Below are positions 1 to 64,000 of a DNA stretch of 64,000 bases, piece by piece; position 1 is the first letter of the stretch, and each line of letters begins with the position of its first letter. The stretch spans positions 67,757-131,756 of the forward strand of contig JAYWMQ010000043.1 of the NCBI GenBank assembly GCA_035873375.1, given 5' to 3'. The notes beneath the pieces are model-generated. The model made no database searches and was not told the origin of the DNA. It saw only the letters and a program-made list of their open reading frames with translations. The translations under genes were made by a program, and so were the position numbers. The stretch is from Nitrospirota bacterium. Its GTDB lineage: Bacteria > Nitrospirota > Thermodesulfovibrionia > Thermodesulfovibrionales > JdFR-85.

Positions 1-937
1 TTACTGCCGAGTCTTTGCCAAGAGGGTGCTCCTTCATTGCATTTAATAAAGATTTTGCCACATTTCTGCCTGCAAAAGCAACAAGCACACCCTCGTTTGC
101 CACATACAGGGGGTCTATCCCCAGCAACTCACAGGCACCCCTGATCCGTGCGGTCAGGGGAATTTTCTCCTCATCTATCTCTATACATGCACCAGCCTCA
201 AGGGCTATCTCTTTAAGGGTTGTTGCAAGTCCACCGCGGGTGGGGTCCCTCATGGCATGAATATCAGGTGTGTGTGAAAGCATGGTATCTACCAGTCCGT
301 TTAAGGCTGCCGTATCACTCAGAACAGGCGGCTCAAAGGTGAGTCCGTTACGTTCAGCCATAACAGCCACACCGTGATTGCCGATGGGACCACTCAGAAT
401 TACCACATCGCCGGGTATGACATTTTTAGGTGAGAGGCATATCCCTTTGCGTACCAACCCGATACCCGAGGTGTTGATGAATATTCCGTCACCCTTTCCT
501 TTGTTGACCACCTTTGTGTCTCCGGTAATAATCCTGACACCTGCTGCCTCTGAGGCATTCTTTACAGAGCCGAGTATCTCCACGAGTGCATCCATGGGAA
601 GGCCTTCCTCAATGATGAGGCTCAGGGACAGACAGAGTGTGGAGGCACCTGTCATGGAGATGTCATTGATGGTGCCGTTGACTGACAGGGAACCAATATC
701 TCCGCCCGGGAAGAAGAGCGGTGAGACAACGTAGCTGTCAGTAGTAAAAACGAGCCTTCCGTTCATTGTTCCCCTGTCAGCGTCTTTTATCTCTAACGGG
801 ACTACGGCAGAGTCATTGAAGTCCTCTATACTGATGAGCGGACCGAGTACATCCCGTATCAGGGAATGCATTGCCTTGCCGCCACTGCCGTGGGCAAGGA
901 GAATCTTTTCATTCCCGTCTTTTCGGTCAATAATCAT
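1..937 (-). CDS. hypE: Hydrogenase maturation protein HypE (PurM/AIR-synthase-like); C-terminus runs off the window
   Basis: Absent from the ORF track because no in-frame stop lies in the window. Own minus-strand translation from ATG 935-937 gives MIIDRKDGNEKILLAHGSGGKAMHSLI...GDIGSLSVNGTINDISMTGA...RIITGDTKVV...MRDPTRGGLATTLKEIA...DPLYVANEGVLVAF, a HypE-type pattern. Plus-strand ORFs 15-260 and 378-734 are antisense artefacts. Confidence 0.8.
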   Translation of the reverse strand, partial: MIIDRKDGNEKILLAHGSGGKAMHSLIRDVLGPLISIEDFNDSAVVPLEIKDADRGTMNGRLVFTTDSYVVSPLFFPGGDIGSLSVNGTINDISMTGASTLCLSLSLIIEEGLPMDALVEILGSVKNASEAAGVRIITGDTKVVNKGKGDGIFINTSGIGLVRKGICLSPKNVIPGDVVILSGPIGNHGVAVMAERNGLTFEPPVLSDTAALNGLVDTMLSHTPDIHAMRDPTRGGLATTLKEIALEAGACIEIDEEKIPLTARIRGACELLGIDPLYVANEGVLVAFAGRNVAKSLLNAMKEHPLGKDSAV

Positions 938-969
938 AATTTTTAGTTCTTCTCCCTTCTGGTTGTTTT

Positions 970-3372
970 TTAAAGTCTCTTTTTTCTCAGCCTCAGGGAG
1001 TTGGTTACAACAGAGACTGAACTGAAGGCCATGGCTGCAGAGGCAAACACAGGGTTCAGCAGCGGTCCTCCAAAGGGATAAAGAATCCCGGCAGCAATCG
1101 GGATTCCAACAACGTTATAGAAAAAAGCCCAGAAGAGGTTCTGTTTTATTGTCCTGAGGGTGAGTTTGCTCAGCTTGATGGCTTCAACCACGCTTCTGAG
1201 GTCTCCCTTAATGAGTGTTATATCTGATGCCTCCATTGCAATGTCGGTTCCTGTTCCAATTGCTATCCCCACATGTGCCTCTGCAAGGGCAGGTGCATCA
1301 TTAATCCCGTCACCTACCATGGCGACTATCTTTTTCTCGTCTTTCAGTTTTTTCACAGCCTCAACCTTTCCTTCCGGTAAAACCCCTGCAAAAAATCTGT
1401 CAATTCCAACCATCTCGGCAATGCGGGCAGCTGTCCGTTCATTGTCTCCTGTCAGCATGACAACTTCAATTCCCATTTCTTTCAGTTCCGAGATGGCCTC
1501 GACCGAGCCCTCTTTTATTGAGTCAGCTATTCCGAAAACACCCCTCACCTTATTGTTGACTGATACAAGGACTGCTGTCTTACCCTCTGATGAGAGTCTT
1601 TCAACCATATCCGGGACTCCGGTCAGGTCAACACCTTCCTTTTCAAGCAGAGAGAGGTTGCCGATAAAAATATTGTCAGTGCCAATCCTTGCTCGTATTC
1701 CACCTCCGGGTATTGCCTCAAACTTTTCAGGTTCTCTTAGATCAAGTCCGAGTTCTTTAGCCTTCCTGACAATGGCTTCAGCCAGAGGGTGTTCCGAGAC
1801 CTTCTCGGCTGATGCAGATAGCTGCAGGACCGCATTTTTATCAGAGCCGTCCGTGCTTATTATATCAGTCAGTTCAGGTTCTCCTTTTGTTATGGTGCCT
1901 GTTTTGTCCAGTACAATGGTCTGTATCCTGTGGGCTGTCTCAAGTGCTTCTGCATTCCTGATGAGGATACCCTTTTCTGCTCCTTTTCCGGTTCCCACCA
2001 TTATCGCCGTAGGCGTGGCAAGCCCAAGGGCACAGGGGCAGGCAATAATCAGAACAGCGATAAAATTCATCAAGGCCCTTGTAAATGCCGGCTCCGGCCC
2101 AAAGAAATACCATATTACAAAAGTGATGGTTGCTGTTATGATTACAACGGGTACAAATATGGAGGCAATCCTGTCAGCAAGCCTCTGTATGGGTGCCTTG
2201 CTTCCCTGTGCCTCCTCCACCAAACGGATTATCTGTGCCAGGGCTGTTTCCCTGCCGATCCTGGTTGCCTTTAATTTAAAGCTGCCGAACTTGTTAATCG
2301 TTCCGCCAAAGACCGTATCGCCTGCAGCCTTTTCAACGGGGAGGCTTTCGCCTGTCAGCATGGATTCATCAACTGAGGAATAACCGTTTGTCACAATTCC
2401 GTCCACAGGTATCCTTTCTCCTGGCCGTACAATAACCGTATCACCTGCCACAACCTCTTCAATGGGTATTTCCGACTCTCTTCCATTGCGCTCCACCCTT
2501 GCCGTCTTTGCCTGAAGTCCGATGAGTTTCCTTATGGCCTCGGATGTCCTCCCCTTTGCCCTTGCCTCAAGAAGACGCCCCAGGAGTATGAGAGTGATTA
2601 TTATTGATGAGGTATCAAAATAAATATGTGCCTTCAGCCCACCACTTTCAAATATTTCGGGGAAGAAGGTTGCTGTTACGCTATAGAGGTAGGCTGCAGA
2701 TGTGCCCATGGCAATAAGGGTGTTCATGTTTGTTGAGAGATGCTTTATAGCCACCCATGCACCCCTGTAAAACCGTATGCCTGCCCAGAACTGGACTACA
2801 GTGGCAAGCAGGAAGAGGGTATACCAGCTTGACAGGAGGGGTATGCTGGTAAAGCTTCCGAGGAGAATCAGAGCTGAAATGACGGCACTGACCCTGAACT
2901 TCAGCAGGAGGTTCCTGTATTCCCTTTCCCGGCTCTCCTTTTCCCTGTCTGTGAACTCCTCTGTTATTGCCTCTGCCTCATATCCCTCTGCCTTTACTGC
3001 CTTCTTGAAATCCTCAAACCCGGTGAGCGTTGGAATATACTCAACCACCGCCTTTTCGGACGCGAGATTGACATTGACACTCACCACACCATAGGGTTTC
3101 TTTAAGGCCCGCTCAACTGCTGCCACACATGCAGCACATGTCATTCCCCTTATTGCAAATTCCAGCCTTGAAGTTGCTACGTCGTATCCCTCTGCCTTAA
3201 CAGCCTGAATCAGACTTTCAATTGGAATGTAATCACTTGCGGTAATTGATGCCTTTTCAGAGGCAAAATTTACTGACACTTCCGTGACCCCTTCGATTTT
3301 ACTCAGGGCCCTCTCCACTGCCTTTACACAGGAGGCACACGTCATCCCCTTTACAGGTAAGGTTATTCTCAT
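970..3372 (-). CDS. copA: Copper-translocating P1B-type ATPase with two N-terminal heavy-metal-binding domains
   Basis: 800 aa. Two GMTCxxC motifs (GMTCASC, GMTCAAC), TGES-type [11 protein letters not shown] in [18 protein letters not shown] phosphorylation site, [14 protein letters not shown]. Confidence 0.93.
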
Positions 3373-3522
3373 TCAGGATGCCTTATGGATTTTTTGTCTT
3401 TCATTTAATTTATTATTTGAAATATTATACTATTATTCTATACTGTATTATATACTCTAATTGATGAAGAAATTATGAAAAAGACAGAGCGGCGAATGAT
3501 TAGCATGTACTTACCTGCATAG

Positions 3523-3744
<222 letters not shown>

Positions 3745-3752
3745 TGAAAGGC

Positions 3753-3775
3753 GGGGAGGGCATTTATCCCTCCCC
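3753..3775. terminator. GC-rich hairpin between convergent genes (candidate bidirectional terminator)
   Basis: GGGGAGGG-CATTTAT-CCCTCCCC lies directly after the ferredoxin stop and before the 3' end of the minus-strand gene 3803-4231. Confidence 0.5.
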
Positions 3776-3802
3776 CTTTCCTGATATTCTGTTTTTCTGT
3801 TT

Positions 3803-4231
3803 TTATGCCTTTTTAGAACGTTTTCCGGAAACGGCCCTTCCAGCAGGTTTTTTAGAAGTTACTTTTTTTGTAGCCTTTTTGGCGGTCTTTTTCCCCGGCT
3901 TGGCTTTCCTCGTCACTTTTTTTGGTATTCCGGCTTCAAGCTTTTCGATCTGACCCTCTATCTTCCTGATCTTTTCGACAATAGCGGTAATTTTTTCATT
4001 GGTCATGGGGTTTCTTCTCTTATCGGACGCAACTTCGTAGACCCTTCCGCCAAGGTCTGTCAGGAGAACCTGAATCTTCTGTTTTAGTTCAAATACCTTC
4101 ACCTTTTTCTTAACGTCGTCAGACAGGGTTCCAGCCCTTTTCTTGATAACAGTTGTTCCTTCCTTGAAGGCGTGTAATCCCTCATCAAAGCCTTTCTTGA
4201 TGTCTTTTTTCAGCTTATCCCAAAAAGCCAT
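3803..4231 (-). CDS. Hypothetical coiled-coil protein with a Lys/Ala-rich histone-H1-like C-terminal tail
   Basis: 142 aa. The N-terminal two thirds are helical/charged. The last ~40 aa read KKVTRKAKPGKKTAKKATKKVTSKKPAGRAVSGKRSKKA. A GGAGG lies upstream of the ATG. Confidence 0.55.
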   Translation of the reverse strand: MAFWDKLKKDIKKGFDEGLHAFKEGTTVIKKRAGTLSDDVKKKVKVFELKQKIQVLLTDLGGRVYEVASDKRRNPMTNEKITAIVEKIRKIEGQIEKLEAGIPKKVTRKAKPGKKTAKKATKKVTSKKPAGRAVSGKRSKKA

Positions 4232-4350
4232 AAGTCCTCCTTGCCATGTTTTTTTAAAATCATGCCCTAATTATAGCATTATAGCATATTGCAAGAGCAG
4301 GTCAATTTAAAAAACTTTTGATTCTATAAGAATTTTTTTTCTCTACATTC

Positions 4351-4380
4351 TTGACAAAGGACAAATATCTGTGATAAAGT
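4351..4380 (+). promoter_or_regulatory. Candidate sigma-70 promoter of the atp operon
   Basis: TTGACA (4351-4356), 18 nt spacer, TAAAGT (4375-4380), about 50 nt upstream of atpF'. Confidence 0.35.
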
Positions 4381-4429
4381 TCACCACGATTTCACATAAC
4401 TATATAAAACTTAAACCCCTGGAGAGAAG

Positions 4430-4855
4430 ATGCTCGAATTAAACAAATGGTTTTTTGTCCAGTTAGCCAATTTTCTTATTTTACTGTTTCTGCTTAATAT
4501 CCTGCTTTTCAGACCACTCCTGAATCTCTTTAAAGAGCGAAAGGAAAATATAGACGGTGCCATTGAGGAGGCGAAGAGGCTTAACGAAAAGAAGGATGAG
4601 GAATTAGCCAGGTTTAATAAGGAACTATCTGATGCAAGAGAGAAGGCAAAAGATTTCTACAACTCTTTGCGGCAGGAAGGTCTCCTGAAACAGAAAGAGA
4701 TGATTGCACAGGCCCAGGCGGAAGCCCTGAAGGAGATAGATGCGGCACAGGCAGAGATAAGAAGAGAGACCGAGAAAGTCCGCAGACTCCTTGGTGATGA
4801 TGTGAGAAGGTTCTCGGAAGAGATTGTTGAAAAGCTTATTGAAGTAGAAGTATAA
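4430..4855 (+). CDS. atpF2: F-type ATP synthase Fo subunit b'
   Basis: 141 aa with one N-terminal TM helix followed by a long charged helix (EEAKRLNEKKDEELARF...). First gene of the atp cluster. Confidence 0.8.
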   Translation: MLELNKWFFVQLANFLILLFLLNILLFRPLLNLFKERKENIDGAIEEAKRLNEKKDEELARFNKELSDAREKAKDFYNSLRQEGLLKQKEMIAQAQAEALKEIDAAQAEIRRETEKVRRLLGDDVRRFSEEIVEKLIEVEV

Positions 4856-4889
4856 ATACAAAAACCTTTTATTAATAATTAAATGAGGT

Positions 4890-5516
4890 ATGAATAAGAA
4901 CGTGAGCAATAAAGAAAATCAAAAATCGAAAATCAAAAATCGAAAGTCTATTTCCCCTTTTATCAGTTTTGTTATAGTCTTTGTCCTTTCACTGTCTCAT
5001 GCAGCAGCAGTCTTTGCCATGAAAGGAGAGGGTGAGGGCGGCAGTGACTGGCAGAGTTGGCTATGGAAGATAGTCAATTTCGCCATCCTTCTGTTTATCC
5101 TTCTGAAATTTCTCAAAAAACCCATGAAGGACTATTTTAAACAAAGGACCGAATTGATAGAGAAGTCGCTGACCGAGGCAAGAGAAGCAAAGGAGCTGGC
5201 ACAGAAGGCCCTTAAGGAAGTGGAAGAAAAGTTGACGCTTAAAGACCAGGAGATAGAGAGGATAATTGAATCTGCAAAACAGTCCGGCCAGGCGGAGCAT
5301 GATAATCTGATTGAGCAGGGTAAAGAGATGAGCGAGAAGATAAGACAGCAGGTCAGGACGAATATAGAGATGGAACTGAAGAATGCCAAGGCAGCTCTGA
5401 GGGCAGAGGCTTCAGGGCTGGCACTGAAATTGGCAGAAAAGAGGCTTAGGGAAAGGCTCACGGAAGAAGAACAGATGAGGCTCCTTGAAGAATCCATTAA
5501 GAGGTTAGAGGGTTAG
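4890..5516 (+). CDS. atpF: F-type ATP synthase Fo subunit b (extended N-terminus)
   Basis: 208 aa. The TM segment WLWKIVNFAILLFILLKFL is followed by a b-subunit-type coiled coil. The N-terminal extension contains a heptamer array. Confidence 0.8.
   Translation: MNKNVSNKENQKSKIKNRKSISPFISFVIVFVLSLSHAAAVFAMKGEGEGGSDWQSWLWKIVNFAILLFILLKFLKKPMKDYFKQRTELIEKSLTEAREAKELAQKALKEVEEKLTLKDQEIERIIESAKQSGQAEHDNLIEQGKEMSEKIRQQVRTNIEMELKNAKAALRAEASGLALKLAEKRLRERLTEEEQMRLLEESIKRLEG
4914..4948 (+). repeat. Heptamer tandem array (RAAAATC x5) inside the atpF 5' region
   Basis: gaaaatc aaaaatc gaaaatc aaaaatc gaaagtc, encoding ENQKSKIKNRKS. Confidence 0.85.
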
Positions 5517-5517
5517 G

Positions 5518-6063
5518 ATGGCAGGTAAAGAGAAGAGATTTGCAAAGAAATATGCGAGGATGTTTTTTAATACTACAGGTGTGGATCTTGCCGAAAGGGC
5601 CATTGCCGAGTTGAATATTATCAATGACCTGATGAACGGAAGCAAGGAGATAAAGAACTTTTTTCTGAGCCCACTATTTGCAGAGGAAGAGAGACAGAAG
5701 ACGATTGAGGCTCTTTCCGGGAAGCTTGGATTCTCTGAGGTGACAAGAAACTTTCTTGTCTTTATCACTCAGCACAAGGCGGTGTCAGCCCTTCCGGATA
5801 TCATCAGGCATTTTGTTAATATATATTTTGAGAAAAAGAAGAAGGCGAAGGCCACTGTAGTAACACCGTTTAAGTTTGACGGGAAGTATGAGGACAGGCT
5901 TGTAGCATCTCTCCGGAAACTTACAGGCAGGGATGTTGATATTGAGTATCTTTATGATCCGGAACTGCTTGGCGGTATTGTAGTGAAGGTTGGCAGTACG
6001 ATGTACGACAGTAGCCTGAAGGGTCAGCTCAGGCTATTAAAAGAAGAGTTAATAAAGGGGTGA
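5518..6063 (+). CDS. atpH: F-type ATP synthase F1 subunit delta (OSCP)
   Basis: 181 aa in the expected position between b and alpha. C-terminal [22 protein letters not shown] is a typical delta signature. Confidence 0.85.
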
Positions 6064-6064
6064 T

Positions 6065-7576
6065 ATGATGGAAATCAAGGTTGAAGAAATCAGCGAGCTG
6101 ATTAAAAAGCAGATTAGCGACTTTGAAAAAAAGGTTGATGTCAGCGAGATCGGGACTGTTTTGAGTGTTGGTGACGGTATTGCCAGGGTTTATGGTCTGG
6201 AAAATGCCATGGCGAGTGAGCTTCTGGAGTTTCCTAATAATGTCTTCGGCATGGCACTGAACCTTGAGGAAGACATGGTTGGTACGGTGCTTTTTGGTGA
6301 GGATACCTTCATTAAGGAAGGAGATATCGTAAAACGTACCGGCAGGATCATGGAAGTTCCTGTTGGTGATGCAATGCTCGGCAGGGTTGTCAATGCCATT
6401 GGCCAGCCCATTGACGGCAAGGGTCCGATTGATACAAAAGACACAAGGCATGTCGATATTGTTGCACCCGGCATAGTGGACAGACAGCCTGTTGGTGAGC
6501 CTTTGCAGACGGGTTTGAAGGCGATAGATGCAATGATTCCGATAGGCAGGGGGCAGAGGGAACTTATTATTGGTGACCGTCAGACAGGAAAAACAGCCAT
6601 TGCAATAGACGCCATTATCAATCAGAAGGACACCGATGTTTTCTGTATCTATGTTGCAATCGGTCAAAAGAGGGCATCAGTTGCGAGGGTAGTCAAGACA
6701 CTCGAAGAGAATGGGGCGCTGGATTATACAATCGTTGTTGCCTCTACAGCTTCAGAGCCGGCACCACTGCAGTATATTGCCCCTTATTCGGGTTGTGCCT
6801 TGGGTGAATTCTTCAGGGATAACGGCAAACACGCACTTATAATATATGATGACTTAAGTAAGCAGGCTGCTGCTTACAGGCAGCTCTCGCTTCTACTGAG
6901 GCGTCCGCCAGGACGTGAGGCATACCCTGGAGATGTCTTTTATCTGCACTCAAGATTGCTTGAGAGGGCGGCAAAGCTCTCGGACAAGCTTGGTGGAGGT
7001 TCCCTGACGGCACTTCCAATAATTGAAACACAGGCTGGTGACGTCTCGGCATACATCCCGACCAATGTTATATCCATTACAGACGGCCAGATATATCTTG
7101 AACCTGATCTTTTTTACGCCGGTATCAGACCTGCTGTTAATGTCGGCCTTTCAGTCAGCCGTGTTGGTGGCGCTGCACAGACAAAGGCAATGAAACAGGT
7201 TGCAGGAACCCTGAGGCTGGACCTTGCACAGTTCAGGGAGCTGGCAGCCTTTGCCCAGTTCGGCTCCGACCTTGACAAGTCAACGCTCATGCAGATAGAA
7301 CGTGGGAAGAGGATGGTGGAGCTGCTGAAGCAGGGCCAGTATCAGCCACTCACGATGGATGAGCAGATAATAGTGCTTTATGCGGGCACTCAGGGGTTCC
7401 TTGATGACCTCCCGGTTGAGGCTATAGGCAGCTTTGAGCAGGGACTTCTCAGTTATTTCAGGAGTCAGAAACCTGAAATAAAAGAGGAGATAATGACTAA
7501 AAAAGCCCTTGATGAGGAGCTTAAGAATAAAATTAATGAGGCAATATCTGCCTTTAAATCAACGTTTCAGCCTTAA
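6065..7576 (+). CDS. atpA: F-type ATP synthase F1 subunit alpha
   Basis: 503 aa. Walker [12 protein letters not shown]; [24 protein letters not shown]. Confidence 0.97.
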
Positions 7577-7577
7577 A

Positions 7578-7598
7578 ATTGAAGATTGACAATTGAAA
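7578..7598 (+). repeat. ATTGAMN heptamer array (3 units), atpA-atpG spacer
   Basis: attgaag attgaca attgaaa, directly after the atpA stop. Confidence 0.8.
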
Positions 7599-7667
7599 AA
7601 TGCGAAAGGCATAAATCAGGAATGGTTAATCAAAAGACGATTGATGAATGAATGTAAATGAGACTTC

Positions 7668-7688
7668 TCAATAGTCAATAGTCAATAA
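7668..7688 (-). repeat. ATTGAC-type heptamer array in inverted orientation
   Basis: tcaatag tcaatag tcaataa is the reverse complement of ATTGACT units. It lies just upstream of the atpG RBS. Confidence 0.8.
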
Positions 7689-7702
7689 ATAAAGAGGGAT
7701 AG

Positions 7703-8569
7703 ATGGCAACCTTAAGAGATATAAAAAGAAGAATAACCTCCATCAAGAGTACGTCCAAGATAACGAGGGCGATGAAGATGGTCTCTGCCGCCAAGCTGAG
7801 GAGGGCGCAGGATAGGATGTTTGCCCTGAGACCCTATTCGGACAAGATGAGGGAGGTTCTGTTGTCACTTGCACAGCCGGGAGGCCAGGACAGGCACCCC
7901 CTGCTTAAGGTAAGACCGAGGAAGACCGTTGAGGTTTTAATACTTACAAGTGACAAGGGCCTGTGTGGAGCCTTTAATACCAATGTCTTAAAGGCAGGGG
8001 AGAGTCTTGTCAGAGACCTTAGAACAGAGGGTTTTGAGGTAAGTATAAGCACTATTGGCAGAAAGGCCAAGGATTATTTTAAACGTAGAAACACTCCGAT
8101 AAGACAGGTTTGGACCGGGCTATCCGGAAAGATATCCTATACATCAGCTCAGGAAATAGCAGTTGATTTAATGGACGAGTATATCGATGAGACATTTGAT
8201 GAGTTGTATCTCATATACAACGAATTCAAGTCAGTTGCTTCCCAGAAGGTTACCAAACTGCGTCTTCTTCCATTAGGTGAAGTGGAGCATAAAGAGGAAG
8301 AGGAGATGAAGGATTTTCTCTTTGAACCTGCCGAGGAAGAGATATTTAACAGGTTGCTGCCGAAGAGTGTTGAGATTCAGATTTACAGAAGCATGCTGGA
8401 GTCCCGTGTTTCAGAAGAGGCTGCGAGGATGACGGCGATGGAAAATGCCACAAAGAGCGCAGAAGACATGATCGATAGATTGACCCTTGAATATAATAAG
8501 GCGCGTCAGGCAACTATTACCAGGGAACTTATGGATATAGTCGGTGGAGCTGAGGCGATTAATGATTGA
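7703..8569 (+). CDS. atpG: F-type ATP synthase F1 subunit gamma
   Basis: 288 aa. MATLRDIKRRITSIKSTSKITRAMKMVSAAKLRRAQ...; C-terminal ITRELMDIVGGAEA. Confidence 0.95.
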   Translation: MATLRDIKRRITSIKSTSKITRAMKMVSAAKLRRAQDRMFALRPYSDKMREVLLSLAQPGGQDRHPLLKVRPRKTVEVLILTSDKGLCGAFNTNVLKAGESLVRDLRTEGFEVSISTIGRKAKDYFKRRNTPIRQVWTGLSGKISYTSAQEIAVDLMDEYIDETFDELYLIYNEFKSVASQKVTKLRLLPLGEVEHKEEEEMKDFLFEPAEEEIFNRLLPKSVEIQIYRSMLESRVSEEAARMTAMENATKSAEDMIDRLTLEYNKARQATITRELMDIVGGAEAIND

Positions 8570-8601
8570 CGATTGACAGGATTGATTATTGACAATTGGA
8601 A
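8558..8601 (+). repeat. ATTGAMN heptamer array (6 units, one 2-nt interruption) spanning the atpG stop codon
   Basis: attaatg attgacg attgaca gg attgatt attgaca attggaa. The atpG TGA (8567-8569) sits inside unit 2. Confidence 0.85.
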
Positions 8602-8631
8602 ATAAAAAGGGATTATTCATTTATCAAATAG

Positions 8632-10074
<1,443 letters not shown>

Positions 10075-10145
10075 TAATCCAAGCACTTAACGGGTAATGC
10101 TGAATTAAAGATTATGGTGATAGAAATTACAGAATGGAGTTTTAA

Positions 10146-10565
10146 ATGGCTGAAAAATTAACCCTTGAGGTGGTGTCACCTTACGGTTTGGTTCTGAAAG
10201 AAGAGGTTGATGAGGTAGTTGCTACCGGTTCGGAGGGTGAGTTTGGAGTCTTGCCGGGACATGTACCCCTTGTAACCACCCTCAAGATCGGGATGCTTGT
10301 GTGCAAAGAGGGTGGAACAGTAAGTTATGTCTTTGTTAATTCCGGTTATGCAGAGGTTAATGAAGACAGGGTTTTGATCCTTGCAGACAGTGCCGAACGT
10401 GCAGAGGATATAGATGTGGAAAGGGCAAAAAATGCAATGAAGCGCGCTGAGGAGAGGTTGAGAAAGCAGGAAGAGATTGACTTTGCCCGTGCACAGGCTG
10501 CACTTGACAGGGCGATCATAAGGGTGCAGCTTGCTGAAAAAAAGGGACATCAAAAATCCCTGTAG
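10146..10565 (+). CDS. atpC: F-type ATP synthase F1 subunit epsilon
   Basis: 139 aa. LEVVSP...GEFGVLPGHVPLVT; last gene of the cluster. Confidence 0.92.
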   Translation: MAEKLTLEVVSPYGLVLKEEVDEVVATGSEGEFGVLPGHVPLVTTLKIGMLVCKEGGTVSYVFVNSGYAEVNEDRVLILADSAERAEDIDVERAKNAMKRAEERLRKQEEIDFARAQAALDRAIIRVQLAEKKGHQKSL

Positions 10566-10600
10566 TTGAAAAAAGTTGCAGATTCATGTTTTAATATTGC

Positions 10601-10716
10601 TGCCTTTAAACTGACCCGGTGAGGCCGGTAAGGCAGGGGGATCTGAAGATTACTCTAAAAACCGCAATTAATGTATTGAAAACCTTTCTCCTGAAAGCAG
10701 GGGGAAAGGTTTTTTT
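10601..10716 (+). promoter_or_regulatory. Candidate PyrR-dependent transcription attenuator (binding hairpin plus terminator)
   Basis: Hairpin TGCCTT...CCGG-TGAGG-CCGG...AAGGCA (10601-10636). The GCAGGGGGA segment is repeated at 10632 and 10698. Terminator CCTTTCTCC-TGAAAGCA-GGGGGAAAGG plus T7 (10682-10716) ends 5 nt before the pyrR ATG. Confidence 0.5.
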
Positions 10717-10721
10717 ATGTC

Positions 10722-11252
10722 ATGCCTAAGGAACTTCTTGATAGCAAGGATATGGACAGGACCATTACAAGAATGGCTCACGAGATTCTTGAGAAGAACA
10801 GGGGAGTGGAAAGAGTCTGTCTTGTGGGTATTCAGAGGGGCGGAGTTTACCTGGCTAAAAGACTTGCCGAGAAGATCAAGCTGATAGAGGGACGGGATGT
10901 GCCTGTTGGTGCACTGGATATTGCCCTGTATAGGGATGACCTCAATATCCGCAAGGAATATCCTGCGGTAAGAAAAACAGACATACCTTTTGAGATAACC
11001 GGACAGGTGGTTGTTCTGGTGGATGATGTGTTGTTTACCGGCCGTTCAATAAGGGCGGCAATGGATGCCTTAATGGATATAGGGCGGCCGGCAAGGATTG
11101 AACTTGCAGTCCTTATAGACCGGGGGCACAGGGAACTGCCTGTACGTGCGGACTTTGTGGGAAGAAATATTCCAACTTCCCATGAAGAAAACATAGTGGT
11201 TGAATTTCTGGAAGAGGGCGGTAAAGACAGGGTTGTCCTTAACCAGGATTGA
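10722..11252 (+). CDS. pyrR: Bifunctional pyr operon regulator / uracil phosphoribosyltransferase
   Basis: 176 aa. PRPP-binding VVVLVDDVLFTGRSIRAA; LVGIQRGGVYLA. Confidence 0.92.
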   Translation: MPKELLDSKDMDRTITRMAHEILEKNRGVERVCLVGIQRGGVYLAKRLAEKIKLIEGRDVPVGALDIALYRDDLNIRKEYPAVRKTDIPFEITGQVVVLVDDVLFTGRSIRAAMDALMDIGRPARIELAVLIDRGHRELPVRADFVGRNIPTSHEENIVVEFLEEGGKDRVVLNQD

Positions 11253-11333
11253 GAAAAAACGTTATGAGACAATAGGAGAGTAAGGGATTACGTATAATCC
11301 GAAACTTGCAACTTGTACGGGGTGAAACAATAA

Positions 11334-12272
11334 GTGAGTGAGACAGGCCAGCAACTCAGGAACAAGGATATTGTAGGCATAAAAGACCTGTCCCGTGATG
11401 AGATTGAATTGATTCTGAATACTGCGGTGGGTTTCAGGGATGTCCTGCGGAGAGACATCAAGAAGGTTCCGACCCTCAGGGGAAAGACCGTGGTTAATCT
11501 CTTTTTTGAGCCCTCAACGAGGACGAGGACCTCTTTTGAGCTTGCAGCCAAAAGGCTCAGCACGGATGTAATAAATTTCTCCGTCTCAGCCAGCTCCGTG
11601 GTAAAGGGTGAGAGCCTGATCGATACAGCCATGACGATACAGGCCCTTGGTGCTGATGTTGTTATCATCAGGCACTCCTCCTCAGGGGTCCCTCACCTCC
11701 TTGCAAGACACCTGAATGCCTCAGTGATTAATGCAGGTGACGGCATTAACGAGCACCCTACCCAGGCGCTTCTTGATGCCTTCACGATTATGGAGAAATA
11801 TGGCAGGATAAGGGGACTTAAAATTGCCATTGTCGGAGATATACTGCACAGTCGTGTTGCAAAGTCCAATATTTACTGTCTCAGGACCCTGGGTGCGGAA
11901 GTCAGACTGATTGGTCCGCCAACCCTGATTCCTGAGGGGCTTATTGATCCCGATATCGAGATATTTCATAATATGGAGGAGGGACTCAGGGATATTGATG
12001 TTGTTATGATGCTGCGTATACAAATGGAGAGGCAGGACAGGGGGTTTTTCCCCACAACAGATGAGTATTTCAGACTCTGGGGACTGACCCTGGAGCGGCT
12101 TTCCCTTGCAAAGCCCGGGGCAATAGTGATGCATCCCGGTCCAATGAACCGTGGGATCGAGATAGTCTCGGATGTTGCCGACAGTCCACAATCCGTAATC
12201 CTTGAGCAGGTGACAAACGGTATTGCCGCAAGAATGGCGGTGCTTTACCTGCTTTCGGGCAGGAGAGGCTGA
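11334..12272 (+). CDS. pyrB: Aspartate carbamoyltransferase catalytic subunit
   Basis: 312 aa (GTG start per ORF track). [25 protein letters not shown] motifs. Confidence 0.93.
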
Positions 12273-12316
12273 ATCCGGTGGTTCTGAAAGGGACGGATAA
12301 AGAGGAGCCTGGATAG

Positions 12317-13639
12317 ATGATGAGAAAAGATTTGAACCTGATAATCAGGAACGGGCATATAATTGACCCCTCACAAGGGATCGACGGTAAGGGAGCCCTG
12401 CTGGTTGAGGGGGGGAAGATAAAGGAAGTCTTTCAGGATTCAGGATTCAGGATTCAGGATGACTCAATATATGAGATTATTGATGCCACTGGTCTCTATG
12501 TCCTGCCCGGGCTTGTTGATATGCATGTTCACCTGAGAGAGCCCGGGTTTGAGTACAAGGAGACCATAAAGACCGGTACAATGGCTGCTGTAAGGGGTGG
12601 CTTTACCAGTGTATGTTGCATGCCGAATACAAAGCCGGTTAATGACAATGAAACAGTTACCGAGTTTATCCTGAGAAAGGCCTATGCTGAGGGTGCATGT
12701 TATGTCTATACCATTGGTGCCATTACCAAGGGTCAGAAGGGCGAGGAGCTTGCCGAGATGGGCATGATGAGAGAGGCTGGGTGTGTGGCATTTTCAGATG
12801 ACGGCTTTCCTGTAATGAATAGTCTCCTGATGAGAAGGGCACTTGAATACTCAAAAGTTTTTGGTGTGACCATAATCTCGCATGCAGAAGACCTGAACCT
12901 GTCTTCAGGCGGGGTGATGAATGAAGGTCCTTTATCACTTATGCTTGGACTCAGGGGGATTCCTGCAGAGGCAGAGGTGATAGCGATAATGCGTGATATA
13001 GAGCTTGCAGCACTTACAGGTGGAAGACTTCATATCGCCCATGTCTCCACTGCCGGCGGTGTCAGGGCCATTAGGGAGGCAAAGAAGGCCGGGATAGAAG
13101 TTACGGCAGAGACCTGCCCACATTACTTTACCCTTACAGAGGAGGCGGTACGTGATTATAATACCAACGCAAAGATGAATCCTCCACTGAGGAGAGACGG
13201 AGACGTTGAAGCTGTAAAGCAAGGACTTTCTGATGGTACGATTGATGTTATTGCCACCGATCATGCCCCACACCACATGGATGAGAAACTCTGCGAGTTT
13301 GACCGGGCAGCCCCCGGGATATCAGGTCTTGAAACAGCACTGCCGCTATGCCTCAGACTGGTTGAAGAGGGAGTCTTGTCCTTAAGTGAGCTTGTTAAAA
13401 AGATGGCGCTGAACCCGGCAAGGATTCTCGGAATGGAGAAAGGCAGTCTGAGAAAAGACGCAACGGCAGATATTGTTTTAGTAGACCCCCACAAGGAGTT
13501 TACTGTAAACTCCGGAGAGTTTATCTCCATGGGTAAAAACACGCCTTTTGAAGGCTGGCAATTAAAGGGTGTACCTGCTGTTGTTACGTGTAAGGGAAGG
13601 ATTTATAACATGGATGCCGGAATTGTCAAGGAGCTATAA
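12317..13639 (+). CDS. pyrC: Dihydroorotase
   Basis: 440 aa. DMHVHLREPG, ATDHAPH. Carries an in-frame heptamer-array insertion near the N-terminus. Confidence 0.9.
   Translation: MMRKDLNLIIRNGHIIDPSQGIDGKGALLVEGGKIKEVFQDSGFRIQDDSIYEIIDATGLYVLPGLVDMHVHLREPGFEYKETIKTGTMAAVRGGFTSVCCMPNTKPVNDNETVTEFILRKAYAEGACYVYTIGAITKGQKGEELAEMGMMREAGCVAFSDDGFPVMNSLLMRRALEYSKVFGVTIISHAEDLNLSSGGVMNEGPLSLMLGLRGIPAEAEVIAIMRDIELAALTGGRLHIAHVSTAGGVRAIREAKKAGIEVTAETCPHYFTLTEEAVRDYNTNAKMNPPLRRDGDVEAVKQGLSDGTIDVIATDHAPHHMDEKLCEFDRAAPGISGLETALPLCLRLVEEGVLSLSELVKKMALNPARILGMEKGSLRKDATADIVLVDPHKEFTVNSGEFISMGKNTPFEGWQLKGVPAVVTCKGRIYNMDAGIVKEL
12434..12460 (+). repeat. Heptamer tandem array (CAGGATT x3.9) inside pyrC
   Basis: caggatt caggatt caggatt caggat, encoding QDSGFRIQD. 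Confidence 0.9.
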
Positions 13640-13702
13640 TTTCTATTGGTGCCCCTGTTCAGCCTTTTCCTCTCTGTTTTAGGGGCAGTGCAGTTTCTGT
13701 GC

Positions 13703-13732
13703 TTGACATGTATAGTTTTGAGATAATATAAT
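13703..13732 (+). promoter_or_regulatory. Near-consensus sigma-70 promoter for the haem/beta-barrel gene
   Basis: TTGACA (13703-13708), 18 nt spacer, TATAAT (13727-13732), about 135 nt upstream of ATG 13868. Confidence 0.55.
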
Positions 13733-13867
13733 TTAGATTTTTAATCTCTATATCAGGGGAAGGAGGTGCTTTGGGGTAGGTCGTATACTTAATTCATGTA
13801 AATAATCGGGGTTGCTCTGGTTGCTATCAAAGAAAACTGTAGGGTTTTAAAAATTGAGGAGGATTAA

Positions 13868-15037
13868 ATGGGAAAACGTTTTAGTGTGATTAATGTTTTT
13901 ATGACGTTGTTAATTGTTGCAGGCTTTATTCCGATATCAGTTCAGGAAGCTGATGCCGTTCCATCATTTGCCAGGAAATATGGAACTAACTGTAGCGCAT
14001 GTCACTCAACATGGCCCATGCTGAATGCCACGGGCAGGTCGTTTAAGGAGAACGGTTACAGGTTCCCGGGGGTTACAGATAAGGACAGGGCAATCTCTGA
14101 TGACTTGTATGTGGATAAGACCTTTCCGGTTTCAGCGGTACTTACTGCAAGACCGTATGATGAGAAGAGGCGTAATGGTACAAAGATGAGAGCGATCCAT
14201 GAGGCAGAACTTATGGCTGCGGGTATTCTCTATAAGAATGTATCCGGATTCCTTGAGCTTGAGGCGGAAGATGAGAACGGGTTTAATGTTGAAATACCAA
14301 CTGCGTCTCTGAGCTACCACTATTCAGGTTTATTCAATCTGCAGTTTTCATACTCCGACATGTTATTGGCCGATCCATACGATACCTACTCTTCCCGTGT
14401 GCTGACGAGGGGCAAATATTCGGTTATTGACCAGGTATTTGGGGGGGCTGACGGTGGAGGCAAGCTTCGCAGTTCACGCCAGGTGCTCTCTGTATACGGA
14501 AGGCCAGTTAACAATGTCTTCTATACCGTGGGACTGAGTGGTATTGCAGGGGATGCAGAGGGCAAAAACGCCAAGAACCTACATGCAAGGGTGGCTGTGG
14601 ATGTACTCCCCAATACAATGGTGGGACTCTTTGGTGTGAGTGGAGAATGGGATGACCCTGATGCTGGTCTGACACGTGACTTCAGGCGTCTCGGCCTTGA
14701 TTTTCAGGCAGACTATAATGACTTCAGGTTTATGGGGGTCTTCCTCAGTGCTGAGGATGATAATTCGATTGGTGTGAAGGAAGAGAACAATGCATGGTAC
14801 CTACAGGCTTTGTATGTCGTGTCAAGGAATTCAAGTCCATGGATTGTGCCTCTTATCCGGGTTGACAGTTATGAAAAGAATGACGGGGCTGCTGAGTACA
14901 GTGAACTCACCCTCAACTCTTCATATTACTTTACCCAGAATATTAAGGCAATAGCCGAGTTCTGGACTCAGGTGGATGTCCCTGATACAGTAGATAAGGA
15001 CAACCGTCTTACCGTCCAGATATCAGCAGCATTTTAA
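13868..15037 (+). CDS. Secreted monohaem c-type cytochrome fused to a predicted outer-membrane beta-barrel
   Basis: 389 aa. Signal peptide (...VQEADA|VPS), a single CxxCH (NCSACHS) 15 residues after the cleavage site, alternating beta-strand-like sequence, and a C-terminal OMP signature ending in Phe (LTVQISAAF). Confidence 0.6.
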   Translation: MGKRFSVINVFMTLLIVAGFIPISVQEADAVPSFARKYGTNCSACHSTWPMLNATGRSFKENGYRFPGVTDKDRAISDDLYVDKTFPVSAVLTARPYDEKRRNGTKMRAIHEAELMAAGILYKNVSGFLELEAEDENGFNVEIPTASLSYHYSGLFNLQFSYSDMLLADPYDTYSSRVLTRGKYSVIDQVFGGADGGGKLRSSRQVLSVYGRPVNNVFYTVGLSGIAGDAEGKNAKNLHARVAVDVLPNTMVGLFGVSGEWDDPDAGLTRDFRRLGLDFQADYNDFRFMGVFLSAEDDNSIGVKEENNAWYLQALYVVSRNSSPWIVPLIRVDSYEKNDGAAEYSELTLNSSYYFTQNIKAIAEFWTQVDVPDTVDKDNRLTVQISAAF

Positions 15038-15063
15038 CCAAGTCTTTGCAGAGTTTCTTGCCG

Positions 15064-15095
15064 GAGCGGGGAGTGCACATCTCCCCGCTCTTTTA
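15064..15095 (+). terminator. Rho-independent terminator
   Basis: GAGCGGGGAG-TGCACAT-CTCCCCGCTC followed by TTTT, 27 nt after the stop at 15037. Confidence 0.7.
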
Positions 15096-15355
15096 ATACG
15101 GACTGGTGGAAGTTCCCTCTTCTGATTACTCAGATCATGTGAGTCCCGTCTCAGAGGGAACGGACCCCTCTCTCCTGTATTGTTTCATTTATTGTTTTCC
15201 TTGTTCATCAATCCTGGTAACATATCATGTTCTGACCAGTCCCTGACACATTTTCTTCGGGCACTTTGGGTTCAAGGGTGATGAGGAGATTTATATATAG
15301 GGTTCTGTGATATAATTAACGGCAAACATGGAAATAAAATGCTCACGGAGGCTGA

Positions 15356-16480
15356 ATGAAAAAGGCTTTACTTGTTCTTTCAGACGGAATGGTGTTTGAA
15401 GGTGAATCCTTTGGCGCTGACGGGGAAACAAAAGGTGAGGTGGTCTTTAACACCTCCATGACAGGCTATCAGGAGATACTTACAGACCCGTCATATAAGG
15501 GGCAGATTGTCACCATGACATATACGCAGATGGGCAACTATGGTGTGAATGAAGAGGATAATGAGTCAGCAGGGGGCCCAAAGATCGAAGGCTTTGTTGC
15601 AAGGGAGTGTCTGGATTATTCCAGCAACTGGCGTTCAATCATCTCACTTAACGGGTATCTTGAAAGACACGGCGTGGTTGCAATCCAGGGGATTGATACA
15701 AGGGCGCTTACAAGACATATAAGGAACTTCGGGGCACGGATGGGAATTATTTCAACTGAAGACCTGAGCCCGGAGAGTCTGTATGAGAAGGTGAGGGTAC
15801 ATCCCGGCATTGGCGGCGTTGACCTTGTAAGGTATGTAACCACGGATAAACAGTACAAATGGACCGAAAAGGTTTGGAGATGGGAAGATAATTCAAAATC
15901 AGGGAAGGTGTTCCCGCTCAAAAAAGTGGTTGTTTACGACTTTGGCGTCAAATTCAATATACTCCGCAATCTTGCAGATGCAGGTTTTGATATAACGGTT
16001 GTGCCTGCTGAGACGCCTGCAGAGGCGGTGCTTGAAATGAACCCTGATGGAATAGTTCTGAGTAACGGGCCCGGAGACCCCGAGGCAGTGGTTTACGGTA
16101 TTGAGAATACAAGGAAACTTCTTGGCAGGAAACCGGTTTTTGGAATATGTCTCGGTCACCAGATACTGGGACTTGCCCTGGGTGGAAAGACGTATAAACT
16201 CAAGTTCGGCCATCATGGCGGCAATCATCCTGTAATGGACCTGCTGACAGAAAAGGTTGAGATTACATCCCAGAATCATAATTACTGTGTGGATATCGGC
16301 AGCCTTGGCACGCAGGTAAGGCTTACCCATAAAAACCTCTATGATGGTACTGAAGAGGGAATGCAGCATGTGGAATTCCCGGTCTTTTCTGTCCAGCATC
16401 ATCCGGAGGCAGGTCCTGGGCCGAATGATTCAGTACATCTGTTTAAGAGATTCGGGGAGATGATTGAAAACAACAGATGA
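15356..16480 (+). CDS. carA: Carbamoyl-phosphate synthase small (glutaminase) subunit
   Basis: 374 aa. FGICLGHQ catalytic Cys; HHGGNHPV; VQHHPEA. Confidence 0.95.
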
Positions 16481-17097
16481 ATGAATCCGGGGCATACAGG
16501 GTGGAGATAGAAGACAGCAGGGTTGTGCTGAGGACTACCTCCTTTAAAGCGGAACGGGGCAGTGTCCTGCATAGCGGGATATACAACAGGGAGTTTTCCT
16601 CGAGTCTTGTTGCTGTTACAGTTTCAGCGGCGGTGCTTGCCTTTTTTGCCCTCAGACACGAATTGCAGATACTTCATTATGTGATGGCAGTGGCGGTTTT
16701 TGTTGTAGTCTTTCCCCTTGCCAGGTTCTACCTCTTCAAAGAACCCTGCCTTGAGACGGTCTTTGACCTGGATGCAGGAAGTGTGAGCATAACCCTCAGA
16801 AAACCCTTTGGAAGCAGAAGCATAAAAAAGCCTTTGGGCTCACTTGATGATATCAGGATAAGTCACTTACGGATGGAACCCGAGAACCCCGATGGAGTAG
16901 CCTTTGTAAAGAAGATAGCCCTGCAGCATGGTACCGTTATTCCGGGGTTTGGACAGATAGAGGACTTTTATAACGTAGAATTAAGATTTGACGGTGAGGG
17001 GTTCATCATATTAACCACAAAAACAGAATCAGAGGCCAGGGCGGTTGTTGATAAACTGAGAAAATATGTGCGTCTACAAGGGCTTGAATCAGTGTGA
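16477..17097 (+). CDS. Hypothetical two-TM membrane protein wedged between carA and carB
   Basis: 206 aa. Its start overlaps the carA stop (ATGA). Two hydrophobic helices ([30 protein letters not shown]). No recognisable motif. Confidence 0.55.
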
Positions 17098-17139
17098 ATA
17101 TTATTGCTTTGTAACATTAGTCATATGGCTGAATACAAG

Positions 17140-17166
17140 AATCTGTGTAATCTGAGAAATCTGCGG
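17140..17166 (+). repeat. 9-mer tandem array (AATCTGNNN x3) upstream of carB
   Basis: aatctgtgt aatctgaga aatctgcgg. Confidence 0.7.
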
Positions 17167-17205
17167 ATATATAAGACTCTTTTTTCATAATAAACAACCA
17201 GTGAG

Positions 17206-20200
17206 GTGATTGTGCCAAAGAGAGACGATATTAAAAAGATACTCCTGATAGGTTCAGGCCCTATAGTGATTGGACAGGCGTGTGAGTTTGATTACTCGGG
17301 AGCCCAGGCATGCAAGGCCCTCAGGGAGGAGGGTTATGAGGTGGTACTTGTCAACTCCAATCCAGCCACCATTATGACGGATCCTGAAATGGCGGATATT
17401 ACCTATATCGAGCCGCTGACAGCCGAGATAATTGAATTGATCATTGAGAGGGAGAGGCCCGATGCTCTACTTCCCACCATGGGTGGACAGACAGCCCTGA
17501 ACCTTACTGTTGAACTTGCTGAAGCAGGAATTCTTGATCGTTACGGGGTTGAACTGATTGGTGCAAAGCTCCATGCCATCAAGAAGGCTGAGGACCGTGA
17601 GCTCTTCAAGGATGCCATGGCCAGGATTGGTCTTGATGTTCCGCGTTCCAGTGCCGTCAAGAACATAAAAGAGGGACTTGACGTTGTGGGCTATGTTGGT
17701 TTCCCGGCAATTCTGAGACCTGCCTTTACCCTTGGCGGTACAGGCGGGGCTGTGGCATACAACGTGGAAGAATACAGGGCACTCCTTGAGAATGCGCTCA
17801 AATTGAGTCCGGTGAGTCAGGTGCTTGTTGAAGAGTCAGTGCTTGGCTGGAAGGAATACGAGCTTGAGGTGATGAGGGATGGCAATGACAATGTGGTGAT
17901 TATATGCTCCATAGAGAATCTTGACCCCATGGGTGTCCATACAGGGGACTCCATTACTGTTGCACCGGCACAGACCTTAACCGATAAGGAGTATCAGAGG
18001 ATGAGGGATGCATCGATTGCAGTAATCAGGGAGATAGGTGTTGACACCGGGGGCAGCAATATCCAGTTTGCCCTGAATCCTGAAGACGGGAAGATGGTTA
18101 TCATAGAGATGAACCCGAGGGTTTCTCGTTCATCAGCCCTTGCCTCCAAGGCTACGGGTTTCCCGATAGCAAAGATTGCTGCAAAACTCGCGGTTGGTCT
18201 TAATCTTAACGAGATTCCAAACGATATAACGAGAGAGACCCCTGCCAGTTTTGAACCCACGATTGATTATGTAGTGACAAAAATCCCGAGGTTTGCCTTT
18301 GAAAAGTTCCCGGAGGCGGATTCCACACTTACAACCCAGATGAAGTCTGTCGGAGAGGTCATGTCAATAGGCAGGACTTTTAAAGAGTCCCTGCAAAAGG
18401 CCCTGCGGAGTCTGGAGGCAGACAGTTATGGCCTGGAGGAGAGGATTGCAGGAATTGATGAGATAAGGGAGAAGCTGAAGACGCCAAACTGTGAGAGGAT
18501 ATGGTACATAGCCCAGGCATTCAGGGAGGGACTGAGTGTTGAGGATATTCATGAGATAACGTGGATCGATCCATGGTTTCTGAATAACATCAGAGAGATA
18601 GTCGAGTTGGAAAACGAGATTAAAAATTCACAACTCACAACCCGCAACTCGCAACCCGCAACCCCTGACCCGCAACTCCTTTACAAGGCCAAATCCTGGG
18701 GTTTTTCAGACAGGAGAATTGCCGGGCTTGCAGGCCTCAGAGAGGCGGATATCAGGGAGATCAGGAAAAAACTCGGTATGCGGGCTGTCTATAAAATGGT
18801 TGATACCTGTGCTGCAGAGTTTGAGGCATATACACCGTATCTGTATTCTACTTATGAAAGGCCGTTTTATAAGTTAGAAGACAGAAGTCAGGACTCAGGG
18901 GACAGAGAAGAGGCCTCATTATCCGTTGCCAGGGTGGAATGTGAAGCTAACCCCTCAAGCCGCAGGAAGATCATGATCCTCGGCAGCGGCCCTAACCGTA
19001 TTGGTCAGGGGATAGAGTTTGACTACTGTTGTGTCCATGCGGTTTTTGCCCTTAAAGAGATGGGGTATGAGACCATAATGGTGAACTGCAATCCAGAGAC
19101 CGTCAGCACTGACTATGACACATCAGACAGGCTGTATTTTGAGCCCCTCACACTCGAAGATGTCCTGAATATAATCGAGGTGGAGAAGCCGGAAGGCGTT
19201 ATCGTACAGTTCGGGGGACAGACCCCTCTTAAATTAGCTGTTCCACTTGAGAGAGAAGGGGTAAGGATTCTTGGTACCCCTCCGGATGCCATTGACAGGG
19301 CGGAAGACAGAAGGAGGTTTAAGGAGCTTCTGCATAAACTCGGTCTGAGGCAGCCCAACAGTGGAACGGCCATGAGCCCTGAGGAGGCTGTCAGGGTGGG
19401 AGAGGAGATTGGCTACCCTGTGATGGTAAGACCCTCTTATGTGCTTGGAGGCAGGGCAATGGAGATCGTCTATGACGAGACCTCCCTGCAGGATTACATG
19501 CAGAGGGCGGTGAAGGCTTCGCCTGAACACCCTGTGCTTATTGACAAATATATAATGGACGCCATAGAGGTGGATGTGGATGCGGTCTCTGATGGAGATG
19601 CTGTTGTTATCGGCGGGCTGATGGAGCACATTGAGGAGGCTGGAATTCATTCAGGGGATTCAGCCTGCTCCCTCCCTCCCTTTTCGCTCTCTGAGGAGAT
19701 AGTCAGTGAGATAAAGCGGCAGGCGAGGGCACTTGCCAGGGAGATCGGGGTTGTGGGTCTCATGAATATCCAGTTTGCAGTAAAGGGCAGCGACATATAT
19801 ATCCTTGAGGTAAATCCAAGGGCATCAAGGACCATTCCCTTTGTGAGCAAGGCAACCGGTGTTCCCCTTGCAAAGATAGCAGCAAAGGTGATGGCCGGCA
19901 CGAGACTGGAAGAACTCGGCCTGGTCTCTGAGCCGGTATTGGGGCATGTGGCAGTAAAGGAAGCAGTCTTTCCCTTTGACAGGTTTTCCGGAGTGGATAC
20001 CATTTTGGGCCCGGAGATGAAGTCTACCGGTGAGGTCATGGGCATTGACAGGGATTTCGGGCTTGCCTATGCCAAGGCCGAGGCATCGGCAAACAACCGG
20101 ATACCCCTTGAGGGTAAGGTCTTTATAAGCGTGAGGGATGAGGACAAACCTGCGGTCCTGCCGATTGCCACGACATTTATTGAACAGGGTCTTAAGGTTG

Positions 20201-20511
20201 TAACTACGAGGGGCACCGCTTCTTTTCTGAAAGAGCATGGTCTTAATGTAGGGGTTGTGAACAAGCTCAAGGAGGGTAGGCCGAATGTTGTTGACCTGAT
20301 TAAGAACAAGGAGATAAGTTTCATTATAAACACTGTTGAGAGTGCTGCATCCCGGAAGGATTCCTTCTACATAAGACAGAGTGCCCTGGAGTACAAGGTT
20401 CCCTATACTACGACGATCTCCGGTGCCAGGGCCGTGGCAAGGGCGCTTAAGGGACTGAAGGAAAAACGGCTGACCATTCTATCCATACAGGAGTACCATA
20501 GCAGGGGGTAA
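17206..20511 (+). CDS. carB: Carbamoyl-phosphate synthase large subunit
   Basis: 1101 aa. Duplicated ATP-grasp halves ([20 protein letters not shown] and [20 protein letters not shown]) and an MGS-like C-terminus. GTG 17212 ([13 protein letters not shown] 5 nt upstream) may be the true start. Two heptamer-array insertions. Confidence 0.97.
18629..18677 (+). repeat. Heptamer tandem array (CRCAACY-like x7) inside carB
   Basis: cacaact cacaacc cgcaact cgcaacc cgcaacc cctgacc cgcaact, encoding [17 protein letters not shown]. Confidence 0.9.
18876..18910 (+). repeat. Heptamer tandem array (AGRRGNC-like x5) inside carB
   Basis: agaagac agaagtc aggactc aggggac agagaag, encoding [12 protein letters not shown] at the junction of the two CarB halves. 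Confidence 0.8.
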
Positions 20512-20517
20512 AGGTAT

Positions 20518-21846
20518 ATGGGTAAGGAAGAGGTCGATTTTGTTATAAAGGGTGACTACGTTCTGACCATGACGGATACCGGGGGGCCTTTGTCCGGCGG
20601 TGCTGTGGCTGTAAGGGACGGGGTTATTGTTGATGTTGGGCTGTCGGCAGCTATAGAGGGCAGATATTTACCGGAAGAAGTCCTTGGCGGCAGTGGTAAG
20701 GCAGTAATGCCGGGTCTTGTCAACACCCATACCCATGCTGCCATGGTATATTTCAGGGGAATGGCTGATGACCTTCCTCTCAGGGTCTGGCTTGAGGATA
20801 ACATATGGCCTGCAGAGGCCAGGTGGCTGAGCCCTGATTTTGTCAGGGATGCAACTGAACTGGCCTGCCTTGAGATGCTGAAGGCAGGTGTGACACTTTA
20901 CAATGATATGTATTTTTTTGAGGATGCCTCTGCTGAGGGGATAAAGAGGCTCGGGATGAGGGCTGTTCTTGGAGCCGGCATTCTGGATTTTCCGACTGCT
21001 ACTGCTCAGAATACTGCGGAGTATTTTGACAGGGCTGAGGATTTTATAAAGAGATGGATTGGAGATGAACTTATCACCCCCTCTATTGCACCGCATGCCC
21101 CCTATACCTGCAGTCCCGGGACATACCGGAGGGCTCTTGATATAGGGGAGAAATACAACATTCCTGTTCATACGCACCTCTGTGAAACCCGCTGGGAGGT
21201 GGAAGAAATAAAAAAGCTTTACGGCAAGACCCCAATTGAGCACCTTGATTCCCATGGACTGCTCAATGCGCGTGTTGTTGCCGCCCATTGTGTCTGGCCC
21301 ACAGTGCGAGAGATAGAGATACTCGCTGAACGTGGTGTAAGCGTGTCGCACTGCCTTGAGAGCAACCTCAAGCTTGCCTCGGGTATTGCCCCGGTGGTAA
21401 AGATGCTTGACGCGGGAGTAAGGGTTGCCTTTGGCACTGATGGTGCAGCCAGCAACAATGACCTTGATGTGATGAGTGAGATGTCAACAGCGGCAAAACT
21501 GCACAAGGCAGTCTCTGACGACCCCACTGCACTCTCTGCCCGTACCGCCCTGTTGATGGCCACCCGCCGGGGTGCGGAAGCCCTTGGCCTTGGGGATCGG
21601 TTAGGGAGTCTTGAAAAGGGTAAACTTGCCGATATAGTGATAATTGACCTTAACAAACCCCATCTTGCCCCAATTTATAATATCTATTCCCACCTTGTAT
21701 ATTCAGCAAAGGCCTCTGATGTGGAGAGCGTGATGGTTAACGGCAGATTACTTGTAAATGGTCATCAATTAAACATCACGCAGGAAGATGAGATAATTTA
21801 TAAGGCCGGGCAGTGGAAAGACAGGATTGTGTCTGCGACAAGCTGA
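20518..21846 (+). CDS. mtaD: Amidohydrolase, 5-methylthioadenosine/S-adenosylhomocysteine deaminase type
   Basis: 442 aa. LVNTHTHAAMVYFRGMADDLPL, VHTHLCET, FGTDGAASNNDLD. Confidence 0.8.
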   Translation: MGKEEVDFVIKGDYVLTMTDTGGPLSGGAVAVRDGVIVDVGLSAAIEGRYLPEEVLGGSGKAVMPGLVNTHTHAAMVYFRGMADDLPLRVWLEDNIWPAEARWLSPDFVRDATELACLEMLKAGVTLYNDMYFFEDASAEGIKRLGMRAVLGAGILDFPTATAQNTAEYFDRAEDFIKRWIGDELITPSIAPHAPYTCSPGTYRRALDIGEKYNIPVHTHLCETRWEVEEIKKLYGKTPIEHLDSHGLLNARVVAAHCVWPTVREIEILAERGVSVSHCLESNLKLASGIAPVVKMLDAGVRVAFGTDGAASNNDLDVMSEMSTAAKLHKAVSDDPTALSARTALLMATRRGAEALGLGDRLGSLEKGKLADIVIIDLNKPHLAPIYNIYSHLVYSAKASDVESVMVNGRLLVNGHQLNITQEDEIIYKAGQWKDRIVSATS

Positions 21847-21884
21847 CAAGCCTGCAAGCTGACAAGCCTGTCAGCCTGCAAGCC
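21837..21884. repeat. Octamer tandem array (6 units) between convergent mtaD and flgE
   Basis: gacaagct gacaagcc tgcaagct gacaagcc tgtcagcc tgcaagcc. It overlaps the mtaD stop and contains the small hairpin CTGACA-AGCC-TGTCAG. Confidence 0.85.
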
Positions 21885-21893
21885 CATTTAAAA

Positions 21894-23141
21894 CTATCTC
21901 TTCAGGTTTACAACCTCCTGAAGGAGGTCGTCAGTGGTCGTGATTATCCTTGAGTTTGCCTGAAAACCCCTCTGTGCAGCTATCATTTTTATAAACTCCT
22001 CTGCAAGGTCAACATTGCTCAGCTCAAGAGAGGCACTCAGTACCCTGCCGATTCCGGCTGTGCCGGGCTCTCCTATTATCGGCTGTCCTGATGAAAAGGA
22101 TTCGGCGTAGAGGTTTCTGCCTATCTTGGTCAATTCCGTTGGGGCAGTAAACTTTGCGAGGGAAAGACGGGCTACCGGTTTTGTCTGTCCGTTTGTAAAT
22201 ATCCCTGTGATGGTGCCGTCCTCTGATACGCTGAGTGTCTTGAGTGAACCGGCAGTGAAGCCGTCCTGACTGAGAAAGACCGTGGCAGAGGTGGAACCAT
22301 ACTGGCTCATGTCGGCTATGTCAAACGTGACGCTCTGTGCGCCGGTTGCACCCCAGGGAGAAAAGTCAAAGGTGGCTGTAAATTCCGGCGGGTCGGGGAT
22401 TATGAGGCCCCCGGTATCGTCAAACTGAAGGGCCTGTGTCTCAACTATGGAGTATGTAGGGGGATCGGTTGCCGGGTCGGTAACTGTAACAACGTTTGTC
22501 TCCCACTGGTTTGCGGCTGTTTTCGTGAAATATGTGGTCAGTAGATGGTCATTGCCGAGGCTGTCGTAGATCGTCAGGGAGGTGGAGAAGTTGGATGTGT
22601 CGGCCGTGTTCGTAAGGTCAAAGGGGCCTGTCACTGCATCCCTTGAGTCGAGGTTTACCGAGAATTCGGCGTTAGCTGTTGGCTGTGGTGCACTGTTGAG
22701 GGACGCAACCGAGATGTCACCTACCACACCTGTAGCACTGCCTCCTGCGTCATAGAGGTAACCCTGAACCCTCAGATTATCGGTTGTTACGAGATATCCA
22801 TCCTTGTCAAGGGTGAACTGACCGGCCCTTGTGTAAAAGTTTGTATTATCCTCCTTGACCATGAAGAACCCATCGCCGTCAATTGCCATGTCAAGTGCAC
22901 TTGCCGTTGCCTCAAAAGAACCCTGTGTGAAGAGGGGGGAGATATCACTCACTATTACGCCTCTTCCAATCTGTGAGTTGCCTGAGGTCCCTGTAATGGT
23001 CTGGCTCAGGACATCACCAAAGGCTACCCTGCTTGCCTTGAAACCAATTGTGTTCATGTTTGCAACATTGTCACCTATTACCGATAAAGAAGTCCCGTTT
23101 GCATTAAGTCCGCTTATTGCTGAAAAAAGGGCGGTTAACAT
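21894..23141 (-). CDS. flgE: Flagellar hook protein FlgE
   Basis: MLTALFSAISGLNANG... at the N-terminus and ...FQANSRIITTTDDLLQEVVNLKR at the C-terminus. GGAGG lies 8 nt upstream of ATG 23141, so this start is preferred over the track start at 23162. Confidence 0.9.
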   Translation of the reverse strand: MLTALFSAISGLNANGTSLSVIGDNVANMNTIGFKASRVAFGDVLSQTITGTSGNSQIGRGVIVSDISPLFTQGSFEATASALDMAIDGDGFFMVKEDNTNFYTRAGQFTLDKDGYLVTTDNLRVQGYLYDAGGSATGVVGDISVASLNSAPQPTANAEFSVNLDSRDAVTGPFDLTNTADTSNFSTSLTIYDSLGNDHLLTTYFTKTAANQWETNVVTVTDPATDPPTYSIVETQALQFDDTGGLIIPDPPEFTATFDFSPWGATGAQSVTFDIADMSQYGSTSATVFLSQDGFTAGSLKTLSVSEDGTITGIFTNGQTKPVARLSLAKFTAPTELTKIGRNLYAESFSSGQPIIGEPGTAGIGRVLSASLELSNVDLAEEFIKMIAAQRGFQANSRIITTTDDLLQEVVNLKR

Positions 23142-23143
23142 TT

Positions 23144-23761
23144 TTAAACACCTCCTTCCCATATTTCTTTAATCTCACCGAGGGAAACCCTCGAGTCGTT
23201 GTCAAGTTCAAGATAAGTGATACCGTCCTCAAAGCTGATGCCTGTAACCATTGACAGTGTCTCTGTGGAGACAGGCACGGAATTGCCGTTACCGTCAGCG
23301 GCAGTGAAGTTTACCGTATAGAAGCCGTCGGGGAGGGGATTGCCGTTGTTGTCCGTTCCGTCCCAGGTATATTTATTGTCACCGGCAGGCTGTTTCCCGA
23401 ATTCGATGGTTTTGACTACCTCACCAGAGGAGTTGTTGATGTTCAGGGTCATCTTTTCCACGTTCTGTGAGACCTGATAGGAGATCGCCGCAGAACCCTT
23501 CAGGTTTACACGATTGCCCTCTACCCTTACCATTTTACCCATAAGGTTTGTGGCAAGGGCATTATTAAGGGAGTCCTGATAAGAGAGGATGCCATCAAGG
23601 GTGTCTCCCATACTTATAAGTTGTTCAAGTGAACTGAACTGTGCAAGTTGTGCAGTAAAGTCGGTGCTGTCCATAGGGTTTAGCGGGCTCTGGTATCTCA
23701 GTTGGGTAGTAAATAACCTTAGGAAATCGTCCTTTCCAACTGTTCCTGTCACTGGATTCAT
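23144..23761 (-). CDS. flgD: Flagellar hook assembly/capping protein FlgD
   Basis: 205 aa. FLRLFTTQLRYQSPLNPMDSTDFTAQLAQFSSLEQ plus a FlgD Ig-like C-terminus. Confidence 0.9.
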   Translation of the reverse strand: MNPVTGTVGKDDFLRLFTTQLRYQSPLNPMDSTDFTAQLAQFSSLEQLISMGDTLDGILSYQDSLNNALATNLMGKMVRVEGNRVNLKGSAAISYQVSQNVEKMTLNINNSSGEVVKTIEFGKQPAGDNKYTWDGTDNNGNPLPDGFYTVNFTAADGNGNSVPVSTETLSMVTGISFEDGITYLELDNDSRVSLGEIKEIWEGGV

Positions 23762-23784
23762 TATCTGCCTCCTTCTGTCCTCGT

Positions 23785-25086
23785 CTATACGCGGATACTG
23801 ACCGTGTACAGACTCTGGTTACCATGATTTGATTTCTGTGGATTTATTGCTATATCCTTTATAGTCTTCTGGTTATACTGGGCCTTCATCCATTTTTTGT
23901 TGCCCCTGTTTTTCAGGAAGAGTGAAAAGCCTCCGGGAGTTAACCCCACTTTTGCAAGGCTGTCAAAGAGCTGGGGCATGTTGTTCTGCAAATCCATCAG
24001 ACTCTTTAGCTTCTCAACTCCCAACTCAGCCCTTACCTCGCCGTCATGTACAGAGACCTCGATATCTATCTTCCCGAGGCCTTCGGGCTCTATGGTGAGT
24101 TCAATGGAGGGGTTTTTATGAGTAGGAGTTGCCTTGTTTATCTGCGTGCCGGACGTTTCCGGGAGTTTTTCCGAAAGGATGGTCTCTCCTGTTTTGTGGG
24201 GGCTGGAGTTACGGTTTAAGTGTTGGGATTCTGTTTCAGGAATATCAATTTTTTGAAAAAGGAAAGAGTTTTCATTGTTAGGTCTGTTCTCCGTCCGGGA
24301 GGATATATCTGTATCTTTCCTGTTCTGGTGAAGTCCTGGTTCAAGCCCGGAAGCATCTTCAGGTGTTTTGCCATTTAGCATTGGATTGACCGAGGCCGCT
24401 TTTCCCGGTGTTGCATTGTTTTTGCCGGGTACTTCTACTTCTGTTTTCGGAGGTGTTCTTTGCCGGCCTGTGGTATTGTTGATAAGGGCTGGTTCCTCAG
24501 GGTTTGCAGGTTTAAGCTTATAGATTGCATTAGAGGCGTTCGTGCCTGGGAGTTCTTTCTGTGTCGGAAGCGATGTAGTTGTGGTTGCCTTGCCGTCCTC
24601 AGTAGTTGTTTCAGCTGAGGTTTCCTGTGCCTTATTCCCGGCCTTGCCTATAATGTTTGCCGGGTTTGGGGTATCCGTAACCCCTGTTTTGTCCTGAGAG
24701 TTTTCCCGGCCTTGGGTTGCATCAGCACCGAGGGCAGCTTTAATAATATCTGACAGTACCGGCGATTGTTTTTCTCTGATACCGGTTTGCTGCTGCCCAG
24801 TGGTGTCCGGGGTTAGAGCTATCCCCCCTGATTCAGCACTGTTCCGGCCTCCCAGAGCGTTTTCTGGGTTCGGGGTGGAGATAGTGGACATAAAAAAGGG
24901 CAGAAATACGGAGAAGGCTGTTGCTGAATCCACGCCTTTCTCTCCGGAGGAGGGGCCTTTCTTTTCAGTGTCCGACGTGCCCGGGACTATGTTTATCGAT
25001 GGAAGCAGCATTACGTCGTTATGTATAGCAAGTGATATGCCAGGCCCGGGCAGACCTTCCGGCCGGATAAAACCCTGTCTTTTCAA
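23785..25086 (-). CDS. fliK: Flagellar hook-length control protein FliK
   Basis: 433 aa. Low-complexity Pro/Thr/Asn-rich centre; C-terminal Flg_hook-type domain IELTIEPEGLGKIDIEVSVHDGEVRAELGVEK. Sits between the ylxF-like gene and flgD. Confidence 0.7.
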   Translation of the reverse strand: MKRQGFIRPEGLPGPGISLAIHNDVMLLPSINIVPGTSDTEKKGPSSGEKGVDSATAFSVFLPFFMSTISTPNPENALGGRNSAESGGIALTPDTTGQQQTGIREKQSPVLSDIIKAALGADATQGRENSQDKTGVTDTPNPANIIGKAGNKAQETSAETTTEDGKATTTTSLPTQKELPGTNASNAIYKLKPANPEEPALINNTTGRQRTPPKTEVEVPGKNNATPGKAASVNPMLNGKTPEDASGLEPGLHQNRKDTDISSRTENRPNNENSFLFQKIDIPETESQHLNRNSSPHKTGETILSEKLPETSGTQINKATPTHKNPSIELTIEPEGLGKIDIEVSVHDGEVRAELGVEKLKSLMDLQNNMPQLFDSLAKVGLTPGGFSLFLKNRGNKKWMKAQYNQKTIKDIAINPQKSNHGNQSLYTVSIRV

Positions 25087-25165
25087 TGTCTTCAGGGTTA
25101 CGGTATTGCCGGTATAAGAAGATTTTTCCTTTGGAGGGGAATTTTTTTCTCAGGGGGGGTGTTCT

Positions 25166-25660
25166 TTATCGTCTCTTTTTCATCTTTGCAATCAATTTTT
25201 CAAGTCCTGGGATCTCCGTGATCTTCTTGGTCAGCCTTGCAGCCTTTCGCGGGGCCATCATGGAGAGGATATTTGCGGCCTTTCTCGGTTTCATAAATGC
25301 AAGGACCTTTACGGCCGTCTTTTCATCAAGCTCTTCCAGCCTTATTGCCGCCTCTTCCGGCTGCATCTTCTCGTATGTCTTTACCACATGCTGAATTTTT
25401 TCTTCTTTTGTGTTGTCTATCTCTGCAAGAATCTTTTCAACTCTCTCAAGGATGGATTCGTATTCCTTTATCCTTGCCATGATATCTTTTTCCAGTTCCT
25501 GAAGTGCCTTCTCCCTTCTCTGCAGCAGCTGCTCCTTCTGATCAAGTTCAGCCCCCTTGGTTTGAAGATATTGAAGGAGATCATCCTGTGAATAAACAGG
25601 GGAGGGCGTTGCAATAATTATAATCAGCAATGATATCAGGACGAATCCAGCTTTTTTCAT
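25166..25660 (-). CDS. YlxF/MotE-like flagellar protein (MgtE-N-like repeat)
   Basis: 164 aa. Signal peptide, coiled coil, then PEEAAIRLEELDEKTAVKVLAFMKPRKAANILSMMAPRKAARL. Same position as ylxF in the Bacillus fla/che operon order. Confidence 0.6.
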   Translation of the reverse strand: MKKAGFVLISLLIIIIATPSPVYSQDDLLQYLQTKGAELDQKEQLLQRREKALQELEKDIMARIKEYESILERVEKILAEIDNTKEEKIQHVVKTYEKMQPEEAAIRLEELDEKTAVKVLAFMKPRKAANILSMMAPRKAARLTKKITEIPGLEKLIAKMKKRR

Positions 25661-26091
25661 CTCTTAATCCTTGTGGTGAATATGAAGTCGAATTCTTTCT
25701 GTTCCTTGCGGTTATTCTCCCTTGTCTCATTCAAACAGAGCTTTCCCCTGAGGTTTTCAACGAGCATCTTCTCCTTGTATGCCTCTATCAGCAGCTTCTG
25801 CGTTTCTTCAAGCTCTGCTATTTTTTTTATAATTGCCTCCCTCTGTTGGCCCATTCTTATATTCATCTGTGAGAAATAGGAATGGAAGGTCTTGAGGGAG
25901 CCGGGATCTATGATATCCTGTACCTGATGGTTTTTAAAGGTTTCAAGATTACCGGAAAGTTCTGTTTCCATGGTTTTCAGGCGTGCCTCTTCCTGATTAA
26001 TGATGCCCTGGAGACGGTTTATCTCCATTTCGATCTCTTCCTTCCGCCACTCCTTTAATTTCAGGAGGTTGTTTAATGAATCCGATTTCAT
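25657..26091 (-). CDS. fliJ: Flagellar export chaperone FliJ
   Basis: 144 aa, all coiled coil, immediately downstream of fliI with a 4-nt overlap. Confidence 0.7.
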   Translation of the reverse strand: MKSDSLNNLLKLKEWRKEEIEMEINRLQGIINQEEARLKTMETELSGNLETFKNHQVQDIIDPGSLKTFHSYFSQMNIRMGQQREAIIKKIAELEETQKLLIEAYKEKMLVENLRGKLCLNETRENNRKEQKEFDFIFTTRIKR

Positions 26092-27431
26092 AGTTCTTCT
26101 GTCTCAAACAGGAGATATAGCCCCTGAAGGCTGTCTCCCATGTCACGTCTGTCATTTATTCCCTGTTTCAGGTAGCCACGCAGTCTGTCTATCATCTTTA
26201 TGGCCCTGTCAACCTTCGGGTTTGTGCCCTCCTTGTATGCACCGATACTTATGAGGTCTTCATATTTCTTGTACGTGGAGAGGTTTTCAATAAACATCAT
26301 TGCAAGCTCCCTGTGTCTTTCGTCTACTATGTCCAGCATTACCCTGCTGACACTCCTTAATATATCAATTGCAGGGTAAACGCCCTCCATTGCAAGTTCC
26401 CTTGACAGGACTATATGTCCGTCAAGGACCGACATGGAAGCGTCTGCCACAGGGTCGGTAAGGTCATCGCCTTCAACGAGCACGGTATAGAGTCCTGTGA
26501 TGCTCCCGTTGTCTGAAGAGGTTCCGGCCCTTTCAAGCAGCCTTGGCATCAGGGTAAAGACCGAAGGAGTGTACCCCTTGGTAGTAGGTGGTTCGCCAAT
26601 GGCAAGGCCCACCTCCCTCTGTGCCATTGAGACCCTTGTCAGAGAGTCCATCATCAGGAGCACATCCATCTCCTGGTCCCTGAAATACTCTGCAATGGCC
26701 GTTGTGGTGAAGGCAGCCCTCACCTTTGCCAGGGGAGGCTCCTGGGCTGTACAGACTATCACCACTGACTTCCTCAGCCCCTCCTCTCCAAGGTCTCTCT
26801 CTATAAACTCCCTTACCTCCCTGCTCCTTTCACCGATAAGACCTATTACATTCACCGTTGCCTCGGTGTATCTTGCAATCATGCCAAGCAGCACGCTCTT
26901 GCCAACTCCGGTTCCCGCCATGATTCCCACCCTCTGACCCTTTCCGCAGGTGAGCAGTCCGTTTATGGCCCTGATACCGAGGTCGATTGGTTCTGATATC
27001 CTCTTCCTTTCAAGCGGGTTGATATGTCTTCCAAAGAGCGGATACATCCGGCCTTCAATCCTTCCTTTTCCGTCTATGGGGTTTCCGAGTGCATCTATCA
27101 CCCTGCCAACGAGGTGGGGCGATACATTTACAGAGAGCTTCCTGCCCACCGGCAGCACCCTGCTGCCCGATTTTATCCCCTGTATATCACCGACGGCCAT
27201 AAGCAGAGCCTTGTCGTCCTTAAAACCCACTACCTCAGCATCAACTATTGCCCCCCCTTCAGAGTATACCTTGCAGGCCTCTCCGATACTTGCCTTCATG
27301 CCTGTGGCCTTGAGGATAACACCGGTGATTTCAACCACCCTGCCATAGACCCGCATCGGGTCAATACTCTCGAGGCCGTTTATATATCTCTCAAGCGTTA
27401 CTGTTTCCAATCTCTTCTCCAAGGTCCTCAA
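26088..27431 (-). CDS. fliI: Flagellum-specific ATPase FliI
   Basis: 447 aa. Walker A GTGVGKSVLLG; Walker B VLLMMDSLTR. Confidence 0.95.
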   Translation of the reverse strand: MRTLEKRLETVTLERYINGLESIDPMRVYGRVVEITGVILKATGMKASIGEACKVYSEGGAIVDAEVVGFKDDKALLMAVGDIQGIKSGSRVLPVGRKLSVNVSPHLVGRVIDALGNPIDGKGRIEGRMYPLFGRHINPLERKRISEPIDLGIRAINGLLTCGKGQRVGIMAGTGVGKSVLLGMIARYTEATVNVIGLIGERSREVREFIERDLGEEGLRKSVVIVCTAQEPPLAKVRAAFTTTAIAEYFRDQEMDVLLMMDSLTRVSMAQREVGLAIGEPPTTKGYTPSVFTLMPRLLERAGTSSDNGSITGLYTVLVEGDDLTDPVADASMSVLDGHIVLSRELAMEGVYPAIDILRSVSRVMLDIVDERHRELAMMFIENLSTYKKYEDLISIGAYKEGTNPKVDRAIKMIDRLRGYLKQGINDRRDMGDSLQGLYLLFETEEL

Positions 27432-28032
27432 CCAGGTTTGTTAATTGTGATTCAAAGTCAGTGATTACCTCTTCTTCAGGTCCAACCACCAAAGGGCTGG
27501 CCAGTGGTATGGACGGGTCTGTGTTAAATCTTATCTCGGGGTGTATGGCAAGCAGTTCAGGTTTGTGATTTGAGATGAGTTCTTTAAGGGCAGGGTTTAT
27601 CTTTATTGTTATTGTCCCTGTTCTCTCTATTTTTTCCATTGCAGCCTTTATGAGGTTGATTATTATTTCAGGGTTTTGTCTGATTTCATCCCTGAGTATC
27701 TTTTTTGCCATAGCCACTGACAGGGCAAAGACCTGTGGTTGTGCTTCCGTCATGACCTTTTTTTTCAGCTCCGTCATCTCTGTGAGGATATCCTCAAGCC
27801 TCTCCAGAAGCATCAATGCCTTTTCCTCTCCAACTGTGTAGCCGGCCTGTTCACCTGCACTGAAACCTTTTTCATATGCAGTTCTTTCAATCACAGCTAT
27901 GTCCTGGTTGAAATTCTCCTCTGTGATGCCGCGGTGTTTATGCTCAAGGGACGGCATGCCGAATTCCGTGATGTTCCGATCCCGAAGGACTTTGGCTTTA
28001 GACAATGAGTTCCTCCTCTCCCTTGCCGGCAA
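27391..28032 (-). CDS. fliH: Flagellar assembly protein FliH
   Basis: 213 aa. ERTAYEKGFSAGEQAGY motif. Sits between fliG and fliI with overlapping ends. Confidence 0.75.
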   Translation of the reverse strand: MPARERRNSLSKAKVLRDRNITEFGMPSLEHKHRGITEENFNQDIAVIERTAYEKGFSAGEQAGYTVGEEKALMLLERLEDILTEMTELKKKVMTEAQPQVFALSVAMAKKILRDEIRQNPEIIINLIKAAMEKIERTGTITIKINPALKELISNHKPELLAIHPEIRFNTDPSIPLASPLVVGPEEEVITDFESQLTNLVEDLGEEIGNSNA

Positions 28033-28984
28033 TAATAATCTTGCCTTCCTCTTCCAGTTTCCGTGCCGCCTTTACAATGTTCTGCTGGGCTGTTTCAACA
28101 TCCGAGACCCTTACAGGTCCCATGGATTCGATCTCTTCTTTAAGTATCTGTACTGCCCGTTTGGACATATTCCCGAAAATCTTGCCTTTGACTTCGTCTG
28201 ATGCGGTTTTCAGTGCGAGTGCAAGGTCATTTGTGCTGATCTCCTTGAGTATTGCCTGCATACCCCTGTCATCAATCGAGGCAAGGTCATCAAATACAAA
28301 CATCAGGGACCTTATGGATTCAGCCCTTGAGGGTTCCTGTTCTTCTATCAGCTCCAGGATCGTCTGTTCCGTCTCCTTGGCGGCATTATTGAGGATGTCT
28401 GCCACTGTTTTTACTCCGTCAACCTTTCTTCCCCTGGATTCACCAATGCTGAGCTGTGTTTTCAGAACCTCTTCGATCTCCTTTAAAGCCTCTTCAGGTA
28501 TTTTTTCCAGGTTTGCAATCCTCATTGCAACGTCACCCTTAAGGTGCTCCGGCAATTCTGAAAGCACCTCCGCCGACTTTTTTGGTTCAAGCAGTGACAA
28601 TACAAAGGCCGTGGTCTGGGGATGCTCACCGGAGAGGAATTTCACAATAAGGCGCGTATCTACCGTGTTGAGCTTCTCTATGGGATTGGCACGCCTGGCA
28701 GACTCAATGACTTCTTCTGCATTTTCATCACCCAACCCCCTGTAGAGGATTCTTTTTACATAATCCTCTCCTCCTATGGCGACAACCTTTTCATCGATAC
28801 TCTTCTTTATCTCATCCAGCACTGTCTGCATCTCTTCTTTCTTCAGTGTTTTTAACTCTGAAAGTGCAGAGGTTATTTTTTCGATAGTCTTCTTGTCAAG
28901 TGCCTTGAGTATCTCGGACGCTGTTTCCTCTCCTACATAGCTGAGCATGATAGCTGCCTTTTCATGACCTTTCAGGGTAGGCAT
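27998..28984 (-). CDS. fliG: Flagellar motor switch protein FliG
   Basis: 328 aa. EHPQTTAFVLSLL; MFVFDDL; C-terminal torque-helix region. Confidence 0.93.
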   Translation of the reverse strand: MPTLKGHEKAAIMLSYVGEETASEILKALDKKTIEKITSALSELKTLKKEEMQTVLDEIKKSIDEKVVAIGGEDYVKRILYRGLGDENAEEVIESARRANPIEKLNTVDTRLIVKFLSGEHPQTTAFVLSLLEPKKSAEVLSELPEHLKGDVAMRIANLEKIPEEALKEIEEVLKTQLSIGESRGRKVDGVKTVADILNNAAKETEQTILELIEEQEPSRAESIRSLMFVFDDLASIDDRGMQAILKEISTNDLALALKTASDEVKGKIFGNMSKRAVQILKEEIESMGPVRVSDVETAQQNIVKAARKLEEEGKIIIAGKGEEELIV

Positions 28985-30502
28985 TTATTTGCTTCCCGTC
29001 CATTTTTTTATGAGTGTAGCAGCCTGTTGGGGATTGTTTCTGGCCCATTCAACTATCTCGTCCCGGGGTATCTCCCTGAGAGCCGGTTTCCCCTCGAGTT
29101 CCGGTGTGAGGGTCTGGGTGGGGGATGATGGAGGAGGAGTGGATTGCTGTTTGAGATAGGCAAGCAGAGGTCTTATGAGGAACAGTAAGACAAGGATCGA
29201 CAGTATAAGTATTGTGCCGTAACGTGCTGCCGGCATAATGTATTTTGTATAATCCACCTGCTCCGGTGTTTCAAGGACCTCCGGTTGTGCATGAAAGGGC
29301 ATATTTATAACCTTCACCTCGTCACCCCTCTCCTCTGAATATCCTACGGTCTTCTTGATAATCTCTTCGTAACTCTTAAGGTCCTCTTCTGACCGGGCCA
29401 CATATTTTATCTCCCCTGATTTCTCGTCCTTAAGGTATGTTCCGTCGACCAGAACTGCAACCGTCAGGCGTTTTATTGTCCCTGTGGGTTTTATAACATG
29501 ACTTACAGTCTTGCTGATTTCATAGTTTACTGTTTCCGTCTGTTTTCTCAATCCCGTTTTGTTGGCAGCGGACCTTCCAACACGTTTGTTGGGCAGGTTT
29601 GACTGTACCCCCGGCACCCCGGCAACCATCCCTCCGGTCTTTTGTTCCGTTAATTTTTGCTGACTTCTGACAACCTGTCCATCAGGGTCATAGGTCTCCT
29701 GAGTCTCTTCCGTCCTTGTAAAGTCTATGCTCATACTCGCCTTTGCCTTTACCTTGTCCTTGCCCACAACGGGTTCGATGATGCTGATAATTCTCTTCTC
29801 CATGTCCATCTCAAGCCCTTTTTGGTAATCACGCTGGGTATTGTTAATCTGAAGGCCTTCGTCCTCTTCGGTGGTGAGAACGTTGCCCCTGTTGTCCACA
29901 ATAGTTACGTTGTTCGGAGTGAGCGATTCCACGCTGCCTGAAACAAGGTGTACAATTCCCCGAATCTGAGACCTGCTCAAAGTTACACCGGGACGGAGCT
30001 TGAGTAGGACAGATGCCTTTGGTTGCTCGTCTGTGCTGGTAAATATTGATCTTTCCGGCATGGAGAGGTGCACCCTGCAGTCGGAGACCTCCTGCAGAGA
30101 CCGTATGGTCCTTGAGAGCTCTCCCTGCAAGGCCCTTTTCAGGTTCACCTTCTGGACAAATTCGGTTGTGCCGAGCCCCGTTTTATCAAATATCTCGTAT
30201 CCCATGCTTCCACCCTGAGGTAACCCCATGGCAGCGAGCTGGATCCTCACTTCGTAAACCTTGTCGGAGGGTACAAGGATGCCTGAGGGGGTTGTCTTGT
30301 AAGGTATCTTCATCTCCTTCAGTTTTTGCACCATGAGTCCGGCATCCTCTGCCCGGAGGTTTGAATAAAGCATCTGGTACTCTGGTTTTTGTGCCCATGT
30401 GATCAGTAGCACTATTGAGGCAATTGTGAGTACAAGGAGGATGGACAATGTAATCTTCCTCTTTGTATCCCACTTGTTGACAATATCCAGTATATTCGCC
30501 AT
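28985..30502 (-). CDS. fliF: Flagellar MS-ring protein FliF
   Basis: 505 aa. N-terminal TM, YscJ/FliF domain (LQGELSRTI..., RVHLSMPE), C-terminal TM. Confidence 0.92.
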   Translation of the reverse strand: MANILDIVNKWDTKRKITLSILLVLTIASIVLLITWAQKPEYQMLYSNLRAEDAGLMVQKLKEMKIPYKTTPSGILVPSDKVYEVRIQLAAMGLPQGGSMGYEIFDKTGLGTTEFVQKVNLKRALQGELSRTIRSLQEVSDCRVHLSMPERSIFTSTDEQPKASVLLKLRPGVTLSRSQIRGIVHLVSGSVESLTPNNVTIVDNRGNVLTTEEDEGLQINNTQRDYQKGLEMDMEKRIISIIEPVVGKDKVKAKASMSIDFTRTEETQETYDPDGQVVRSQQKLTEQKTGGMVAGVPGVQSNLPNKRVGRSAANKTGLRKQTETVNYEISKTVSHVIKPTGTIKRLTVAVLVDGTYLKDEKSGEIKYVARSEEDLKSYEEIIKKTVGYSEERGDEVKVINMPFHAQPEVLETPEQVDYTKYIMPAARYGTILILSILVLLFLIRPLLAYLKQQSTPPPSSPTQTLTPELEGKPALREIPRDEIVEWARNNPQQAATLIKKWTGSK

Positions 30503-30507
30503 GTATC

Positions 30508-30819
30508 TCAGACCTGCATCCGCATTATCTCTTCATAGGCTGTCACAAGCTTGTTTCTCACCTCGAGCATCACCTGAAAAGAGAGATCAGCCTTTTGCAT
30601 GGCAACCATGGTTTCGACTATGTCTCCTCCTCCATTGCCGATCTCTGCAATTGCCTTCTCCGTCTCTTTCTGCAGGGAGGCCACCTTCCCGATGGTCTCA
30701 TCAAGAAGGATTTCAAAACTCCCTCCGGTCTTGTCTTCGCCGGAAGGTTTAAGATTTCCTGCTATATTGCCTATTCCTTCCGCCCCCGGGGGGCTTCCGT
30801 TGACTGGATTAACTGACAT
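30508..30819 (-). CDS. fliE: Flagellar hook-basal body complex protein FliE
   Basis: 103 aa. C-terminal ADLSFQVMLEVRNKLVTAYEEIMRMQV. Confidence 0.85.
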   Translation of the reverse strand: MSVNPVNGSPPGAEGIGNIAGNLKPSGEDKTGGSFEILLDETIGKVASLQKETEKAIAEIGNGGGDIVETMVAMQKADLSFQVMLEVRNKLVTAYEEIMRMQV

Positions 30820-30857
30820 TTTTTATACCTCCGGATTCATCATTCATTGTTAGACGC

Positions 30858-31265
30858 TTATCTCCCCAATTCAAGTGCCTTCAGATACATTGATTTTGTT
30901 ATGTTGAAGGCATTTACATTAGCTTCATACACCCTCGTTGCCATCATCATGTTAACCATCTCCTCAATCAGGTTTATATCAGGCATAAGCACATAGCCCT
31001 TATCATCTGCATCCGGGTGGCTGGGGTCGTAAACTGCCTTGGGCGGCGTGTTGGAGGTCACAACATCGGATATCCCGACACCTTCGAGCCTTCCCTCCTC
31101 ATCAAGCATGTAGGAGCTGAAGACCACATCCCTCCTCCTGTAAGGACCACCCTCGGGTGTTCTTGTGGTGTTCAGATTTGCCATATTGGAGGCAATGGTA
31201 TTCATTCTTTGCTTCTGTGCAACGAGTGCTGATGCACTCACATCAAATGCCTTCAGGATATTCAT
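30858..31265 (-). CDS. flgC: Flagellar basal-body rod protein FlgC
   Basis: 135 aa. SASALVAQKQRMNTIASNMANLNTT...; EEMVNMMMATRVYEANV. Confidence 0.93.
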   Translation of the reverse strand: MNILKAFDVSASALVAQKQRMNTIASNMANLNTTRTPEGGPYRRRDVVFSSYMLDEEGRLEGVGISDVVTSNTPPKAVYDPSHPDADDKGYVLMPDINLIEEMVNMMMATRVYEANVNAFNITKSMYLKALELGR

Positions 31266-31268
31266 GGT

Positions 31269-31637
31269 CTACCTCCCGCTAATAAGATTTCTATACATTT
31301 TAAACCTGTCATTGATAAGTCTAAGGGTCGTCTGGTAGAGGAGGGCGTTTTCAGTAATCTTTGCCATCTCGACATCCTCCTCTACATTATTTCCGTCAAG
31401 CCATGGAGATTCGGTATCCATCGTCAGCTCGGTATCCCCCCTGATCTCAAGTGCCCTGATGTGGGTAGGAGATGTGTTTTTAAGCCTCAGCCTCTCCTCG
31501 TCAAAAACGGACTCGAATTTTATGTCCTTAGCCCTGTACTGCGGTGTGTCGCTGTTTGCGAGATTGCTCAGGAGTACACTGTGCCTCTGCATGGTGAACT
31601 TTATCATCTCCTCAAGTCTCTTAAGTGTGAAGTCCAT
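31269..31637 (-). CDS. flgB: Flagellar basal-body rod protein FlgB
   Basis: 122 aa. RHSVLLSNLANSDTPQYRAKD; first gene of the operon. Confidence 0.9.
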   Translation of the reverse strand: MDFTLKRLEEMIKFTMQRHSVLLSNLANSDTPQYRAKDIKFESVFDEERLRLKNTSPTHIRALEIRGDTELTMDTESPWLDGNNVEEDVEMAKITENALLYQTTLRLINDRFKMYRNLISGR

Positions 31638-31671
31638 AGTAACCTCCTGTTATCTTTAACCTGATTAGAGC

Positions 31672-31687
31672 AGCAAGTTTCATGCCG
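31672..31687 (-). promoter_or_regulatory. Sigma-54 (-24/-12) promoter of the flgB operon
   Basis: The minus strand reads CGGCATGAAACTTGCT, against consensus TGGCACG-N4-TTGCW, with exact GG/GC spacing. It lies about 35 nt upstream of the flgB ATG. Confidence 0.65.
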
Positions 31688-31774
31688 TGGCAATTATCCT
31701 TTGCTCTACGTTATCTCTGTGTCAGGGTAGAGCTGATTTTTACCCGGAGAGGAAATTTTTTCCTCCCTCCGGAA

Positions 31775-33055
31775 TCAGGCATTAAGCCTGTATTCATTCA
31801 GCTTGTTTCTCAATGTCCTGACGGTTATTCCCAGGCACTCTGCCGTCCTTGTCCTGTTTCCGTTGGTTGCCCTGAGTGTTCTGAGTATGAGTTCTTTTTC
31901 CATATTCTTGATGGTCTTGCTGTCCTGTCTGACGTTTCTGCTCTTTTCAATCATAAAGTCCCCGCTCTCTATAAAGTCTGAACGGCTGAGTAGCACTGCC
32001 CTCTGGATAACATTTTCCAGTTCCCGGATGTTTCCCTTCCAGGCCTGGGTATAAAGATAATTAAAGGCATCTTCCGAGAATCCCGAGATGTACTTTCCGT
32101 ATTGAGATGCATGTTTTTTCAGAAAGAATTCTGAAAGAATACGCACATCACCGGTCCGTTCTCTGAGGGGCGGCAGCTCAAGGGGAAAGACGCTTATCCT
32201 GTAGAAGAGATCTTCCCTGAAGTTTCCCTTTTCGACCTCTTCGGCAAGGTCCCTGTTTGTGGTTGTTATCACCCTGATGTTTACGGACAGGGATTTTTTG
32301 CTGCCAATCCTGTCTATCTCCCTTTCCTGCAGGACCCTCAGGAGCTTGGCCTGAAGCGGGAGCGGCATCTCGCCGATTTCATCAAGCAGGAATGTGCCTC
32401 CGTCTGCTATTTCAAATTTTCCAATCTTTTTCTCCAATGCACCTGTGAAGGCGCCTCTCTCATGACCAAAGAGTTCGGATTCAAGCAGGTTTTCGGGTAT
32501 TGCAGCGCAGTTAACGGCAACGAAGGGTTTTTCCCTCCTCAGGCTCTGCCTGTGTATATACCTTGCAATCAGCTCCTTGCCGGTGCCGCTCTCTCCGGTT
32601 ATGAGGATTGTGGTGTCTGTCCTCGCCACCTCGTAAGCAATCCTGAGGAGTCTCTTCATTGACTCATCTTCGGTAATGATCTCGCCATTTGCAGGCCCCG
32701 GCTCAATAAGGCCGGTTATTGCCTGCCTGAGGTTATCAAAAGAGAAGGGTTTCATAAGATAGTCGGAGGCTCCGAGTTTCATGCACTCAACTGCGTTTTC
32801 AACCGTACCAAACCCTGTGATTACAAGGACGGGCAGGGTGGTGGAAAGCTTTCGTACATGTCTGATGAATTCCAGACCATTCATTCCCGGCATCTTCATA
32901 TCCGTTATAACCAGAGAGCAATCATGGTTTTTAAGCACCTCTATTCCCTCAGCAGCCCTTTCTGCTACCATTACATCAAAACCGAACCTCTTTACGGCCT
33001 CTTCAAGGGCGTTTCTCATCTCCGGATCGTCATCAACAACGACAATGGGTTGCAT
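31775..33055 (-). CDS. Sigma-54-dependent response regulator (FleR/FlrC-like)
   Basis: 426 aa. REC (VVDDDPE, ITDMKMPG, KPF), AAA+ [24 protein letters not shown]-terminal Fis-type HTH. Confidence 0.88.
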   Translation of the reverse strand: MQPIVVVDDDPEMRNALEEAVKRFGFDVMVAERAAEGIEVLKNHDCSLVITDMKMPGMNGLEFIRHVRKLSTTLPVLVITGFGTVENAVECMKLGASDYLMKPFSFDNLRQAITGLIEPGPANGEIITEDESMKRLLRIAYEVARTDTTILITGESGTGKELIARYIHRQSLRREKPFVAVNCAAIPENLLESELFGHERGAFTGALEKKIGKFEIADGGTFLLDEIGEMPLPLQAKLLRVLQEREIDRIGSKKSLSVNIRVITTTNRDLAEEVEKGNFREDLFYRISVFPLELPPLRERTGDVRILSEFFLKKHASQYGKYISGFSEDAFNYLYTQAWKGNIRELENVIQRAVLLSRSDFIESGDFMIEKSRNVRQDSKTIKNMEKELILRTLRATNGNRTRTAECLGITVRTLRNKLNEYRLNA

Positions 33056-33067
33056 TATCGGCCTCCA

Positions 33068-34363
33068 TTAACAGGTTTGATGTTTTTGAGTTTTAAGTGT
33101 TTTGAGACGGGATGTGCTCTTTTTCCCGTCTGAATCCCCTGTCCCCTGCCCGCCGGAGTCTTTTTGTAAAAATTGCTCCGGAGACAGGCAGGCCGTACTG
33201 TCCGTCCTGTCTCCGGAGGCTTCGGGGAGGAGGTGCTTATGAGGAAAGCATAGAACGAATACACTGCCTGAACCAGGCAGGCTCTTTGCCCTTATTGTTC
33301 CACCATGGGCCTGCATTATCTTCAGGGATATGGAGAGGCCAAGCCCTGTGCCTTCGTCCCTGGTAGTGAAGAAGGGGTCAAATATCCTCTCTATATGTTC
33401 TGAGGTGATTCCATTGCCGGTGTCGGAGATGTTGAGGTGGAGCCCTTTGCTGTCCGTTTCAGTATATATGGTGAGTATGCCGCCTGCTCCCATTGCCTGG
33501 ACTGCATTAAGCAGGATATTGAGAATTACCTGTTTTACGAGTCCCGAATCTCCGTTTATCGAGGCGTTGGTGATTTGTTTTTCAACGACAATGCCCCGTG
33601 ATTCAATGACGGGCTTGATCAATGCAAGGGCATCGTCTGTTAGTGTCCTTATGTCGCAGGGTGTTGTCTTCGGATTCCGGGGCCGGGCAAAATAGAGCAT
33701 GTTTGAGAGGGAATTATTCAGGTTTCTTACGCCTGTTGAAACACCCATTGCAAGGGATGCATGCGGGGTATCGTCTAATTCCTTGTATAACATTGATGCG
33801 TAAAGTTCGATGCTACACAGCGGATTCCTCAATTCATGAACAATGCTGGCCATCATCTCTCCCATGGCAATGAGTCTCTTGTTCCTTTCCTTCTCTGCTT
33901 CAATCTCTTTTTGGGCGGTTATGTCCCTCAGTAGGATTACAAATCCTATCAACCCGTCTCCGCCGTTGAGCACATCAGAGAGACTTACAAAGAGGTTTTT
34001 CCTTCCCCCTTCTGTCTCTATCTCAATCTCCTGATTGTTCTGATCGATCCGGCTGAAGTTATAACCGTATTCCTCCGGCCTGTGACCTGTTGATGCAGAG
34101 AGGTCCATCATGAGGAGGTCTTCCGCGGCCCTGTTCATCATCAATATCTTTCCGTCACTGTCCAGTACAACTATTGCCTCCCTGATCCCCTGCAGGACGG
34201 AATTGAGAAAGCTGAGAGTCCTCTGAAGTTCTGCGTTTTTTCTTTGTACCTCCTCTGAGAGGTATGTCACCTGTTGCTGGAGATTTTGATAATATTCCCT
34301 CAGCGTTTCCGAGGCCAGGTTAAAGGTCATGAATGCTTCGTTCAGTTTTTTAAGCTCTTCCAT
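33068..34363 (-). CDS. Sensor histidine kinase (PAS-HisKA-HATPase), cytoplasmic
   Basis: 431 aa. H-box SIVHELRNPL; N/G boxes (NAVQAM, DTGNGI, GTGLGLS). A ~60 aa non-conserved C-terminal tail follows. Confidence 0.85.
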   Translation of the reverse strand: MEELKKLNEAFMTFNLASETLREYYQNLQQQVTYLSEEVQRKNAELQRTLSFLNSVLQGIREAIVVLDSDGKILMMNRAAEDLLMMDLSASTGHRPEEYGYNFSRIDQNNQEIEIETEGGRKNLFVSLSDVLNGGDGLIGFVILLRDITAQKEIEAEKERNKRLIAMGEMMASIVHELRNPLCSIELYASMLYKELDDTPHASLAMGVSTGVRNLNNSLSNMLYFARPRNPKTTPCDIRTLTDDALALIKPVIESRGIVVEKQITNASINGDSGLVKQVILNILLNAVQAMGAGGILTIYTETDSKGLHLNISDTGNGITSEHIERIFDPFFTTRDEGTGLGLSISLKIMQAHGGTIRAKSLPGSGSVFVLCFPHKHLLPEASGDRTDSTACLSPEQFLQKDSGGQGTGDSDGKKSTSRLKTLKTQKHQTC

Positions 34364-34364
34364 T

Positions 34365-36164
34365 TCACATCTCCAGGATATGTTTTTTTATTTTCTGCTC
34401 TTTTATCATCACCTTTGCCATAGAGCCATAAAGTCCCTTTTTTTCTGAGAGGCTCTGCATGAGGGTGGCGCTGCTGGTGATCCTGGCAAGCATAAACATT
34501 GCCCGCACATCATCCGGGTTAACCTTCAGGGCAAGGTTAAAGTATTTTGCGGCATTTTTTTTCATTCCTTTAGCTGCAAGTAATTCTCCTGTTTCCGTGT
34601 ATCTGAGAGGTTCCCCGGTTGCCCTGGACATAAATTTATAGTTTTTAATGAAACCCTTTACAGAAGGTGAGCCTTCCTTTACCCTCCAGAGGAGGTCAAT
34701 GTCGTCATTAACAGGTTGGGATATCCTTGTTATTTCGGAATAGGCAAGCTTTTTCTTTCCTTTGAGGTAATCGAGCCAGGCCCTTGCCCTGAGGATTTCA
34801 TCACCCTTGGGTTTCAGCATTTCAAGGCTCGTGACCAGATCTTCCACCCTTTCAACATCCGAAAGGCGGCTGAAGAAGATTGCGAGCTGACTCAGGGACT
34901 TTGCCCTTATTCTCTTGGAGCCATGTTTTATCAGGTATGTGTATACCCTGATAAAGTCACCACCTGAATTCCTGAGCGCCTCTGCAACGTTAAGAAGTGT
35001 ATCTTCTCTCGATGGTGCATAGAGCCATTGTCCACTGTTGTTCCATATTTTCCTGAAGGCCCTTGTATCGTTATCTATACTCTCATTTATCAGGATCTCA
35101 AGCTCATTCAGTGCCGCCTTCATGGGTTTTCTGCCAAACAGTATCTCTCGCAGGTATTTTTCTGCCTGAAGATAATCCTTCCTTTCCCGCATCAATCCGG
35201 CGAGGAGTAAAAGCGCCTCTTCCGACTCCGGAGTGTAGGGATAATCTCGCCGGAGGACCTTGAGGTATTCAATGGCACGGTTTTTCTGGTCTGTTGCTAT
35301 TGATGTCTTACCGAGATTCAGGAGGGCTTGTCTCCTTATTACCCTGTCAGGGGACTCAGATGCCTTTTTGAGGTACATCCCGGCAGATTCCATGTCGTTC
35401 CTCGTATATTCAATCAGTCCAAGCCCGAGGTATGCCCTCTCCCTGAGATAGGTATCCATCAGCAGGTAGAAGAGGGACTTTGCCTGTTCGGTCTTGCCGA
35501 TAATCCTGAGGTTTTCTGCGTAGTAGTAAAGGATGTCCGGATGCTTTTCGATGTAGTCCTTATAACTTATCAGACCGGTATTGTAGAGTTCATGGGCAGC
35601 GCTGAAGAGCCCAAGCCTCTGAAATACCTCTGCCTTGCCGAAGATCGCCTCTGGCGTATCACTCACCTTTCTGAAATAGGCAAGTGCCTCTACGTAATTG
35701 CCTGTCTTCTGGGAGGCCTGGGCATAATTGAGATATGCCCTTTGTATTAGTGTGGAATCAGGGTAGAGGTTTATAAAGAGTCTGAAATTGGAAGCAGCTT
35801 CATAATGGAATCCACTCATCAGGTATGCCACTCCCCGTTCAAAGAGTGCCTCTTCCTTAAGGGTCGTATCCTTTGCTGTTATGTAGGCCCTGTTCAGGTA
35901 CCCGATGGCCTTACGGTGCCTCTTTGCCCCCTCAAGTGCCCTTCCCTTGAGGTAGTAGTAGCGGGGGAGTTCCTTTTTAGAAGGCCTGTATTGGGAGAGT
36001 AGTCTCATGGCCTCATAGTTTCTCCCTTCATCAATTGCCTCAAAAGCCTTTTGTAAGGGTTCCGAGCCGTAAACCTCTGTGCAGGTGAGGGAGAGTGTCA
36101 GGACAACGCCTGCAACAACAACCCACTGAATAATATTTGTTGGGAATATGACGGTTAGCTTCAT
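34365..36164 (-). CDS. Secreted TPR-repeat protein
   Basis: 599 aa. N-terminal signal/TM, then many TPR-like units (AxxYLNxAxxxxxxGNYxEA). Its stop lies 1 nt from the kinase start. Confidence 0.7.
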   Translation of the reverse strand: MKLTVIFPTNIIQWVVVAGVVLTLSLTCTEVYGSEPLQKAFEAIDEGRNYEAMRLLSQYRPSKKELPRYYYLKGRALEGAKRHRKAIGYLNRAYITAKDTTLKEEALFERGVAYLMSGFHYEAASNFRLFINLYPDSTLIQRAYLNYAQASQKTGNYVEALAYFRKVSDTPEAIFGKAEVFQRLGLFSAAHELYNTGLISYKDYIEKHPDILYYYAENLRIIGKTEQAKSLFYLLMDTYLRERAYLGLGLIEYTRNDMESAGMYLKKASESPDRVIRRQALLNLGKTSIATDQKNRAIEYLKVLRRDYPYTPESEEALLLLAGLMRERKDYLQAEKYLREILFGRKPMKAALNELEILINESIDNDTRAFRKIWNNSGQWLYAPSREDTLLNVAEALRNSGGDFIRVYTYLIKHGSKRIRAKSLSQLAIFFSRLSDVERVEDLVTSLEMLKPKGDEILRARAWLDYLKGKKKLAYSEITRISQPVNDDIDLLWRVKEGSPSVKGFIKNYKFMSRATGEPLRYTETGELLAAKGMKKNAAKYFNLALKVNPDDVRAMFMLARITSSATLMQSLSEKKGLYGSMAKVMIKEQKIKKHILEM

Positions 36165-36178
36165 TAGTGGAGAGAAAT

Positions 36179-36194
36179 AGCAACTAATATGCCA
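36179..36194 (-). promoter_or_regulatory. Sigma-54 (-24/-12) promoter upstream of the TPR-kinase-regulator operon
   Basis: The minus strand reads TGGCATATTAGTTGCT with exact consensus spacing. Caveat: it lies only ~15 nt upstream of the annotated ATG 36164. Confidence 0.5.
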
Positions 36195-36248
36195 GAATGT
36201 AACTCTTTGAATATCAAGGAAAAAATAAAAGGCAGGGGGAAGTGGATG

Positions 36249-37658
36249 TTAGACTTTTGACGTTGTTGTGATTCCCTTTTTCTTCATCTTTTCAACAAGG
36301 GTTGTCCTGTTCAGGCCAAGGAGTGTGGCGGCCTTACTCTTTATCCCGTTGGATTTTTCCAGGGCCTCGGTTATGAGTTTTCTTTCGATGGTATCAATGA
36401 TGTTATTGAGGTTTATGCCTTCAGGTGGAAGGGATAAATCCTCAGTAGAATAAATAGAGGGTTTGGGCTTATCAGTAGCAGTAGCAAGGGTTTGAAACCT
36501 TTCCGGCAGGTCATTAATGGTAATGCGCTGCCCGGGGTTGAGTATCGTAAGTCGTTCAATCAGGTTTGCCAGTTCACGGACATTCCCGGGCCATCCGTAT
36601 CTAAGAAGGACATCCATTAACTGTTTTGATATCTCAGGGGATTGCCTCTTCTTTGCTTTTGCATGTTTTTCAAGGAAGTGTTCGATTAAGACCGGTATGT
36701 CTTCTTTCCTGTCCTTCAACGGGGGAATGTGAACGGGTATTACGTTTAATCTGTAATAGAGGTCCTCCCTGAACCTGCCCTCTCTTGTGCGTTCTTCAAG
36801 GTTCCTGTTAGTGGCTGCCAAAATCCTCACGTCGACCTTTATTGTCTTTGTGCTCCCGATTCTTTCAAATTCCCTCTCCTGAAGTACCCGTAACAACTTG
36901 ACCTGCAACGAGGGGTCGAGTTCACCAATCTCATCAAGAAAGAGCGTGCCTCCGCTTGCAAGTTCAAACCTTCCGATGCGCGTGTTTATGGCGCCGGTGA
37001 ATGCCCCCTTTTCATGTCCGAAGAGCTCTGACTCCAGGAGGTCTTTTGGTATGGCTGCACAATTGAGGGGAACAAAATTCTTGCCGGAGCGGTAACTGTT
37101 GTAATGGATTACCTTTGCAATAAGCTCTTTTCCTGTACCGCTCCCACCTGTAATGAGGACAGTGCTGTCCGTATCAGCTATCTTCTCTATCAGGTCATAA
37201 ACCCGCTGCATCTCTGGTGATGAGCCTATAAGACCGTGAAATTCGTAACGCTTCCTGAGTTCTCTCTTGAGCCGGATATTCTCTTTCTTGAGTTTTGCCA
37301 CCTCGAGTGCTTTTTTGATGATGATTCCCAGTTCATCGAGTCTGAAGGGTTTTGTGACGTAATCGAATGCCCCTGCCCTCATGGCTTCAACGGCGTTTTT
37401 TACTGTTCCGTAGGCAGTAATAATGATGCAAGGGGTGTCGGAGTTCGGGGTGTCTTTCATTGCCTTCAGGACATCCATTCCCCCCATTACAGGCATGGAG
37501 AGGTCAAGGAAGATAAGATCAAAGCTCTCTTTCCTTAATCTTTCAAGTCCGTCCAGGCCGTTTTCTTCCAGGGCAACACTGTATTTTTCCGAAATTAAGT
37601 ATTCGTTAAGGACATCTCTTACAGTAATATCGTCTTCTATTACAAGAATACTCTGCAT
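36249..37658 (-). CDS. Sigma-54-dependent response regulator (NtrC/FleQ class)
   Basis: 469 aa. REC (FLDLSMP, KPF), [24 protein letters not shown]-terminal HTH ([18 protein letters not shown]). Confidence 0.9.
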
Positions 37659-37812
37659 GATACAGTTAATTTACAGTATATAGACACAAGGTGTCAACAG
37701 ATTGACTACGTTGGACATGGAATTTGTTGTCATGAAGGCTATTATCTGGTATGCTTTATTTATAGTCTGTGTATAAAGTCAATAAGGGGCTCAAGCCCCA
37801 AAGGAGGAGACC

Positions 37813-38043
37813 ATGGCAAGGGTATACATGCTTGCAAATGTCCTTCCCGGCAAGGACAGGGACATTCGGGATACCTTAAGGGGTATCAACGGAGTGGTGA
37901 ACGCAGATGTTATTACAGGACAGTTTGATCTTGTTGCGGTCCTTGAGGCCAATGATATTAATGAGATATTCACGAGAATCCTGAAGAAGGTAAGGAAGAT
38001 CAGGGGCATAACAAGGACGGAAACATTTATAGCGGTTGAGTGA
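37813..38043 (+). CDS. Stand-alone Lrp/AsnC-type ligand-binding (RAM) domain protein
   Basis: 76 aa. ARVYMLANVLPGKDRDIRDTLRGINGVVNADVITGQFDLVAVLEA: ACT/RAM-like fold pattern with no HTH. GGAGG upstream. Confidence 0.7.
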   Translation: MARVYMLANVLPGKDRDIRDTLRGINGVVNADVITGQFDLVAVLEANDINEIFTRILKKVRKIRGITRTETFIAVE

Positions 38044-38078
38044 AATAGCCCCGGTTATTGCCGGAGGGGACATAGCGT

Positions 38079-38486
38079 TTGGAGATCGAAGACAGGAGGG
38101 CAGGACAGATACTTGATGTCATAAGGGCCCTCTATGAGGTGAATAAGTTTGTCCCCATCATTGTCGAGGGTAAAAGGGACCGCAGGGCCCTGAGGAGCCT
38201 CGGTATAACCGGAGAGGTCATCCTTCTTCATGGTGGAAAGACAATTTATGAATTCTGCGAAGATATTCTGAAGCTCCACGAGAGGTTTATCCTGCTCCTT
38301 GACTGGGATGAAAGGGGAGAGGCACTCCAGAAGAGCCTTTCCTCTCATCTGAAAGGACATTATGAGGAGTTTTCCCTCTTAAGGAACAGGCTGAGATCGC
38401 TGTGTCAGTCGGATATCAAGGAGATAGAGGACCTGCCTGCCCTGTTGAGGAGGCTGATGGGGAAGACGGGAGAGAGTCCTATATAG
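38079..38486 (+). CDS. Small Toprim-domain protein
   Basis: 135 aa (TTG start per track). PIIVEGKRDRRALRSLGI ... ILLLDWDERGE matches the Toprim E...DxD pattern. Confidence 0.6.
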   Translation: MEIEDRRAGQILDVIRALYEVNKFVPIIVEGKRDRRALRSLGITGEVILLHGGKTIYEFCEDILKLHERFILLLDWDERGEALQKSLSSHLKGHYEEFSLLRNRLRSLCQSDIKEIEDLPALLRRLMGKTGESPI

Positions 38487-38557
38487 AGGTAAGGATCGCT
38501 CAAAATTAAGTATAATAGAGTAAGTAAACTCATTGGAGATAACTCTGGAGATTAAAG

Positions 38558-38851
38558 ATGAAGAGCCTTGAAGAAATAAAAAAAATTCTTGAGCAACACA
38601 AGTCAATCATTGAAAAACAATTTAAAGTTAGAGAAATTGCCATCTTCGGTTCTTTTGTCAGAGAGGAGCAGAAAGAGATTAGCGATATTGATATACTCGT
38701 TGCGTTTTATGAACCTGTTGGTTTCTTCACATTCCTGGAGCTTGAAGAATATCTGACGGAGATACTCGGAATAAAGGTAGACCTTGTATCAAAAAGGGCT
38801 TTAAAACCCGGAATAGGTAAATATATTCTGCAAGAGATGATACAGGTTTGA
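38558..38851 (+). CDS. mntA: Nucleotidyltransferase antitoxin MntA (type VII TA)
   Basis: 97 aa. FGSFVREEQKEISDIDILV (GSxxR...DxD NTase motif). Overlaps the next gene by 4 nt. Confidence 0.85.
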   Translation: MKSLEEIKKILEQHKSIIEKQFKVREIAIFGSFVREEQKEISDIDILVAFYEPVGFFTFLELEEYLTEILGIKVDLVSKRALKPGIGKYILQEMIQV

Positions 38852-39192
38852 CCGGAAAAGACTACAGAGATTATCTTCAGGACATTCTTGATTCTATTAT
38901 TGAGACTGATGACTTTGTCAGGGGCATGTCATTTGAAAACTTCCTTCTTGACAAGAAAACAGTAAATGCGGTTATAAGAAGCCTTGAGGTCATTGGAGAA
39001 GCATCCAAGAACATTCCTCAGTCTTTGCGAGACCAGCATCCCGATGTTCCGTGGAAGAAAATGGCAGGAATGCGAGATAAGTTTATCCACGAATATTTTG
39101 GAGTTGATTTGGAAGTTTTATGGCAAACGATAAAACAGGATATTCCCCCTGTCAAACCTTTGATTGAAAAAGCCATTAAAGAACTTGAATAA
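38848..39192 (+). CDS. hepT: HEPN/DUF86 toxin HepT
   Basis: 114 aa. MRDKFIHEYFGVDLEVLW contains the Rx4H HEPN motif. Confidence 0.85.
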   Translation: MTGKDYRDYLQDILDSIIETDDFVRGMSFENFLLDKKTVNAVIRSLEVIGEASKNIPQSLRDQHPDVPWKKMAGMRDKFIHEYFGVDLEVLWQTIKQDIPPVKPLIEKAIKELE

Positions 39193-39284
39193 ATCCTGAC
39201 GGGATGCACTGCACTGTACATGATAAGACAATCTGAATACGAACGACAGGGTGGTCAGACTTGACTATCGGTCCTGATGTGATC

Positions 39285-39342
39285 AAGGTGTGCAACTTTA
39301 TTTTCCTGCATGTCAATAGTTTTGCATAGTATGCAACAACGT
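39285..39342 (-). repeat. Copy E3 of an island-specific repeat (core GTTGTTGCA-N5-TGCAAAA...TTGAC)
   Basis: The reverse complement reads cgttgttgcatactatgcaaaactattgacatgcaggaaaataaagttgca, about 80% identical to the + copies at 42066 and 43031. Confidence 0.7.
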
Positions 39343-39466
39343 TTCCGAAGCTTCAAGAAAAATCTATTGTCTCCGCCTGCCTGTTGACTTTTATGGTTTG
39401 ACGTTTTTTTATGGTGATTTTGGTATTATACAGAAAACTGTATACTAACTGGTTATCCAAAAAAAT

Positions 39467-40312
39467 ATGGCGTTATTTGCACTTGATCATAATGGAGATA
39501 GAATTCGAGCCTCTCAAGTAGAAAATAGGAATCTCAACTTTTCGTGTGAAGATTGTGGGAATCCCTTAAGCTTTGTAGATGCTCAATTAAAAGTCAAACA
39601 TTTCAGACATCAGGTGGCTTCTGATTGTGGTGATGAGCCAGAGACCGAAGAACATGAATATTATAAAGATTTAGTTGCTATAAAATTGGAAGAACTAAAA
39701 TTAGGACAAGTATGTCCGGAGTATCTTTTAGGATGCAAACGTGCTGACATATATTTGAAACGCGAAAATAAGCGTGATATAGCTTTTGAAGTACAGGCAA
39801 CAAATTATAGCTTTGCAAAATATGAACAAAAGATTAATTGCTATTCCGCTAGAAGACTTTTAACTGTTTATATATTTATCGGGGATGACTTCTTAAATGA
39901 AGTAAAAAAGAATATCTTCTCATTAAAAGAAATAGAAAAAAAGATATTTCACAACAAGTCATACCGTGATTCTGTTATTGGGTGTTACCTTGATGGAGAG
40001 AATGTAACTCTCCCATCATTTAAACAAAAACATGCAAAAGGAAGCTCTGGATATTGCAGTGATCGATTTATTTTTGACTATAAGAATTTAAAGAAGATGA
40101 CTCTTGATGATTATCTTATTAACGTGCAGGAACATAAGGTTAAAGATGAACATCCATATATATGCGGACATCCAGAATATATAGTTAAAAAATCTGACAA
40201 GAAAATTGAACGATACGGTTGGTTTTGTTCGTGTTGTGGAAAATTCGACAAGTGGCTTTCTAATAAGCAGGCATTATCAATGGGACTTAAATTTAACACA
40301 ATCAATGGCTAA
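39467..40312 (+). CDS. CoiA-like nuclease-fold protein (zinc ribbon plus PD-(D/E)xK-like core)
   Basis: 281 aa. FSCEDCGNPL...KHFRHQVASDCG (CxxC...HFxH...C), EEHEYYK, KRADIYL, AFEVQAT. This is the same motif order as competence protein CoiA. An extra C-terminal CxxC is present (WFCSCCG). Confidence 0.55.
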   Translation: MALFALDHNGDRIRASQVENRNLNFSCEDCGNPLSFVDAQLKVKHFRHQVASDCGDEPETEEHEYYKDLVAIKLEELKLGQVCPEYLLGCKRADIYLKRENKRDIAFEVQATNYSFAKYEQKINCYSARRLLTVYIFIGDDFLNEVKKNIFSLKEIEKKIFHNKSYRDSVIGCYLDGENVTLPSFKQKHAKGSSGYCSDRFIFDYKNLKKMTLDDYLINVQEHKVKDEHPYICGHPEYIVKKSDKKIERYGWFCSCCGKFDKWLSNKQALSMGLKFNTING

Positions 40313-40439
40313 CAACAAAGTGGACTTGAACGAGTACCACAGGACGTTTTTTTAGATAGCTATATTTTAAGACATGCAAATCAGTTTTAGGCATGTTAAT
40401 AAGATTCAGTGGTACTCGTCAGTCACTCAGGCGTTATAC
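40307..40439 (+). repeat. attC-like imperfect palindrome, site 1 (133 bp)
   Basis: The left end GGCTAAC contains the TAA stop and the right end is GTTATAC. Arm agtgGactTgaAcgagtaccac pairs with gtggtactcgtcagtcact, with the unpaired bases on the left arm. The centre is unrelated to site 7 while the ends are conserved. Confidence 0.55.
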
Positions 40440-40450
40440 GCATAAAAAAC

Positions 40451-40972
40451 ATGTGCAACCAACATAGATTAATCACAAATTTAGAAAGAACAGAAATTTC
40501 AGATGCATATTTCGCAATCTTTGGACGGGCACTTACTATTGCCACACGCTTTGATACAGGATGTCGTACCTTGGGAATACTGGTTGGGATAAAGAACGCC
40601 CCTGAGATTCTTGAATCGGAAAAGGTTCTAAAAAAATTTGCTAATAGAATCACCAAGCAAAAATTATGGGATCACATTAACAATTTAACAACAAAGGGTG
40701 CAGAGCCTTGGGATACTCTAAACAAAGCACGAATAGCCAGAAATGAAGTTGCACATGAGATTACACTTGGAATAGATGGACAAATAGACGCTATAACAGA
40801 GAAAATATTAAAAGAAAGAATTGATCGTCTCTACAATCTTTGCCTCTTATTAGCGGAAGGCGATATCTTGGTTGAGGGACTTGCTTCGGAATTAACCGAT
40901 GAAGAGTTGCCAACTATCGATTTTCTGAAAAAATACCCAGAACGTATCGCTAAATGGGTTACTGAAATATAA
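40451..40972 (+). CDS. Hypothetical protein with a HEPN-like Rx4H motif
   Basis: 174 aa from ATG 40451, 12 nt after the GTTATAC core. The track start GTG 40409 lies inside the palindrome. All-helical, with KARIARNEVAHEITLG (R-x4-H). Confidence 0.4.
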   Translation: MCNQHRLITNLERTEISDAYFAIFGRALTIATRFDTGCRTLGILVGIKNAPEILESEKVLKKFANRITKQKLWDHINNLTTKGAEPWDTLNKARIARNEVAHEITLGIDGQIDAITEKILKERIDRLYNLCLLLAEGDILVEGLASELTDEELPTIDFLKKYPERIAKWVTEI

Positions 40973-40980
40973 AAAAAGAC

Positions 40981-41043
40981 GTATAACCATGCTGCTGCAA
41001 GAAACCGCTGAAACTGTGCGGCCTCTGAGCAGCGCTGTTCGAA
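40981..41043 (+). repeat. attC-like imperfect palindrome, site 2 (63 bp)
   Basis: GTATAAC-catGCTGCTgCAaGAaaCCGC-tgaaactgt-GCGGccTCTGAGCAGCgct-GTTCGAA. There are two unpaired bases on the left arm. The left core is the exact complement of the GTTATAC cores of sites 1 and 3. Confidence 0.6.
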
Positions 41044-41068
41044 TTGCAACGAATTTTTATGAATATTT

Positions 41069-41776
41069 ATGAATATTAGAGATAAAGAAAATAACCTTTT
41101 TGAGAAGTGGATGAAAAAAGAAGGCCGAAAGCCATTTATTAAAGATGGTTCACCGTCACCTGATGAATACTCAAAATCTAAAACAAGAATTCTGTTCATT
41201 CTGAAAGATGCGAATTTTGGTATAAATGACGAAGATAAAGAAATTGGAAACTTCGATGATTCCTCTTACGATCAACGAAAGGATTTGGAGAAAAACCCAC
41301 ATGTCTGGTGGAATAGAGTCAGGAATTGGTGTGCTTTCTTACTTAATCCACGTATAGAGTGGGACGAGGTTAAGAAAAAAGATGTTGCTGAATCTTTGGC
41401 CCCATTTTCGTTCATGCAGTTAAAGAAGAACGCTGGTGGTGGGTCTGTAAATGCGGGGACATTGTGGGATGTTGCCAAAGAGGATAGTCTTGAGATAAAG
41501 GAGCAGATTGCTATTTATCACCCTGATTTTATTGTTTGCTGTGGTGTTGGTGAAATAGTTTATAAAATAATATTTTCCGGTAGATCGCCTTTAAATTATA
41601 CCCCGCATGGTGTGGGATATTGGAAGGTTAATAGGGAGGATGATAGTAATAGGAAATATACTTATGTTATCGACTATTGCCATCCGAGTGCGCGATTTGG
41701 GAAAAAGATTGAAGGTGTTGTTGCTTTTGGATTAGTTAATTCTATTAACCACTTAATAAAAAAACGTTATTTTTAA
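41069..41776 (+). CDS. Hypothetical protein (speculative uracil-DNA-glycosylase-like fold)
   Basis: 235 aa. RILFILKDAN near the N-terminus and DYCHPSARFG near the C-terminus recall the positions of UDG-superfamily motifs A and B. No firm match. Confidence 0.3.
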   Translation: MNIRDKENNLFEKWMKKEGRKPFIKDGSPSPDEYSKSKTRILFILKDANFGINDEDKEIGNFDDSSYDQRKDLEKNPHVWWNRVRNWCAFLLNPRIEWDEVKKKDVAESLAPFSFMQLKKNAGGGSVNAGTLWDVAKEDSLEIKEQIAIYHPDFIVCCGVGEIVYKIIFSGRSPLNYTPHGVGYWKVNREDDSNRKYTYVIDYCHPSARFGKKIEGVVAFGLVNSINHLIKKRYF

Positions 41777-41925
41777 ACGTGCATCTAAATACAGAGAGAT
41801 TATTTGCTGACTAAGTGCATGGTTTTACTGAAGGTTTCCTTACAAGGCAAACGCACTCGGATGGTAAAAAGCACCGCTCGTTTTTCAGCTCTGCTTTTTG
41901 CCTCCGTTGATTTATGGCGTTATAC
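41772..41925 (+). repeat. attC-like imperfect palindrome, site 3 (154 bp)
   Basis: The left end TTTAAAC contains the TAA stop and the right end is GGCGTTATAC, identical to site 1. Outer arms are taaacgtgcatctaaataca / tgatttatggcgtta. Inner stem is ggtaaaaagca / tgctttttgcc. Confidence 0.4.
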
Positions 41926-41938
41926 ATGAAGATATAAA

Positions 41939-42106
41939 ATGAAAAACTTAATCTCTTTTGCCGTATTTGTCATAATTCTAACTTTTACCAGTTACTCTCT
42001 ATCATTTTCTATTACTTCAACTCCCAATGCTTTGTCGGAAACACCAAATAACGCAACTTTGGGGATGTTGTTGCACACTATGCAAAACTATTGACGGGTT
42101 AGAAGA
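41939..42106 (+). CDS. Possible 55-aa signal-peptide ORF (below the ORF-track cutoff)
   Basis: Own translation: MKNLISFAVFVIILTFTSYSLSFSITSTPNALSETPNNATLGMLLHTMQNY. It starts 14 nt after the GTTATAC core and its 3' end runs into repeat E1. Confidence 0.3.
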
Positions 42107-42162
42107 AAATAATGTTGATAAAATTGCAGGATTATATCATGCTAAGACAGCCTGGATTAGAC
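42066..42162 (+). repeat. Copy E1 of the island-specific ~95-nt repeat
   Basis: tgttgttgcacactatgcaaaactattgacgggttagaagaaaataatgttgataaaattgcaggattatatcatgctaagacagcctggattagac. About 85% identical to E2. Confidence 0.8.
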
Positions 42163-42402
42163 CTGAGAAGGGTTTTCAATATCATTACCTGCTCTCCCGG
42201 AACAAGAAACGATATGCAATATCTTTATAAGGATAGACCGTAAGATCGAATCCGAACAAAACAAACTCTCATCCCTTAAATCACTCTTTCAGAACCTCAT
42301 AACATGAAAGGTCAGGTTAAGGTTAAGGACATTAATGCATGATATATGGTAAAATGGTATATATAATCAGCACGTATTATTGTGCATAAATGGAGGATGA
42401 AT

Positions 42403-42609
42403 ATGCGTACGACAATTGATATAAATGAAGACCTCATTAATGAGGTTATGAAAAAGGCTGGAGTAAAGACCAAGAAAGAGGCAATTGTAACGGCCATGAA
42501 GGCTTATCTGAGATTCAAAAAAATTGAGGAACTGAAAGAACTGGTCGGTAATTACGACGCCTTCGATCTGACATTAAGCGACCTGAAGAAGATGCGGGAT
42601 GAAAGATAG
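42403..42609 (+). CDS. vapB: VapB-type (DUF2191-like) antitoxin
   Basis: MRTTIDINEDLINEVMKKAGVKTKKEAIVTAMKAYL. GGAGGA lies 6 nt upstream of ATG 42403, so this start is preferred over the track start at 42382. Confidence 0.8.
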   Translation: MRTTIDINEDLINEVMKKAGVKTKKEAIVTAMKAYLRFKKIEELKELVGNYDAFDLTLSDLKKMRDER

Positions 42610-43006
42610 GGTTCTGATAGATACATCCGCCTGGATAGTCAGTTTCAGGAAATCGGGTAATGAGAAGCTGAAACAGCAAGTTGTGGCTGCCCTGAATTCC
42701 CTGTCAGCGGTAACAACAAATATCATCACCATGGAACTTCTTCAGGGGTGTCGCGATGACATGGAATATAAAAAAATGCGGTCAAGGCTGGAGGCACTTG
42801 AGCTGATGCCTCTTAACGAAGACGTTTGGGAGATGGGTTACAGTGCGGGGTATAGCCTCAGGAAGAAAGGCATTACGGTTCCATCGGTGGATATAATAAT
42901 CGCCTCTCTTGCTAAAGCGCATGACTGCACGCTCCTTCATCACGACAGGCATTTTAAACTGATAGCAAGGCATCTCGATATAAAGACGGTCGACTTTTTG
43001 AGTTAA
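42599..43006 (+). CDS. vapC: PIN-domain toxin VapC
   Basis: 135 aa. VLIDTSAWI (Asp), TMELLQG (Glu), PSVDIIIA, LLHHDRHF. Overlaps vapB by 11 nt. Confidence 0.88.
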   Translation: MKDRVLIDTSAWIVSFRKSGNEKLKQQVVAALNSLSAVTTNIITMELLQGCRDDMEYKKMRSRLEALELMPLNEDVWEMGYSAGYSLRKKGITVPSVDIIIASLAKAHDCTLLHHDRHFKLIARHLDIKTVDFLS

Positions 43007-43030
43007 CAGACAGATTATAGAATGGGTGAC

Positions 43031-43124
43031 ATTGTTGCACACTATGCAAAATTCTTGACGGGCAAGAAAATAAAGTTGATAAAGTTGTAGGATTTATATC
43101 ATGCTATGACAGCCAGGATTAGAC
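43031..43124 (+). repeat. Copy E2 of the island-specific repeat
   Basis: attgttgcacactatgcaaaattcttgacgggcaagaaaataaagttgataaagttgtaggatttatatcatgctatgacagccaggattagac. Confidence 0.8.
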
Positions 43125-43178
43125 GTATCAGGAGCCTCGCACACGTCCAATTGCACGAAGGGAGGAACTCATAAAAAG

Positions 43179-43206
43179 TACAAGTTATGCATTGTATGCA
43201 ACAACG
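43179..43206 (-). repeat. Partial inverted copy E4, forming a ~30-bp inverted repeat with the start of E2
   Basis: gtacaagttatgcattgtatgcaacaacg is the near-complement of 43031-43066. Confidence 0.7.
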
Positions 43207-43284
43207 TTCCTGACTTATATTATAGTCTGTGCCTGGGCTGGCTTAGCACATCGTTAGGCATCTATAAAATCGGGGTTCCATAGA

Positions 43285-44241
43285 TTGAAAATAATATATT
43301 TAGATCAGCTTCATTGGATTGAAATTGCTAAACATATAAATGGTAACCATACGAAAGAAGGAACCGATGAAGCGCTCAATCACATATTAGGGTTAAGTAA
43401 AAAGGATATTGCTATTTTTCCTTTATCAATTTCTCACTATTATGAAACTCTAAAACAATCTGATCCAGGAAGGCGACAACGACTCGCTCAAGTTATGAGG
43501 CAACTTTCCCGTGGGTACACAGTTAGTGCACTAAGGAATATCGTTAATTCTGAAATTGAGTTGGCATTAGTAGCTATGTTCAGTTTAAATCACGAAGTGC
43601 TCCCTGTTTCATACATAGGTAAAGGCTTTGAACATACCTTTGGACGATCTCTAAACATGAGGTTAGAATGGCCAAATCCAGAGAAAGTGCCGGAAGATAT
43701 AAAACAAAAAATAGAAAATGATATTTTTGAAGTTGCGGAAAATGCCTTACTAAGCGGTGTGATAAAGGGTTCATCTGTGGAGCATCTATTTCCTAAAATG
43801 GATTTATCTGCAGATATTAAGTTTTGTGATCACCTTATGACGTGGAAGGGATGTGCTTCATCCGCCACTGAGGAAGAATTGAGTCGGCAAATCTACGCAA
43901 TTACATATCAAGATATATTTGATTCCATTTTTTCAAAAACCGTTGAGCTGGGGATTTCTACAGAACAATTTGTAGGTATTGGAGAAGAAGGGATGAAGAG
44001 GCTTATTGATATGATGCCCACCCGGAAAGTAGATATGTGGTTGAGAGACCAATGGGCCAGAAATGGAGGGTTAATACCCAAAAAATCCGACTTGAATGAT
44101 TGGTGCTATGTGGGGGCTGCAATCCCATATTGTGATTTTGTGGTAACAGAAAACCAAATGGATGATCTGTTATCCAGATCAGCAGAATATAAGTCTAAAG
44201 TTACATCAGAGCTTTCAGACTTGATTGGAAAATATGCCTAA
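43285..44241 (+). CDS. Hypothetical protein
   Basis: 318 aa with a TTG start 26 nt after the GTTAGGC core (43253-43259). The N-terminal IIYLDQLHW and C-terminal YCDFVVTENQ are faintly PIN-like. No firm motif. Confidence 0.55.
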   Translation: MKIIYLDQLHWIEIAKHINGNHTKEGTDEALNHILGLSKKDIAIFPLSISHYYETLKQSDPGRRQRLAQVMRQLSRGYTVSALRNIVNSEIELALVAMFSLNHEVLPVSYIGKGFEHTFGRSLNMRLEWPNPEKVPEDIKQKIENDIFEVAENALLSGVIKGSSVEHLFPKMDLSADIKFCDHLMTWKGCASSATEEELSRQIYAITYQDIFDSIFSKTVELGISTEQFVGIGEEGMKRLIDMMPTRKVDMWLRDQWARNGGLIPKKSDLNDWCYVGAAIPYCDFVVTENQMDDLLSRSAEYKSKVTSELSDLIGKYA

Positions 44242-44280
44242 CAATGCAAATTCAGCCGAGCCAATACCGTGCCGTTAGAA
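44236..44280 (+). repeat. attC-like core pair, site 5 (short, weak stem)
   Basis: GCCTAAC (a perfect RYYYAAC containing the TAA stop), 31 nt, then GTTAGAA. Arm pairing is poor and the length is below that of typical attC sites. Confidence 0.3.
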
Positions 44281-44300
44281 GCAAATAAAACAAAAGAGAC

Positions 44301-44669
44301 ATGATGGATCTGGATAATATAGTTGAAATAAGGGTATTAGGCCCCCAAGGGAAATATTATATAGATTTGGAAAAGGAATTTTCCCTACAATTTGAAGAAC
44401 AAGGGGCATATTTTATGATATCCCGTTTGTTTTCTGCTCCTCCAGAAACAACAGTGATGATTACAATAGGGATAGGAGTAATTACTGGAGTGACAACCCA
44501 TGTTCTGGCTAAGCTAATTGATAAAATATTTGATCTAAAGAAACGAGATGGTCAGGAAAACACGAATGTAACTATCAGCCTCCACATTGGAGACAAATAT
44601 GTGAACTTGCCAAGTGATAAAGAAGAAATGTTGAAAAAAATAAATGAGTATCGGAAGGATCAAGAGTAA
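44301..44669 (+). CDS. Small single-TM membrane protein
   Basis: 122 aa with a central hydrophobic helix TVMITIGIGVITGVTTHVLAKLI. Starts 21 nt after GTTAGAA. Confidence 0.55.
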   Translation: MMDLDNIVEIRVLGPQGKYYIDLEKEFSLQFEEQGAYFMISRLFSAPPETTVMITIGIGVITGVTTHVLAKLIDKIFDLKKRDGQENTNVTISLHIGDKYVNLPSDKEEMLKKINEYRKDQE

Positions 44670-44681
44670 GATGAATAAAGC

Positions 44682-44762
44682 TTCTAACAACAGCTTCAAC
44701 ATGGACGGCAAAAAGCTGTGGTGCGTTCCGTATTTTGCCGATAGTTAAGTTGGACGTTGTGT
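44682..44762 (+). repeat. attC-like imperfect palindrome, site 6
   Basis: Left end TTCTAACAAC...; right ends GTTAAGT (44744) and GTTGTGT (44756). Outer arms are ttctaacaacagcttcaac / gttggacgttgtgtaagaa. Inner stem is cggcaaaa / ttttgccg. Confidence 0.35.
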
Positions 44763-44803
44763 AAGAATAAATTAAGCTTATATAAAATTATGGGGAGAGG
44801 AAA

Positions 44804-46225
44804 ATGGACAAAAAACTAACAAAAATTGTTGGCCTGAAAAAAGATGACTTTGATGAATTTATTTCAAGTGGAGAGCTGAAACTAAGGAAAGCTCGATTAC
44901 TTCCATTTTTCAAGCCTGGGGATGAAATGGCTTTGACATCGGTAATATTATCTTCAATAAGATTGATAAATGAGTTTAGAAAAAAAATATTCTCTGACTG
45001 TAAATTGATGGGTGGCGGTCAGATATACGTTTTCACAGAAGTGTCTTTTCCTCAGTTTCCAGAATATAGAGTAGATGGCCTGTTGCTAATTGTTAAGAGC
45101 GGGATAATTAAAGATGCCGCAATATTTGAGATGAAGAATGGGAACGATATACTCAATAAAGAACAAATCGAGCACTATCAAGAAGTTGCTAAAGCATATT
45201 CAATTCCAAAGCTTGTAACAATTTCAAATCAATTTGTTTCTGAACCAACACAATGTCCTGTAAACATTAAAACTATAAAGAACGTTGATATATTTCATTT
45301 CTCTTGGTCTTATCTTTTAACTATAGCTCATGTGTTGTTATTCAAAAATGACGCTAATATCGAAGATGCGGATCAGGTTGAAATAATGCGTGAAGTTGTG
45401 AACTACTTGGAATATGATAAATCAGGAGTTTTTGGTTTAAACCATATGAAAGCAGGTTGGAGCGAAACCATTGAGAAAATAAATGCTGGTGCCAACCTTA
45501 AAATTAATGATCCTTATGTATGTGATGCTGTTTATAGTTGGCAACAAGAAGAAAAAGATATGGCATTAATTTTAAGCCGGCATCTCGGAGTATTAGTTGA
45601 CTCAGGTGAGACGAAGTATAAAAGTAATTTAAAGGCAAGACTGGAAGATGATAAAAAATCCTTAATCAACAAAAAACAGCTTGTATCTACGCTGCGAGTT
45701 AAGGATGCTGTATCTGATATTAAGATTATGGGTTTGTTAGAAAAAAGAAGTGTTGAGATGTTCGTAAGCCTAAAAGCACCACATGACAAAACATTAAGGG
45801 GACAGTTGGGATGGATCAAACGTCAGATTGAAAATTGTAAGAAAAAGAATGAAGCCATTTTTGAGAAACTCAAAAAAGGAGTATTAATTGAGACCAAAAT
45901 TAAAAACAGTCACAAAGCTGAGCGGATGAGTATTCTAAATTTTGATGAAATGATAGATATCCTTAAAAACAAAGAAATCAAAGAATTTAAAATTGTTCTC
46001 ATAAAAGATTTCGGCAAACAATTTGCATCATCTAAGAAATTTGTTGAGCTAATAGAACACATGCTAATTGATTTTTATAGTGGCATTATTCAGTATCTGT
46101 ATAAGTGGGAGCCTTCAGCACCTAAACTGATTCAGCCAATTGAGGCAGGAGATCCAGCTGTTATTGAGAAGCCAACACGAGAAGTTATTGAAGGTGGTAA
46201 GGAATTAAAAGAAATTAAAACATAA
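44804..46225 (+). CDS. RecB/Cas4-family PD-(D/E)xK nuclease domain fused to a ~300-aa uncharacterised Lys-rich C-terminal region
   Basis: 473 aa. GDEMALTS (Glu), RVDGLLLI (Asp), IFEMKNG (ExK), KEQIEHY (QxxxY), in the canonical RecB-nuclease order. GGAGAGG lies upstream of the ATG. Confidence 0.55.
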   Translation: MDKKLTKIVGLKKDDFDEFISSGELKLRKARLLPFFKPGDEMALTSVILSSIRLINEFRKKIFSDCKLMGGGQIYVFTEVSFPQFPEYRVDGLLLIVKSGIIKDAAIFEMKNGNDILNKEQIEHYQEVAKAYSIPKLVTISNQFVSEPTQCPVNIKTIKNVDIFHFSWSYLLTIAHVLLFKNDANIEDADQVEIMREVVNYLEYDKSGVFGLNHMKAGWSETIEKINAGANLKINDPYVCDAVYSWQQEEKDMALILSRHLGVLVDSGETKYKSNLKARLEDDKKSLINKKQLVSTLRVKDAVSDIKIMGLLEKRSVEMFVSLKAPHDKTLRGQLGWIKRQIENCKKKNEAIFEKLKKGVLIETKIKNSHKAERMSILNFDEMIDILKNKEIKEFKIVLIKDFGKQFASSKKFVELIEHMLIDFYSGIIQYLYKWEPSAPKLIQPIEAGDPAVIEKPTREVIEGGKELKEIKT

Positions 46226-46344
46226 TAATGGAATGGACTTGAACAGGTTATCTCAGCTCCCTTTTTCAAGTCGATCATAGTTCATTTTTTTATTTTTTGT
46301 TACTGTTTTCAAAGAAACGCTTGTCAGTCATTCAGGCGTTAGGC
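46221..46344 (+). repeat. attC-like imperfect palindrome, site 7 (124 bp)
   Basis: Left arm aatgGactTgaAc and right arm gtcagtcatt with GGCGTTAGGC (a perfect GTTRRRY). The ends are homologous to site 1 and the centre is unrelated. Confidence 0.55.
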
Positions 46345-46376
46345 GTATGAATAACCAAATATGAAAGAGGCTGAAA

Positions 46377-46511
46377 ATGGCGTTTAATAACTTAAAGATA
46401 ACATGTGTGAAAGTCGAAGGCAAATGTAGCCGAACAAAAGTGGGAACAACCTTCTACGTAAGAAATGCAAAATTGGAAATCCCTCCAGGGGAAAGCATTT
46501 ATAATGATTGA
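46377..46511 (+). pseudogene. 44-codon fragment resembling the N-terminus of small Cys-containing TIGR04076-type proteins
   Basis: Own translation: MAFNNLKITCVKVEGKCSRTKVGTTFYVRNAKLEIPPGESIYND*. AGAGG RBS present. It stops where full-length relatives continue, and it overlaps the hicB-like start. Confidence 0.3.
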
Positions 46512-46749
46512 GTTAGAATACTCATTAATAATCGAGGCAACAGAAGAACCTGACTATTTTGGGTTTTATTCTCCGGACCTGGAAGGTTTTTCAGGGATAG
46601 GACATTCTATTGAAGATTGTATCTATAAGGCAAAATGGGGAATGAAGGAACATGTTCAGCTGTTAAAAGAACAAGGCTTGCCAGTCCCTCCGCCGAATCC
46701 CAATCCCAGGATAATTATTCAAAACGAAGAGAAGTTAACAGTTGCATAG
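46504..46749 (+). CDS. hicB: HicB-like antitoxin-fold protein (UPF0150), no HicA partner
   Basis: MIELEYSLIIEATEEPDYFGFYSPDLEGFSGIGHSIEDCIYKAKWGMKEHVQLLKEQGLPVPPP. The internal Met at 46504 is preferred over the track start at 46465. Confidence 0.65.
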   Translation: MIELEYSLIIEATEEPDYFGFYSPDLEGFSGIGHSIEDCIYKAKWGMKEHVQLLKEQGLPVPPPNPNPRIIIQNEEKLTVA

Positions 46750-46840
46750 TTTAAAAAGAAAAATGACCGTCCCACATCGATCGAATTCCCCATCGGCTTT
46801 TGTTAAGCGGTGGTTAAACGATAGTTAAACGCAAACTACA

Positions 46841-46879
46841 AAAGGGCATTGGTTTGCTGTAAACGAACCAATGCCCTTT
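46841..46879 (-). terminator. Rho-independent terminator of the NuoG-like operon (14-bp perfect stem)
   Basis: AAAGGGCATTGGTT-tgctgtaaacg-AACCAATGCCCTTT. On the minus strand it is followed by TTTTGT. Lies 28 nt after the stop at 46907. Confidence 0.75.
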
Positions 46880-46906
46880 CGCGATCCTGTTTGATTTTAA
46901 AACCCC

Positions 46907-49351
46907 TTATGTTTTTGGCTCTATTCTTACCGCTGTCAGATGGGCTGAGCCCTCCGGGGACGCAAATGTCAGGGAATTCACCCTTGCGTGGGCAAAGTGT
47001 ACAGGGACAAAGAGCATTCCTTCGGGTATCTCGTCAGATATACGTGCCTTTATATATACCGAGTCCCTCCTTGATACTATCCTGATGAACTCACCGTCCT
47101 CAACGCTGAACTTGTCAGCATCCTCAGGGCTTATCTGCACAAAGGCATCGGAAAGTACATGGCTGAGGCTCTTTGACATGACAGAGAGGGCACCTGAGTG
47201 CTGCATGATATTGCCTGTCACCAGGACAATAGGGTGCTCCTCATCAGGTCTCTCCTTGAGTTCCCACTCAGGGCTGGCGAATCTCCATTTCTGGGTCCCG
47301 GTATCAACGGGCATTTTGCTTATCTCTTCCTGGATGGTTTTAAGGTCTATGCTTCCAAGGTCCTCTCCCATAAGCCTTGCAAGGTTGCGCAGTATCATCC
47401 AGTCAGCTATGGAATCCCCTGTGGCTGCAACCACCTTTGGTACAGGCTGGGGCAGACCCTCCGAGTTTATAAATGTTCCTTCCTTCTCTGCCCAGCTTGC
47501 AGCAGGCAGGATTACATCAGCTAATTTTGCCGTCTCTGAAATCCTTATGTCCTGAACTATCAGGAGGTCAAGGCCTTTGATCGTCTCTTCAATACGGTCT
47601 GCATCAGGCATGGTGACAAGCGGGTCTTCACCCATGAGATAGAGGGCCTTGAGTGCTCCGGGTTTGTAAAGCATTTCATATAAATCCTTGCCATTGCTCA
47701 GCGGTCTTACACCCATGAGCCAGGCACCGTAGGTGTTTGAGTAATCAGCCGGTATCTGTAATGCCTCGGGGCCCTCTCCCAGGAGCATGAGGAGATTGGC
47801 CGCAGCCCTTACGGTCTCGATACCCTTCTGATTCTCTGCTGCTGCAACAGTCATGGCCAGGAGGCGGCTTTCCGCCATGGTAAACTCTCTTGCCATTTCT
47901 GTAAATTCCTCTTCTTTTATGCCTGTTATCTCTGATACCTTTTTTGGGGTAAAGTCCTTTACCGCTTCCTGAAGTTCATCAAGACCCTCTGTTGTAATAT
48001 CCTTCTTCAGGTGAATTCCTCCGGCCAGTGCATAGTTGATCAGGCCGTTAAGGAAGGCGGTCGAGGTTCCGGGTCTTATCCTCAACCACGCTGACGCACG
48101 TCTTGCAAGCTTTGTCTGCCTCGGTTCAACAATCAACAGGCGTGAGCCCTCAAGTTTTGCCTCGAGGAACTTGAGTCCGAAGATGGGGTGAGTGGAGGTG
48201 ATGTCTGATTCAAGGACGAGTATGACCTCCTTGCCTATGGGGGAGTCGAGCTTTACAGGGTTCAGTTTTATCCCGTAAGTCTCTTCCATGCCTTTTAGCA
48301 CCCAGGCATAGCCGAGCCTTGCAGAGGTGTCCAGGTTGTCGGTGCCTATCACCTCACGCATGAATTTCTGGAGCATGTAATTGTCTTCAAGTGTGGTCCT
48401 TGGTGAACCGATTGCCCCTATGGCCTCCGGGCCGTGTTTTTCCTTTATTGTCTTCAGCTTTTCTGCAACGTAATAGAGTGCCTCCTCCCAGGAAGCCTCC
48501 CTGAATTCCCCGTCCGTCTTAATCAGTGGTGTCTTCAGCCGTGACTCACCATAAATGAAGTCAAAGCCGAACCTCCCCTTTCCACAGAGGTCACCGTTAT
48601 TTACACCCTTACCCTCAACCCCTCTGACCCTCAAAATCTTTCCTTCCCTGAGGTCAAGGGTGAGAGTACAGCCGACTCCGCAGTAGGGGCATATACTGTC
48701 TCGGCTTTCAAGGAACCACGCCCTTGCCCGGTACTTGTAAGGCTTTGCCCCAAGGGCGCCAACAGGGCAGGTATCAATGCACTGGCCGCAGAATTCACAG
48801 TCAAGGGTCTCTTCAAATGCAGGGCTTATCTTTGTCTTGAACCCACGGCCAATCAGGTTTATTGCCCCAACGCCCTGGTGTTCCCAGCAGACCCTTACGC
48901 AGCGGCCGCAAAGTATACACCTGTTGGGATTACGGTCAATCAGGGGGCTTGTTGCCTCTGGATCGTGTTTCCTCTCACCATAGAACCGGCTCTGTGAAGG
49001 ACCGTATTTATATGCAAGGTCCTGGAGGCTGCACTCACCGGCCTTGTCGCATATCGGGCAGTCAAGTGGGTGGTGTACGAGCAGGAGTTCGAGTACGGTT
49101 TTTCTTGCCTTTTGCAGCGCCGGGGTGTCGGTGTGCACAACCATTCCGTTTTCAGCAGGGGAGGAGCATGATGCCATCAGCTTTCTCTGTCCCTCAACCT
49201 CTACGAGGCAGAGTCTGCACCCCCCGTAGGGCTTCAGCCTTCTGTCCCAGCATAGATGGGGTATGTATATGTTGTTCTCCCTTGCCACATCCAGTATTGT
49301 CACGCCTTTTTTGGCCTGGAGTTTTTTGCCGTTAATCGTCAGTTCTATCAT
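46907..49351 (-). CDS. NuoG/FdhA-like Fe-S molybdopterin-oxidoreductase-family subunit
   Basis: 814 aa. N-terminal 2Fe-2S ferredoxin fold (CRLCLVEV), His-ligated and 4Fe-4S cluster motifs (HHPLDCPICDKAGEC, CILCGRCVRVC, CGQCIDTCP), MopB and C-terminal molybdopterin-binding barrel. The FDH active-site position reads SARLGY rather than ARV(U/C)H. Confidence 0.85.
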   Translation of the reverse strand: MIELTINGKKLQAKKGVTILDVARENNIYIPHLCWDRRLKPYGGCRLCLVEVEGQRKLMASCSSPAENGMVVHTDTPALQKARKTVLELLLVHHPLDCPICDKAGECSLQDLAYKYGPSQSRFYGERKHDPEATSPLIDRNPNRCILCGRCVRVCWEHQGVGAINLIGRGFKTKISPAFEETLDCEFCGQCIDTCPVGALGAKPYKYRARAWFLESRDSICPYCGVGCTLTLDLREGKILRVRGVEGKGVNNGDLCGKGRFGFDFIYGESRLKTPLIKTDGEFREASWEEALYYVAEKLKTIKEKHGPEAIGAIGSPRTTLEDNYMLQKFMREVIGTDNLDTSARLGYAWVLKGMEETYGIKLNPVKLDSPIGKEVILVLESDITSTHPIFGLKFLEAKLEGSRLLIVEPRQTKLARRASAWLRIRPGTSTAFLNGLINYALAGGIHLKKDITTEGLDELQEAVKDFTPKKVSEITGIKEEEFTEMAREFTMAESRLLAMTVAAAENQKGIETVRAAANLLMLLGEGPEALQIPADYSNTYGAWLMGVRPLSNGKDLYEMLYKPGALKALYLMGEDPLVTMPDADRIEETIKGLDLLIVQDIRISETAKLADVILPAASWAEKEGTFINSEGLPQPVPKVVAATGDSIADWMILRNLARLMGEDLGSIDLKTIQEEISKMPVDTGTQKWRFASPEWELKERPDEEHPIVLVTGNIMQHSGALSVMSKSLSHVLSDAFVQISPEDADKFSVEDGEFIRIVSRRDSVYIKARISDEIPEGMLFVPVHFAHARVNSLTFASPEGSAHLTAVRIEPKT

Positions 49352-49404
49352 CTAATCAAGACCTCCTGAGCAAAGTTTTAAATACGGATTCCTAACCTGC
49401 AGCC

Positions 49405-51252
49405 TTATTCCTTACTCTCAACTGTCGTTTGCATTTCCTCCCCCTTAAACATATCTCTTGGTCCTACCTTGACAGCATTAAATTTACACTTTTCATAGCA
49501 GGTCCTGCATTTGATACAGAGGGCCTGGTTTATCAGATAGGGTTTTTTCTTTTCTCCGGTTATCGCATCCTGGGGGCATGCCCTTGCACAGACGCCGCAG
49601 CCTTTACATGCCTTCGCATCTATGTAGAAGGTTGAGAGATCCCTGCAGACCCCTGCCTTACACCATTTCTGATGTATATGTGATTCGTATTCGTCCTTAA
49701 AATACCGTATTGTGGTGAGTACCGGATTTGGCGCCGTCTGACCAAGCCCGCAGAGCGATGTCTTTATAATATCGCCTGCGAGGTCCTCAAGGAGTCCTAT
49801 ATCATCCTCTTGCCCACTGCCTTCCGTAATCTCAATCAGCTTGTCAAGCATTACCCTCGTCCCTATCCTGCAGGGAGAACATTTGCCGCATGACTCATCT
49901 GCGGTAAACTCAAGGAAGAATTTTGCCACGTTTACCATGCAGTTGTAGTCATCCATTACAACCATTCCACCGGACCCGACAATGGCTCCTGTCTTGACTA
50001 TATCCTCATAGGTTACAGGTGTATCAAGGAGGTGTTCAGGGACACAGCCGCCTGATGGTCCCCCGAGCTGTACTGCCTTGAATTTCCTGCCCTTCTTTAT
50101 TCCACCGCCTATATCGAATATTATTCTCCTCAAAGGGGTGCCCATCGGCACCTCGATCAGTCCGATATTGTTAACCGCCCCTGTAAGCGCAAAGACCTTT
50201 GTCCCGGTTGATTTTTCCGTGCCGAGATTGCGGAACCATCCACCACCGTTAAGGACGATCTGCGGGATATTTGCATAGGTCTCAACATTGTTAAGCACAG
50301 TCGGCTTACCCCACAGGCCCTGATTTACCGGAAAGGGAGGTCTGGGTATGGGCATGCCCCTCTTGCCTTCAAGGGAGCGCATAAGGGCTGTCTCCTCACC
50401 ACACACAAAGGCCCCGGCTCCCTCGTATATCTCTATGTCAAGGCTGAAGTCGGAGTTTAAAATATTGTTACCCAAAAGCCCAAGCTCATTTGCCTGGTCT
50501 ATGGCAAGCTGCAGCCTCTTGACAGCAAGTGGATACTCTGCCCTGACATAAATATAACCCTTTGTTGCCCCGATGGCCTTTGCCGCTACTATCATCCCCT
50601 CAAGCACAACATGCGGGTCGGCCTCCATGATACTGCGGTCCATAAATGCTCCGGGGTCGCCCTCGTCACCATTACAGAGTATGTACTTCTGATCTCCCCT
50701 GGCCATGGAACATAGTTCCCACTTGAGTCCTGTTGGAAAACCTGCGCCGCCGCGTCCCCTGAGGCCTGAATCTTTCAGCTCCTTTATTATCTGCTCCGGT
50801 GTCATCTCCGTCAGGGCCTTTGCAGCCGCCATATATCCATCCCTTGCAATATAGTCTTCGATGTTTTCGGGATCAATAAGGCCCTTGTTTCTGAGGGCCC
50901 TCAATACCTGATACTTGAAGAAGGGTATTTCATTCATGGAAGGGACGGTTGTCTTTTTCAGGGGCTCATGGTACATGAATTTTTCAACAGGCCTGCCTTT
51001 AAGGAAATGCTCTTCTACTAAATAAGGTATATCTTCGGGCTTGAGCTTTTCATAAAAAATCTCGTCGGGGTGTACTATAAGGATCGGCCCCTGTGCACAG
51101 AAGCCGTTACAGCCTGTGAGTGTTATTGATATTTCATCTTCCATCTTCCTCTTCTTGAGTTCCTCAATCAGGGCATCCCTGACCTTCAGGCTTCCGGTTG
51201 CTATACATCCCGTTCCTCCGCACAACATCACGTTTACCCTGTATCTTTCCAT
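49405..51252 (-). CDS. NuoF/HndC-like NAD(P)H-FMN subunit with N-terminal thioredoxin-like 2Fe-2S and C-terminal 2x[4Fe-4S]
   Basis: 615 aa. GRGGAGFPTGLKW, GAGAFVCGEETAL, SCGKCSPCR, CKGCGVCARACP, CIKCRTCYEKC. Confidence 0.9.
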   Translation of the reverse strand: MERYRVNVMLCGGTGCIATGSLKVRDALIEELKKRKMEDEISITLTGCNGFCAQGPILIVHPDEIFYEKLKPEDIPYLVEEHFLKGRPVEKFMYHEPLKKTTVPSMNEIPFFKYQVLRALRNKGLIDPENIEDYIARDGYMAAAKALTEMTPEQIIKELKDSGLRGRGGAGFPTGLKWELCSMARGDQKYILCNGDEGDPGAFMDRSIMEADPHVVLEGMIVAAKAIGATKGYIYVRAEYPLAVKRLQLAIDQANELGLLGNNILNSDFSLDIEIYEGAGAFVCGEETALMRSLEGKRGMPIPRPPFPVNQGLWGKPTVLNNVETYANIPQIVLNGGGWFRNLGTEKSTGTKVFALTGAVNNIGLIEVPMGTPLRRIIFDIGGGIKKGRKFKAVQLGGPSGGCVPEHLLDTPVTYEDIVKTGAIVGSGGMVVMDDYNCMVNVAKFFLEFTADESCGKCSPCRIGTRVMLDKLIEITEGSGQEDDIGLLEDLAGDIIKTSLCGLGQTAPNPVLTTIRYFKDEYESHIHQKWCKAGVCRDLSTFYIDAKACKGCGVCARACPQDAITGEKKKPYLINQALCIKCRTCYEKCKFNAVKVGPRDMFKGEEMQTTVESKE

Positions 51253-51280
51253 CTATGGTACCTCCGTCTCCATTATCGTT

Positions 51281-51301
51281 ATACGAAATACGAAAAATAC
51301 T
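51281..51301. repeat. Heptamer array (ATACGAA-like x3) in an intergenic spacer
   Basis: atacgaa atacgaa aaatact, between the HndB-like and NuoF-like genes. Confidence 0.6.
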
Positions 51302-51309
51302 GCAAAAAA

Positions 51310-51693
51310 CTAATAGGATGTCTCGCATCCCCTTACGAGAGCCAGGTCTTCCACGACCTTTCCTCCGAGGATATGTTCAGTAACTATCTTTCTTGTCTTC
51401 TCTTCATTGAGGTCACAGTATTTTACAGGAGGTTCATCCAGAATCTGAACCGTGATCATCGGTTCACGGCTGCAAAGCCCTGCACAGCCGGAGGTGTTTA
51501 CAGCCACATCTGTGGCCCCGCTCTTCTCTAACTCTTCAAGTATAACGTTCATTATCTCTCTTGCCCCTGCTGCAAGACCGCAGGTGCCCATATGAACTGT
51601 AACCCTTGCCCTGAAAGCCCCTTCCCTGAGGGCTGTTTTTGCCTTGTATTCTTCTTTAATCTTTTTTAGATCTTCTACCGTAAGTTTTGCCAT
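51310..51693 (-). CDS. HndB-like thioredoxin-fold (2Fe-2S) ferredoxin
   Basis: 127 aa. HMGTCGLAAGA ... TSGCAGLCSREP. Confidence 0.75.
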   Translation of the reverse strand: MAKLTVEDLKKIKEEYKAKTALREGAFRARVTVHMGTCGLAAGAREIMNVILEELEKSGATDVAVNTSGCAGLCSREPMITVQILDEPPVKYCDLNEEKTRKIVTEHILGGKVVEDLALVRGCETSY

Positions 51694-51861
51694 TGTGCGG
51701 CCTCCTTTTTGATCATTAAGCTAAAGGATGAAGGTCTTTCTCACGACACCCTCTCTATCTGTCATTCCGGCAGTTCTTAAGCCGGAATCCAGTGTTTTCA
51801 ATGCTTTCCGGATACCGGATCAAGTCCGGCATGACGACAAAAAGACATTTATACACAGACA

Positions 51862-52725
51862 CTAATTATATTGTTTTATTGTCTCAGCTACCTTGACAGG
51901 GTCAACACTCCCATATATGTCGTGGTCGACAACCACAACAGGAGCGAGTCCGCAGGCACCGAGACACCGTATAGTCTCAAGGGAGAACTTTTTGTCTTCC
52001 GTGATCCCCCCCTCGTCAATCCCGAGGTATTCCTTTACTTTCTCAAGTATCTCAGCGGCCCTTTTCACATAACAGGCGGTGCCGAGACAGACCCTTACGT
52101 TGTGTTTTCCTTTGGGTTTCATGGTAAATAATGAATAGAAAGAGACGACCGCATGCACCTCGCTGACGGGGAGGTTGAGTTCTTTAGCTATGATACGCTG
52201 TACAGCAGGGGGCAGATATCCGAGTACCCCCTGTACCTTTTGCAGGACAGGGATTAACGCCCCGGGTTTGGTTTTGTACTTCTCTATAACCTCCATTATG
52301 TCCTTCAGTTTTGTCTCTATATCTTCTTCCGCCTCAGACCTTTCTTTTCCCGAAGTTGCCTTTACGGTAGCGATGGCCTTTTCAGTTACATTAATCAGAA
52401 GCTGGGGAGAGAAGGGCTTTGGCAGATAATCTATGATACCGAGCTCAAGGGCGTCTTTTATGCTTTCCTGGGAGGGATAACCTGTGATAACGACTATACC
52501 CGTTCCAGGGCTGGTCTTCCTTATCCAGCGTATTAACTCTATTCCGTCTACCTCGGGCATCTTGAGGTCGGTAATAACGAGGTCAAAGTCCCCGTTTTTT
52601 ATCATATCCATGGCCTCGCTGGCCCTAGTGGCACCCTGGACACTGTATCCCTCCGGAGCGAGTATCCTCTCGCAGCTTTTTATAACAACCGTCTCATCGT
52701 CTACTACCAAGACACTCCCCGCCAT
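51862..52725 (-). CDS. Fusion of a CheY-like receiver domain with a NuoE/HndA-type 2Fe-2S subunit
   Basis: 287 aa. REC: VVDDE, ITDLKMP (phospho-acceptor Asp), VVITGY, LPKPF. NuoE: LIPVLQKVQ...VSFYSLF...VRVCLGTAC...IRCLGACGLAP, with all four cluster Cys. Confidence 0.85.
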   Translation of the reverse strand: MAGSVLVVDDETVVIKSCERILAPEGYSVQGATRASEAMDMIKNGDFDLVITDLKMPEVDGIELIRWIRKTSPGTGIVVITGYPSQESIKDALELGIIDYLPKPFSPQLLINVTEKAIATVKATSGKERSEAEEDIETKLKDIMEVIEKYKTKPGALIPVLQKVQGVLGYLPPAVQRIIAKELNLPVSEVHAVVSFYSLFTMKPKGKHNVRVCLGTACYVKRAAEILEKVKEYLGIDEGGITEDKKFSLETIRCLGACGLAPVVVVDHDIYGSVDPVKVAETIKQYN

Positions 52726-52825
52726 AGAATAACCTCCATAATATAATTTTTATCGAGTTAATGAATTTGTTCACCTGCTTTGCATAATCCTGACAGGATA
52801 ATCAAAGCAAGGCAAAATCATCAGT

Positions 52826-53587
52826 TTACATTTCCAGTGGTATCACCTTTGCAAGCCATACAAGCCATCCCTCCGAGAGGTGTTCCTTGAGAAGGGAACA
52901 GATGATGTCATTGGCCTTCCCGTTGGTCTCTTTTATCTCTGCGGTCATTGGTGAGGCTATATCCACAATCTTTCCCGAGCCGGTAAGCAGCCTGGCAAAT
53001 GGTTCTCCTGCCTTCACCTTGTCTACCTTCAGGTAATCGACATAAAGCATCTCTCCTGCGGCCATCTCGTATCTCAGGTCATAGCCTATCTCCCAGAGTC
53101 CTGTCTTTGTCGGCCTTGCCCATACACCTTCCTTATAAAATATTACGGGATTTTCCTTGTCCCGCAGAGGCACCAGGTAATCCCGGAACTCATCTATATA
53201 AGCCTGTCTCAGGATCCATCCCCTCTTGTCAAATACCTTCCTGGCAACATTTAACATGAAATCAGGAGTGAAAGGTTTTTCAATATACTCAAAGGCCCCA
53301 AGCCTTATGGATTCCTTTGCATCTTCCAGTGTGGGGTATCCGGTAATAACAACAATATCGGTATCTGGCTGAATGACTCGTGCCTCACGCAGGACCTCAA
53401 TCCCTGATATGTCCGGCAGGCGTATATCGGTAATCAGGATGTCGTATTCCTCCTTCTCAAGCTGTCTCAGTGCATCCTCACCCTTGCCCACTGCAGTGAT
53501 ATTGTAACCCTCCGCCCCGAGTATCCTCTTGCAGCTAAGCGTCACAACAGGATCGTCATCAAGTACAAGTATCTTTCCTTTATCCAT
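52826..53587 (-). CDS. Fusion of a CheY-like receiver domain with a glycine-cleavage-H-like (lipoyl-fold) domain
   Basis: 253 aa. REC: VLDDDP, ITDIRLP, VVITGY, IEKPF. C-terminus: GVWARPTKTGLWEIGYDLRY..MLYVDYLKVDKVKAGEPFARLLTGSGKIVDIASPMTAEIKETN...EGWLVWL parallels the GcvH pattern. Confidence 0.7.
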   Translation of the reverse strand: MDKGKILVLDDDPVVTLSCKRILGAEGYNITAVGKGEDALRQLEKEEYDILITDIRLPDISGIEVLREARVIQPDTDIVVITGYPTLEDAKESIRLGAFEYIEKPFTPDFMLNVARKVFDKRGWILRQAYIDEFRDYLVPLRDKENPVIFYKEGVWARPTKTGLWEIGYDLRYEMAAGEMLYVDYLKVDKVKAGEPFARLLTGSGKIVDIASPMTAEIKETNGKANDIICSLLKEHLSEGWLVWLAKVIPLEM

Positions 53588-53618
53588 GGTTACCTCCTTT
53601 CATTACAAGACAGGTTAT

Positions 53619-53634
53619 AGCAATTCCCTTGCCA
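53619..53634 (-). promoter_or_regulatory. Sigma-54 (-24/-12) promoter of the REC/Nuo-like operon
   Basis: The minus strand reads TGGCAAGGGAATTGCT with exact consensus spacing, about 33 nt upstream of ATG 53587, with GGAGG between. Confidence 0.6.
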
Positions 53635-53724
53635 GTCTTCAGGCGAGTGTGGACGGCTGATGAAACAGCTGAAAAATAAGGAAATTTTTTTTTGACTCCC
53701 CTTTCTAACCATAATATATCACGA

Positions 53725-53774
53725 TTCAGTGTATAGAAAATATATACTCTTACCATTATATATCATACACTGAA
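53725..53774. promoter_or_regulatory. 10-bp perfect inverted repeat, candidate enhancer (UAS) for the sigma-54 promoter
   Basis: TTCAGTGTAT-N30-ATACACTGAA, located 90-155 nt upstream of the -24/-12 element on the minus strand. Confidence 0.35.
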
Positions 53775-54145
53775 ATTCGTCCATCCCTCACTGAACGGAG
53801 GATTTGTTTTAAAGGTATTGACCATGGTTGATAATGCTTCTGAATAAGTCTCTTCACATGTCTTAACTGTAGACCCTGCGTATTATCGAGGATAAGACAA
53901 AATCCGGTTTATTCTTGAGACACCAAACAGAAATCATCCGGAAACAGCATATGGGATAAACCGCAGGTGCAACGGGCATTTCAAGGCTACAGGACCATAG
54001 CCGGTAGAACTCAAATGTAGAGTTGAATCTTGAAAAGTGTTCCGGGGTTTGCAGTGTTGAAAATTTTTTATCTTTTGTGCTAATCTTTATATATGCTTGT
54101 AAGAAGTAAATCCCTATCATTTACCATTCAATTAAAGGGCACATC

Positions 54146-55219
54146 ATGAAAACCGACAGCGGCTTTAAACTAAAAAACTTTGCCAGAACATTGAATGCAG
54201 CAATCCAGTTCAACCTTTTCAATAAAAGGAATCTGATCAAGGTTGGACACAGGATAACCCACAAGTGTAACTACAAGTGTTCCTACTGTTCAGTCTGGAA
54301 TGACAAGACTGAGGAACTGAATACCGATCAGATTCTGAAACTCGTTGATGAAGTAGCTGAAGCGGGTTGTGTGGCCTATGCCGTAACCGGAGGTGAGCCC
54401 CTTGTAAGAAAAGACCTTCCGCAAATCCTGAAGCGGATAAAGGAGAGGGGTATGGTAGCCAAACTTGTCACAAACGGTTCTCTTGTATCAAAGAGAATTG
54501 ACGAGATAGCGGATCACGTGGACGTTTTGACTTTCTCGTTTGACACCACAAACCCGAACGTTCCTGAAGACATGGGAATAATAAAGGTTCTGAATGATAC
54601 CGTGATAGAGGGGATAAAGGCAGCCGTGGGGAGGATTCCGCACGTTGGATTTAATACAATTCTGACAAGGATTACATATGATGAACTTGACGACATAGTG
54701 GAAATCGCTACAAGGCTGGGGATAAAATCGCTTACGTTCTCTCCTTTGCTGACACATTTTGATTACAGGAGTCCGGAGGAGTACTCCAGGCGCTACGGTG
54801 AGGTGTACGGCAGTATCGAGCATTACAGGAAGACGATAACAAAACTGAGGGAGTTGCGGGATAAGGGTTATCCGGTGATGATGAGCGATCTGCTGCTTGA
54901 TGCAATGTACACGTTTAAAGTGCCAAAGATGAAGTGTATAGCGATTTATCTGCAGTGCAGCATATCCCCGGATGGAAGACTGGGGCCATGCTTCGAGTTT
55001 TCCAGGGAGCTCACTGATTCTTACAAGAATAAAAATTTCAAGGAACTTTGGGAAGAGCTTGGGAGTTACAAAGCCTTTTCAGATAACTGCAAGGGATGCC
55101 TATTACACTGTTACTTCGAGCCAAGCGCAATATTTTCAGGTAAACCCAAGGCAATTTTTTCACGCGGTTCGTACAGAACAAGGTATTTAAATGCCCTTTT
55201 CAACCGGAAAGAATCCTGA
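54146..55219 (+). CDS. Radical SAM protein with a SPASM/twitch-like Cys-rich C-terminus
   Basis: 357 aa. CNYKCSYCSVW (Cx3Cx2C), GGEPLV; C-terminal C...CSISPDGRLGPC and CKGCLLHC. Confidence 0.85.
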   Translation: MKTDSGFKLKNFARTLNAAIQFNLFNKRNLIKVGHRITHKCNYKCSYCSVWNDKTEELNTDQILKLVDEVAEAGCVAYAVTGGEPLVRKDLPQILKRIKERGMVAKLVTNGSLVSKRIDEIADHVDVLTFSFDTTNPNVPEDMGIIKVLNDTVIEGIKAAVGRIPHVGFNTILTRITYDELDDIVEIATRLGIKSLTFSPLLTHFDYRSPEEYSRRYGEVYGSIEHYRKTITKLRELRDKGYPVMMSDLLLDAMYTFKVPKMKCIAIYLQCSISPDGRLGPCFEFSRELTDSYKNKNFKELWEELGSYKAFSDNCKGCLLHCYFEPSAIFSGKPKAIFSRGSYRTRYLNALFNRKES

Positions 55220-55267
55220 AAAAAACGAGAACTCTGAACCCGGTTGTCACTGGAGCCGGGGCTATGT

Positions 55268-55347
55268 CTGTATTTCGCAGTCTACCATAATCGCAGAGGA
55301 GCTAAGCCGTATATGTTTTTCACAAGCTTCATGTGTTTGAGATGAAC
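55268..55347 (-). pseudogene. Decayed copy of the 3' end of the Dabb gene
   Basis: About 80-85% nucleotide identity to 57551-57631. The minus-strand translation ...PVHLKHMKLVKNIYGL compares with LVHPKHMEVVKNIRRL in the intact gene, but the copy is frame-disrupted and lacks the 5' part. Confidence 0.6.
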
Positions 55348-55427
55348 CGGAAAAGTAATTGCCGTATCCGGTCCCTTTTCTTTAATTTAAACGTAAATTT
55401 AAACGTAATTATTTTTTTATCTACACT

Positions 55428-57353
55428 ATGAAACAGGGCAAAAATATAAAGTTTTTACTCCTGCTTGCAGTATTTGTTCTTGGTGTTTCTCTTGGTTTGT
55501 TTTTCTGGGATAAGATAACCCTTCCGTATTCAAACCCTTGGGGTGTCACGGGGGTGCTTACTGTTGCAGAGTATAATCCTACCAATGATTCGGTCAGGTT
55601 TGCTGTCTTCTTATTCATGCCTTTACTGGTGCTCTTCCTGATGTACCTTCTGAACATAGGTGGTTTAAACCGTATCTGTTTTAGGGAGAACTCGGATTTT
55701 TCTGAACATGATTCCCTAGATGTTTTACCGTTACCGTCAATGAATAAAAAAATCTTTGCGGTAATCCTGTTGTTTTTTGCAGTTATATCCGCAGTTAATA
55801 TTCCGAACTACCGTTCTACCGGGAAATTCGATGCAATGCACGAAGGCGAGACTCTGGGGCCTGCCCTGTCGTATATGGCCGGGGAGGTTCCATATAAGGA
55901 TTTCTTGTTTCTGCACGGTGTTTTTGAGAATCCTGTCCGTTCAGTGGTGGCCTTTAAACTTTTCGGGAAGTCAATTGGTTCGGTCAGGGCTCTTGAGTCT
56001 ATCCTTAAAGCTTTTTTATTCGTATTGCTTGCCATTTTCCTGATGCAGATATTCCGTGGCAATTATCTGTACTACCTTTTTGTTTTCCTGACTCTGACCC
56101 TTTTCTATAAACACCTTTTTGGTCTTCCAAGAAGATTAATCTTTTTTAAATCCATGGATATAACCACGTTTTCATTTCTGCTAACCATTCCTGTACTGTA
56201 CCGTTTTTCGGACCTGAAACAGATTAATCCGAAGAAATTCCTGATAAGCGTTTTTTTCTTTTCTTTTATTCCTCTGGCTTCGTTCGGTTATGCTGCTGAC
56301 AGGGGAATTTATCTGTTTGTGACCTATCTGATTGTATCCCCAATTTTATACTTTGTCTTCTTTCACAAAAGTCCTTTGAGACGTCATTATCTGGCAGCTT
56401 CATTCCTTGGGCTTCTGGCGGCGGTTCTGTTGTTGAATGTCCTGTTCCGCGGAGCTTTTTACGATTTTTTTGAATTTACTTTTCTGACCTTGACTAAGTA
56501 TAGGGAGTTACAGGGTGGTTTAATCTATCCTATTGAACAGATAGCTTATTTGGCGGTTTGTGTCCTTATAGCAGCAAATACTTTTTGGGTTGCCTATAAA
56601 TTCCTGCAGGAGTTGTATCTGAATGACGGGAAAGTCAGGCCTGCGTTCAGAGAGTTCATTCGGAAGTATTTTATAGAATTCTGTTTGTTACTGATGTCGA
56701 TATTCTTCTACAAGAGTGCTTTGGGGCGTTCTGACTGGATGCACGTTGCCTACAGTTCTCCCCTGACTTACATACTGTCCTTGTATATCCTGATAAAACA
56801 TTATCTGCACGGTTTTCTTCAGAGAGAAAGATTCAACGCATTCAGGAAGGTTCTCGTGTATGCAATCACTTTTATAGTTGTTGTAAGTTCTGTAGGTGGT
56901 ATTTACAGGATATATAAAAAAGATTTGATTACAAAGCGGTTTCCGGTTAAAGTGGAAGACTCTGAATTTATTCTTGATAAATATAAGGCAACTATAACAT
57001 TTCTGAAAAATAATCTTAAGGATGATGAAAAGTTTTTTACTTTTACAAATGAGGCAAGCTGGTATTATTTTATTGACCAGCCGGCACCGACGCGGTTCCC
57101 GACGTTGTTGTACGCTATGCCGTATTTTTATCAGGAGGAAGTGGTTGAAGATTTAAAGAAGGCAAATATCAGGTATGTCCTCTATACAAACAGTGACTGG
57201 TATAATTCTGTCAGTGGTTTTAACTTTGAAGGCTTTTCCAATGAAGTCAGGTTTCCTATAGTCCTGGATTATCTCAAAAAGAACTTTGTTTTTTATAGGA
57301 TGATTGACGACAATGAAATCTGGATCAGAAAGTCTGAACAGAATAAAAATTGA
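55428..57353 (+). CDS. Large polytopic membrane protein (about 14 TM) with a soluble C-terminal domain; function unknown
   Basis: 641 aa, hydrophobic and Phe/Leu-rich for ~480 aa, then a ~150 aa hydrophilic tail. AT-rich codon usage. Confidence 0.6.
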   Translation: MKQGKNIKFLLLLAVFVLGVSLGLFFWDKITLPYSNPWGVTGVLTVAEYNPTNDSVRFAVFLFMPLLVLFLMYLLNIGGLNRICFRENSDFSEHDSLDVLPLPSMNKKIFAVILLFFAVISAVNIPNYRSTGKFDAMHEGETLGPALSYMAGEVPYKDFLFLHGVFENPVRSVVAFKLFGKSIGSVRALESILKAFLFVLLAIFLMQIFRGNYLYYLFVFLTLTLFYKHLFGLPRRLIFFKSMDITTFSFLLTIPVLYRFSDLKQINPKKFLISVFFFSFIPLASFGYAADRGIYLFVTYLIVSPILYFVFFHKSPLRRHYLAASFLGLLAAVLLLNVLFRGAFYDFFEFTFLTLTKYRELQGGLIYPIEQIAYLAVCVLIAANTFWVAYKFLQELYLNDGKVRPAFREFIRKYFIEFCLLLMSIFFYKSALGRSDWMHVAYSSPLTYILSLYILIKHYLHGFLQRERFNAFRKVLVYAITFIVVVSSVGGIYRIYKKDLITKRFPVKVEDSEFILDKYKATITFLKNNLKDDEKFFTFTNEASWYYFIDQPAPTRFPTLLYAMPYFYQEEVVEDLKKANIRYVLYTNSDWYNSVSGFNFEGFSNEVRFPIVLDYLKKNFVFYRMIDDNEIWIRKSEQNKN

Positions 57354-57550
57354 TGTAATCGGGAATTGAGCCCCGGATTCAGCGACAAAAACAGAGTTGA
57401 GAAGACTCTCTGTAAAGTAAATAACACACTTGTCATGCTGAAGTTATTCAGGTATATACTAATAAAAAGACAACTGGATACGAAGCCATGAAAGAAGTTT
57501 GAAGCAAGTTCGGAGTGACATTCATAGAGCTTTCAGACAGGCTCCGGTTT

Positions 57551-57844
57551 CTATATTTCGTAATCTACCTTGGCTACAGAGGCGCAAAGCCGTCTGATAT
57601 TTTTTACAACCTCCATGTGTTTGGGATGAACGAGATACTGTTGCAGGTGTTCAAGCGAATCGAACGTAGAGTCAAGGACAATGTCATATGATCTATCGGA
57701 AGGCAATACATCGAGAGCTACCACGCATTCTTTCATAATACCTTCTGTTGTTTTCTTCAGGCCCCGTAAATCTTTGACAAGCTGCTGGCGGTCTTCATCT
57801 GATGCCTCAGGTTTCAGTTTGAAAAGTACGATATGTTTTAACAT
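57551..57844 (-). CDS. Dabb (stress-responsive alpha/beta-barrel) domain protein
   Basis: 97 aa. MLKHIVLFKLKPEASDEDRQQL...LVHPKHMEVV. Confidence 0.8.
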   Translation of the reverse strand: MLKHIVLFKLKPEASDEDRQQLVKDLRGLKKTTEGIMKECVVALDVLPSDRSYDIVLDSTFDSLEHLQQYLVHPKHMEVVKNIRRLCASVAKVDYEI

Positions 57845-57993
57845 CTCCGCTCCTTTCGGGAAGTTCTTCCAGTGTTATCAGTACTATAGTGTGTTTTAAA
57901 AACTTATTATAACACTTTTAATGATGATATTTACGCATCAGATCTTTAGCCGCATGGTAGAGATAAAGTTCTTTATGTTAAAATAACAATATT

Positions 57994-58422
57994 ATGGAAG
58001 AAGTCGGCATTGTAGAGAGTGTTGAGGGGGTAATTGCAAAGGTTCTTGTTGAGCGCAAGAGTGCCTGTGACAAGTGTAGCGTGGGCATATGTCACGGTTC
58101 TTCCGATGACGGGGCACTTATAGAGGCCCTCAATATCGCCAAGGCAAAAGAGGGTCAGAAGGTCAAGGTTGTATTTAAGTCCTATACATATCTGAAGGGT
58201 ACAATCCTTATTTATGGTCTCCCGGCACTTGCGCTCATAATCGGAGCGGTACTTGGCAAGGAGTTCCTTCCCCGCATCTTTAGTGGAGTTGATCCTGACC
58301 TGCTTTCTGCTGTTGGTGGATTCGGTCTCTTTATTTTGACCTTCATTGCTGCCAGACTATTCAGTCTGAGGATGGAGAAAAATACGGAATATAAACCCGT
58401 TGTCGAAGAGATACTCGAGTAA
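57994..58422 (+). CDS. RseC/MucC-family membrane protein
   Basis: 142 aa. GIVESVEGVIAKVLVERKSACDKCSVGIC followed by two TM helices. Confidence 0.7.
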   Translation: MEEVGIVESVEGVIAKVLVERKSACDKCSVGICHGSSDDGALIEALNIAKAKEGQKVKVVFKSYTYLKGTILIYGLPALALIIGAVLGKEFLPRIFSGVDPDLLSAVGGFGLFILTFIAARLFSLRMEKNTEYKPVVEEILE

Positions 58423-58458
58423 ATTAACTGTTGAATTCCGTTAAAAACAGGGGGTTGT

Positions 58459-60555
58459 ATGGCTAAACATAATGTTTCCATGATCAGAAACTTTTCGGTT
58501 GTGGCACATGGTGGTGCCGGCAAGACCTCTTTAGTGGAGGCCATACTTTATAGTGCAGGTGCCATTGACAGGATGGGAAGCGTAGAGGCAGGGAATACTG
58601 TAACCGATTTTGATCCTGAAGAGATAGAACGCAAAATCACCATATCTTCTGCAGTTGCCTATTGTGACTGGAATGCCTGCAGGATGAATATCATAGACAC
58701 CCCCGGGTTCATTAATTTCATAGAGGATGCAAGGGGCTGTCTGAGGGTATCGGATGGAGCAGTAATAATAGTCAGCGCAATATCAGGTGTCAAGGCGGAG
58801 ACTGAGAAGATATGGAAATATGCCTGTGAGTTTGAACTGCCGAGGATTATATTCATTAACAAGATGGACAGGGAGAATGCCGATTTCACACGTGCAATCA
58901 GTGATTTGGAGAAATCTTTTGAGACAGAGGCAATTGCACTGAATATCCCGATGGGGGAGGGTGCTTCCTTTGAGGGTATTGTGGATATAGTAAGGATGAA
59001 GGCATATCGTTTTGAAGAGGGGGGGACAAAAGAGATTGACGTGCCCTCAGAGCTTGCGGAAGATGCGGGGAACTACAGGAAAAAGCTTGTAGAAAAGATA
59101 GCGGAATCGGATGATGCCCTTCTTGAACGGTATCTTGAGGGTGGTGAACTGACGGAAGAAGAGATTCTCGGGGGTGTAAAAGAGGGGTCCCTTACCAGGA
59201 AGTTTATCCCGGTGGTTTGTGGTTCGGCCACACAGAACCGGGGCATTGACCTGCTCATGAATACAGCAGTCCTGTGTCTTCCCTCACCTGGGGAGATGGC
59301 ACGGATCAGTCCTGTCAGGGGCAGAAATCCCAATGACGGCTCTGAGGTGCTCAGGCAGCCGGACGAGAATGAACCCTTTTCAGCTTATGTCTTCAAGACC
59401 ATTGCCGATCCGTTTACAGGTAAGCTTACCCTTATGAGGGTTTACTCGGGTGGCCTTAATGCTGATTCAACAGTCTATAATGCCTCATCAGATGCAAAGG
59501 AGAGAATCGGTCAGGTTTTTTATCTCTTCGGGAAAAAGCATGTTCCCACTCAGACCCTTGGCCCGGGGGAGATAGGGGTGGTGGCAAAACTGAAGACAAC
59601 CAATACCGGGGATACGCTCTGCGATGCGGCAAATCCCGTGGTCTTTGAAAAAGTAAGGTTCTCTGAGCCAATTATATCCTATGCTATTGCGCCAAAAAGC
59701 AAGGGCGATGAGGAAAAAGTCAGCTCAGGTCTGCACCGGATGCTTGAGGAGGACCCGACCCTGAGGTTTCACAGGGATGAGGAGACAAACGAGATGTTGC
59801 TCTCAGGTATGGGGCAGGTGCATGTCGAGATAGCTATTCAGAAATTAAAGAGAAAGTTCGGTGTTGATGTAGAGATGAAGACCCCGAAGATTCCCTATCG
59901 TGAGACTATAAGAGCGCGGGCCAGGGCACAGGGAAAATACAAGAAGCAGTCAGGCGGAAGGGGACAGTATGGAGACTGCTGGATTGAGATAGAACCATTG
60001 CCGAGGGGCGGAGGATTTGAGTTTGTCAACAGGATAGTCGGTGGCGTGATTCCGAGGCAGTATATCCCTGCAGTAGAGAAAGGAGTTGTTGAGACCCTGA
60101 GGGCGGGTGCCTTGGCAGGTTATCCAGTGGTTGATGTGAAGGTTACGCTCTTTGACGGCTCGTATCACTCTGTTGATTCCTCGGAGATGGCCTTTAAGAT
60201 CGCAGGCTCCATGGCCATAAAAAAGGCTGCATCAGAGGCGAACCCGGTATTGCTTGAACCCGTTATGAGGGTTGAGGTGACCACACCTGATGATGCCCTT
60301 GGCTCTGTTATCGGAGACCTGAATGCAAAGAGGGGAAAGGTTCAGGGCGTGGAGCCCCAGGCCGGGGGAAACCAGAAGATAACGGCCCTTGTTCCCATGG
60401 CGGAGATGCTTACATATGCCAACCAGCTTCATAGCCTCACCTCCGGCAGAGGGATATATTCCATGGAGTTTTCTCACTATGAAGATGTGCCCGGACACAT
60501 TGCACAGAAGCTTATTGAAGAGAGAAAGGCGGAAAAAGAACCAGGTAAGGAATAA
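58459..60555 (+). CDS. fusA: Elongation factor G paralogue (not in an rpsL-rpsG context)
   Basis: 698 aa. AHGGAGKTS (G1), DTPGFINF (G3), NKMD (G4), EF-G domains IV and V. Confidence 0.9.
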   Translation: MAKHNVSMIRNFSVVAHGGAGKTSLVEAILYSAGAIDRMGSVEAGNTVTDFDPEEIERKITISSAVAYCDWNACRMNIIDTPGFINFIEDARGCLRVSDGAVIIVSAISGVKAETEKIWKYACEFELPRIIFINKMDRENADFTRAISDLEKSFETEAIALNIPMGEGASFEGIVDIVRMKAYRFEEGGTKEIDVPSELAEDAGNYRKKLVEKIAESDDALLERYLEGGELTEEEILGGVKEGSLTRKFIPVVCGSATQNRGIDLLMNTAVLCLPSPGEMARISPVRGRNPNDGSEVLRQPDENEPFSAYVFKTIADPFTGKLTLMRVYSGGLNADSTVYNASSDAKERIGQVFYLFGKKHVPTQTLGPGEIGVVAKLKTTNTGDTLCDAANPVVFEKVRFSEPIISYAIAPKSKGDEEKVSSGLHRMLEEDPTLRFHRDEETNEMLLSGMGQVHVEIAIQKLKRKFGVDVEMKTPKIPYRETIRARARAQGKYKKQSGGRGQYGDCWIEIEPLPRGGGFEFVNRIVGGVIPRQYIPAVEKGVVETLRAGALAGYPVVDVKVTLFDGSYHSVDSSEMAFKIAGSMAIKKAASEANPVLLEPVMRVEVTTPDDALGSVIGDLNAKRGKVQGVEPQAGGNQKITALVPMAEMLTYANQLHSLTSGRGIYSMEFSHYEDVPGHIAQKLIEERKAEKEPGKE

Positions 60556-60789
60556 AAGGCAGTACGCCTGCAGGTGGAGGTCTTCTCTGAAAGGTCTTCC
60601 TTTTGATTTTGATAAAACCTTTGTTTTCTTGCATGGAGACGAAGTTTTAAATCTGCTCAAACCCTGCCTGTGAGTCCCTTCGGAACCTGTAGATTTTCAG
60701 TTGTAAGGATTTCGGGATATTCCTGAAATTGACAAATATACCCGTATATTTTTAAATTAAAAGACAAAATATTGTTTGCAGGAGGCAAG

Positions 60790-62073
60790 ATGCAGAAGAC
60801 TGTTGAGGATATCAATCCCACTAAAAAGAAATTTGTTGTAGAAATACCTGCTGATGTTCTTGAGCATAAGATAGAAGAGGCACTCAGGAATCTTGGTAGA
60901 ACCACGAAAATCCCCGGATTCAGGCCCGGCAAGGTGCCGCTTTCTCTGCTTGAGAGGAGATACGGGAAAGACGTGGAGATGGACGTGATAGAGCGCTTGA
61001 TTCCAGAGTATTATGTCATGGCGATCAAGGAGGAGGCCCTCTTTCCAGTTGCAGCCCCGGTTTTTGAGGAGTACGATTTCAAGAGGAAAACACCCCTGAA
61101 GATGACTTTTACAGTGGAGTTCCTTCCGGAGATAAAAGACCTGAAGTATGAGGGGTATACTGTAAAAGAGGAGACCGTTGATGTAACTGATGAGGAAGTG
61201 GAGGAGACCACCAAGCGTCTGCTGACGGAGAAGTCCACTTATGAGGTGGTTGATGATACCATCTCTGATGGAGACCTGGTGGTGGTTGATTATGAGATTG
61301 TCGAGGAGGACCAGAAGGTTACAGGCCAGTTTATCAAGATTGGCAGTGATATAATTCCCCGGGAGATATCCGAGGCATTAAAAGGCAGAAAGGCGGGGGA
61401 GCCCTTTGAGGTCTCCGCAGCATTTCCCGATGATTATGTCAATAAGAACTTCTGCGGCAAGACCCTCACCCTTAAAGGGAGCATTAATGAGGTGAAGAGA
61501 TTAAAAAAGGCTGATCTGAATGATGACTTTGCCAAGGACCTTGGATATGAAGACCTGGAAAAACTGAAGGAAGCCGTCAGGGAGTCTCTTGAAAATGTAA
61601 AGAAAGAGATGTCCGAGAACAGGCAGAAGGCCGAGCTTATTGAACAGCTTGTGAAGGACAATGAGTTTGACCTCCCCGAGAGTCTCCTTGAGTCGGAGCT
61701 TAATGCACTCGTTGGTGAAGAGAAGAAGAAGGACCCGGAACTCGATGTTGAAAAGGCGAGGGAGGATCTGAAAGAGCAGGCTGTCAGGAATGTCAAGGCC
61801 AATATACTCCTTGATGTGATTGCAGAGAAGGAGAAGGTGGAAGTTACAGAAGACGAGATGAAAAAGAGAATAGTTGAGATTGCAGGCAGCATGTATCTCA
61901 GTCCGGAGAACTTCGTAGACTTGTACCTCAAGAATGAGGGCGCCATGAGTGGATTCAGACAGAATATTGTCAGGGAGAAGGCCCTTGATATTGTATTTCA
62001 AAAAGCTGTCAGGGAAGCAGTTAAGAGTGATAAGGTAGAGAGCAGTGATGCAAAGACCAGTGATAGTGAATAG
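60790..62073 (+). CDS. tig: Trigger factor
   Basis: MQKTVEDINPTKKKFVVEIP.... AGGAGG lies upstream of ATG 60790, so this start is preferred over the track start at 60772. FKBP-type central domain. Followed by clpP-clpX as usual. Confidence 0.92.
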   Translation: MQKTVEDINPTKKKFVVEIPADVLEHKIEEALRNLGRTTKIPGFRPGKVPLSLLERRYGKDVEMDVIERLIPEYYVMAIKEEALFPVAAPVFEEYDFKRKTPLKMTFTVEFLPEIKDLKYEGYTVKEETVDVTDEEVEETTKRLLTEKSTYEVVDDTISDGDLVVVDYEIVEEDQKVTGQFIKIGSDIIPREISEALKGRKAGEPFEVSAAFPDDYVNKNFCGKTLTLKGSINEVKRLKKADLNDDFAKDLGYEDLEKLKEAVRESLENVKKEMSENRQKAELIEQLVKDNEFDLPESLLESELNALVGEEKKKDPELDVEKAREDLKEQAVRNVKANILLDVIAEKEKVEVTEDEMKKRIVEIAGSMYLSPENFVDLYLKNEGAMSGFRQNIVREKALDIVFQKAVREAVKSDKVESSDAKTSDSE

Positions 62074-62149
62074 TATCCGTATAAACTAAAAGTAGAAGAC
62101 CGGCACTAATCTGCTGACACTGACTTTAAACCAGGAGGAGAGTAAGAAG

Positions 62150-62758
62150 ATGAGTTTGATTCCTATTGTAATAGAACAGACGGGAAGGACGGAGAGGGCC
62201 TATGACATCTATTCAAGGCTGTTAAAGGACAGGATAATCTTTATCGGTACGCCGATAGACGATCATGTGGCCAATACAGTGATTGCGCAGCTTCTCTTCC
62301 TTCAGACTGATGACCCTGAGAAGGATATCCATGTCTATGTCAATTCCCCCGGCGGCGTTGTCTCTTCAGGGCTTGCCATCTATGATACCATGCAGTATGT
62401 GAAGCCTGATATTGCCACCTATTGCCTGGGACAGGCGGCGAGCATGGGAGCACTGCTTCTGTCGGCAGGGGCAAAGTCAAAGAGGTTTGCACTCCCCCAC
62501 TCGAGGATAATGATACATCAGCCTATGGGTGGTTTTCAGGGACAGGCCACTGATATAGAGATCCATGCAAGGGAGATTCTCAAAATGAAGGAGACGCTGA
62601 ACGGTATCCTTGCAAACCATACATCCCAGCCTTATGACAAGATTCGGGCAGACACGGACAGGGACTTTTTCATGTCTGCAGAAGAGGCAAAGGAGTACGG
62701 GATTGTTGATGATGTGATCTATTCCATGAAGCAAGAAAAAGAAAAGGAAGAAGAGTAA
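62150..62758 (+). CDS. clpP: ATP-dependent Clp protease proteolytic subunit
   Basis: 202 aa. GQAASMGA (Ser), IMIHQP (His), TDRDFFM (Asp). Confidence 0.96.
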
Positions 62759-62826
62759 TATATACGTTAGTTGTATATTCAGAACTAAGAAGGATTAGCC
62801 GGTAGCGGCTGACAGGAGGCTATAGG

Positions 62827-64000
62827 ATGTCTAAAAAGGAAGAAGATAAGTTGCAGTGTTCTTTCTGTGGTAAAACCCAGAGTGAGGTGAAGAAGCTCAT
62901 TGCCGGGCCCACGGTTTATATCTGTGACGAATGTGTGGAGCTCTGTGACGAGATACTCGCCGAAGAGATGGAGACCTTCAATGAAGGACTGCCGTTTCCG
63001 GAATTGCCCACACCTATGGAGATACACAAGGCGTTGGATGAGTATGTAATCGGTCAGGAGAAGGCAAAAAAGACGCTCTCGGTTGCGGTTCATAACCATT
63101 ATAAGAGGATTCACCATCCGGTCAAGACGGATGTGGAGATTCAGAAGAGCAATATTCTCCTTATAGGTCCGACCGGGACCGGTAAGACTCTCCTTGCGCA
63201 GACACTTGCACGGATACTCGATGTGCCTTTCACTATTGCAGATGCCACAACCCTTACAGAGGCCGGCTATGTTGGTGAGGATGTGGAGAATATTATACTC
63301 AAACTGCTTCAGGCAGCCAATTACGATGTTGAGAGGGCTCAGAGGGGAATAATCTATATAGACGAGGTGGACAAGATAAGCAGAAAGTCCGACAGCCCCT
63401 CCATTACAAGGGATGTCTCGGGAGAGGGCGTACAGCAGGCCCTTCTGAAGATTGTTGAAGGCACGGTTGCGAATATCCCGCCTCAGGGTGGGAGGAAACA
63501 CCCGCAGCAGGAGTATATTCCGGTGGATACAACCGGTATCCTGTTCATCTGTGGCGGCGCCTTTGTCGGGCTTGAAGAGATTATCGAGAAGAGGATAGGA
63601 AAGAGGACCGTTGGTTTTGGAGCTGATACCACTGCAAAGAGAAAGATAGGGAATATCCTGAGCATTGTGGAGCCAGGGGACCTTGTAAGGTACGGGATGA
63701 TCCCCGAGTTTGTCGGAAGGCTTCCTGTGGTTACCACGTTGGTTGAGCTGAATGAATCGGCACTTGTAAGGATACTTGTTGAGCCGAAGAACGCCCTTGC
63801 AAAGCAGTATGAGAGATTGCTCTCCATAGATAACGTGAAGTTACGCTTTAGTGAGGGAGCCCTGCGTGCCATTGCAAGAAAGGCGATAAAGAGGAAGACC
63901 GGTGCAAGGGGACTGCGTGCCATCCTTGAGGATATAATGCTTGAGGTGATGTACGAGATTCCGTCGCGTAAAGAGATAAGGGAATGCGTGATTAATGAAG
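62827..64000 (+). CDS. clpX: ATP-dependent Clp protease ATP-binding subunit ClpX; C-terminus beyond the window
   Basis: Not in the ORF track (no stop in the window). Own translation: [40 protein letters not shown] (zinc ribbon), GPTGTGKT Walker [10 protein letters not shown] Walker B. Minus-strand ORFs 62785-63501 and 63483-63923 are antisense artefacts. Confidence 0.95.

What the first reader, a model, noticed from the sequence alone, without database searches (positions are those of the whole stretch)
39193..46840. Integron-like gene-cassette array with no integrase in view (CALIN-like)
Every ORF in this stretch is on the + strand, short and functionally unrelated to its neighbours. They include CoiA-like, HEPN-like, VapBC, a RecB-like nuclease and an orphan HicB.

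Each ORF is followed by an imperfect palindrome.
- The left end reads like an inverse core RYYYAAC. Four times it embeds the TAA stop: GGCTAAC 40307, TTTAAAC 41772, AGTTAAC 43001, GCCTAAC 44236. GTATAAC at 40981 is a fifth left end.
- The right end reads like a core GTTRRRY: GTTATAC 40433 and 41919, GTTCGAA 41037, GTTAGGC 43253 and 46338, GTTAGAA 44274.
- The next ORF starts 12-35 nt after that core.

In the three best sites (40307-40439, 40981-41043, 46221-46344) the unpaired bases all lie on the left arm, as expected for attC strand selection. Sites 1 and 7 share conserved ends but have unrelated centres, as in VCR-type attC families.

The region is visibly more AT-rich than the flanks. No tyrosine recombinase or attI is present. 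TA modules and nuclease-type cassettes are typical of sedentary chromosomal arrays and of recently described cassette-borne anti-phage genes.
Basis: partly seen in the sequence, partly recalled or inferred. Interest (0 to 1): 0.78.

Follow-up and report, generated by a model that had tools for sequence, protein, structure and literature searches.

The report
Integrase-less integron cassette array (CALIN)
This 8-kb AT-rich stretch of a Nitrospirota genome is a genuine but partly decayed integron gene-cassette array with no integrase nearby, which is a well-known kind of element and mainly of interest for the uncharacterised, possibly defensive genes it carries.

Summary
Window 39.45-46.8 kb is a co-oriented array of about 8 gene cassettes separated by attC-type sites.

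- **attC architecture.** Two sites (S1 40307-40439, S7 46220-46344) belong to a 125-141-nt family that also punctuates same-strand ORF arrays in other metagenomic genomes. The family has TAAC/GTTA ends and a 6+6-nt unpaired spacer. Its 13-bp stem has 11 covarying pairs. Three bulged bases sit at positions 16/20/24 of the R''-L'' arm, as in VCR2 and attCoxa2.
- **Cassette boundary rule.** Each cassette's inverse core is complementary to the core at its own 5' boundary, matching 21/28 variable positions. Only 4 of 5040 permutations do as well. Related arrays give 59/68.
- **Independent copy.** A second copy of cassette 7 in another contig begins to align exactly at the predicted GTT boundary.
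- **No integrase.** No tyrosine recombinase is encoded anywhere in the 64-kb window. Two relatives (88% NuoG identity) lack the array next to nuoG.
- **Decay.** Several sites are degenerate: S4, S5, S7 and the missing last attC.

This is a CALIN, a new member of a known kind. No cassette protein inside the array matches a known defence family. One is a widely spread PD-(D/E)xK-like protein.

The parts
38558..39192 (+). MNT (NTP_transf_2) and HepT toxin-antitoxin pair. It lies inside the low-GC island, but no attC follows it, so its membership of the array is uncertain.
   Evidence: Pfam PF01909 E=2e-14 and PF01934 E=1e-30. GC drops at about 38.5 kb. 39186-39460 folds no better than shuffles.
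39452..39458 (+). Core-type site GTTATCC at the 5' boundary of cassette 1. It sits 9 nt before the ATG, and no recognisable attC or attI lies upstream.
   Evidence: Its reverse complement GGATAAC matches the inverse core of cassette 1 (GGCTAAC) at 6 of 7 positions.
39467..40312 (+). Cassette 1 ORF, a 281-aa CoiA-like nuclease-domain protein.
   Evidence: PF06054 E=2e-6. No PADLOC or NCBIfam hit.
40307..40439 (+). attC S1 (133 nt). R'' is GGCTAAC and R' is GTTATAC. It has three bulges on the R''-L'' arm and a 10-bp extension of the stem.
   Evidence: Hits to both covariance models built here: first model R1 E=1e-29, iterated model R2 E=4e-26. DNA fold z=-3.9. Close homologues exist in L014, L030 and L035.
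40453..40972 (+). Cassette 2 ORF, weakly HEPN-like. The mechanical ORF starts at GTG 40409 inside S1; ATG 40453 is the likelier start.
   Evidence: PF18730 E=0.004, below the cut-off. Sequence read.
40981..41043 (+). attC S2 (63 nt). R'' is GTATAAC and R' is GTTCGAA. The bottom strand forms a hairpin with a bulged A and a 2x1 interior loop.
   Evidence: R'' is exactly the reverse complement of the upstream R' GTTATAC, extending to 8 nt. Bottom-strand fold is -12.6 kcal/mol, z=-2.1, with two G-T pairs that would be A-C mismatches on the top strand. Not hit by the family model.
41069..41776 (+). Cassette 3 ORF, 235 aa, no family match.
   Evidence: No Pfam, NCBIfam, PADLOC or PDB match.
41772..41925 (+). 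attC-like site S3 (154 nt). R'' is TTTAAAC and R' is GTTATAC. It is a weak site.
   Evidence: The ends pair in the minimum-energy fold of both strands. R'' matches the upstream R' complement at 5 of 7 positions. The iterated model R2 touches only the right part, E=4. Fold z=-1.8.
41939..42381 (+). Irregular segment. It holds a 51-aa ORF (41939-42094), repeat-family copy 42057-42162, and a mini-site TCATAAC-N12-GTTAAGG (42307-42332) that may be an internally deleted attC.
   Evidence: The deleted-attC reading of the mini-site is inference.
42382..43006 (+). vapB-vapC toxin-antitoxin cassette with its own promoter-like site at 42339-42367.
   Evidence: PF09957 E=4e-14 and PF01850 E=6e-12. It is preceded by the best promoter match in the region.
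43001..43259 (+). Site S4 (259 nt). R'' is AGTTAAC and R' is GTTAGGC. It is composite, containing repeat-family copies 43025-43124 (+) and 43183-43213 (-).
   Evidence: It does not fold as one hairpin and the family model does not hit it. Its R' GTTAGGC is the exact complement of the next cassette's R''.
43285..44241 (+). Cassette 5 ORF, 318 aa, no family match.
44236..44280 (+). Site S5 (45 nt). R'' is GCCTAAC and R' is GTTAGAA. It is shorter than known attCs and folds poorly, so it is probably a truncated attC.
   Evidence: R'' matches the upstream R' complement over 9 nt. Iterated model R2 hit 44236-44288, E=0.86. Fold z=0.14.
44301..44669 (+). Cassette 6 ORF, 122 aa, no family match.
44682..44762 (+). 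attC S6 (81 nt). R'' is TTCTAAC and R' is GTTGTGT.
   Evidence: Iterated model R2 hit E=0.0038. R'' matches the upstream R' complement over 9 nt. Homology of cassette 7 to L039 starts exactly at 44756, the G of its R'.
44804..46225 (+). Cassette 7 ORF, 473 aa, with an N-terminal PD-(D/E)xK-like domain. The family is conserved at 53-90% identity across many lineages.
   Evidence: Invariant D91, E109 and K111. AF2 pLDDT 85. The best Foldseek hits are restriction-type nucleases, but weak. Distribution.
46220..46344 (+). attC S7 (125 nt). R'' is ACATAAT, with the AAC triplet mutated to AAT, and R' is GTTAGGC. It belongs to the same family as S1, in the second subfamily, and has a mismatch in the stem.
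   Evidence: First model R1 E=4e-32, iterated model R2 E=2e-20. The L039 copy of this cassette has the intact pair GTTATGT / ACATAAC.
46377..46749 (+). Last cassette: a 44-aa ORF and a 94-aa HicB-like ORF, with no recognisable attC downstream.
   Evidence: PF15919 E=5e-4, below the cut-off. Sequence read.
46841..46880 (.). GC-rich hairpin (terminator-like) downstream of the convergent nuoG gene. It marks the right edge of the AT-rich island.
   Evidence: Fold (a 15-bp stem in the centroid structure, 17 pairs in the minimum-energy fold). GC rises from 47 kb.
39293..39350 (-). Copy of the second repeat family (core TTGCATAGTATGCAACAACGTT). Unexplained.

Best explanation
The stretch is a cluster of integron gene cassettes lacking an integron integrase (a CALIN) in the chromosome of a Nitrospirota MAG.

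Each unit is a mostly promoterless ORF, or a toxin-antitoxin pair with its own promoter, followed by an attC site. As single-stranded DNA, the bottom strand of an attC folds into a hairpin. The hairpin has a TAAC/GTTA R box, an unpaired central spacer, an L stem with extrahelical bases on the R''-L'' arm, and a variable terminal loop.

An integron integrase, not encoded here, inserted the cassettes one at a time by recombining that folded strand at G|TT. This step is inferred. That is why each cassette's inverse core is complementary to the core left at its own 5' boundary.

With no integrase in cis the array is now static and decaying. S5 is truncated, S4 has been invaded or rearranged, S7 has point mutations in the AAC triplet and the stem, and the last attC is lost.

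- **Shown here:** the attC structure with covariation, the boundary rule, cassette mobility between contexts, and the absence of an integrase within 39 kb to the left and 17 kb to the right.
- **Inferred:** that IntI made the array, that it is currently inactive, and what the cassettes do. Nucleases, HEPN and TA modules suggest stabilisation and possibly defence.
For: **Composition and gene layout**
- AT-rich island with co-oriented ORFs.

**attC family structure**
- The consensus structure is TAAC/GTTA, a 6+6-nt spacer, and a 13-bp stem with three single-base bulges on the 5' arm of the top strand.
- 97% of cells are paired, 11 of 13 stem pairs show compensatory changes, and 0 of 500 shuffles reach the observed values. 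Slid controls give 17-55% pairing.
- The bulges sit at positions 16/17, 20/21 and 24 with a 6-bp stem between first and last, and the sites are 125-141 nt long. This matches the published description of three-EHB attCs such as VCR2 and attCoxa2 (PMC5027507).

**Model hits**
- In the window: S1, S7 and S6 are hit, with weak hits at S5 and S3, and 10 of 11 hits lie inside the array.
- In related loci: 34 sites, all on the ORF strand and between ORFs.

**Boundary rule**
- Window: 21/28 variable positions match, and 4 of 5040 permutations do as well. Pairing with a site's own downstream core gives 9/28.
- Related arrays: 59/68 against 35/68.

**Natural mobility**
- Homology of cassette 7 to L039 starts at 44756, the G of the S6 core, and ends in the R'' of S7.
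- L007 and L034 share an ORF plus its attC at 96.5% identity, and the similarity stops right after GTTA.

**Absences and context**
- No tyrosine recombinase in the window.
- No + strand intrinsic terminators after the ORFs.
- Two 88%-NuoG relatives lack the array next to nuoG.
- CALINs are defined and common, including in Nitrospira (PMC4889954 and PMC9024848).
Against: - IntegronFinder's own attC model could not be run. My models were built from this family, so they say little about S2, S3 and S4.
- Only three sites are statistically significant with the model, and S1 and S6 are 4.2 kb apart. Clustering under the 4-kb rule therefore depends on the weaker sites being accepted.
- S5 is shorter than any described attC and S4 is longer (published range 57-141 bp).
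- The first extrahelical base is C on the bottom strand, where G is usual.
- I chose S0 (39452) knowing what complement to expect.
- No attI, no Pc promoter and no terminal attC are identifiable.
- Whether the genome has an intI elsewhere is unknown, because the source contig could not be retrieved.
Confidence: 0.9

Rival explanations
1. The array is not a relic. It is a live satellite array serviced in trans by an integron integrase encoded elsewhere in the same genome, so cassettes here still excise and reinsert.
For: S1, S2 and S6 look structurally intact. About half of all CALINs lie in replicons that also encode IntI, and IntI can insert cassettes at secondary sites (PMC4889954; abstract of bioRxiv 10.1101/2022.09.11.507474). 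The window covers only 64 kb of a 145-kb contig of a MAG.
Against: Several sites are degenerate. S7 has AAT in place of AAC and a stem mismatch, whereas the L039 copy is intact. S5 is truncated to 45 nt, S4 is composite, and the last attC is missing. No integrase was found next to any of the 15 related loci with this attC family.
Confidence: 0.25
2. It is an ordinary horizontally acquired genomic or defence island. Its intergenic palindromes are transcription terminators or REP-like elements, not recombination sites.
For: The island is AT-rich and carries TA modules and nuclease-like genes. Some sites (S4, S5) fold poorly.
Against: The palindromes lack T-tracts, and no + strand terminator follows any ORF. 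The family has conserved TAAC/GTTA ends, an asymmetric set of bulges and covariation. The boundary-complementarity rule and the exact GTT homology breakpoints are not expected for terminators or REPs.
Confidence: 0.03
3. The cassettes are moved by a non-integron recombinase, for example the tyrosine recombinase that abuts the related array in L014.
For: In L014 a divergent tyrosine recombinase starts about 90 nt from an attC-like site. Its best NCBIfam and PDB matches are integron integrases.
Against: It scores 182 bits against the TIGR02249 cut-off of 265 and lacks about 33 residues of the IntI-specific insertion when aligned to VchIntIA. The N-terminus of an IS91-family transposase follows it directly (PF14319, E=6e-9). 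Its family is very large and sits mostly on 1-4-kb contigs, which is typical of an insertion sequence. No such gene is in the window or in the other loci.
Confidence: 0.03

Closest known systems
CALIN (cluster of attC sites lacking integron-integrase; Cury et al. 2016, Neron et al. 2022)
   Same: It has several same-strand attC sites separating co-oriented, mostly unannotated ORFs, and no IntI or intI pseudogene nearby. It has about 7 sites, against averages of 5-6 per CALIN. CALINs have been proposed to be degraded integrons, and they were already reported in the phylum Nitrospira.
   Different: It was identified here with a home-made family model and boundary logic, not with IntegronFinder. 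Some sites fall outside the usual length range. An unrelated repeat family is interleaved with the cassettes.
Sedentary chromosomal integrons with homogeneous attC families, e.g. the Vibrio cholerae superintegron and its VCRs
   Same: The attC type is 125-141 nt with three extrahelical bases at positions 16/20/24 and a 6-nt spacer, like VCR2 (133 bp). The family recurs in long arrays of small unknown ORFs, for example 8 sites in 7 kb of L020. The array carries TA cassettes (VapBC, HicB-like) (PMC5027507).
   Different: It has no integrase, attI or Pc promoter. It holds only about 8 cassettes. Its attCs are heterogeneous, with only 2 of 7 from the long family. The first extrahelical base is C rather than G. 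The host is Nitrospirota rather than Gammaproteobacteria.
Mobile (class 1-5) integrons
   Same: The cassette grammar is the same: an ORF plus attC, a crossover at G|TT, and short attCs such as S2 (63 nt).
   Different: It is chromosomal and flanked by housekeeping genes. It has no resistance genes, no transposon context and no integrase.
Cassette-borne anti-phage systems in integrons (bioRxiv 10.1101/2024.07.02.601686)
   Same: The cassettes encode nuclease-like proteins (CoiA-like, PD-(D/E)xK, PIN), a weak HEPN match and TA modules.
   Different: No cassette protein inside the array matches PADLOC. A defence role was not tested.

Membership tests
integron attC site | Imperfect palindrome bounded by the inverse core RYYYAAC (R'') and the core GTTRRRY (R'), with the AAC/GTT triplets conserved | tested here: met
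   All seven sites have AAC...GTT ends except S7, whose R'' reads AAT. TAAC/GTTA is 97.8% paired across 34 family members.
integron attC site | The folded single strand has an R box, an unpaired central spacer of 5-6 nt per arm, an L box and a variable terminal structure | tested here: met
   This is the RNAalifold consensus of 17 sites. Covariation: 11 of 13 stem pairs compensatory, 0 of 500 shuffles. It is met for S1, S7 and S6, approximately for S2 (shorter spacer) and S3, and not for S4 and S5.
integron attC site | Two or three extrahelical bases on the R''-L'' arm (opposite the cleaved AAC on the bottom strand) at about positions 16, 20 and 24, with a 6-bp stem between first and last | tested here: met
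   The bulges are at alignment columns 24, 27 and 31, which correspond to positions 16/17, 20/21 and 24, all on the R''-L'' arm. Criteria are from PMC5027507. The bottom-strand identities are C, A, T rather than the usual G, N, T.
integron attC site | Length 57-141 bp | tested here: inconclusive
   S1 is 133 nt, S2 63, S6 81 and S7 125, all within range. S3 (154), S4 (259) and S5 (45) are outside it.
integron attC site | Detected by IntegronFinder's attC covariance model | not testable with these tools
   The model is not in Rfam (0 hits) and the program is not available here. Surrogate family models were used instead.
integron attC site | Recombined by an integron integrase as a folded bottom strand | not testable with these tools
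   This needs a conjugation or in-vitro assay.
integron gene cassette | The crossover is at G|TT, so a cassette's R'' is complementary to the core at its own 5' boundary rather than to the one after its attC | tested here: met
   Window: 21/28 against 9/28, with 4 of 5040 permutations as good. Related arrays: 59/68 against 35/68.
integron gene cassette | The same cassette occurs in different contexts, with homology breaking at the core sites and the attC travelling with the upstream ORF | tested here: met
   Window versus L039: homology spans 44756-46228. L007 versus L034: the ORF plus attC are shared, and the break follows GTTA.
CALIN | At least 2 attC sites on one strand, each less than 4 kb from the next | tested here: met
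   S6 and S7 are 1.5 kb apart and both significant. S1 joins the cluster only through S2-S5.
CALIN | No integron integrase or intI pseudogene within 4-10 kb | tested here: met
complete integron | An IntI with the integron-specific additional domain, plus attI and a Pc promoter next to the array | tested here: not met
   No recombinase in the window. No attI-like or significantly folded region upstream of cassette 1. Promoter-like sites are not enriched.

The most novel reading that the evidence does not exclude
One or more of the unannotated cassettes are new single-gene anti-phage or anti-plasmid effectors that spread both as integron cassettes and as cargo of other mobile elements. The main candidate is the 473-aa protein with an invariant D...ExK nuclease motif. 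Its family is 53-90% identical across Nitrospirota, Actinomycetia, WOR-3, Gammaproteobacteria, Spirochaetes and a Heimdallarchaeota MAG. It also occurs beside SNase genes on integrase-bearing islands. A second, less likely novelty is that the TTGCA-N5-TGCAA repeat family is an undescribed element that targets attC sites.
Probability: 0.25. Interest if true: 0.55.

Novelty: new member of a known kind. Interest (0 to 1): 0.35.

Why it matters
It adds a well-documented cassette array to a phylum where complete-genome surveys have reported few integron elements (two CALINs in one Nitrospira genome, PMC9024848).

It also defines a VCR-like attC family with three extrahelical bases. That family is shared by MAGs labelled Nitrospirota-related, Thermodesulfobacteriota and 'uncultured' from subsurface or hydrothermal-type samples. 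The family could be used to fish out the cognate integron and its cassette pool.

The practical value lies in the cassettes. Several compact, uncharacterised nuclease-like genes are candidates for defence or addiction functions.

It does not change what is known about how integrons work.

Tried and rejected
- **Rfam.** Gathering mode on the whole window and E-value mode on 38.4-47 kb gave nothing relevant.
- **Source contig.** Exact-protein look-ups of window proteins, and of the 100%-identical NuoG representative, found no record. The rest of the source contig could therefore not be read.
- **Genome-wide pattern scan.** It returned 25 hits, about what chance predicts for an 18-mer by my estimate (roughly 35). 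Only 4 were true homologues.
- **L014 as a complete integron.** I first read L014 this way, because a divergent tyrosine recombinase abuts the array and GTTATCTG lies upstream of cassette 1. I rejected the reading because the recombinase lacks the IntI insertion, scores below the TIGR02249 cut-off, and is part of an IS91-type element.
- **An attC after HepT.** I tested whether 39186-39460 is a long attC belonging to the MNT/HepT pair. It folds no better than shuffles.
- **Strand asymmetry.** Top-strand and bottom-strand minimum free energies showed no consistent difference.
- **Synteny.** Comparison with two relatives could not define exact insertion junctions, because the genes beyond nuoG differ in each genome.
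- **Unknown cassette proteins.** PADLOC, NCBIfam, Pfam (E up to 5) and PDB sequence searches gave nothing for them.

Full report
**1. The observation**

The region is real as described. GC falls to 0.34-0.41 between 39 and 47 kb, against about 0.44-0.53 on either side. At finer scale the drop begins at about 38.5 kb, just after a Toprim-domain gene, so the MNT/HepT pair at 38558-39192 also lies in the island.

All substantial ORFs from 39467 to 46749 are on the + strand. Pfam gives the following:
- a CoiA-like nuclease domain for 39467-40312;
- a sub-threshold HEPN match for 40409-40972;
- VapB and PIN for 42382-43006;
- a sub-threshold HicB-like match for 46465-46749.

Four ORFs (235, 318, 122 and 473 aa) match nothing in Pfam, NCBIfam, PADLOC or PDB sequences.

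**2. Are the palindromes attC sites?**

*The S1/S7 family.* S1 (40307-40439) and S7 (46220-46344) share their ends: GGACTTGAAC on the left and GTCAGTCAYTCAGGCGTTA on the right.
- A genome-collection scan for the right end gave 25 hits, about the number I estimate chance would give. Four had the whole element: L007, L012, L014 and L020.
- A two-arm pattern found 11 more in metagenomes.

*Consensus structure.* The 17 sequences align to a consensus structure with these parts:
- TAAC paired with GTTA;
- 6 unpaired bases on each arm;
- a 13-bp stem in which three single bases are bulged, all on the 5' (R''-L'') arm of the top strand.

*Model search in related loci.* A covariance model from this alignment found 34 sites in the related loci. 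Every site is on the same strand as the ORFs and lies between ORFs. L020, for example, has 8 sites in 7 kb.

*Covariation.* On those 34 sites 97% of cells pair and 11 of 13 stem pairs show compensatory changes. No shuffle out of 500 reaches the observed values, and sliding the partners drops pairing to 17-55%. The alignment was fitted to the model, which favours the structure. The slid controls and the two or three distinct stem sequences seen make the covariation convincing all the same.

[quoted passage not shown] The spacer is 6 nt and the sites are 125-141 nt long. Nivina et al. 2016 describe this architecture for three-EHB attCs (PMC5027507):
- VCR2 is 133 bp with G16, T20 and T24;
- attCoxa2 has G16, A20 and T24;
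- a 6-bp stem is required between the first and last EHB;
- the UCS is 5-6 nt.

Here the bottom-strand identities are C, A and T, so only the first base differs from the usual G. The bulges lie on the arm opposite the cleaved AAC of the bottom strand. The bottom strand would therefore be the recombined one, and the ORFs have the canonical orientation.

*Model search in the window.* The iterated model was run without filters on the whole 64-kb window.

| Site | Coordinates hit | E-value |
|---|---|---|
| S1 | 40307-40447 | 4e-26 |
| S7 | 46220-46352 | 2e-20 |
| S5 | 44236-44288 | 0.86 |
| S3, right end only | 41837-41933 | 4 |

Ten of the 11 hits (E up to 10) lie inside the array. S2 and S4 are not hit.

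*The remaining sites.*
- S2 (63 nt) is a good bottom-strand hairpin with a bulge on the R''-L'' arm. It has two G-T pairs that would be A-C mismatches on the top strand.
- S5 (45 nt) folds no better than shuffles.
- S4 (259 nt) is composite.
- None of the sites looks like an intrinsic terminator, and no + strand terminator follows any ORF.

**3. The boundary rule**

Integron cassettes are exchanged at G|TT of the core. In an array, the inverse core of a cassette's own attC is therefore complementary to the core at that cassette's 5' boundary, and not to the core at the end of its own attC.

*In the window*:
- Cassettes 2, 5 and 6 match perfectly, and the match extends to 8, 9 and 9 nt.
- Cassette 1 matches at 6 of 7 positions. 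Cassettes 3 and 7 match at 5 of 7, and cassette 4 at 4 of 7.
- Over the four variable positions the total is 21/28. Only 4 of 5040 permutations of the partners reach that score, and those include equivalents caused by duplicated cores.
- Pairing each R'' with its own downstream core gives 9/28, below the random mean of 11.9.
- One caveat applies. I located S0 (39452) knowing the expected complement. S6 was first flagged by an unbiased repeat search.

*In the related arrays* the sites come from the model alone. The rule gives 59/68, with 13 of 17 cassettes perfect, against 35/68 for the own-core control. The failures occur where two ORFs lie between detected sites.

**4. Natural experiments on mobility**

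*Cassette 7.* The 473-aa ORF has an 87.6%-identical DNA homologue in L039 and L040.
- The alignment starts at window 44756, exactly the G of the S6 core GTTGTGT. It ends at 46228, inside the R'' of S7.
- In L039 the flanking genes differ.
- In L039 the gene is followed by a diverged attC of the same family (E=2.6e-16).
- L039 carries the perfectly complementary pair GTTATGT / ACATAAC. The window copy has GTTGTGT / ACATAAT, one transition in each. This is evidence of decay in the window.

*L007 and L034.* They share an ORF plus its attC at 96.5% identity. The similarity ends right after GTTA of the core and begins right after the GTT of the upstream core. The attC therefore travels with the upstream ORF and the crossover is at the core, as in canonical integrons.

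**5. Integrase and context**

*No integrase in the window.* No tyrosine recombinase is encoded anywhere in it.

*The one recombinase near a related array.* The only recombinase near any related array is in L014. I rejected it as an integron integrase for these reasons:
- it scores 182 bits against the TIGR02249 cut-off of 265;
- aligned to VchIntIA (2A3V), it lacks about 33 residues in the IntI-specific region;
- it is followed directly by the N-terminus of an IS91-family transposase (PF14319);
- its family is huge and sits mostly on 1-4-kb contigs.

*Host and relatives.* The host is a Nitrospirota MAG (100%-identity representatives). Two relatives with 88% identical NuoG have no array and no model hits next to nuoG. 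The genes beyond nuoG differ in each genome, so exact junctions cannot be drawn.

**6. What it is and how it works**

The best explanation is a CALIN: cassettes assembled by an integron integrase, now without one in cis.

Signs of decay:
- S7 carries point mutations;
- S5 is truncated;
- S4 is composite;
- a possible internally deleted mini-site lies at 42307-42332;
- the HicB-like cassette has no attC after it.

*Expression* is inferred. The vapBC cassette has the best promoter-like site in the region (42339-42367). The other cassettes would depend on read-through.

*Other readings.* A trans-acting integrase elsewhere in the genome is not excluded; about half of CALINs share a replicon with IntI (PMC4889954). 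Terminator or REP explanations, and a non-IntI recombinase, are very unlikely.

**7. Cassette content**

The 473-aa protein family is conserved at 53-90% identity across several phyla, including an archaeal MAG.
- It has invariant D91, E109 and K111.
- It gives a confident model, pLDDT 85.
- Its best, though weak, Foldseek matches are restriction-type PD-(D/E)xK nucleases: EcoT38I, McrC, Can2 and BamHI.
- It also occurs outside integrons, beside SNase genes on an integrase/primase island (L042, L043) and next to an HxsD/radical-SAM cluster (L041).

This fits a mobile defence-type gene, but that role is untested. PADLOC has no match for any cassette protein inside the array.

**8. Novelty**

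CALINs are defined and common. Two were already reported in Candidatus Nitrospira inopinata (PMC9024848). This is a new member of a known kind. The attC family and the cassette genes are the useful by-products.

Noticed in passing
window 39293-39350 (-), 42057-42162 (+), 43025-43124 (+), 43183-43213 (-): A second repeat family has the palindromic core TTGCATAGTRTGCAACAA, with four copies where chance predicts none. Two copies of about 100 nt are direct repeats bracketing vapBC, and two copies lie inside site S4. The family is absent from all 38 loci fetched by then and has no Rfam match. It could be a second attC type, a MITE or an operator module.
   Followed up: partly
L014 1-1250: An IS91-family element, made of a tyrosine recombinase plus a transposase with the Zn_Tnp_IS91 domain, abuts a related attC array. 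The recombinase's best matches are integron integrases, but it lacks the IntI-specific insertion. It could easily be mistaken for an intI.
   Followed up: yes
window 44804-46225; L039-L043: The 473-aa PD-(D/E)xK-like protein family has no Pfam domain and is 53-90% identical across bacterial phyla and a Heimdallarchaeota MAG. It occurs as an integron cassette, on an integrase/primase island beside an SNase gene, and next to an HxsD/radical-SAM cluster.
   Followed up: partly
window 38558-39192: The MNT/HepT toxin-antitoxin pair lies inside the low-GC island, but no attC follows it. The MNT matches the PADLOC candidate family PDC-S09 (E=2e-29).
   Followed up: partly
window 42307-42332: The mini-site TCATAAC-N12-GTTAAGG upstream of the vapBC promoter looks like an attC that has lost its interior.
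   Followed up: no
window 41069-41776: The 235-aa cassette protein has no database match. By eye it carries a C-terminal 'CHPSARFG' motif reminiscent of motif B of uracil-DNA glycosylases. This was not tested.
   Followed up: no
window 3001-5000 and 55001-58000: Two other patches of lowered GC (0.38-0.42) lie in the window. The attC family model finds nothing there, and they were not examined otherwise.
   Followed up: no
L007, L012, L014, L020, L026-L036: The same attC family occurs in MAGs labelled Thermodesulfobacteriota, 'Bacterium BMS3Bbin08' and 'BMS3Bbin09', and an uncultured bacterium. This suggests either a shared cassette pool across lineages or binning noise.
   Followed up: no

Follow-up and report, generated by a model that had tools for sequence, protein, structure and literature searches.

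Does a solitary cassette gene of a Nitrospirota bacterium encode a nuclease, and if so, could its product act as an immune system within one polypeptide? The gene lies on a 64,000-nucleotide stretch of contig JAYWMQ010000043.1 (assembly GCA_035873375.1), here called the window, and had been described in a first-pass annotation as a RecB-family nuclease fused to an unfamiliar domain and as a candidate defence effector. As read from the window sequence, the open reading frame at 44804..46225 (+) is complete, begins with ATG, encodes 473 amino acids and is the sole gene of its cassette. A Shine-Dalgarno-like GGGGAGAGG is read at 44792..44800 (+), 3 nt 5' of the ATG, and is also kept in the 86%-identical copy designated L130. 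The gene is present in single copy in the genome. Searches of Pfam, NCBIfam and PADLOC, the last of these suggested in the first-pass annotation, were performed with the 473-residue protein and returned zero matches, and sequence and profile searches against the PDB yielded noise only (hemolysin, proteasome activator PA28).

The cassette and its surroundings

The gene belongs to a low-GC (0.33-0.41) island of co-oriented cassettes at 39193..46840 (+), the right border of which falls about 65-90 nt beyond the stop codon of a NuoG-like gene. The toxin-antitoxin (TA) modules first seen around the gene are indeed there, in the form of MNT/HepT, VapBC and a HicB-like gene. The low GC content of the island and the cassette boundaries shared with L130 also bear out the mobile, cassette-like setting that had been proposed.

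attC-like sites had been claimed on both sides of the gene. The upstream site, which belongs to the preceding cassette (44682..44762, +), was recognised by reading the sequence and by comparison with an independent copy. It starts with TTCTAAC (44682-44688) 3' of the stop codon of the preceding gene, ends with a GTTGTGT core (44756-44762) and has a weak predicted fold (z = -0.3). The site of the cassette itself (46220..46344, +) was recognised from its sequence, from an imperfect stem in which one arm has three unpaired bases, and from the comparison with L130. Its inverse core ACATAAT includes the stop codon and its core GTTAGGC is located at 46338-46344. The intact L130 copy has ACATAAC at the position of ACATAAT, consistent with decay of the site in the window. 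Both ends of the site are common to an element at 40309-40445, and in a search of the rest of the genome the attC-like element did not recur.

In a blastn alignment with L130 (87.7%), homology begins at G44756 of GTTGTGT and stops at the stop codon (46225), which shows that the cassette boundaries are real and common to an independent copy. That part of the claim stood, but the sites are degenerate: a strict search for RYYYAAC...GTTRRRY gave zero matches, and the island carries no integrase. The copies L130, L028 and L040 have canonical-looking sites, and canonical attC-like flanks were seen for copies from WOR-3 and Marinimicrobia. Family-wide, a home-made attC detector showed no enrichment (6 of 66 loci versus 30 of 605 controls). 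A search of the 99.3%-complete genome for an integron integrase (TIGR02249) gave nothing above the cut-off and Xer-type matches only, which are likewise present in all control genomes. Because the genome is without an integron integrase, the array is described as CALIN-like. We take the array that carries the gene to be a fossil (CALIN) whose attC sites have partly decayed. Transcription of the gene probably occurs by read-through along the array; a promoter and terminator scan of the locus gave no signal above chance.

One of 61 related genomes carries the gene and the other 60 are without it. In same-genus genomes the two flanking genes are found on different contigs, with several assemblies broken at the locus, and the DNA that relatives have at this position is unrelated.

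A predicted PD-(D/E)xK nuclease core

Alignments and AlphaFold topology suggest that residues 28-180 (44885..45343, +) form the core of a metal-dependent PD-(D/E)xK nuclease with a complete, invariant catalytic set. The AlphaFold model of the whole protein has a pLDDT of 85. Its N-terminal domain has the topology alpha-beta-beta-beta-alpha-beta, with the elements in the order expected for the superfamily (helix 41-66; strands 73-81, 89-98 and 101-110; helix 119-131; strands 136-141 and 162-167). The nuclease part had been thought to end after about 130 residues, and the fold extends to about residue 180 in the model. Residues invariant in the alignments of this domain are E41, E79, D91, E109, K111, Q121, Y125, H165 and S167. 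The motif series first noted, with E41 in GDEMALTS, D91 in RVDGLL, E109-x-K111 in FEMKNG and Q121-xxx-Y125 in QIEHY, is complete and in order, and all four motifs are invariant in 29 homologues and also in 44 homologues reaching 25% identity. The 44-sequence alignment has 13 invariant columns in total, and E41, D91, E109, K111, Q121 and Y125 are all among them, which is far more than expected by chance.

The assignment of this core to the RecB family did not survive closer comparison. The D, ExK and QxxxY series is common to the window protein and the RecB/AddB/Cas4-type nucleases (PDDEXK_1, Cas_Cas4), but hmmscan returned no PDDEXK_1 or Cas_Cas4 match and hhalign gave a probability of 0.2% against a 30-sequence AddB-type PDDEXK_1 profile. 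The four-cysteine Fe-S quartet of Cas4 and AddB was not found in the alignments, where only C345 is conserved, and only in the closer homologues. The nearest relatives of the core in sequence appear to be nucleases of the VRR-NUC type, at sub-threshold scores only. Sub-threshold matches to VRR_NUC, PDDEXK_4 and Mrr_cat were obtained for 9, 4 and 1 of the 44 members scanned, respectively; those to VRR_NUC are co-linear with the catalytic core and score in the range of 12-18 bits (best, 18.4 bits) against a Pfam cut-off of 23.8 bits. The window protein itself gave no VRR_NUC match in the Pfam scan. With hhalign, a VRR_NUC profile that is weak because it holds 4 sequences only gave a probability of 29% and a pairwise E = 5.7e-4, with D, ExK and Q in exact register. 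VRR-NUC nucleases (PF08774; FAN1-type, and stand-alone in phages and bacteria) have a PD-(D/E)xK core and the motif order PD...ExK...Q-x-x-(W/Y), as found here. They differ in that the present family adds a conserved N-terminal helix with E41 and an SNQ/HxSW extension, and PF08774 is without the approximately 260 further residues of the window protein's family.

The PD-(D/E)xK fold is thus supported by the AlphaFold topology, with the catalytic motif residues located on the secondary-structure elements expected for it, but not by significant scores, as VRR_NUC stays under the cut-off and Foldseek gave E values of at least 0.08 for nucleases. These weak Foldseek matches are to Can2, EcoT38I, BamHI and Mrr-like proteins (probability up to 0.84), and PD-(D/E)xK nucleases have the highest probability among the partial matches. 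The whole model gave nothing with E < 1e-3 against the PDB and viral libraries. No profile or structure search being significant for any nuclease family, the domain might not be a nuclease at all, its motif being a coincidence on a PD-(D/E)xK-like scaffold that serves, for example, in binding only. We regard this as very improbable: D...ExK...QxxxY and E41 are invariant over very deep divergence in both architectures of the family, stand-alone and TerD-fused (see below), the motif residues sit where the fold would have them, and inactive PD-(D/E)xK domains typically lose their catalytic residues.

The C-terminal region

The approximately 260 residues that follow the core are predicted to consist of a conserved helical region and an alpha/beta domain, for which neither Pfam nor the PDB offers a significant relative. 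The helical region, delimited by alignment and AlphaFold, spans residues 181-262 (45344..45589, +) with helices at 189-203, 217-227 and 237-261. In this region W219 is invariant and D188, Q191, E197 and W246 are near-invariant. The alpha/beta domain spans residues 263-441 (45590..46126, +), as judged from AlphaFold, Foldseek and the alignment, and has P326, W337, Y425 and P440 conserved. The protein ends in an acidic/basic tail, residues 442-473 (46127..46222, +), which is disordered (pLDDT < 50) and little conserved, with 9% identity to distant family members. The C-terminal part was modelled with a pLDDT of 93. The Lys-rich character noted earlier for the C-terminal region applies to residues 263-441 (17.9% K), whereas the supposed coiled coil is replaced in the model by a globular helical region and the alpha/beta domain.

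A Foldseek search of the PDB with the C-terminal model (residues ~186-445) found nothing with E < 1e-3, and the initial view that some 300 residues match nothing recognisable is upheld by this result and by the empty Pfam, NCBIfam, PADLOC and PDB sequence searches. The best and sole consistent structural likeness of the alpha/beta domain is to the YbjN/type-III-secretion-chaperone fold (6vu7, ExsC, SycN-YscB, SchA). With TM scores of about 0.40-0.45 (best, about 0.44), E values of at least 0.035, 6-8% sequence identity and added elements in the domain considered here, it is below a confident fold assignment.

The C-terminal domain could alternatively read a modified base or glucosylated DNA, making the protein a modification-dependent, type IV-like restriction endonuclease, and since the domain would itself read the modification, a methyltransferase partner would not be needed. 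Such an enzyme would be a solitary nuclease without a methylase or other partner, mobile, at times in defence islands, and equipped with a PD-(D/E)xK core with a complete active site, as is the case here. Nonetheless, type IV models (mREase_IV and others) did not match, no PUA/SRA/EVE-type reader or DNA-binding fold was detected among the Foldseek matches of the C-terminal domain, and the TerD fusion described below is unexpected for a reader of DNA modification. We consider the type IV-like reading improbable.

Known nucleases with an attached regulatory domain were also compared. Cap4 and the Shedu protein SduA are alike in that one polypeptide combines a PD-(D/E)xK nuclease with a domain for regulation or sensing, a sensor role that we infer for the protein studied here. 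The CBASS effector Cap4 has the nuclease-first domain order, so that this order, at first seen as a departure from known systems, is not one. A Shedu-like nature, also proposed at the outset, was rejected, as DUF4263 is absent by Pfam and PADLOC from the query and the 44 members. Likewise, a Cap4-type CBASS effector was rejected in view of the lack of any DUF4297 or SAVED match, including any SAVED fold among the Foldseek matches of the C-terminal domain, and of a CD-NTase or other signal-producing neighbour. PADLOC does not represent the family, as seen from its application to the 44 members. One family member gave a lone PADLOC SAVED match (E = 0.006), which was taken as noise.

Family distribution and fusion to TerD

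The search for homologues found more than 741, and the family comprises about 1000 clusters at 50% identity (~976) from about 16 phyla. Nearly all matches cover residues 28-445, and the nuclease and C-terminal halves invariably co-occur. What had looked like a one-off fusion of a nuclease with another domain hence appears to be a single conserved architecture of about 450 residues. Copies from about 16 phyla have about 60% identity in common, and together with the absence from 60 relatives this indicates an accessory gene that moves between phyla. Three modes of carriage were seen: the gene occurs in integron-type cassettes, travels as cargo on an element with an integrase and a primase-polymerase, or is inserted in defence islands. 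Homologues on plasmids are distant ones only. In phage genomes the sole result was a partial match, with 24% coverage and 28.6% identity, to the capsid gene of a microvirus, and it was judged spurious.

More than 1000 actinobacterial proteins carry the whole module fused C-terminally to TerD; the TerD domain is genuine (E = 2e-30 to PDB 3ibz), and the module is matched with E = 6e-50. E41, E79, E109, K111, Q121 and Y125 are retained in at least 119 of 120 TerD-fused proteins, E109 and K111 in all 120. D91 aligns D-to-D in hhalign and is off by one residue in its MAFFT column. The fused form is very common in Nocardia and Rhodococcus, where it is chromosomal and adjoins housekeeping genes. These proteins are currently labelled only 'TerD family protein'. 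TerD has been described as the ligand-sensing domain of a conflict system (PMC7824862; PMC4633105), and Ter systems have been tied to stress and 'DNA-processing' (PMC4633105). The TerD-fused proteins are solitary and outside ter operons. The window protein differs from Ter systems in that it is without TerD, which is limited to the fused actinobacterial branch, and has no ter genes nearby.

The family is extremely mobile, with about 60% identity between phyla, its members are frequently lone inserts between housekeeping genes, and the gene studied here is located among TA modules, a class of genes credited with stabilising such arrays. These features would also be in keeping with a selfish or addictive nuclease of no benefit to the host, either a free-standing endonuclease of the homing type or a toxin serving to stabilise the array. 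A conserved antitoxin or immunity gene alongside is missing, however, as is any association with introns or inteins. Insertion sites of the homologues vary, with no common target sequence seen, and purifying conservation is strong across 450 residues, the large non-catalytic part included. We therefore hold a purely selfish role to be distinctly improbable.

Neighbours of the homologues

No conserved partner gene was found in 73 loci, where no neighbour family occurs in more than 7 and the recurring families are response regulators, nor was a conserved neighbour found for the TerD-fused genes in 3 actinobacterial genomes. The description as a single-gene cassette is confirmed by this solitary occurrence, and a type II toxin-antitoxin module was rejected for want of a conserved adjacent partner in the 73 loci. 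By raw count, about 15-20 of the 223 nearest neighbours strongly match defence or candidate-defence models, including Zorya, a type IV restriction enzyme and several PDC candidates, and many neighbours are housekeeping genes. Known defence genes are thus associated with the family to a moderate degree, not strongly. Neighbours of conflict type are RT-UG17+SLATT and Abi_alpha, others being M78+DUF4411, nucleotide cyclases and WYL proteins, and a plasmid copy adjoins RES-Xre.

Some of the neighbours point elsewhere. One copy adjoins RusA, ResIII and SMC-like genes, and other copies are located near a Rep_O gene or on an element with a primase-polymerase gene. These positions would suit a structure-specific DNA-processing nuclease, similar to VRR-NUC or Holliday junction resolvases, that serves stress-induced repair and recombination or the replication and recombination of its carrier element. 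The nearest sequence signal, VRR-NUC, agrees with such a role, and so do the link of Ter systems to DNA processing and the very common chromosomal TerD fusions beside housekeeping genes. The abundance of the fused form in Nocardia and Rhodococcus would also fit a stress-response or DNA-processing role in place of immunity. A DNA-processing nuclease would not be expected to be missing from 60 of 60 relatives, patchy across phyla, without a conserved partner or operon, and carried in TA-rich cassette arrays and defence islands; moreover, about 260 extra conserved residues are superfluous for a simple resolvase. We consider this explanation possible but unlikely.

Proposed function and implications

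From the genomic context, we propose that the protein is a single-protein nuclease directed against phages or mobile elements, with the C-terminal part controlling the nuclease, and put the probability of this reading at roughly one half. The protein would act as a one-gene immune or conflict system. Its C-terminal region would restrain the nuclease and release it on binding a cue that comes from a phage or mobile element entering the cell. The released nuclease would then cut the DNA of the invader or, in an abortive mode, any cellular DNA. In the actinobacterial branch, TerD may add a further ligand-sensing input.

Chromosomal integrons of Vibrio are known to contain validated, phage-tested, single-gene defence cassettes with nuclease fusions, Epona, Divona and Damona (10.1101/2024.07.02.601686). 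They resemble the gene described here in having one gene per cassette, a nuclease fused to another domain, and a location in TA-rich integron or CALIN arrays. They carry Mrr_cat, DUF4365 and DUF6602, whereas the window protein is without any Pfam domain and shows no sequence relationship to them. As a tentative extension, which we think somewhat doubtful, the protein might be the founding member of a new and very widespread family of single-protein immune nucleases, in which the C-terminal part recognises the cue directly and unleashes a VRR-NUC-like nuclease, the TerD form being a DNA-cleaving Ter effector.

With about 1000 stand-alone clusters (50% identity) and more than 1000 TerD-fused proteins, the family is large, and since nothing in Pfam, NCBIfam, PADLOC or the PDB sequences matches it, present-day pipelines for annotation and for finding defence genes do not see it. 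A role in stress or repair would still make it a new domain family with a TerD fusion. As an immune nuclease, it would constitute a compact system of one gene whose regulatory domain is new, support environmental integron cassettes as reservoirs of defence genes well beyond Vibrio, and open an experimental route to what is sensed by TerD domains. The TerD-fused form, if the immune reading is true, would give the long-enigmatic Ter pathway of phage inhibition and stress a direct DNA-cleaving effector.

The predicted nuclease and its C-terminal part

The window gene was confirmed as an ORF at 44804-46225 on the + strand, encoding 473 residues from an ATG start, with a ribosome-binding site (GGGGAGAGG) ending 3 nt before the ATG. 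A promoter and terminator scan gave an uninformative result, with no signal above chance. The four motifs on which the first-pass annotation had based a RecB/Cas4 assignment were all found: GDEMALTS (E41), RVDGLL (D91), FEMKNG (E109, K111) and QIEHY (Q121, Y125). They are invariant in 29 homologues, and an alignment of 44 sequences, reaching down to 25% identity, has only 13 invariant columns (L32, P34, E41, E79, D91, G92, E109, K111, Q121, Y125, H165, S167 and W219). Because the motifs are invariant in both sets, chance can be discounted as the source of the match on sequence grounds. The motif reading is correct, the gene is real, and it belongs to a real, large and unannotated family. That the protein would be a non-catalytic scaffold is scarcely credible, as the family shows a complete and deeply conserved predicted PD-(D/E)xK active site.

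A word-indexed search yielded more than 741 homologues, and an exhaustive phmmer search yielded 976 clusters (50% identity) at E < 1e-3, of which 228 reach E < 1e-30. No significant match in Pfam, NCBIfam or PADLOC was obtained for the query or for 44 diverse members, and PDB sequence and profile searches with the query and the family profile returned nothing. Nearly all phmmer matches span residues ~28-445 of the query, and therefore the nuclease and the C-terminal stretch, described earlier as an unknown domain of 300 residues fused to it, always co-occur. This corrects the fusion description; judged from the alignments, the window protein is a conserved two-part protein and not an ad hoc fusion. 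Its best-conserved part is the nuclease region, where the most distant members still share 35% identity, followed by the helical region (31%), the C-domain (25%) and the tail (9%). Three stand-alone homologues (P0035, P0038 and P0044; columns ~520-560 of the protein alignment A1) carry an added C-terminal CPxC...CPHC zinc-ribbon-like tail that is absent from the window protein.

The full-length AlphaFold model is confident (pLDDT 85, pTM 0.81) and has the alpha-beta-beta-beta-alpha-beta order of PD-(D/E)xK nucleases at residues 41-179, with E41 in helix 1, D91 where strand 2 begins, ExK in strand 3 and QxxxY in the next helix. Three helices (189-261), an alpha/beta domain (265-427) and a disordered tail follow. 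The N-domain is very probably a PD-(D/E)xK nuclease. Membership of RecB/Cas4, however, is unsupported: the family gave no RecB/Cas4-type HMM match and lacks a conserved cysteine cluster, and kinship with RecB/AddB was rejected at an hhalign probability of 0.2% between the family N-domain and a 30-sequence AddB/RecB-type PDDEXK_1 profile. Sub-threshold matches among 44 members were to VRR_NUC (nine), PDDEXK_4 (four) and Mrr_cat (one). VRR_NUC is the recurring signal, its matches covering the D...ExK...Q stretch (profile positions ~46-115 of 116) at 12-18 bits, under the 23.8 cut-off. In hhalign against a VRR_NUC profile of only four sequences, PD fell on D91, ExK on ExK and Q on Q121 (pairwise E 5.7e-4, probability 29%). 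We conclude that the N-domain probably represents a family of its own, closest to VRR-NUC.

A Foldseek search with the whole model gave no significant match. The higher-probability partial matches, none of them significant, fell into two groups: PD-(D/E)xK nucleases (Can2, probability 0.84; EcoT38I; BamHI; VC1899; an Mrr-like protein), and YbjN with type III secretion chaperones. A modification-dependent restriction enzyme is an improbable reading of the protein. Residues 186-445, modelled separately, reached a confidence above that of the full-length model (pLDDT 93, pTM 0.86) and had no significant structural neighbour in the PDB; the best were YbjN (E = 0.035, TM 0.44) and then ExsC, SycN-YscB and SchA (TM 0.40-0.45), all non-significant. 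The earlier remark that the C-terminal region matches nothing recognised thus holds for ~260 residues without a significant Pfam or PDB match, a part that is conserved and, in the model, structured.

Fusion to TerD in Actinobacteria

On six Rhodococcus and Streptomyces megaplasmids, full-length matches of 22-24% identity were found inside genes for 'TerD family protein'. In a 715-residue Rhodococcus protein, residues 7-175 are a bona fide TerD domain (E = 2e-30 against PDB 3ibz) and residues 290-704 the complete module of nuclease and C-terminal part (hhalign probability 100%, E = 5.9e-50). Such proteins number more than 1000 in Nocardia, Rhodococcus, Prescottella and relatives; examples are L123:6176-8320 on the Rhodococcus plasmid pR8L1, locus L124 and proteins P0271-P0390. 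In public records the TerD part alone carries a name ('TerD family protein' or 'stress response protein SCP2'), and the module of ~430 residues has no annotation. Essentially invariant in 120 TerD-fused proteins are E41, E79, E109, K111, Q121, Y125, S141, N142, H165, S167, W168, W219, W246, P326, W337, Y425 and P440; D91 pairs D-to-D in hhalign with a TerD-fused protein, its MAFFT column being one residue off.

The literature treats TerD as a ligand-binding domain and possible signal sensor of the Ter system for conflict and stress (PMC7824862); PMC4633105, quoting Anantharaman et al. 2012, presents Ter clusters as a system against chemical stress and viruses. The placement of this sensor domain in front fits a role of the module as an effector. 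TerD-fused genes are also solitary, at differing chromosomal sites, and those on plasmids adjoin a RES-Xre pair or a MazG/dTMP-kinase/radical-SAM cluster.

Distribution and genomic setting

The closeness to VRR-NUC and the TerD fusions would also suit a structure-specific nuclease of VRR-NUC type acting in repair or recombination, or a Ter-linked stress nuclease; this reading is unlikely. The family profile found the gene in only 1 of 61 genomes (the window genome, 7 congeneric genomes, 15 from its family and 38 from its order), namely the window's own, where it is single-copy. This disposes of a refuting case named in the first-pass annotation, a housekeeping repair gene conserved in core genomes.

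GC content is 33-41% in the 8-kb island that holds the gene and 44-53% in its flanks; island genes are all on the + strand and flanking genes on the - strand. Homology with same-genus genomes stops 65-90 nt beyond the neighbouring NuoG-like gene, where relatives hold unrelated DNA, in two of them ordinary housekeeping DNA. Compared with window positions ~46817-46907, three same-genus contigs (G001:C17, G003:C59 and G005:C93) stop with the 3' terminus of the NuoG-like gene or shortly after it, at the position that the island occupies in the window genome; such ends in several same-genus MAGs suggest a variable, assembly-breaking locus.

Among named genomes the family is spread over ~16 phylum-level groups, including one Nanohaloarchaeon, with between-phylum identity often ~60%. 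The archaeal homologues in L074 (Nanohaloarchaea MAG) and P0110 (Heimdallarchaeota MAG) are 43-58% identical to bacterial proteins and could reflect cross-domain transfer or binning contamination. A tblastn match of residues 170-281 to part of the major capsid gene of Tortoise microvirus 81 (MK765634.1, 1165-1521; E = 9e-6, 28.6% identity) is probably spurious.

Clustering of all neighbours at 73 loci revealed no conserved partner gene; the largest cluster, response regulators, occurs at seven loci in scattered positions, and Mfd lies upstream in four related Flavobacteriaceae only. In these (L047, L049, L050 and L077; Allomuricauda, Croceitalea, Flagellimonas) the gene is 51-332 nt 3' of mfd on the same strand, the sole recurrent synteny seen and likely a case of vertical inheritance inside that lineage.

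A probable integron-type cassette

The attC-like cassette setting proposed earlier was upheld in part. A strict RYYYAAC...GTTRRRY search gave no match and the genome (99.3% complete) has no integron integrase, whereas paired elements and boundaries shared with a second copy speak for it. GTTRRRY-type cores occur at 40437, 41918, 43264, 44274 and 46338, one lying 20-40 nt before nearly every island start codon, and TAAC-type inverse cores overlap stop codons at 40309 and 44684. The elements 40309-40445 and 46220-46344 have both ends in common, and both form an imperfect stem, one arm of which has three unpaired bases.

The decisive support, by comparison, came from L130, a copy of 86% identity in a different metagenome, at the head of a run of co-oriented small ORFs. 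Nucleotide homology with the window (87.7%) runs exactly from G44756 of a GTTGTGT core up to the stop codon at 46225. The L130 copy has its own 3' element of 125 nt with a canonical attC fold (CATAAC/GTTATG outer pairing and a bulged inner stem); its inverse core reads ACATAAC and that of the window ACATAAT, consistent with decay in an integrase-less array. In one WOR-3 and one Marinimicrobia genome the copies are followed by convincing attC-like sequences, the stop codon lying within ATATAAC; such flanks are not enriched family-wide. From these boundaries and flanks, the window gene appears to be an integron-type cassette in an array without integrase (CALIN-like), as in a minority of lineages.

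As had been noted, the gene sits among toxin-antitoxin modules, here MNT/HepT, VapBC and a HicB-like gene. The rest of the island consists of a CoiA-like nuclease, a weak HEPN-like ORF and three unknowns. In the stretch 40409-40450, the mechanically called GTG start of the HEPN-like ORF (187 residues) falls within the attC-like element 40309-40445, and its real start is probably an ATG near 40451, after a GTTATAC core. A second, island-confined repeat family of ~95 nt with a palindromic GTTGCA...TGCAAC core, distinct from the attC-like elements, occurs at 42061-42162 and 43025-43124 and, inverted, at 39293-39350 and 43183-43213; it flanks the vapBC module on both sides, with another copy upstream of the CoiA-like gene.

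Genomic neighbours and proposed function

Homologues occur in defence islands, one in Marispirochaeta with an RT (UG17), SLATT and Abi_alpha, another with M78 and DUF4411, nucleotide cyclases and WYL, and elsewhere have Zorya, a type IV restriction enzyme or PDC-S01/S15/S31/S49 as nearest neighbours. Other settings are mobile-element-like (SNase, DUF2971, Rep_O) or housekeeping, the gene being a plain insert between core genes. A small integrative element (L128:3773-10422, and L129) carries a 79%-identical copy as cargo, after an integrase, ORFs of 281 and 73 residues and a primase-polymerase/AAA_25 gene. There the integrase is a tyrosine integrase, a 43-residue ORF separates the primase-polymerase/AAA_25 gene from the copy, and a staphylococcal-nuclease-like gene faces it. 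A selfish or addictive nuclease, which would suit the setting among toxin-antitoxin modules, is very improbable. Strong defence-model matches make up only ~15-20 of 223 nearest neighbours as a raw count, and the link with known defence genes is visible and moderate.

The gene is thus partnerless and accessory, is carried on mobile DNA and often lies near conflict genes. Epona, Divona and Damona of Vibrio integrons, validated single-gene nuclease-fusion defence cassettes, offer a precedent, although they have no sequence kinship with the window protein. A defence role is plausible as a prediction. We propose, with a probability of about 0.5, that the window protein would be a one-gene conflict system whose C-terminal part responds to a cue derived from an invader and so gates the nuclease, and that TerD would add a further input in the actinobacterial branch.

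Follow-up and report, generated by a model that had tools for sequence, protein, structure and literature searches.

The receiver-fused, Bfu-type operon described here is real and widespread, and it is new within a known enzyme family. We describe its gene and domain anatomy, conserved residues, family placement and conserved synteny in its relatives and in the window, by which we mean the whole 64-kb stretch of DNA that was analysed. Five co-directional genes, presumably co-transcribed, lie on the minus strand (53634→46826) with a sigma-54 -24/-12 site in front and a strong hairpin terminator behind. This is the arrangement that a sequence-only reading of the same DNA had proposed, and all of its elements were recovered by Pfam, promoter scan and RNA folding (Table 1). 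A gene for the REC-GcvH-like protein is carried by 201 species-representative genomes, and 80 of these loci were inspected; Nitrospirota relatives, mostly Thermodesulfovibrionia, retain the five-gene unit, while in Ca. Magnetobacterium-type loci the Bfu genes do not follow the REC-GcvH-like gene. A literature search found no description of a receiver-fused NuoE/HydC or of any other receiver-fused Bfu subunit, in agreement with the sequence-only reading, which had not recognised the system as a characterised one.

Table 1. Features of the operon and its flanks in the window.
Feature	Position	Strand	Basis
Conserved upstream block: sigma-70-like TGGACG-17-TATAAT overlapping palindrome CAGTGTAT-N30-ATACACTG	53727..53783	-	Promoter scan, 10/12 match
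Sigma-54 -24/-12 promoter TGGCAAGGGAATTGCT, GG-N10-GC spacing	53619..53634	-	Motif search
REC-GcvH-like protein, 253 aa	52826..53587	-	Pfam REC 9.5e-27; GCV_H weak, 1.6e-3
REC-NuoE/HydC (BfuC) fusion, 287 aa	51862..52725	-	Pfam REC 1.2e-29; 2Fe-2S_thioredx (PF01257) 2.7e-49
Intergenic gap, 168 nt, imperfect inverted repeat GTCATGCCGGA...GCCGGAATGAC	51694..51861	-	Sequence
HndB-like thioredoxin-fold protein, 127 aa	51310..51693	-	Pfam thioredoxin-like ferredoxin fold, weak
NuoF/HydB-type flavoprotein (BfuB), 615 aa	49405..51252	-	Pfam Complex1_51K, SLBB, NADH_4Fe-4S; N-terminal 2Fe-2S_thioredx; two C-terminal Fer4
NuoG/FdsA-like (NuoG/FdhA-like) subunit (BfuA), 814 aa	46907..49351	-	Pfam Fer2_4, NADH-G_4Fe-4S_3, Fer4_Nqo3, Molybdop_Fe4S4, Molybdopterin, Molydop_binding
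Intrinsic terminator: 17-bp hairpin, then U-run UUUUGUAGUUUG	46826..46882	-	RNA fold -31.9 kcal/mol, z = -5.64

The exact 16-mer of the sigma-54 promoter occurs once in the window and in none of 100 shuffles, and the looser pattern TGGC-N7-TTGCW occurs there only three times, the remaining two sites being within the flagellar cluster, next to two sigma-54 activators. Its -24/-12 elements are of the TGGCAC-N5-TTGCW type, and the ATG at 53587 lies 32 nt 3' of the promoter, with AAAGGAGG as the intervening sequence. GGCA...TTGC is unvarying across 12 aligned upstream regions, and the sigma-54 motif was present at 28 distinct loci, 40-115 nt 5' of the first gene; what had been read as a consensus promoter is thus phylogenetically conserved despite otherwise divergent flanks. 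The sigma-70-like promoter lies 120 nt 5' of the sigma-54 site, in a block that is kept in close relatives (the exact palindrome in only 6 of the 28 sigma-54-bearing loci) and that might bind an activator or serve as an alternative promoter. At the other end of the operon, the stability of the terminator hairpin was reached by none of 200 shuffles. The gap between the second and third genes exceeds its counterpart in close relatives, as calculated from gene coordinates.

The REC-NuoE fusion consists of a receiver (aa 5-113), a poorly conserved linker (~115-143) and a [2Fe-2S] thioredoxin-like NuoE domain (aa 144-286), for which the closest solved structures are HydC/NfnC of bifurcating enzymes. 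Across 68 orthologues, D9, D10, D53, T81 and K103 of the receiver and Cys213/218/254/258 of the NuoE domain are unvarying. In the REC-GcvH-like protein, a canonical receiver (aa 6-113), with D10, D11, D54, T82 and K104 unvarying in 24 orthologues, precedes an H-protein-fold domain (aa ~130-250). Loss of the conserved Asp, Thr and Lys had been named as the sign of mere pseudo-receivers; in the window's clade both receivers are canonical and these residues are invariant throughout the 68 and 24 orthologues. The H-protein fold is indicated by matches to GCV_H (PF01597) in 24 of 24 aligned orthologues (best 3.3e-7) and by Foldseek alignments of the domain to more than 20 H-protein structures (TM ~0.6, about 0.63; probability 1.0). 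A role as lipoyl carrier was ruled out, the lipoyl-lysine of E. coli GcvH (K64) aligning to an invariant Gly205 that has a variable neighbour (K/Q/A/E/R). The earlier label "GcvH-like" therefore applies to the fold and not to lipoyl carriage.

The HndB-like protein and the flavoprotein resemble subunits of bifurcating enzymes. The HndB-like protein has only three conserved cysteines (38, 70 and 74) versus the usual four cluster cysteines, and among solved structures it is closest to the N-terminal domains of NfnB/StnB-type B subunits, with which it shares the pattern CG(I/L)AAG...C-x3-C. The flavoprotein is built from an N-terminal [2Fe-2S] domain, an FMN/NADH domain, a [4Fe-4S] site and a C-terminal 2x[4Fe-4S] ferredoxin domain, and its cluster cysteines are near-invariant in 57 orthologues. 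Over its full length it scored 716-836 bits against the solved bifurcating HydB/NfnB/StnB (HydB 7q4v_B, 836), whereas NuoF/FdsB reached 355-404 bits, about half of these values. Schut et al. 2022 (PMC9304861) defined the BfuB architecture as a NuoF FMN/NADH domain with SLBB, the NuoF [4Fe-4S] site and a C-terminal ferredoxin-type 2x[4Fe-4S] domain; the window flavoprotein fits this definition and has an extra N-terminal [2Fe-2S]. By its sequence it is a Bfu-family enzyme subunit, and the complex is probably electron-bifurcating, a firmer position than the "possibly" of the sequence-only reading.

Signalling genes accompany the operon in relatives. Directly upstream, six distinct relatives (L002, L075, L079, L082, L084 and L085) carry a HAMP histidine kinase (HAMP-HisKA-HATPase) and an NtrC-type sigma-54 activator (REC-AAA+-HTH_8), and other relatives carry a kinase, a REC protein and a DRTGG/GHKL-ATPase/PHP cassette. 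The upstream kinase has CXXCH and CX4CH motifs in 22 of 22 orthologues and is a putative c-haem sensor. The receivers of both enzyme subunits share 39-49% identity with the activator and the single-domain receivers encoded in synteny. A cluster can encode as many as three receivers in addition to the transcription factor (single-domain REC, REC-GcvH-like and REC-NuoE), which suggests one kinase with branched outputs, enzyme subunits included. Within the 64-kb window, no kinase, activator or GltD-like gene is linked to the operon. Its only kinase and its two sigma-54 activators belong to the flagellar cluster, and this kinase compares with the candidate kinase at 28-32% identity over the C-terminal catalytic half only. 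Both the enhancer-binding protein and the cognate kinase that the sequence-only reading had called for thus have syntenic candidates in relatives, but none adjacent to the operon in the window itself. Eight loci have nfnAB-like genes within the operon, and in L082 a GltD-like gene separates BfuB from BfuA.

We give roughly even chances to the reading that the operon encodes a soluble Bfu-family (HydABC/Hnd/Stn-like) flavin/iron-sulfur complex under two-level control, by sigma-54 and by receiver phosphorylation; complex formation, bifurcation, the kinase in this genome and any phosphorylation effect are what we infer here. In such a complex, NAD(H) would react at the FMN of the NuoF/HydB-like subunit and ferredoxin at its C-terminal 2x[4Fe-4S] domain, while the NuoE/HydC-like [2Fe-2S] domain would act as the mobile gate known from HydABC and StnABC. 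The NuoG/FdhA-like subunit would serve as an iron-sulfur wire, with a catalytically dead FdhF-like domain that is probably a scaffold or oligomerisation surface, as in StnC. Our best guess is an NADPH-linked (Stn/Nfn-type) redox-balancing role, because a GltD/NfnAB-like NADPH module is inserted in some relatives; a plain NADH:ferredoxin reaction would be uphill. At the first level of control, an NtrC-type activator would fire the sigma-54 promoter after phosphorylation, probably by a HAMP kinase of the membrane whose sensor is periplasmic and c-haem-like, of the kind that relatives encode beside the operon. At the second, phosphorylation at Asp53 of the receiver on the gate subunit and at Asp54 of the REC-GcvH-like protein would make the receivers (hetero)dimerise or the GcvH-like adaptor dock, and would in this way toggle the complex between an idle and an active form or alter how it is assembled. 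It is possible, if on balance doubtful, that such a phosphorylation switch, with the REC-GcvH-like protein as adaptor, acts on the mobile [2Fe-2S] gate of a Bfu enzyme under a membrane c-haem-sensor kinase, so that extracytoplasmic redox conditions would start, stop or re-partner the coupling of NADH/ferredoxin(/NADPH) in the cytoplasm in a matter of seconds, besides sigma-54 control.

Other interpretations of these genes were weighed, beginning with their enzymatic identity. It is very improbable that the operon encodes an ordinary NAD+-linked or bifurcating formate dehydrogenase (type 1 Fdh-Bfu) with incidental receivers, even though Schut et al. (PMC9304861) would put such a gene order with Fdh-Bfu. 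The large subunit, with sites for a [2Fe-2S] and four [4Fe-4S] clusters and a catalytically degenerate molybdopterin-like domain (Pfam Molybdopterin and Molydop_binding), has FdsA-type formate dehydrogenases as its best solved matches (R. capsulatus FdsA, 6tg9, 410 bits), and one relative (L087) has fdhD downstream. However, when the subunit is aligned with R. capsulatus FdsA, its DTSARLGY stands opposite DTCARVCH and its ESDI opposite GANP: Gly347-Tyr348, invariant in 52 orthologues, replaces the catalytic Cys/Sec-His of formate dehydrogenases, and GxNP is lost to ESD. The segment around what we take to be the catalytic Arg position of formate dehydrogenases is not alignable to the large subunit, which has no Arg there, and the subunit fails the NCBIfam TIGR01591 Fdh-alpha cut-off (466.5 versus 666.25 bits). 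fdhD is absent from all loci other than L087, and the L087 subunit too has Gly-Tyr. On its sequence the large subunit, named "NuoG/FdhA-like" earlier, cannot be a formate dehydrogenase. All 19 of its cysteines and His94 are invariant in the 52 orthologues, and it retains MGEDP and the C-terminal domain, which may be a nucleotide or cofactor remnant. The complex is therefore without a recognisable third-substrate site; a GltD-like FAD/NADPH domain is absent from the 814-aa subunit (Pfam), as is any such gene from the 64-kb window, and across the 36 loci whose downstream sequence was long enough, no third-substrate module is conserved beside the operon. There is a slim chance that the proteins instead form an alternative, regulated NADH-input (N) module docking on a Nuo-type membrane arm. 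The signalling-plus-Bfu cluster divergently adjoins a nuoABCDEF(G) operon in 14 distinct relatives, the large subunit barely passes the NCBIfam NuoG cut-off (471.8 versus 470.05), and cultured Thermodesulfovibrio have Nuo complexes without NuoEFG (PMC5165239). Yet canonical NuoE and NuoF, and in L002 also NuoG, are encoded by those adjoining nuo operons themselves, and the window holds no nuo genes. Moreover, the flavoprotein resembles HydB, bears the ferredoxin-domain extensions that characterise soluble bifurcating enzymes, and falls below the NCBIfam NuoF cut-off (492 versus 558.65), as REC-NuoE does below that for NuoE (131 versus 141).

Two further alternatives concern the receivers. That they are structural pseudo-receivers or phosphate sinks, regulation being transcriptional only and the enzyme constitutively active once made, appears unlikely to us. 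Mycobacterial MSMEG_2064, which sits in complex I with its Asp buried (PMC10068793), would fit this idea, as would distant REC-NuoE clades in which the domain is retained although the acceptor Asp has become Tyr (L087) or Glu (P0244), or the acidic pocket is lost (L086); given such non-phosphorylatable receivers, the receiver role may be mainly structural. In the window's clade, by contrast, neither protein shows any change at the five residues of phospho-chemistry, even among sequences as low as ~52% in identity, and the syntenic genes include those for a kinase, single-domain receivers, a PHP phosphatase-like protein and GHKL ATPases. We find it quite unlikely that sensing is the main function, with a Bfu-like complex of reduced catalytic capacity reading the NADH/ferredoxin redox state and relaying it, by way of its two receivers and the DRTGG/GHKL/PHP proteins, to other targets or to gene expression. 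The missing catalytic third site and the unusually dense signalling genes that surround the cluster in relatives are consistent with it, as is the better conservation of the REC-GcvH-like protein than of the redox subunits (identity of 70% or more in the 120 best clusters, versus 60% or more for REC-NuoE). However, receivers take in signals and do not emit them, the operon is itself a sigma-54 output in the window's clade, and the cofactor ligands and NADH/FMN module are as strongly conserved as in working enzymes.

A soluble Bfu-type complex under two-level control would bear on a central energy-coupling device of anaerobes, namely flavin/iron-sulfur electron bifurcation by HydABC-type (Bfu) enzymes, the proposed mechanism of which relies on movement of the HydC/NuoE-like [2Fe-2S] domain. 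To our knowledge, no Bfu enzyme has a characterised post-translational regulator, and we know of no explanation so far for the kinase-like, DRTGG and PHP genes beside Bfu operons. In this lineage an intact receiver is fused to exactly the gate subunit and is joined by a second receiver protein; at least 200 species-level Nitrospirota genomes keep the pair, with a candidate haem-sensor kinase nearby and often complex I, and the energy-coupling enzyme appears to be connected both to a sigma-54 promoter and, directly, to a sensor kinase. Should the gate be controlled by phosphorylation, the system would offer a natural experimental handle on the gating hypothesis, through phospho-mimetic and phospho-ablative variants and structures with and without phosphorylation, and would mean that bacteria regulate the coupling of redox pools at the enzyme level via two-component signalling. 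A likely mis-annotation is also corrected: gene-order surveys would count the large subunit, which is not a formate dehydrogenase, as Fdh-Bfu.

Compared with NtrC-type two-component systems, the cluster shares the GG-N10-GC promoter and, in relatives, the upstream kinase and activator, but adds up to three further receivers, enzyme subunits among them. The HndABCD NADP-reducing hydrogenase of Desulfovibrio fructosovorans has the order NuoE-like, small thioredoxin-like, NuoF-like with extra Fe-S domains, large subunit. The window operon has the same gene order, and "HndA" is a JGI label met in matches; its large subunit, however, is FdhA/NuoG-like instead of an [FeFe]-hydrogenase, and its NuoE-like subunit has a receiver. 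The NAD+-dependent formate dehydrogenase FdsABG (Rhodobacter capsulatus 6tg9) and type 1 Fdh-Bfu share the domain order of the large subunit, for which FdsA is the best solved match, and differ in having Cys/Sec-His and GxNP where the window subunit has Gly-Tyr and ESD, while FdsB is without the B2-B5 clusters present in the window flavoprotein. With the Bfu family at large (HydABC [FeFe]-hydrogenase, NiFe-HydABCSL; PMC9304861; 7q4v, 7t2r, 8a6t, 7p5h), the complex shares the B-subunit domains, the HydC-like [2Fe-2S] subunit and the NuoG-like N-terminal cluster domain of the A subunit. Unlike those enzymes, it lacks an H-cluster, a NiFe module and any other catalytic third site, but has a receiver fused to its C subunit and a REC-GcvH-like protein as first gene, neither of which is mentioned in the Bfu family survey (PMC9304861). 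The StnABC/Nfn-Bfu transhydrogenase (Sporomusa ovata 8oh5; T. sibiricus 9n5u; 9bov) has a similar bifurcating B/C-type core and a NuoG-like subunit with an inactive FdhF-like domain, which in StnC mediates tetramerisation, StnA/HydC motion being a kinetic gate (PMC10482914). The resemblance extends to the HndB-like protein, most similar to NfnB/StnB N-terminal domains, and to the GltD/NfnAB-like genes inside the operon in some relatives, whereas the window large subunit is without the GltD-like NADPH/FAD insertion and Stn/Nfn is without receivers. In mycobacterial complex I, in which the Mo-like domain of NuoG is degenerate, the orphan response regulator MSMEG_2064/Rv3143 is a subunit, a separate single-domain protein near NuoB on the membrane-proximal side that the authors regarded as unique to mycobacteria (PMC10068793, PMC9274095). 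It is a precedent for a receiver protein as a physical part of an NADH-oxidising, NuoEFG-related machine; in the window operon the receiver is instead covalently fused to the NuoE homologue of a predicted soluble Bfu-type complex.

The five genes on the minus strand constitute a receiver-fused operon of the Bfu family, the HydABC-type electron-bifurcating enzymes, that is real, widespread and uncharacterised. The sequence-only reading had proposed a sigma-54 operon, and ORF calls, Pfam, a motif scan and RNA folding bore this out: the sigma-54 site, the five co-directional genes and a 3' terminator (a 17-bp hairpin with a U-tract, -31.9 kcal/mol, z = -5.6) are all present. Intergenic gaps measure 100, 168, 57 and 53 nt in gene order, AAAGGAGG directly precedes the ATG of the first gene, and we infer that the five genes are co-transcribed. 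The sigma-54 16-mer occurs once in the window and in none of 100 shuffles, while the looser form TGGC-N7-TTGCW has only three sites across the window. The other two (25027-25042 and 36179-36194) both lie inside a flagellar cluster, together with genes for two NtrC-type sigma-54 activators and one kinase, so sigma-54 promoters of such form are in use in the organism. The flagellar cluster spans 21894-37658 and includes FliF, FliG, a FliI-type ATPase, FliK, FlgD and FlgE.

Coordinates of the operon features and of neighbouring genes in relatives (L numbers are related loci in other genomes)
Feature	Position	Strand	Basis or remark
Sigma-54 promoter TGGCAAGGGAATTGCT	53619-53634	minus	perfect spacing; ATG at 53587 lies 32 nt downstream
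REC + weak GCV_H (REC-GcvH-like)	52826-53587	minus	Pfam
REC + NuoE-type 2Fe-2S_thioredx (REC-NuoE, BfuC)	51862-52725	minus	Pfam
Small protein, thioredoxin-like ferredoxin fold (HndB-like)	51310-51693	minus	Pfam
NuoF-type flavoprotein, additional N-terminal [2Fe-2S] domain, two C-terminal 4Fe-4S motifs (BfuB)	49405-51252	minus	Pfam
NuoG/FdhA-type protein (BfuA)	46907-49351	minus	Pfam
HAMP histidine kinase	L036:5405-7027, L084:6227-7807, L002:5469-7055		and 19 further loci
nuoA-B-C-D-E-F (plus nuoG in L002), divergent to kinase	L002:1-5329, L036:460-4970		and 12 other distinct loci
nfnAB-like pair	L030:10782-13065
GltD-like gene between B and A subunits	L082:16130-17368

Smaller elements were also seen within and before the operon. 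The 168-nt gap between the REC-NuoE and HndB-like genes (51694-51861) holds an imperfect inverted repeat, GTCATGCCGGA ... GCCGGAATGAC, and is about 90 nt shorter in L007, a relative 95-99% identical to the window; the extra sequence is possibly a small repeat element that was inserted here. The HndB-like gene has at its 3' end (51315-51331) a weak hairpin that resembles a terminator, with a T-run, and could attenuate read-through into the flavoprotein gene. At 110-160 nt upstream of the sigma-54 site, a sigma-70-like TGGACG-17-TATAAT overlaps the palindrome CAGTGTAT-N30-ATACACTG (53727-53783); this block is kept in close relatives and is either a second promoter or a site where an activator binds. 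The TGTAT...ATACA palindrome was rejected as a conserved activator site, its exact form occurring in only 6 of 28 sigma-54-bearing loci, so that the activator-site reading stays a lead.

The assignment to the Bfu family is carried by the flavoprotein, which aligns end to end at 716-836 bits with B subunits of structurally characterised bifurcating enzymes (HydB of the A. woodii/T. kivui type, NiFe-HydB, NfnB, StnB and T. maritima HydB), whereas its matches to the non-bifurcating FdsB and NuoF reach 355-404 bits over the central part only. It carries the Pfam domain set by which Schut et al. define BfuB, as well as the extra clusters found in all true bifurcating BfuB members (PMC9304861), and its cluster cysteines are essentially invariant across 57 orthologues. 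The NuoE part of REC-NuoE is closest to HydC/NfnC, and the HndB-like protein is similar to the thioredoxin-like domains at the N termini of NfnB/StnB and shares their three-Cys pattern. At the sequence level the operon is a Bfu family member; it falls outside the formate dehydrogenases, GcvH proper, NuoEFG and, as encoded in the window, Stn/Nfn-Bfu.

A search for the REC-GcvH-like gene turned it up in 201 species-representative genomes. Almost all of the best 80 belong to Nitrospirota, usually with the label Thermodesulfovibrionia or unclassified Nitrospirae, and Ca. Magnetobacterium is among them; the window's protein is 99% identical to that of 'Bacterium BMS3Bbin07'. The five-gene unit follows wherever contigs reach far enough, with the exception of some Magnetobacterium-type loci. 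In four of these (L080:8384-9148, L077, L074 and L068) a single-domain REC precedes the REC-GcvH-like gene and no Bfu genes come after it, 10 kb of unrelated genes following in L080; the REC-GcvH-like adaptor and the enzyme therefore need not be encoded together. In 36 loci, no catalytic partner or other conserved gene was found downstream of the large-subunit gene. About 15 clusters (50% identity) among the top 150 matches span both the REC and NuoE domains, and a divergent metagenomic lineage (L086) combines REC-NuoE and a short A subunit with HdrA/MvhD/HdrBC-like genes, lacking an FdhA-like subunit.

The receivers, which might have proved to be pseudo-receivers, are canonical in the window's clade: D9, D10, D53, T81 and K103 of REC-NuoE are invariant in 68 distinct orthologues, and D10, D11, D54, T82 and K104 of the REC-GcvH-like protein are invariant in its 24 aligned orthologues. 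REC-NuoE is least conserved in the linker of about 30 residues that leads to its NuoE domain. Distant REC-NuoE clades have degenerate receivers, with Asp changed to Tyr in L087 (a Dissulfurispiraceae relative) and to Glu in the related protein P0244, and with the acidic pocket lost in L086; the L087 and L086 fusions lie at L087:10001-10852 and L086:10001-10882. A metagenomic protein of 578 aa, P0241, in which the REC-NuoE match begins at residue 278, may be a REC-GcvH-like/REC-NuoE fusion or a frameshifted gene call. Database labels for these proteins are generic (e.g. 'NAD(P)H-dependent oxidoreductase subunit E' and 'NuoE/CheY-like').

The REC-GcvH-like protein is unusually conserved, at no less than 70% identity in the 120 best clusters compared with at least 60% for REC-NuoE. 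Its AlphaFold model has a mean pLDDT of 68 and is good only in the C-terminal domain (~75-93); this half matched more than 20 H-protein structures at TM ~0.6, and PF01597 is matched by 24/24 aligned orthologues. A lipoyl-carrier role was rejected because an invariant Gly stands where E. coli GcvH has its lipoyl-lysine. The domain is an H-protein fold with a non-lipoate role, most simply a docking module. A search with this domain by itself recovered nothing but fragments of REC-GcvH-like family members and so revealed no stand-alone relatives.

Upstream of the operon we distinguished three architectures. In the window's clade, the only conserved element is a sigma-54 motif 40-100 nt before the first gene; in a second group, the motif is preceded by a HAMP kinase and an NtrC-type activator, sometimes joined by a single-domain REC. 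The largest group (43 loci, counted as those with at least the last gene of the cassette) has a kinase, REC, DRTGG, small GHKL ATPase, DRTGG, PHP-family protein and 183-aa GHKL ATPase, which share the operon's direction and lead directly into it. In L036 (7351-9881) the cassette comprises DRTGG, a 145-aa GHKL ATPase, DRTGG, the PHP-family protein and the 183-aa GHKL ATPase. Similar unexplained DRTGG/GHKL/PHP-type genes accompany HydABC operons in Firmicutes; a literature search on DRTGG/PHP genes with hydrogenases returned nothing relevant and no paper explaining such genes. The sigma-54 motif is present in 28 distinct upstream regions, and an alignment of 12 shows only GGCA, TTGC and the ribosome-binding site as invariant blocks.

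The relatives' HAMP kinase has two membrane segments and a periplasmic loop with CXXCH and CX4CH in 22/22 distinct orthologues, together with a weak Pfam match to Mcp40H-20_sensor, a sensor domain of a Geobacter-type chemoreceptor; the kinase is a candidate c-haem sensor of redox state or gas. A search of the window for a cognate kinase, activator, DRTGG/PHP/GHKL and GltD genes found none. Its only kinase and activators are those of the flagellar cluster, which share 28-32% (kinase, C-terminal half) and 40-48% (activators) identity with the relatives' syntenic proteins. In eight loci an nfnAB-like pair (PyrK-like, 277 aa; GltD-like, 482 aa) lies between the two receiver genes, and the L082 GltD-like placement resembles a 'split StnC' arrangement.

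Homology places the predicted NAD(H) site at the FMN of the B subunit and the predicted ferredoxin site in its C-terminal domain. It likewise identifies a [2Fe-2S] subunit as the gate, and the A subunit as containing an Fe-S wire. We hypothesize that the FdhF-like domain of the A subunit serves as a scaffold and that the medium-potential substrate would be supplied in trans, the best lead being NADPH via the GltD-like protein of relatives, which has no counterpart in the window. The haem-sensor kinase would phosphorylate both the sigma-54 activator and the two receiver-bearing subunits, whereby receiver pairing or GcvH-like docking may alter where the gate domain sits, how freely it moves, or how the complex is assembled. 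This overall picture of a Bfu-type core, a scaffold A subunit and kinase-driven control of transcription and receiver subunits stands at roughly an even chance.

A purely structural role for the receivers is unlikely, and it is rather more doubtful that the complex is a redox sensor and not a catalyst. An alternative input module for complex I has slightly less to recommend it again: the kinase gene, first in the signalling-plus-Bfu cluster, divergently adjoins a nuo operon in 14 distinct loci, a conserved synteny which links the cluster to NADH metabolism, but these nuoABCDEF(G) operons are complete, which argues against the Bfu proteins being a missing N-module.

A true formate dehydrogenase is very improbable. 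The best solved matches of the large subunit are FdsA-type enzymes, but in a HMMER alignment it has DTSARLGY where R. capsulatus FdsA has DTCARVCH, and ESDI in place of GANP. Gly347-Tyr348 at this catalytic motif is invariant in 52 distinct orthologues, and the stretch that we take to match the catalytic Arg of formate dehydrogenases is not alignable, with Ala or Ser there. With NCBIfam models the subunit scores 466 for Fdh-alpha, where the cut-off is 666, and only just reaches the cut-off for NuoG. Active-site residues and NCBIfam score led us to reject this identity, and the large subunit is, as judged from its sequence, not a formate dehydrogenase. Among the relatives' loci fdhD was found only in L087, downstream of the operon genes, and the L087 large subunit has Gly-Tyr too. 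All 19 Cys and His94 are likewise invariant in the 52 orthologues and would serve as ligands for one [2Fe-2S] and four [4Fe-4S] clusters.

The closest described parallel to this subunit is StnC, in which the FdhF-like domain has no catalytic activity and brings about tetramerisation (PMC10482914). The Bfu survey makes no mention of receiver domains and leaves 17-18 of its 57 BfuB clades unassigned (PMC9304861), and a literature search for receiver-fused NuoE/HydC returned nothing relevant. As a regulatory hypothesis, phospho-control of receiver-bearing Bfu subunits is testable and of mechanistic interest. Among response regulators, only MSMEG_2064 of mycobacterial complex I, a separate protein that its authors deemed unique, has been described as belonging to a NuoEFG-related machine (PMC10068793).
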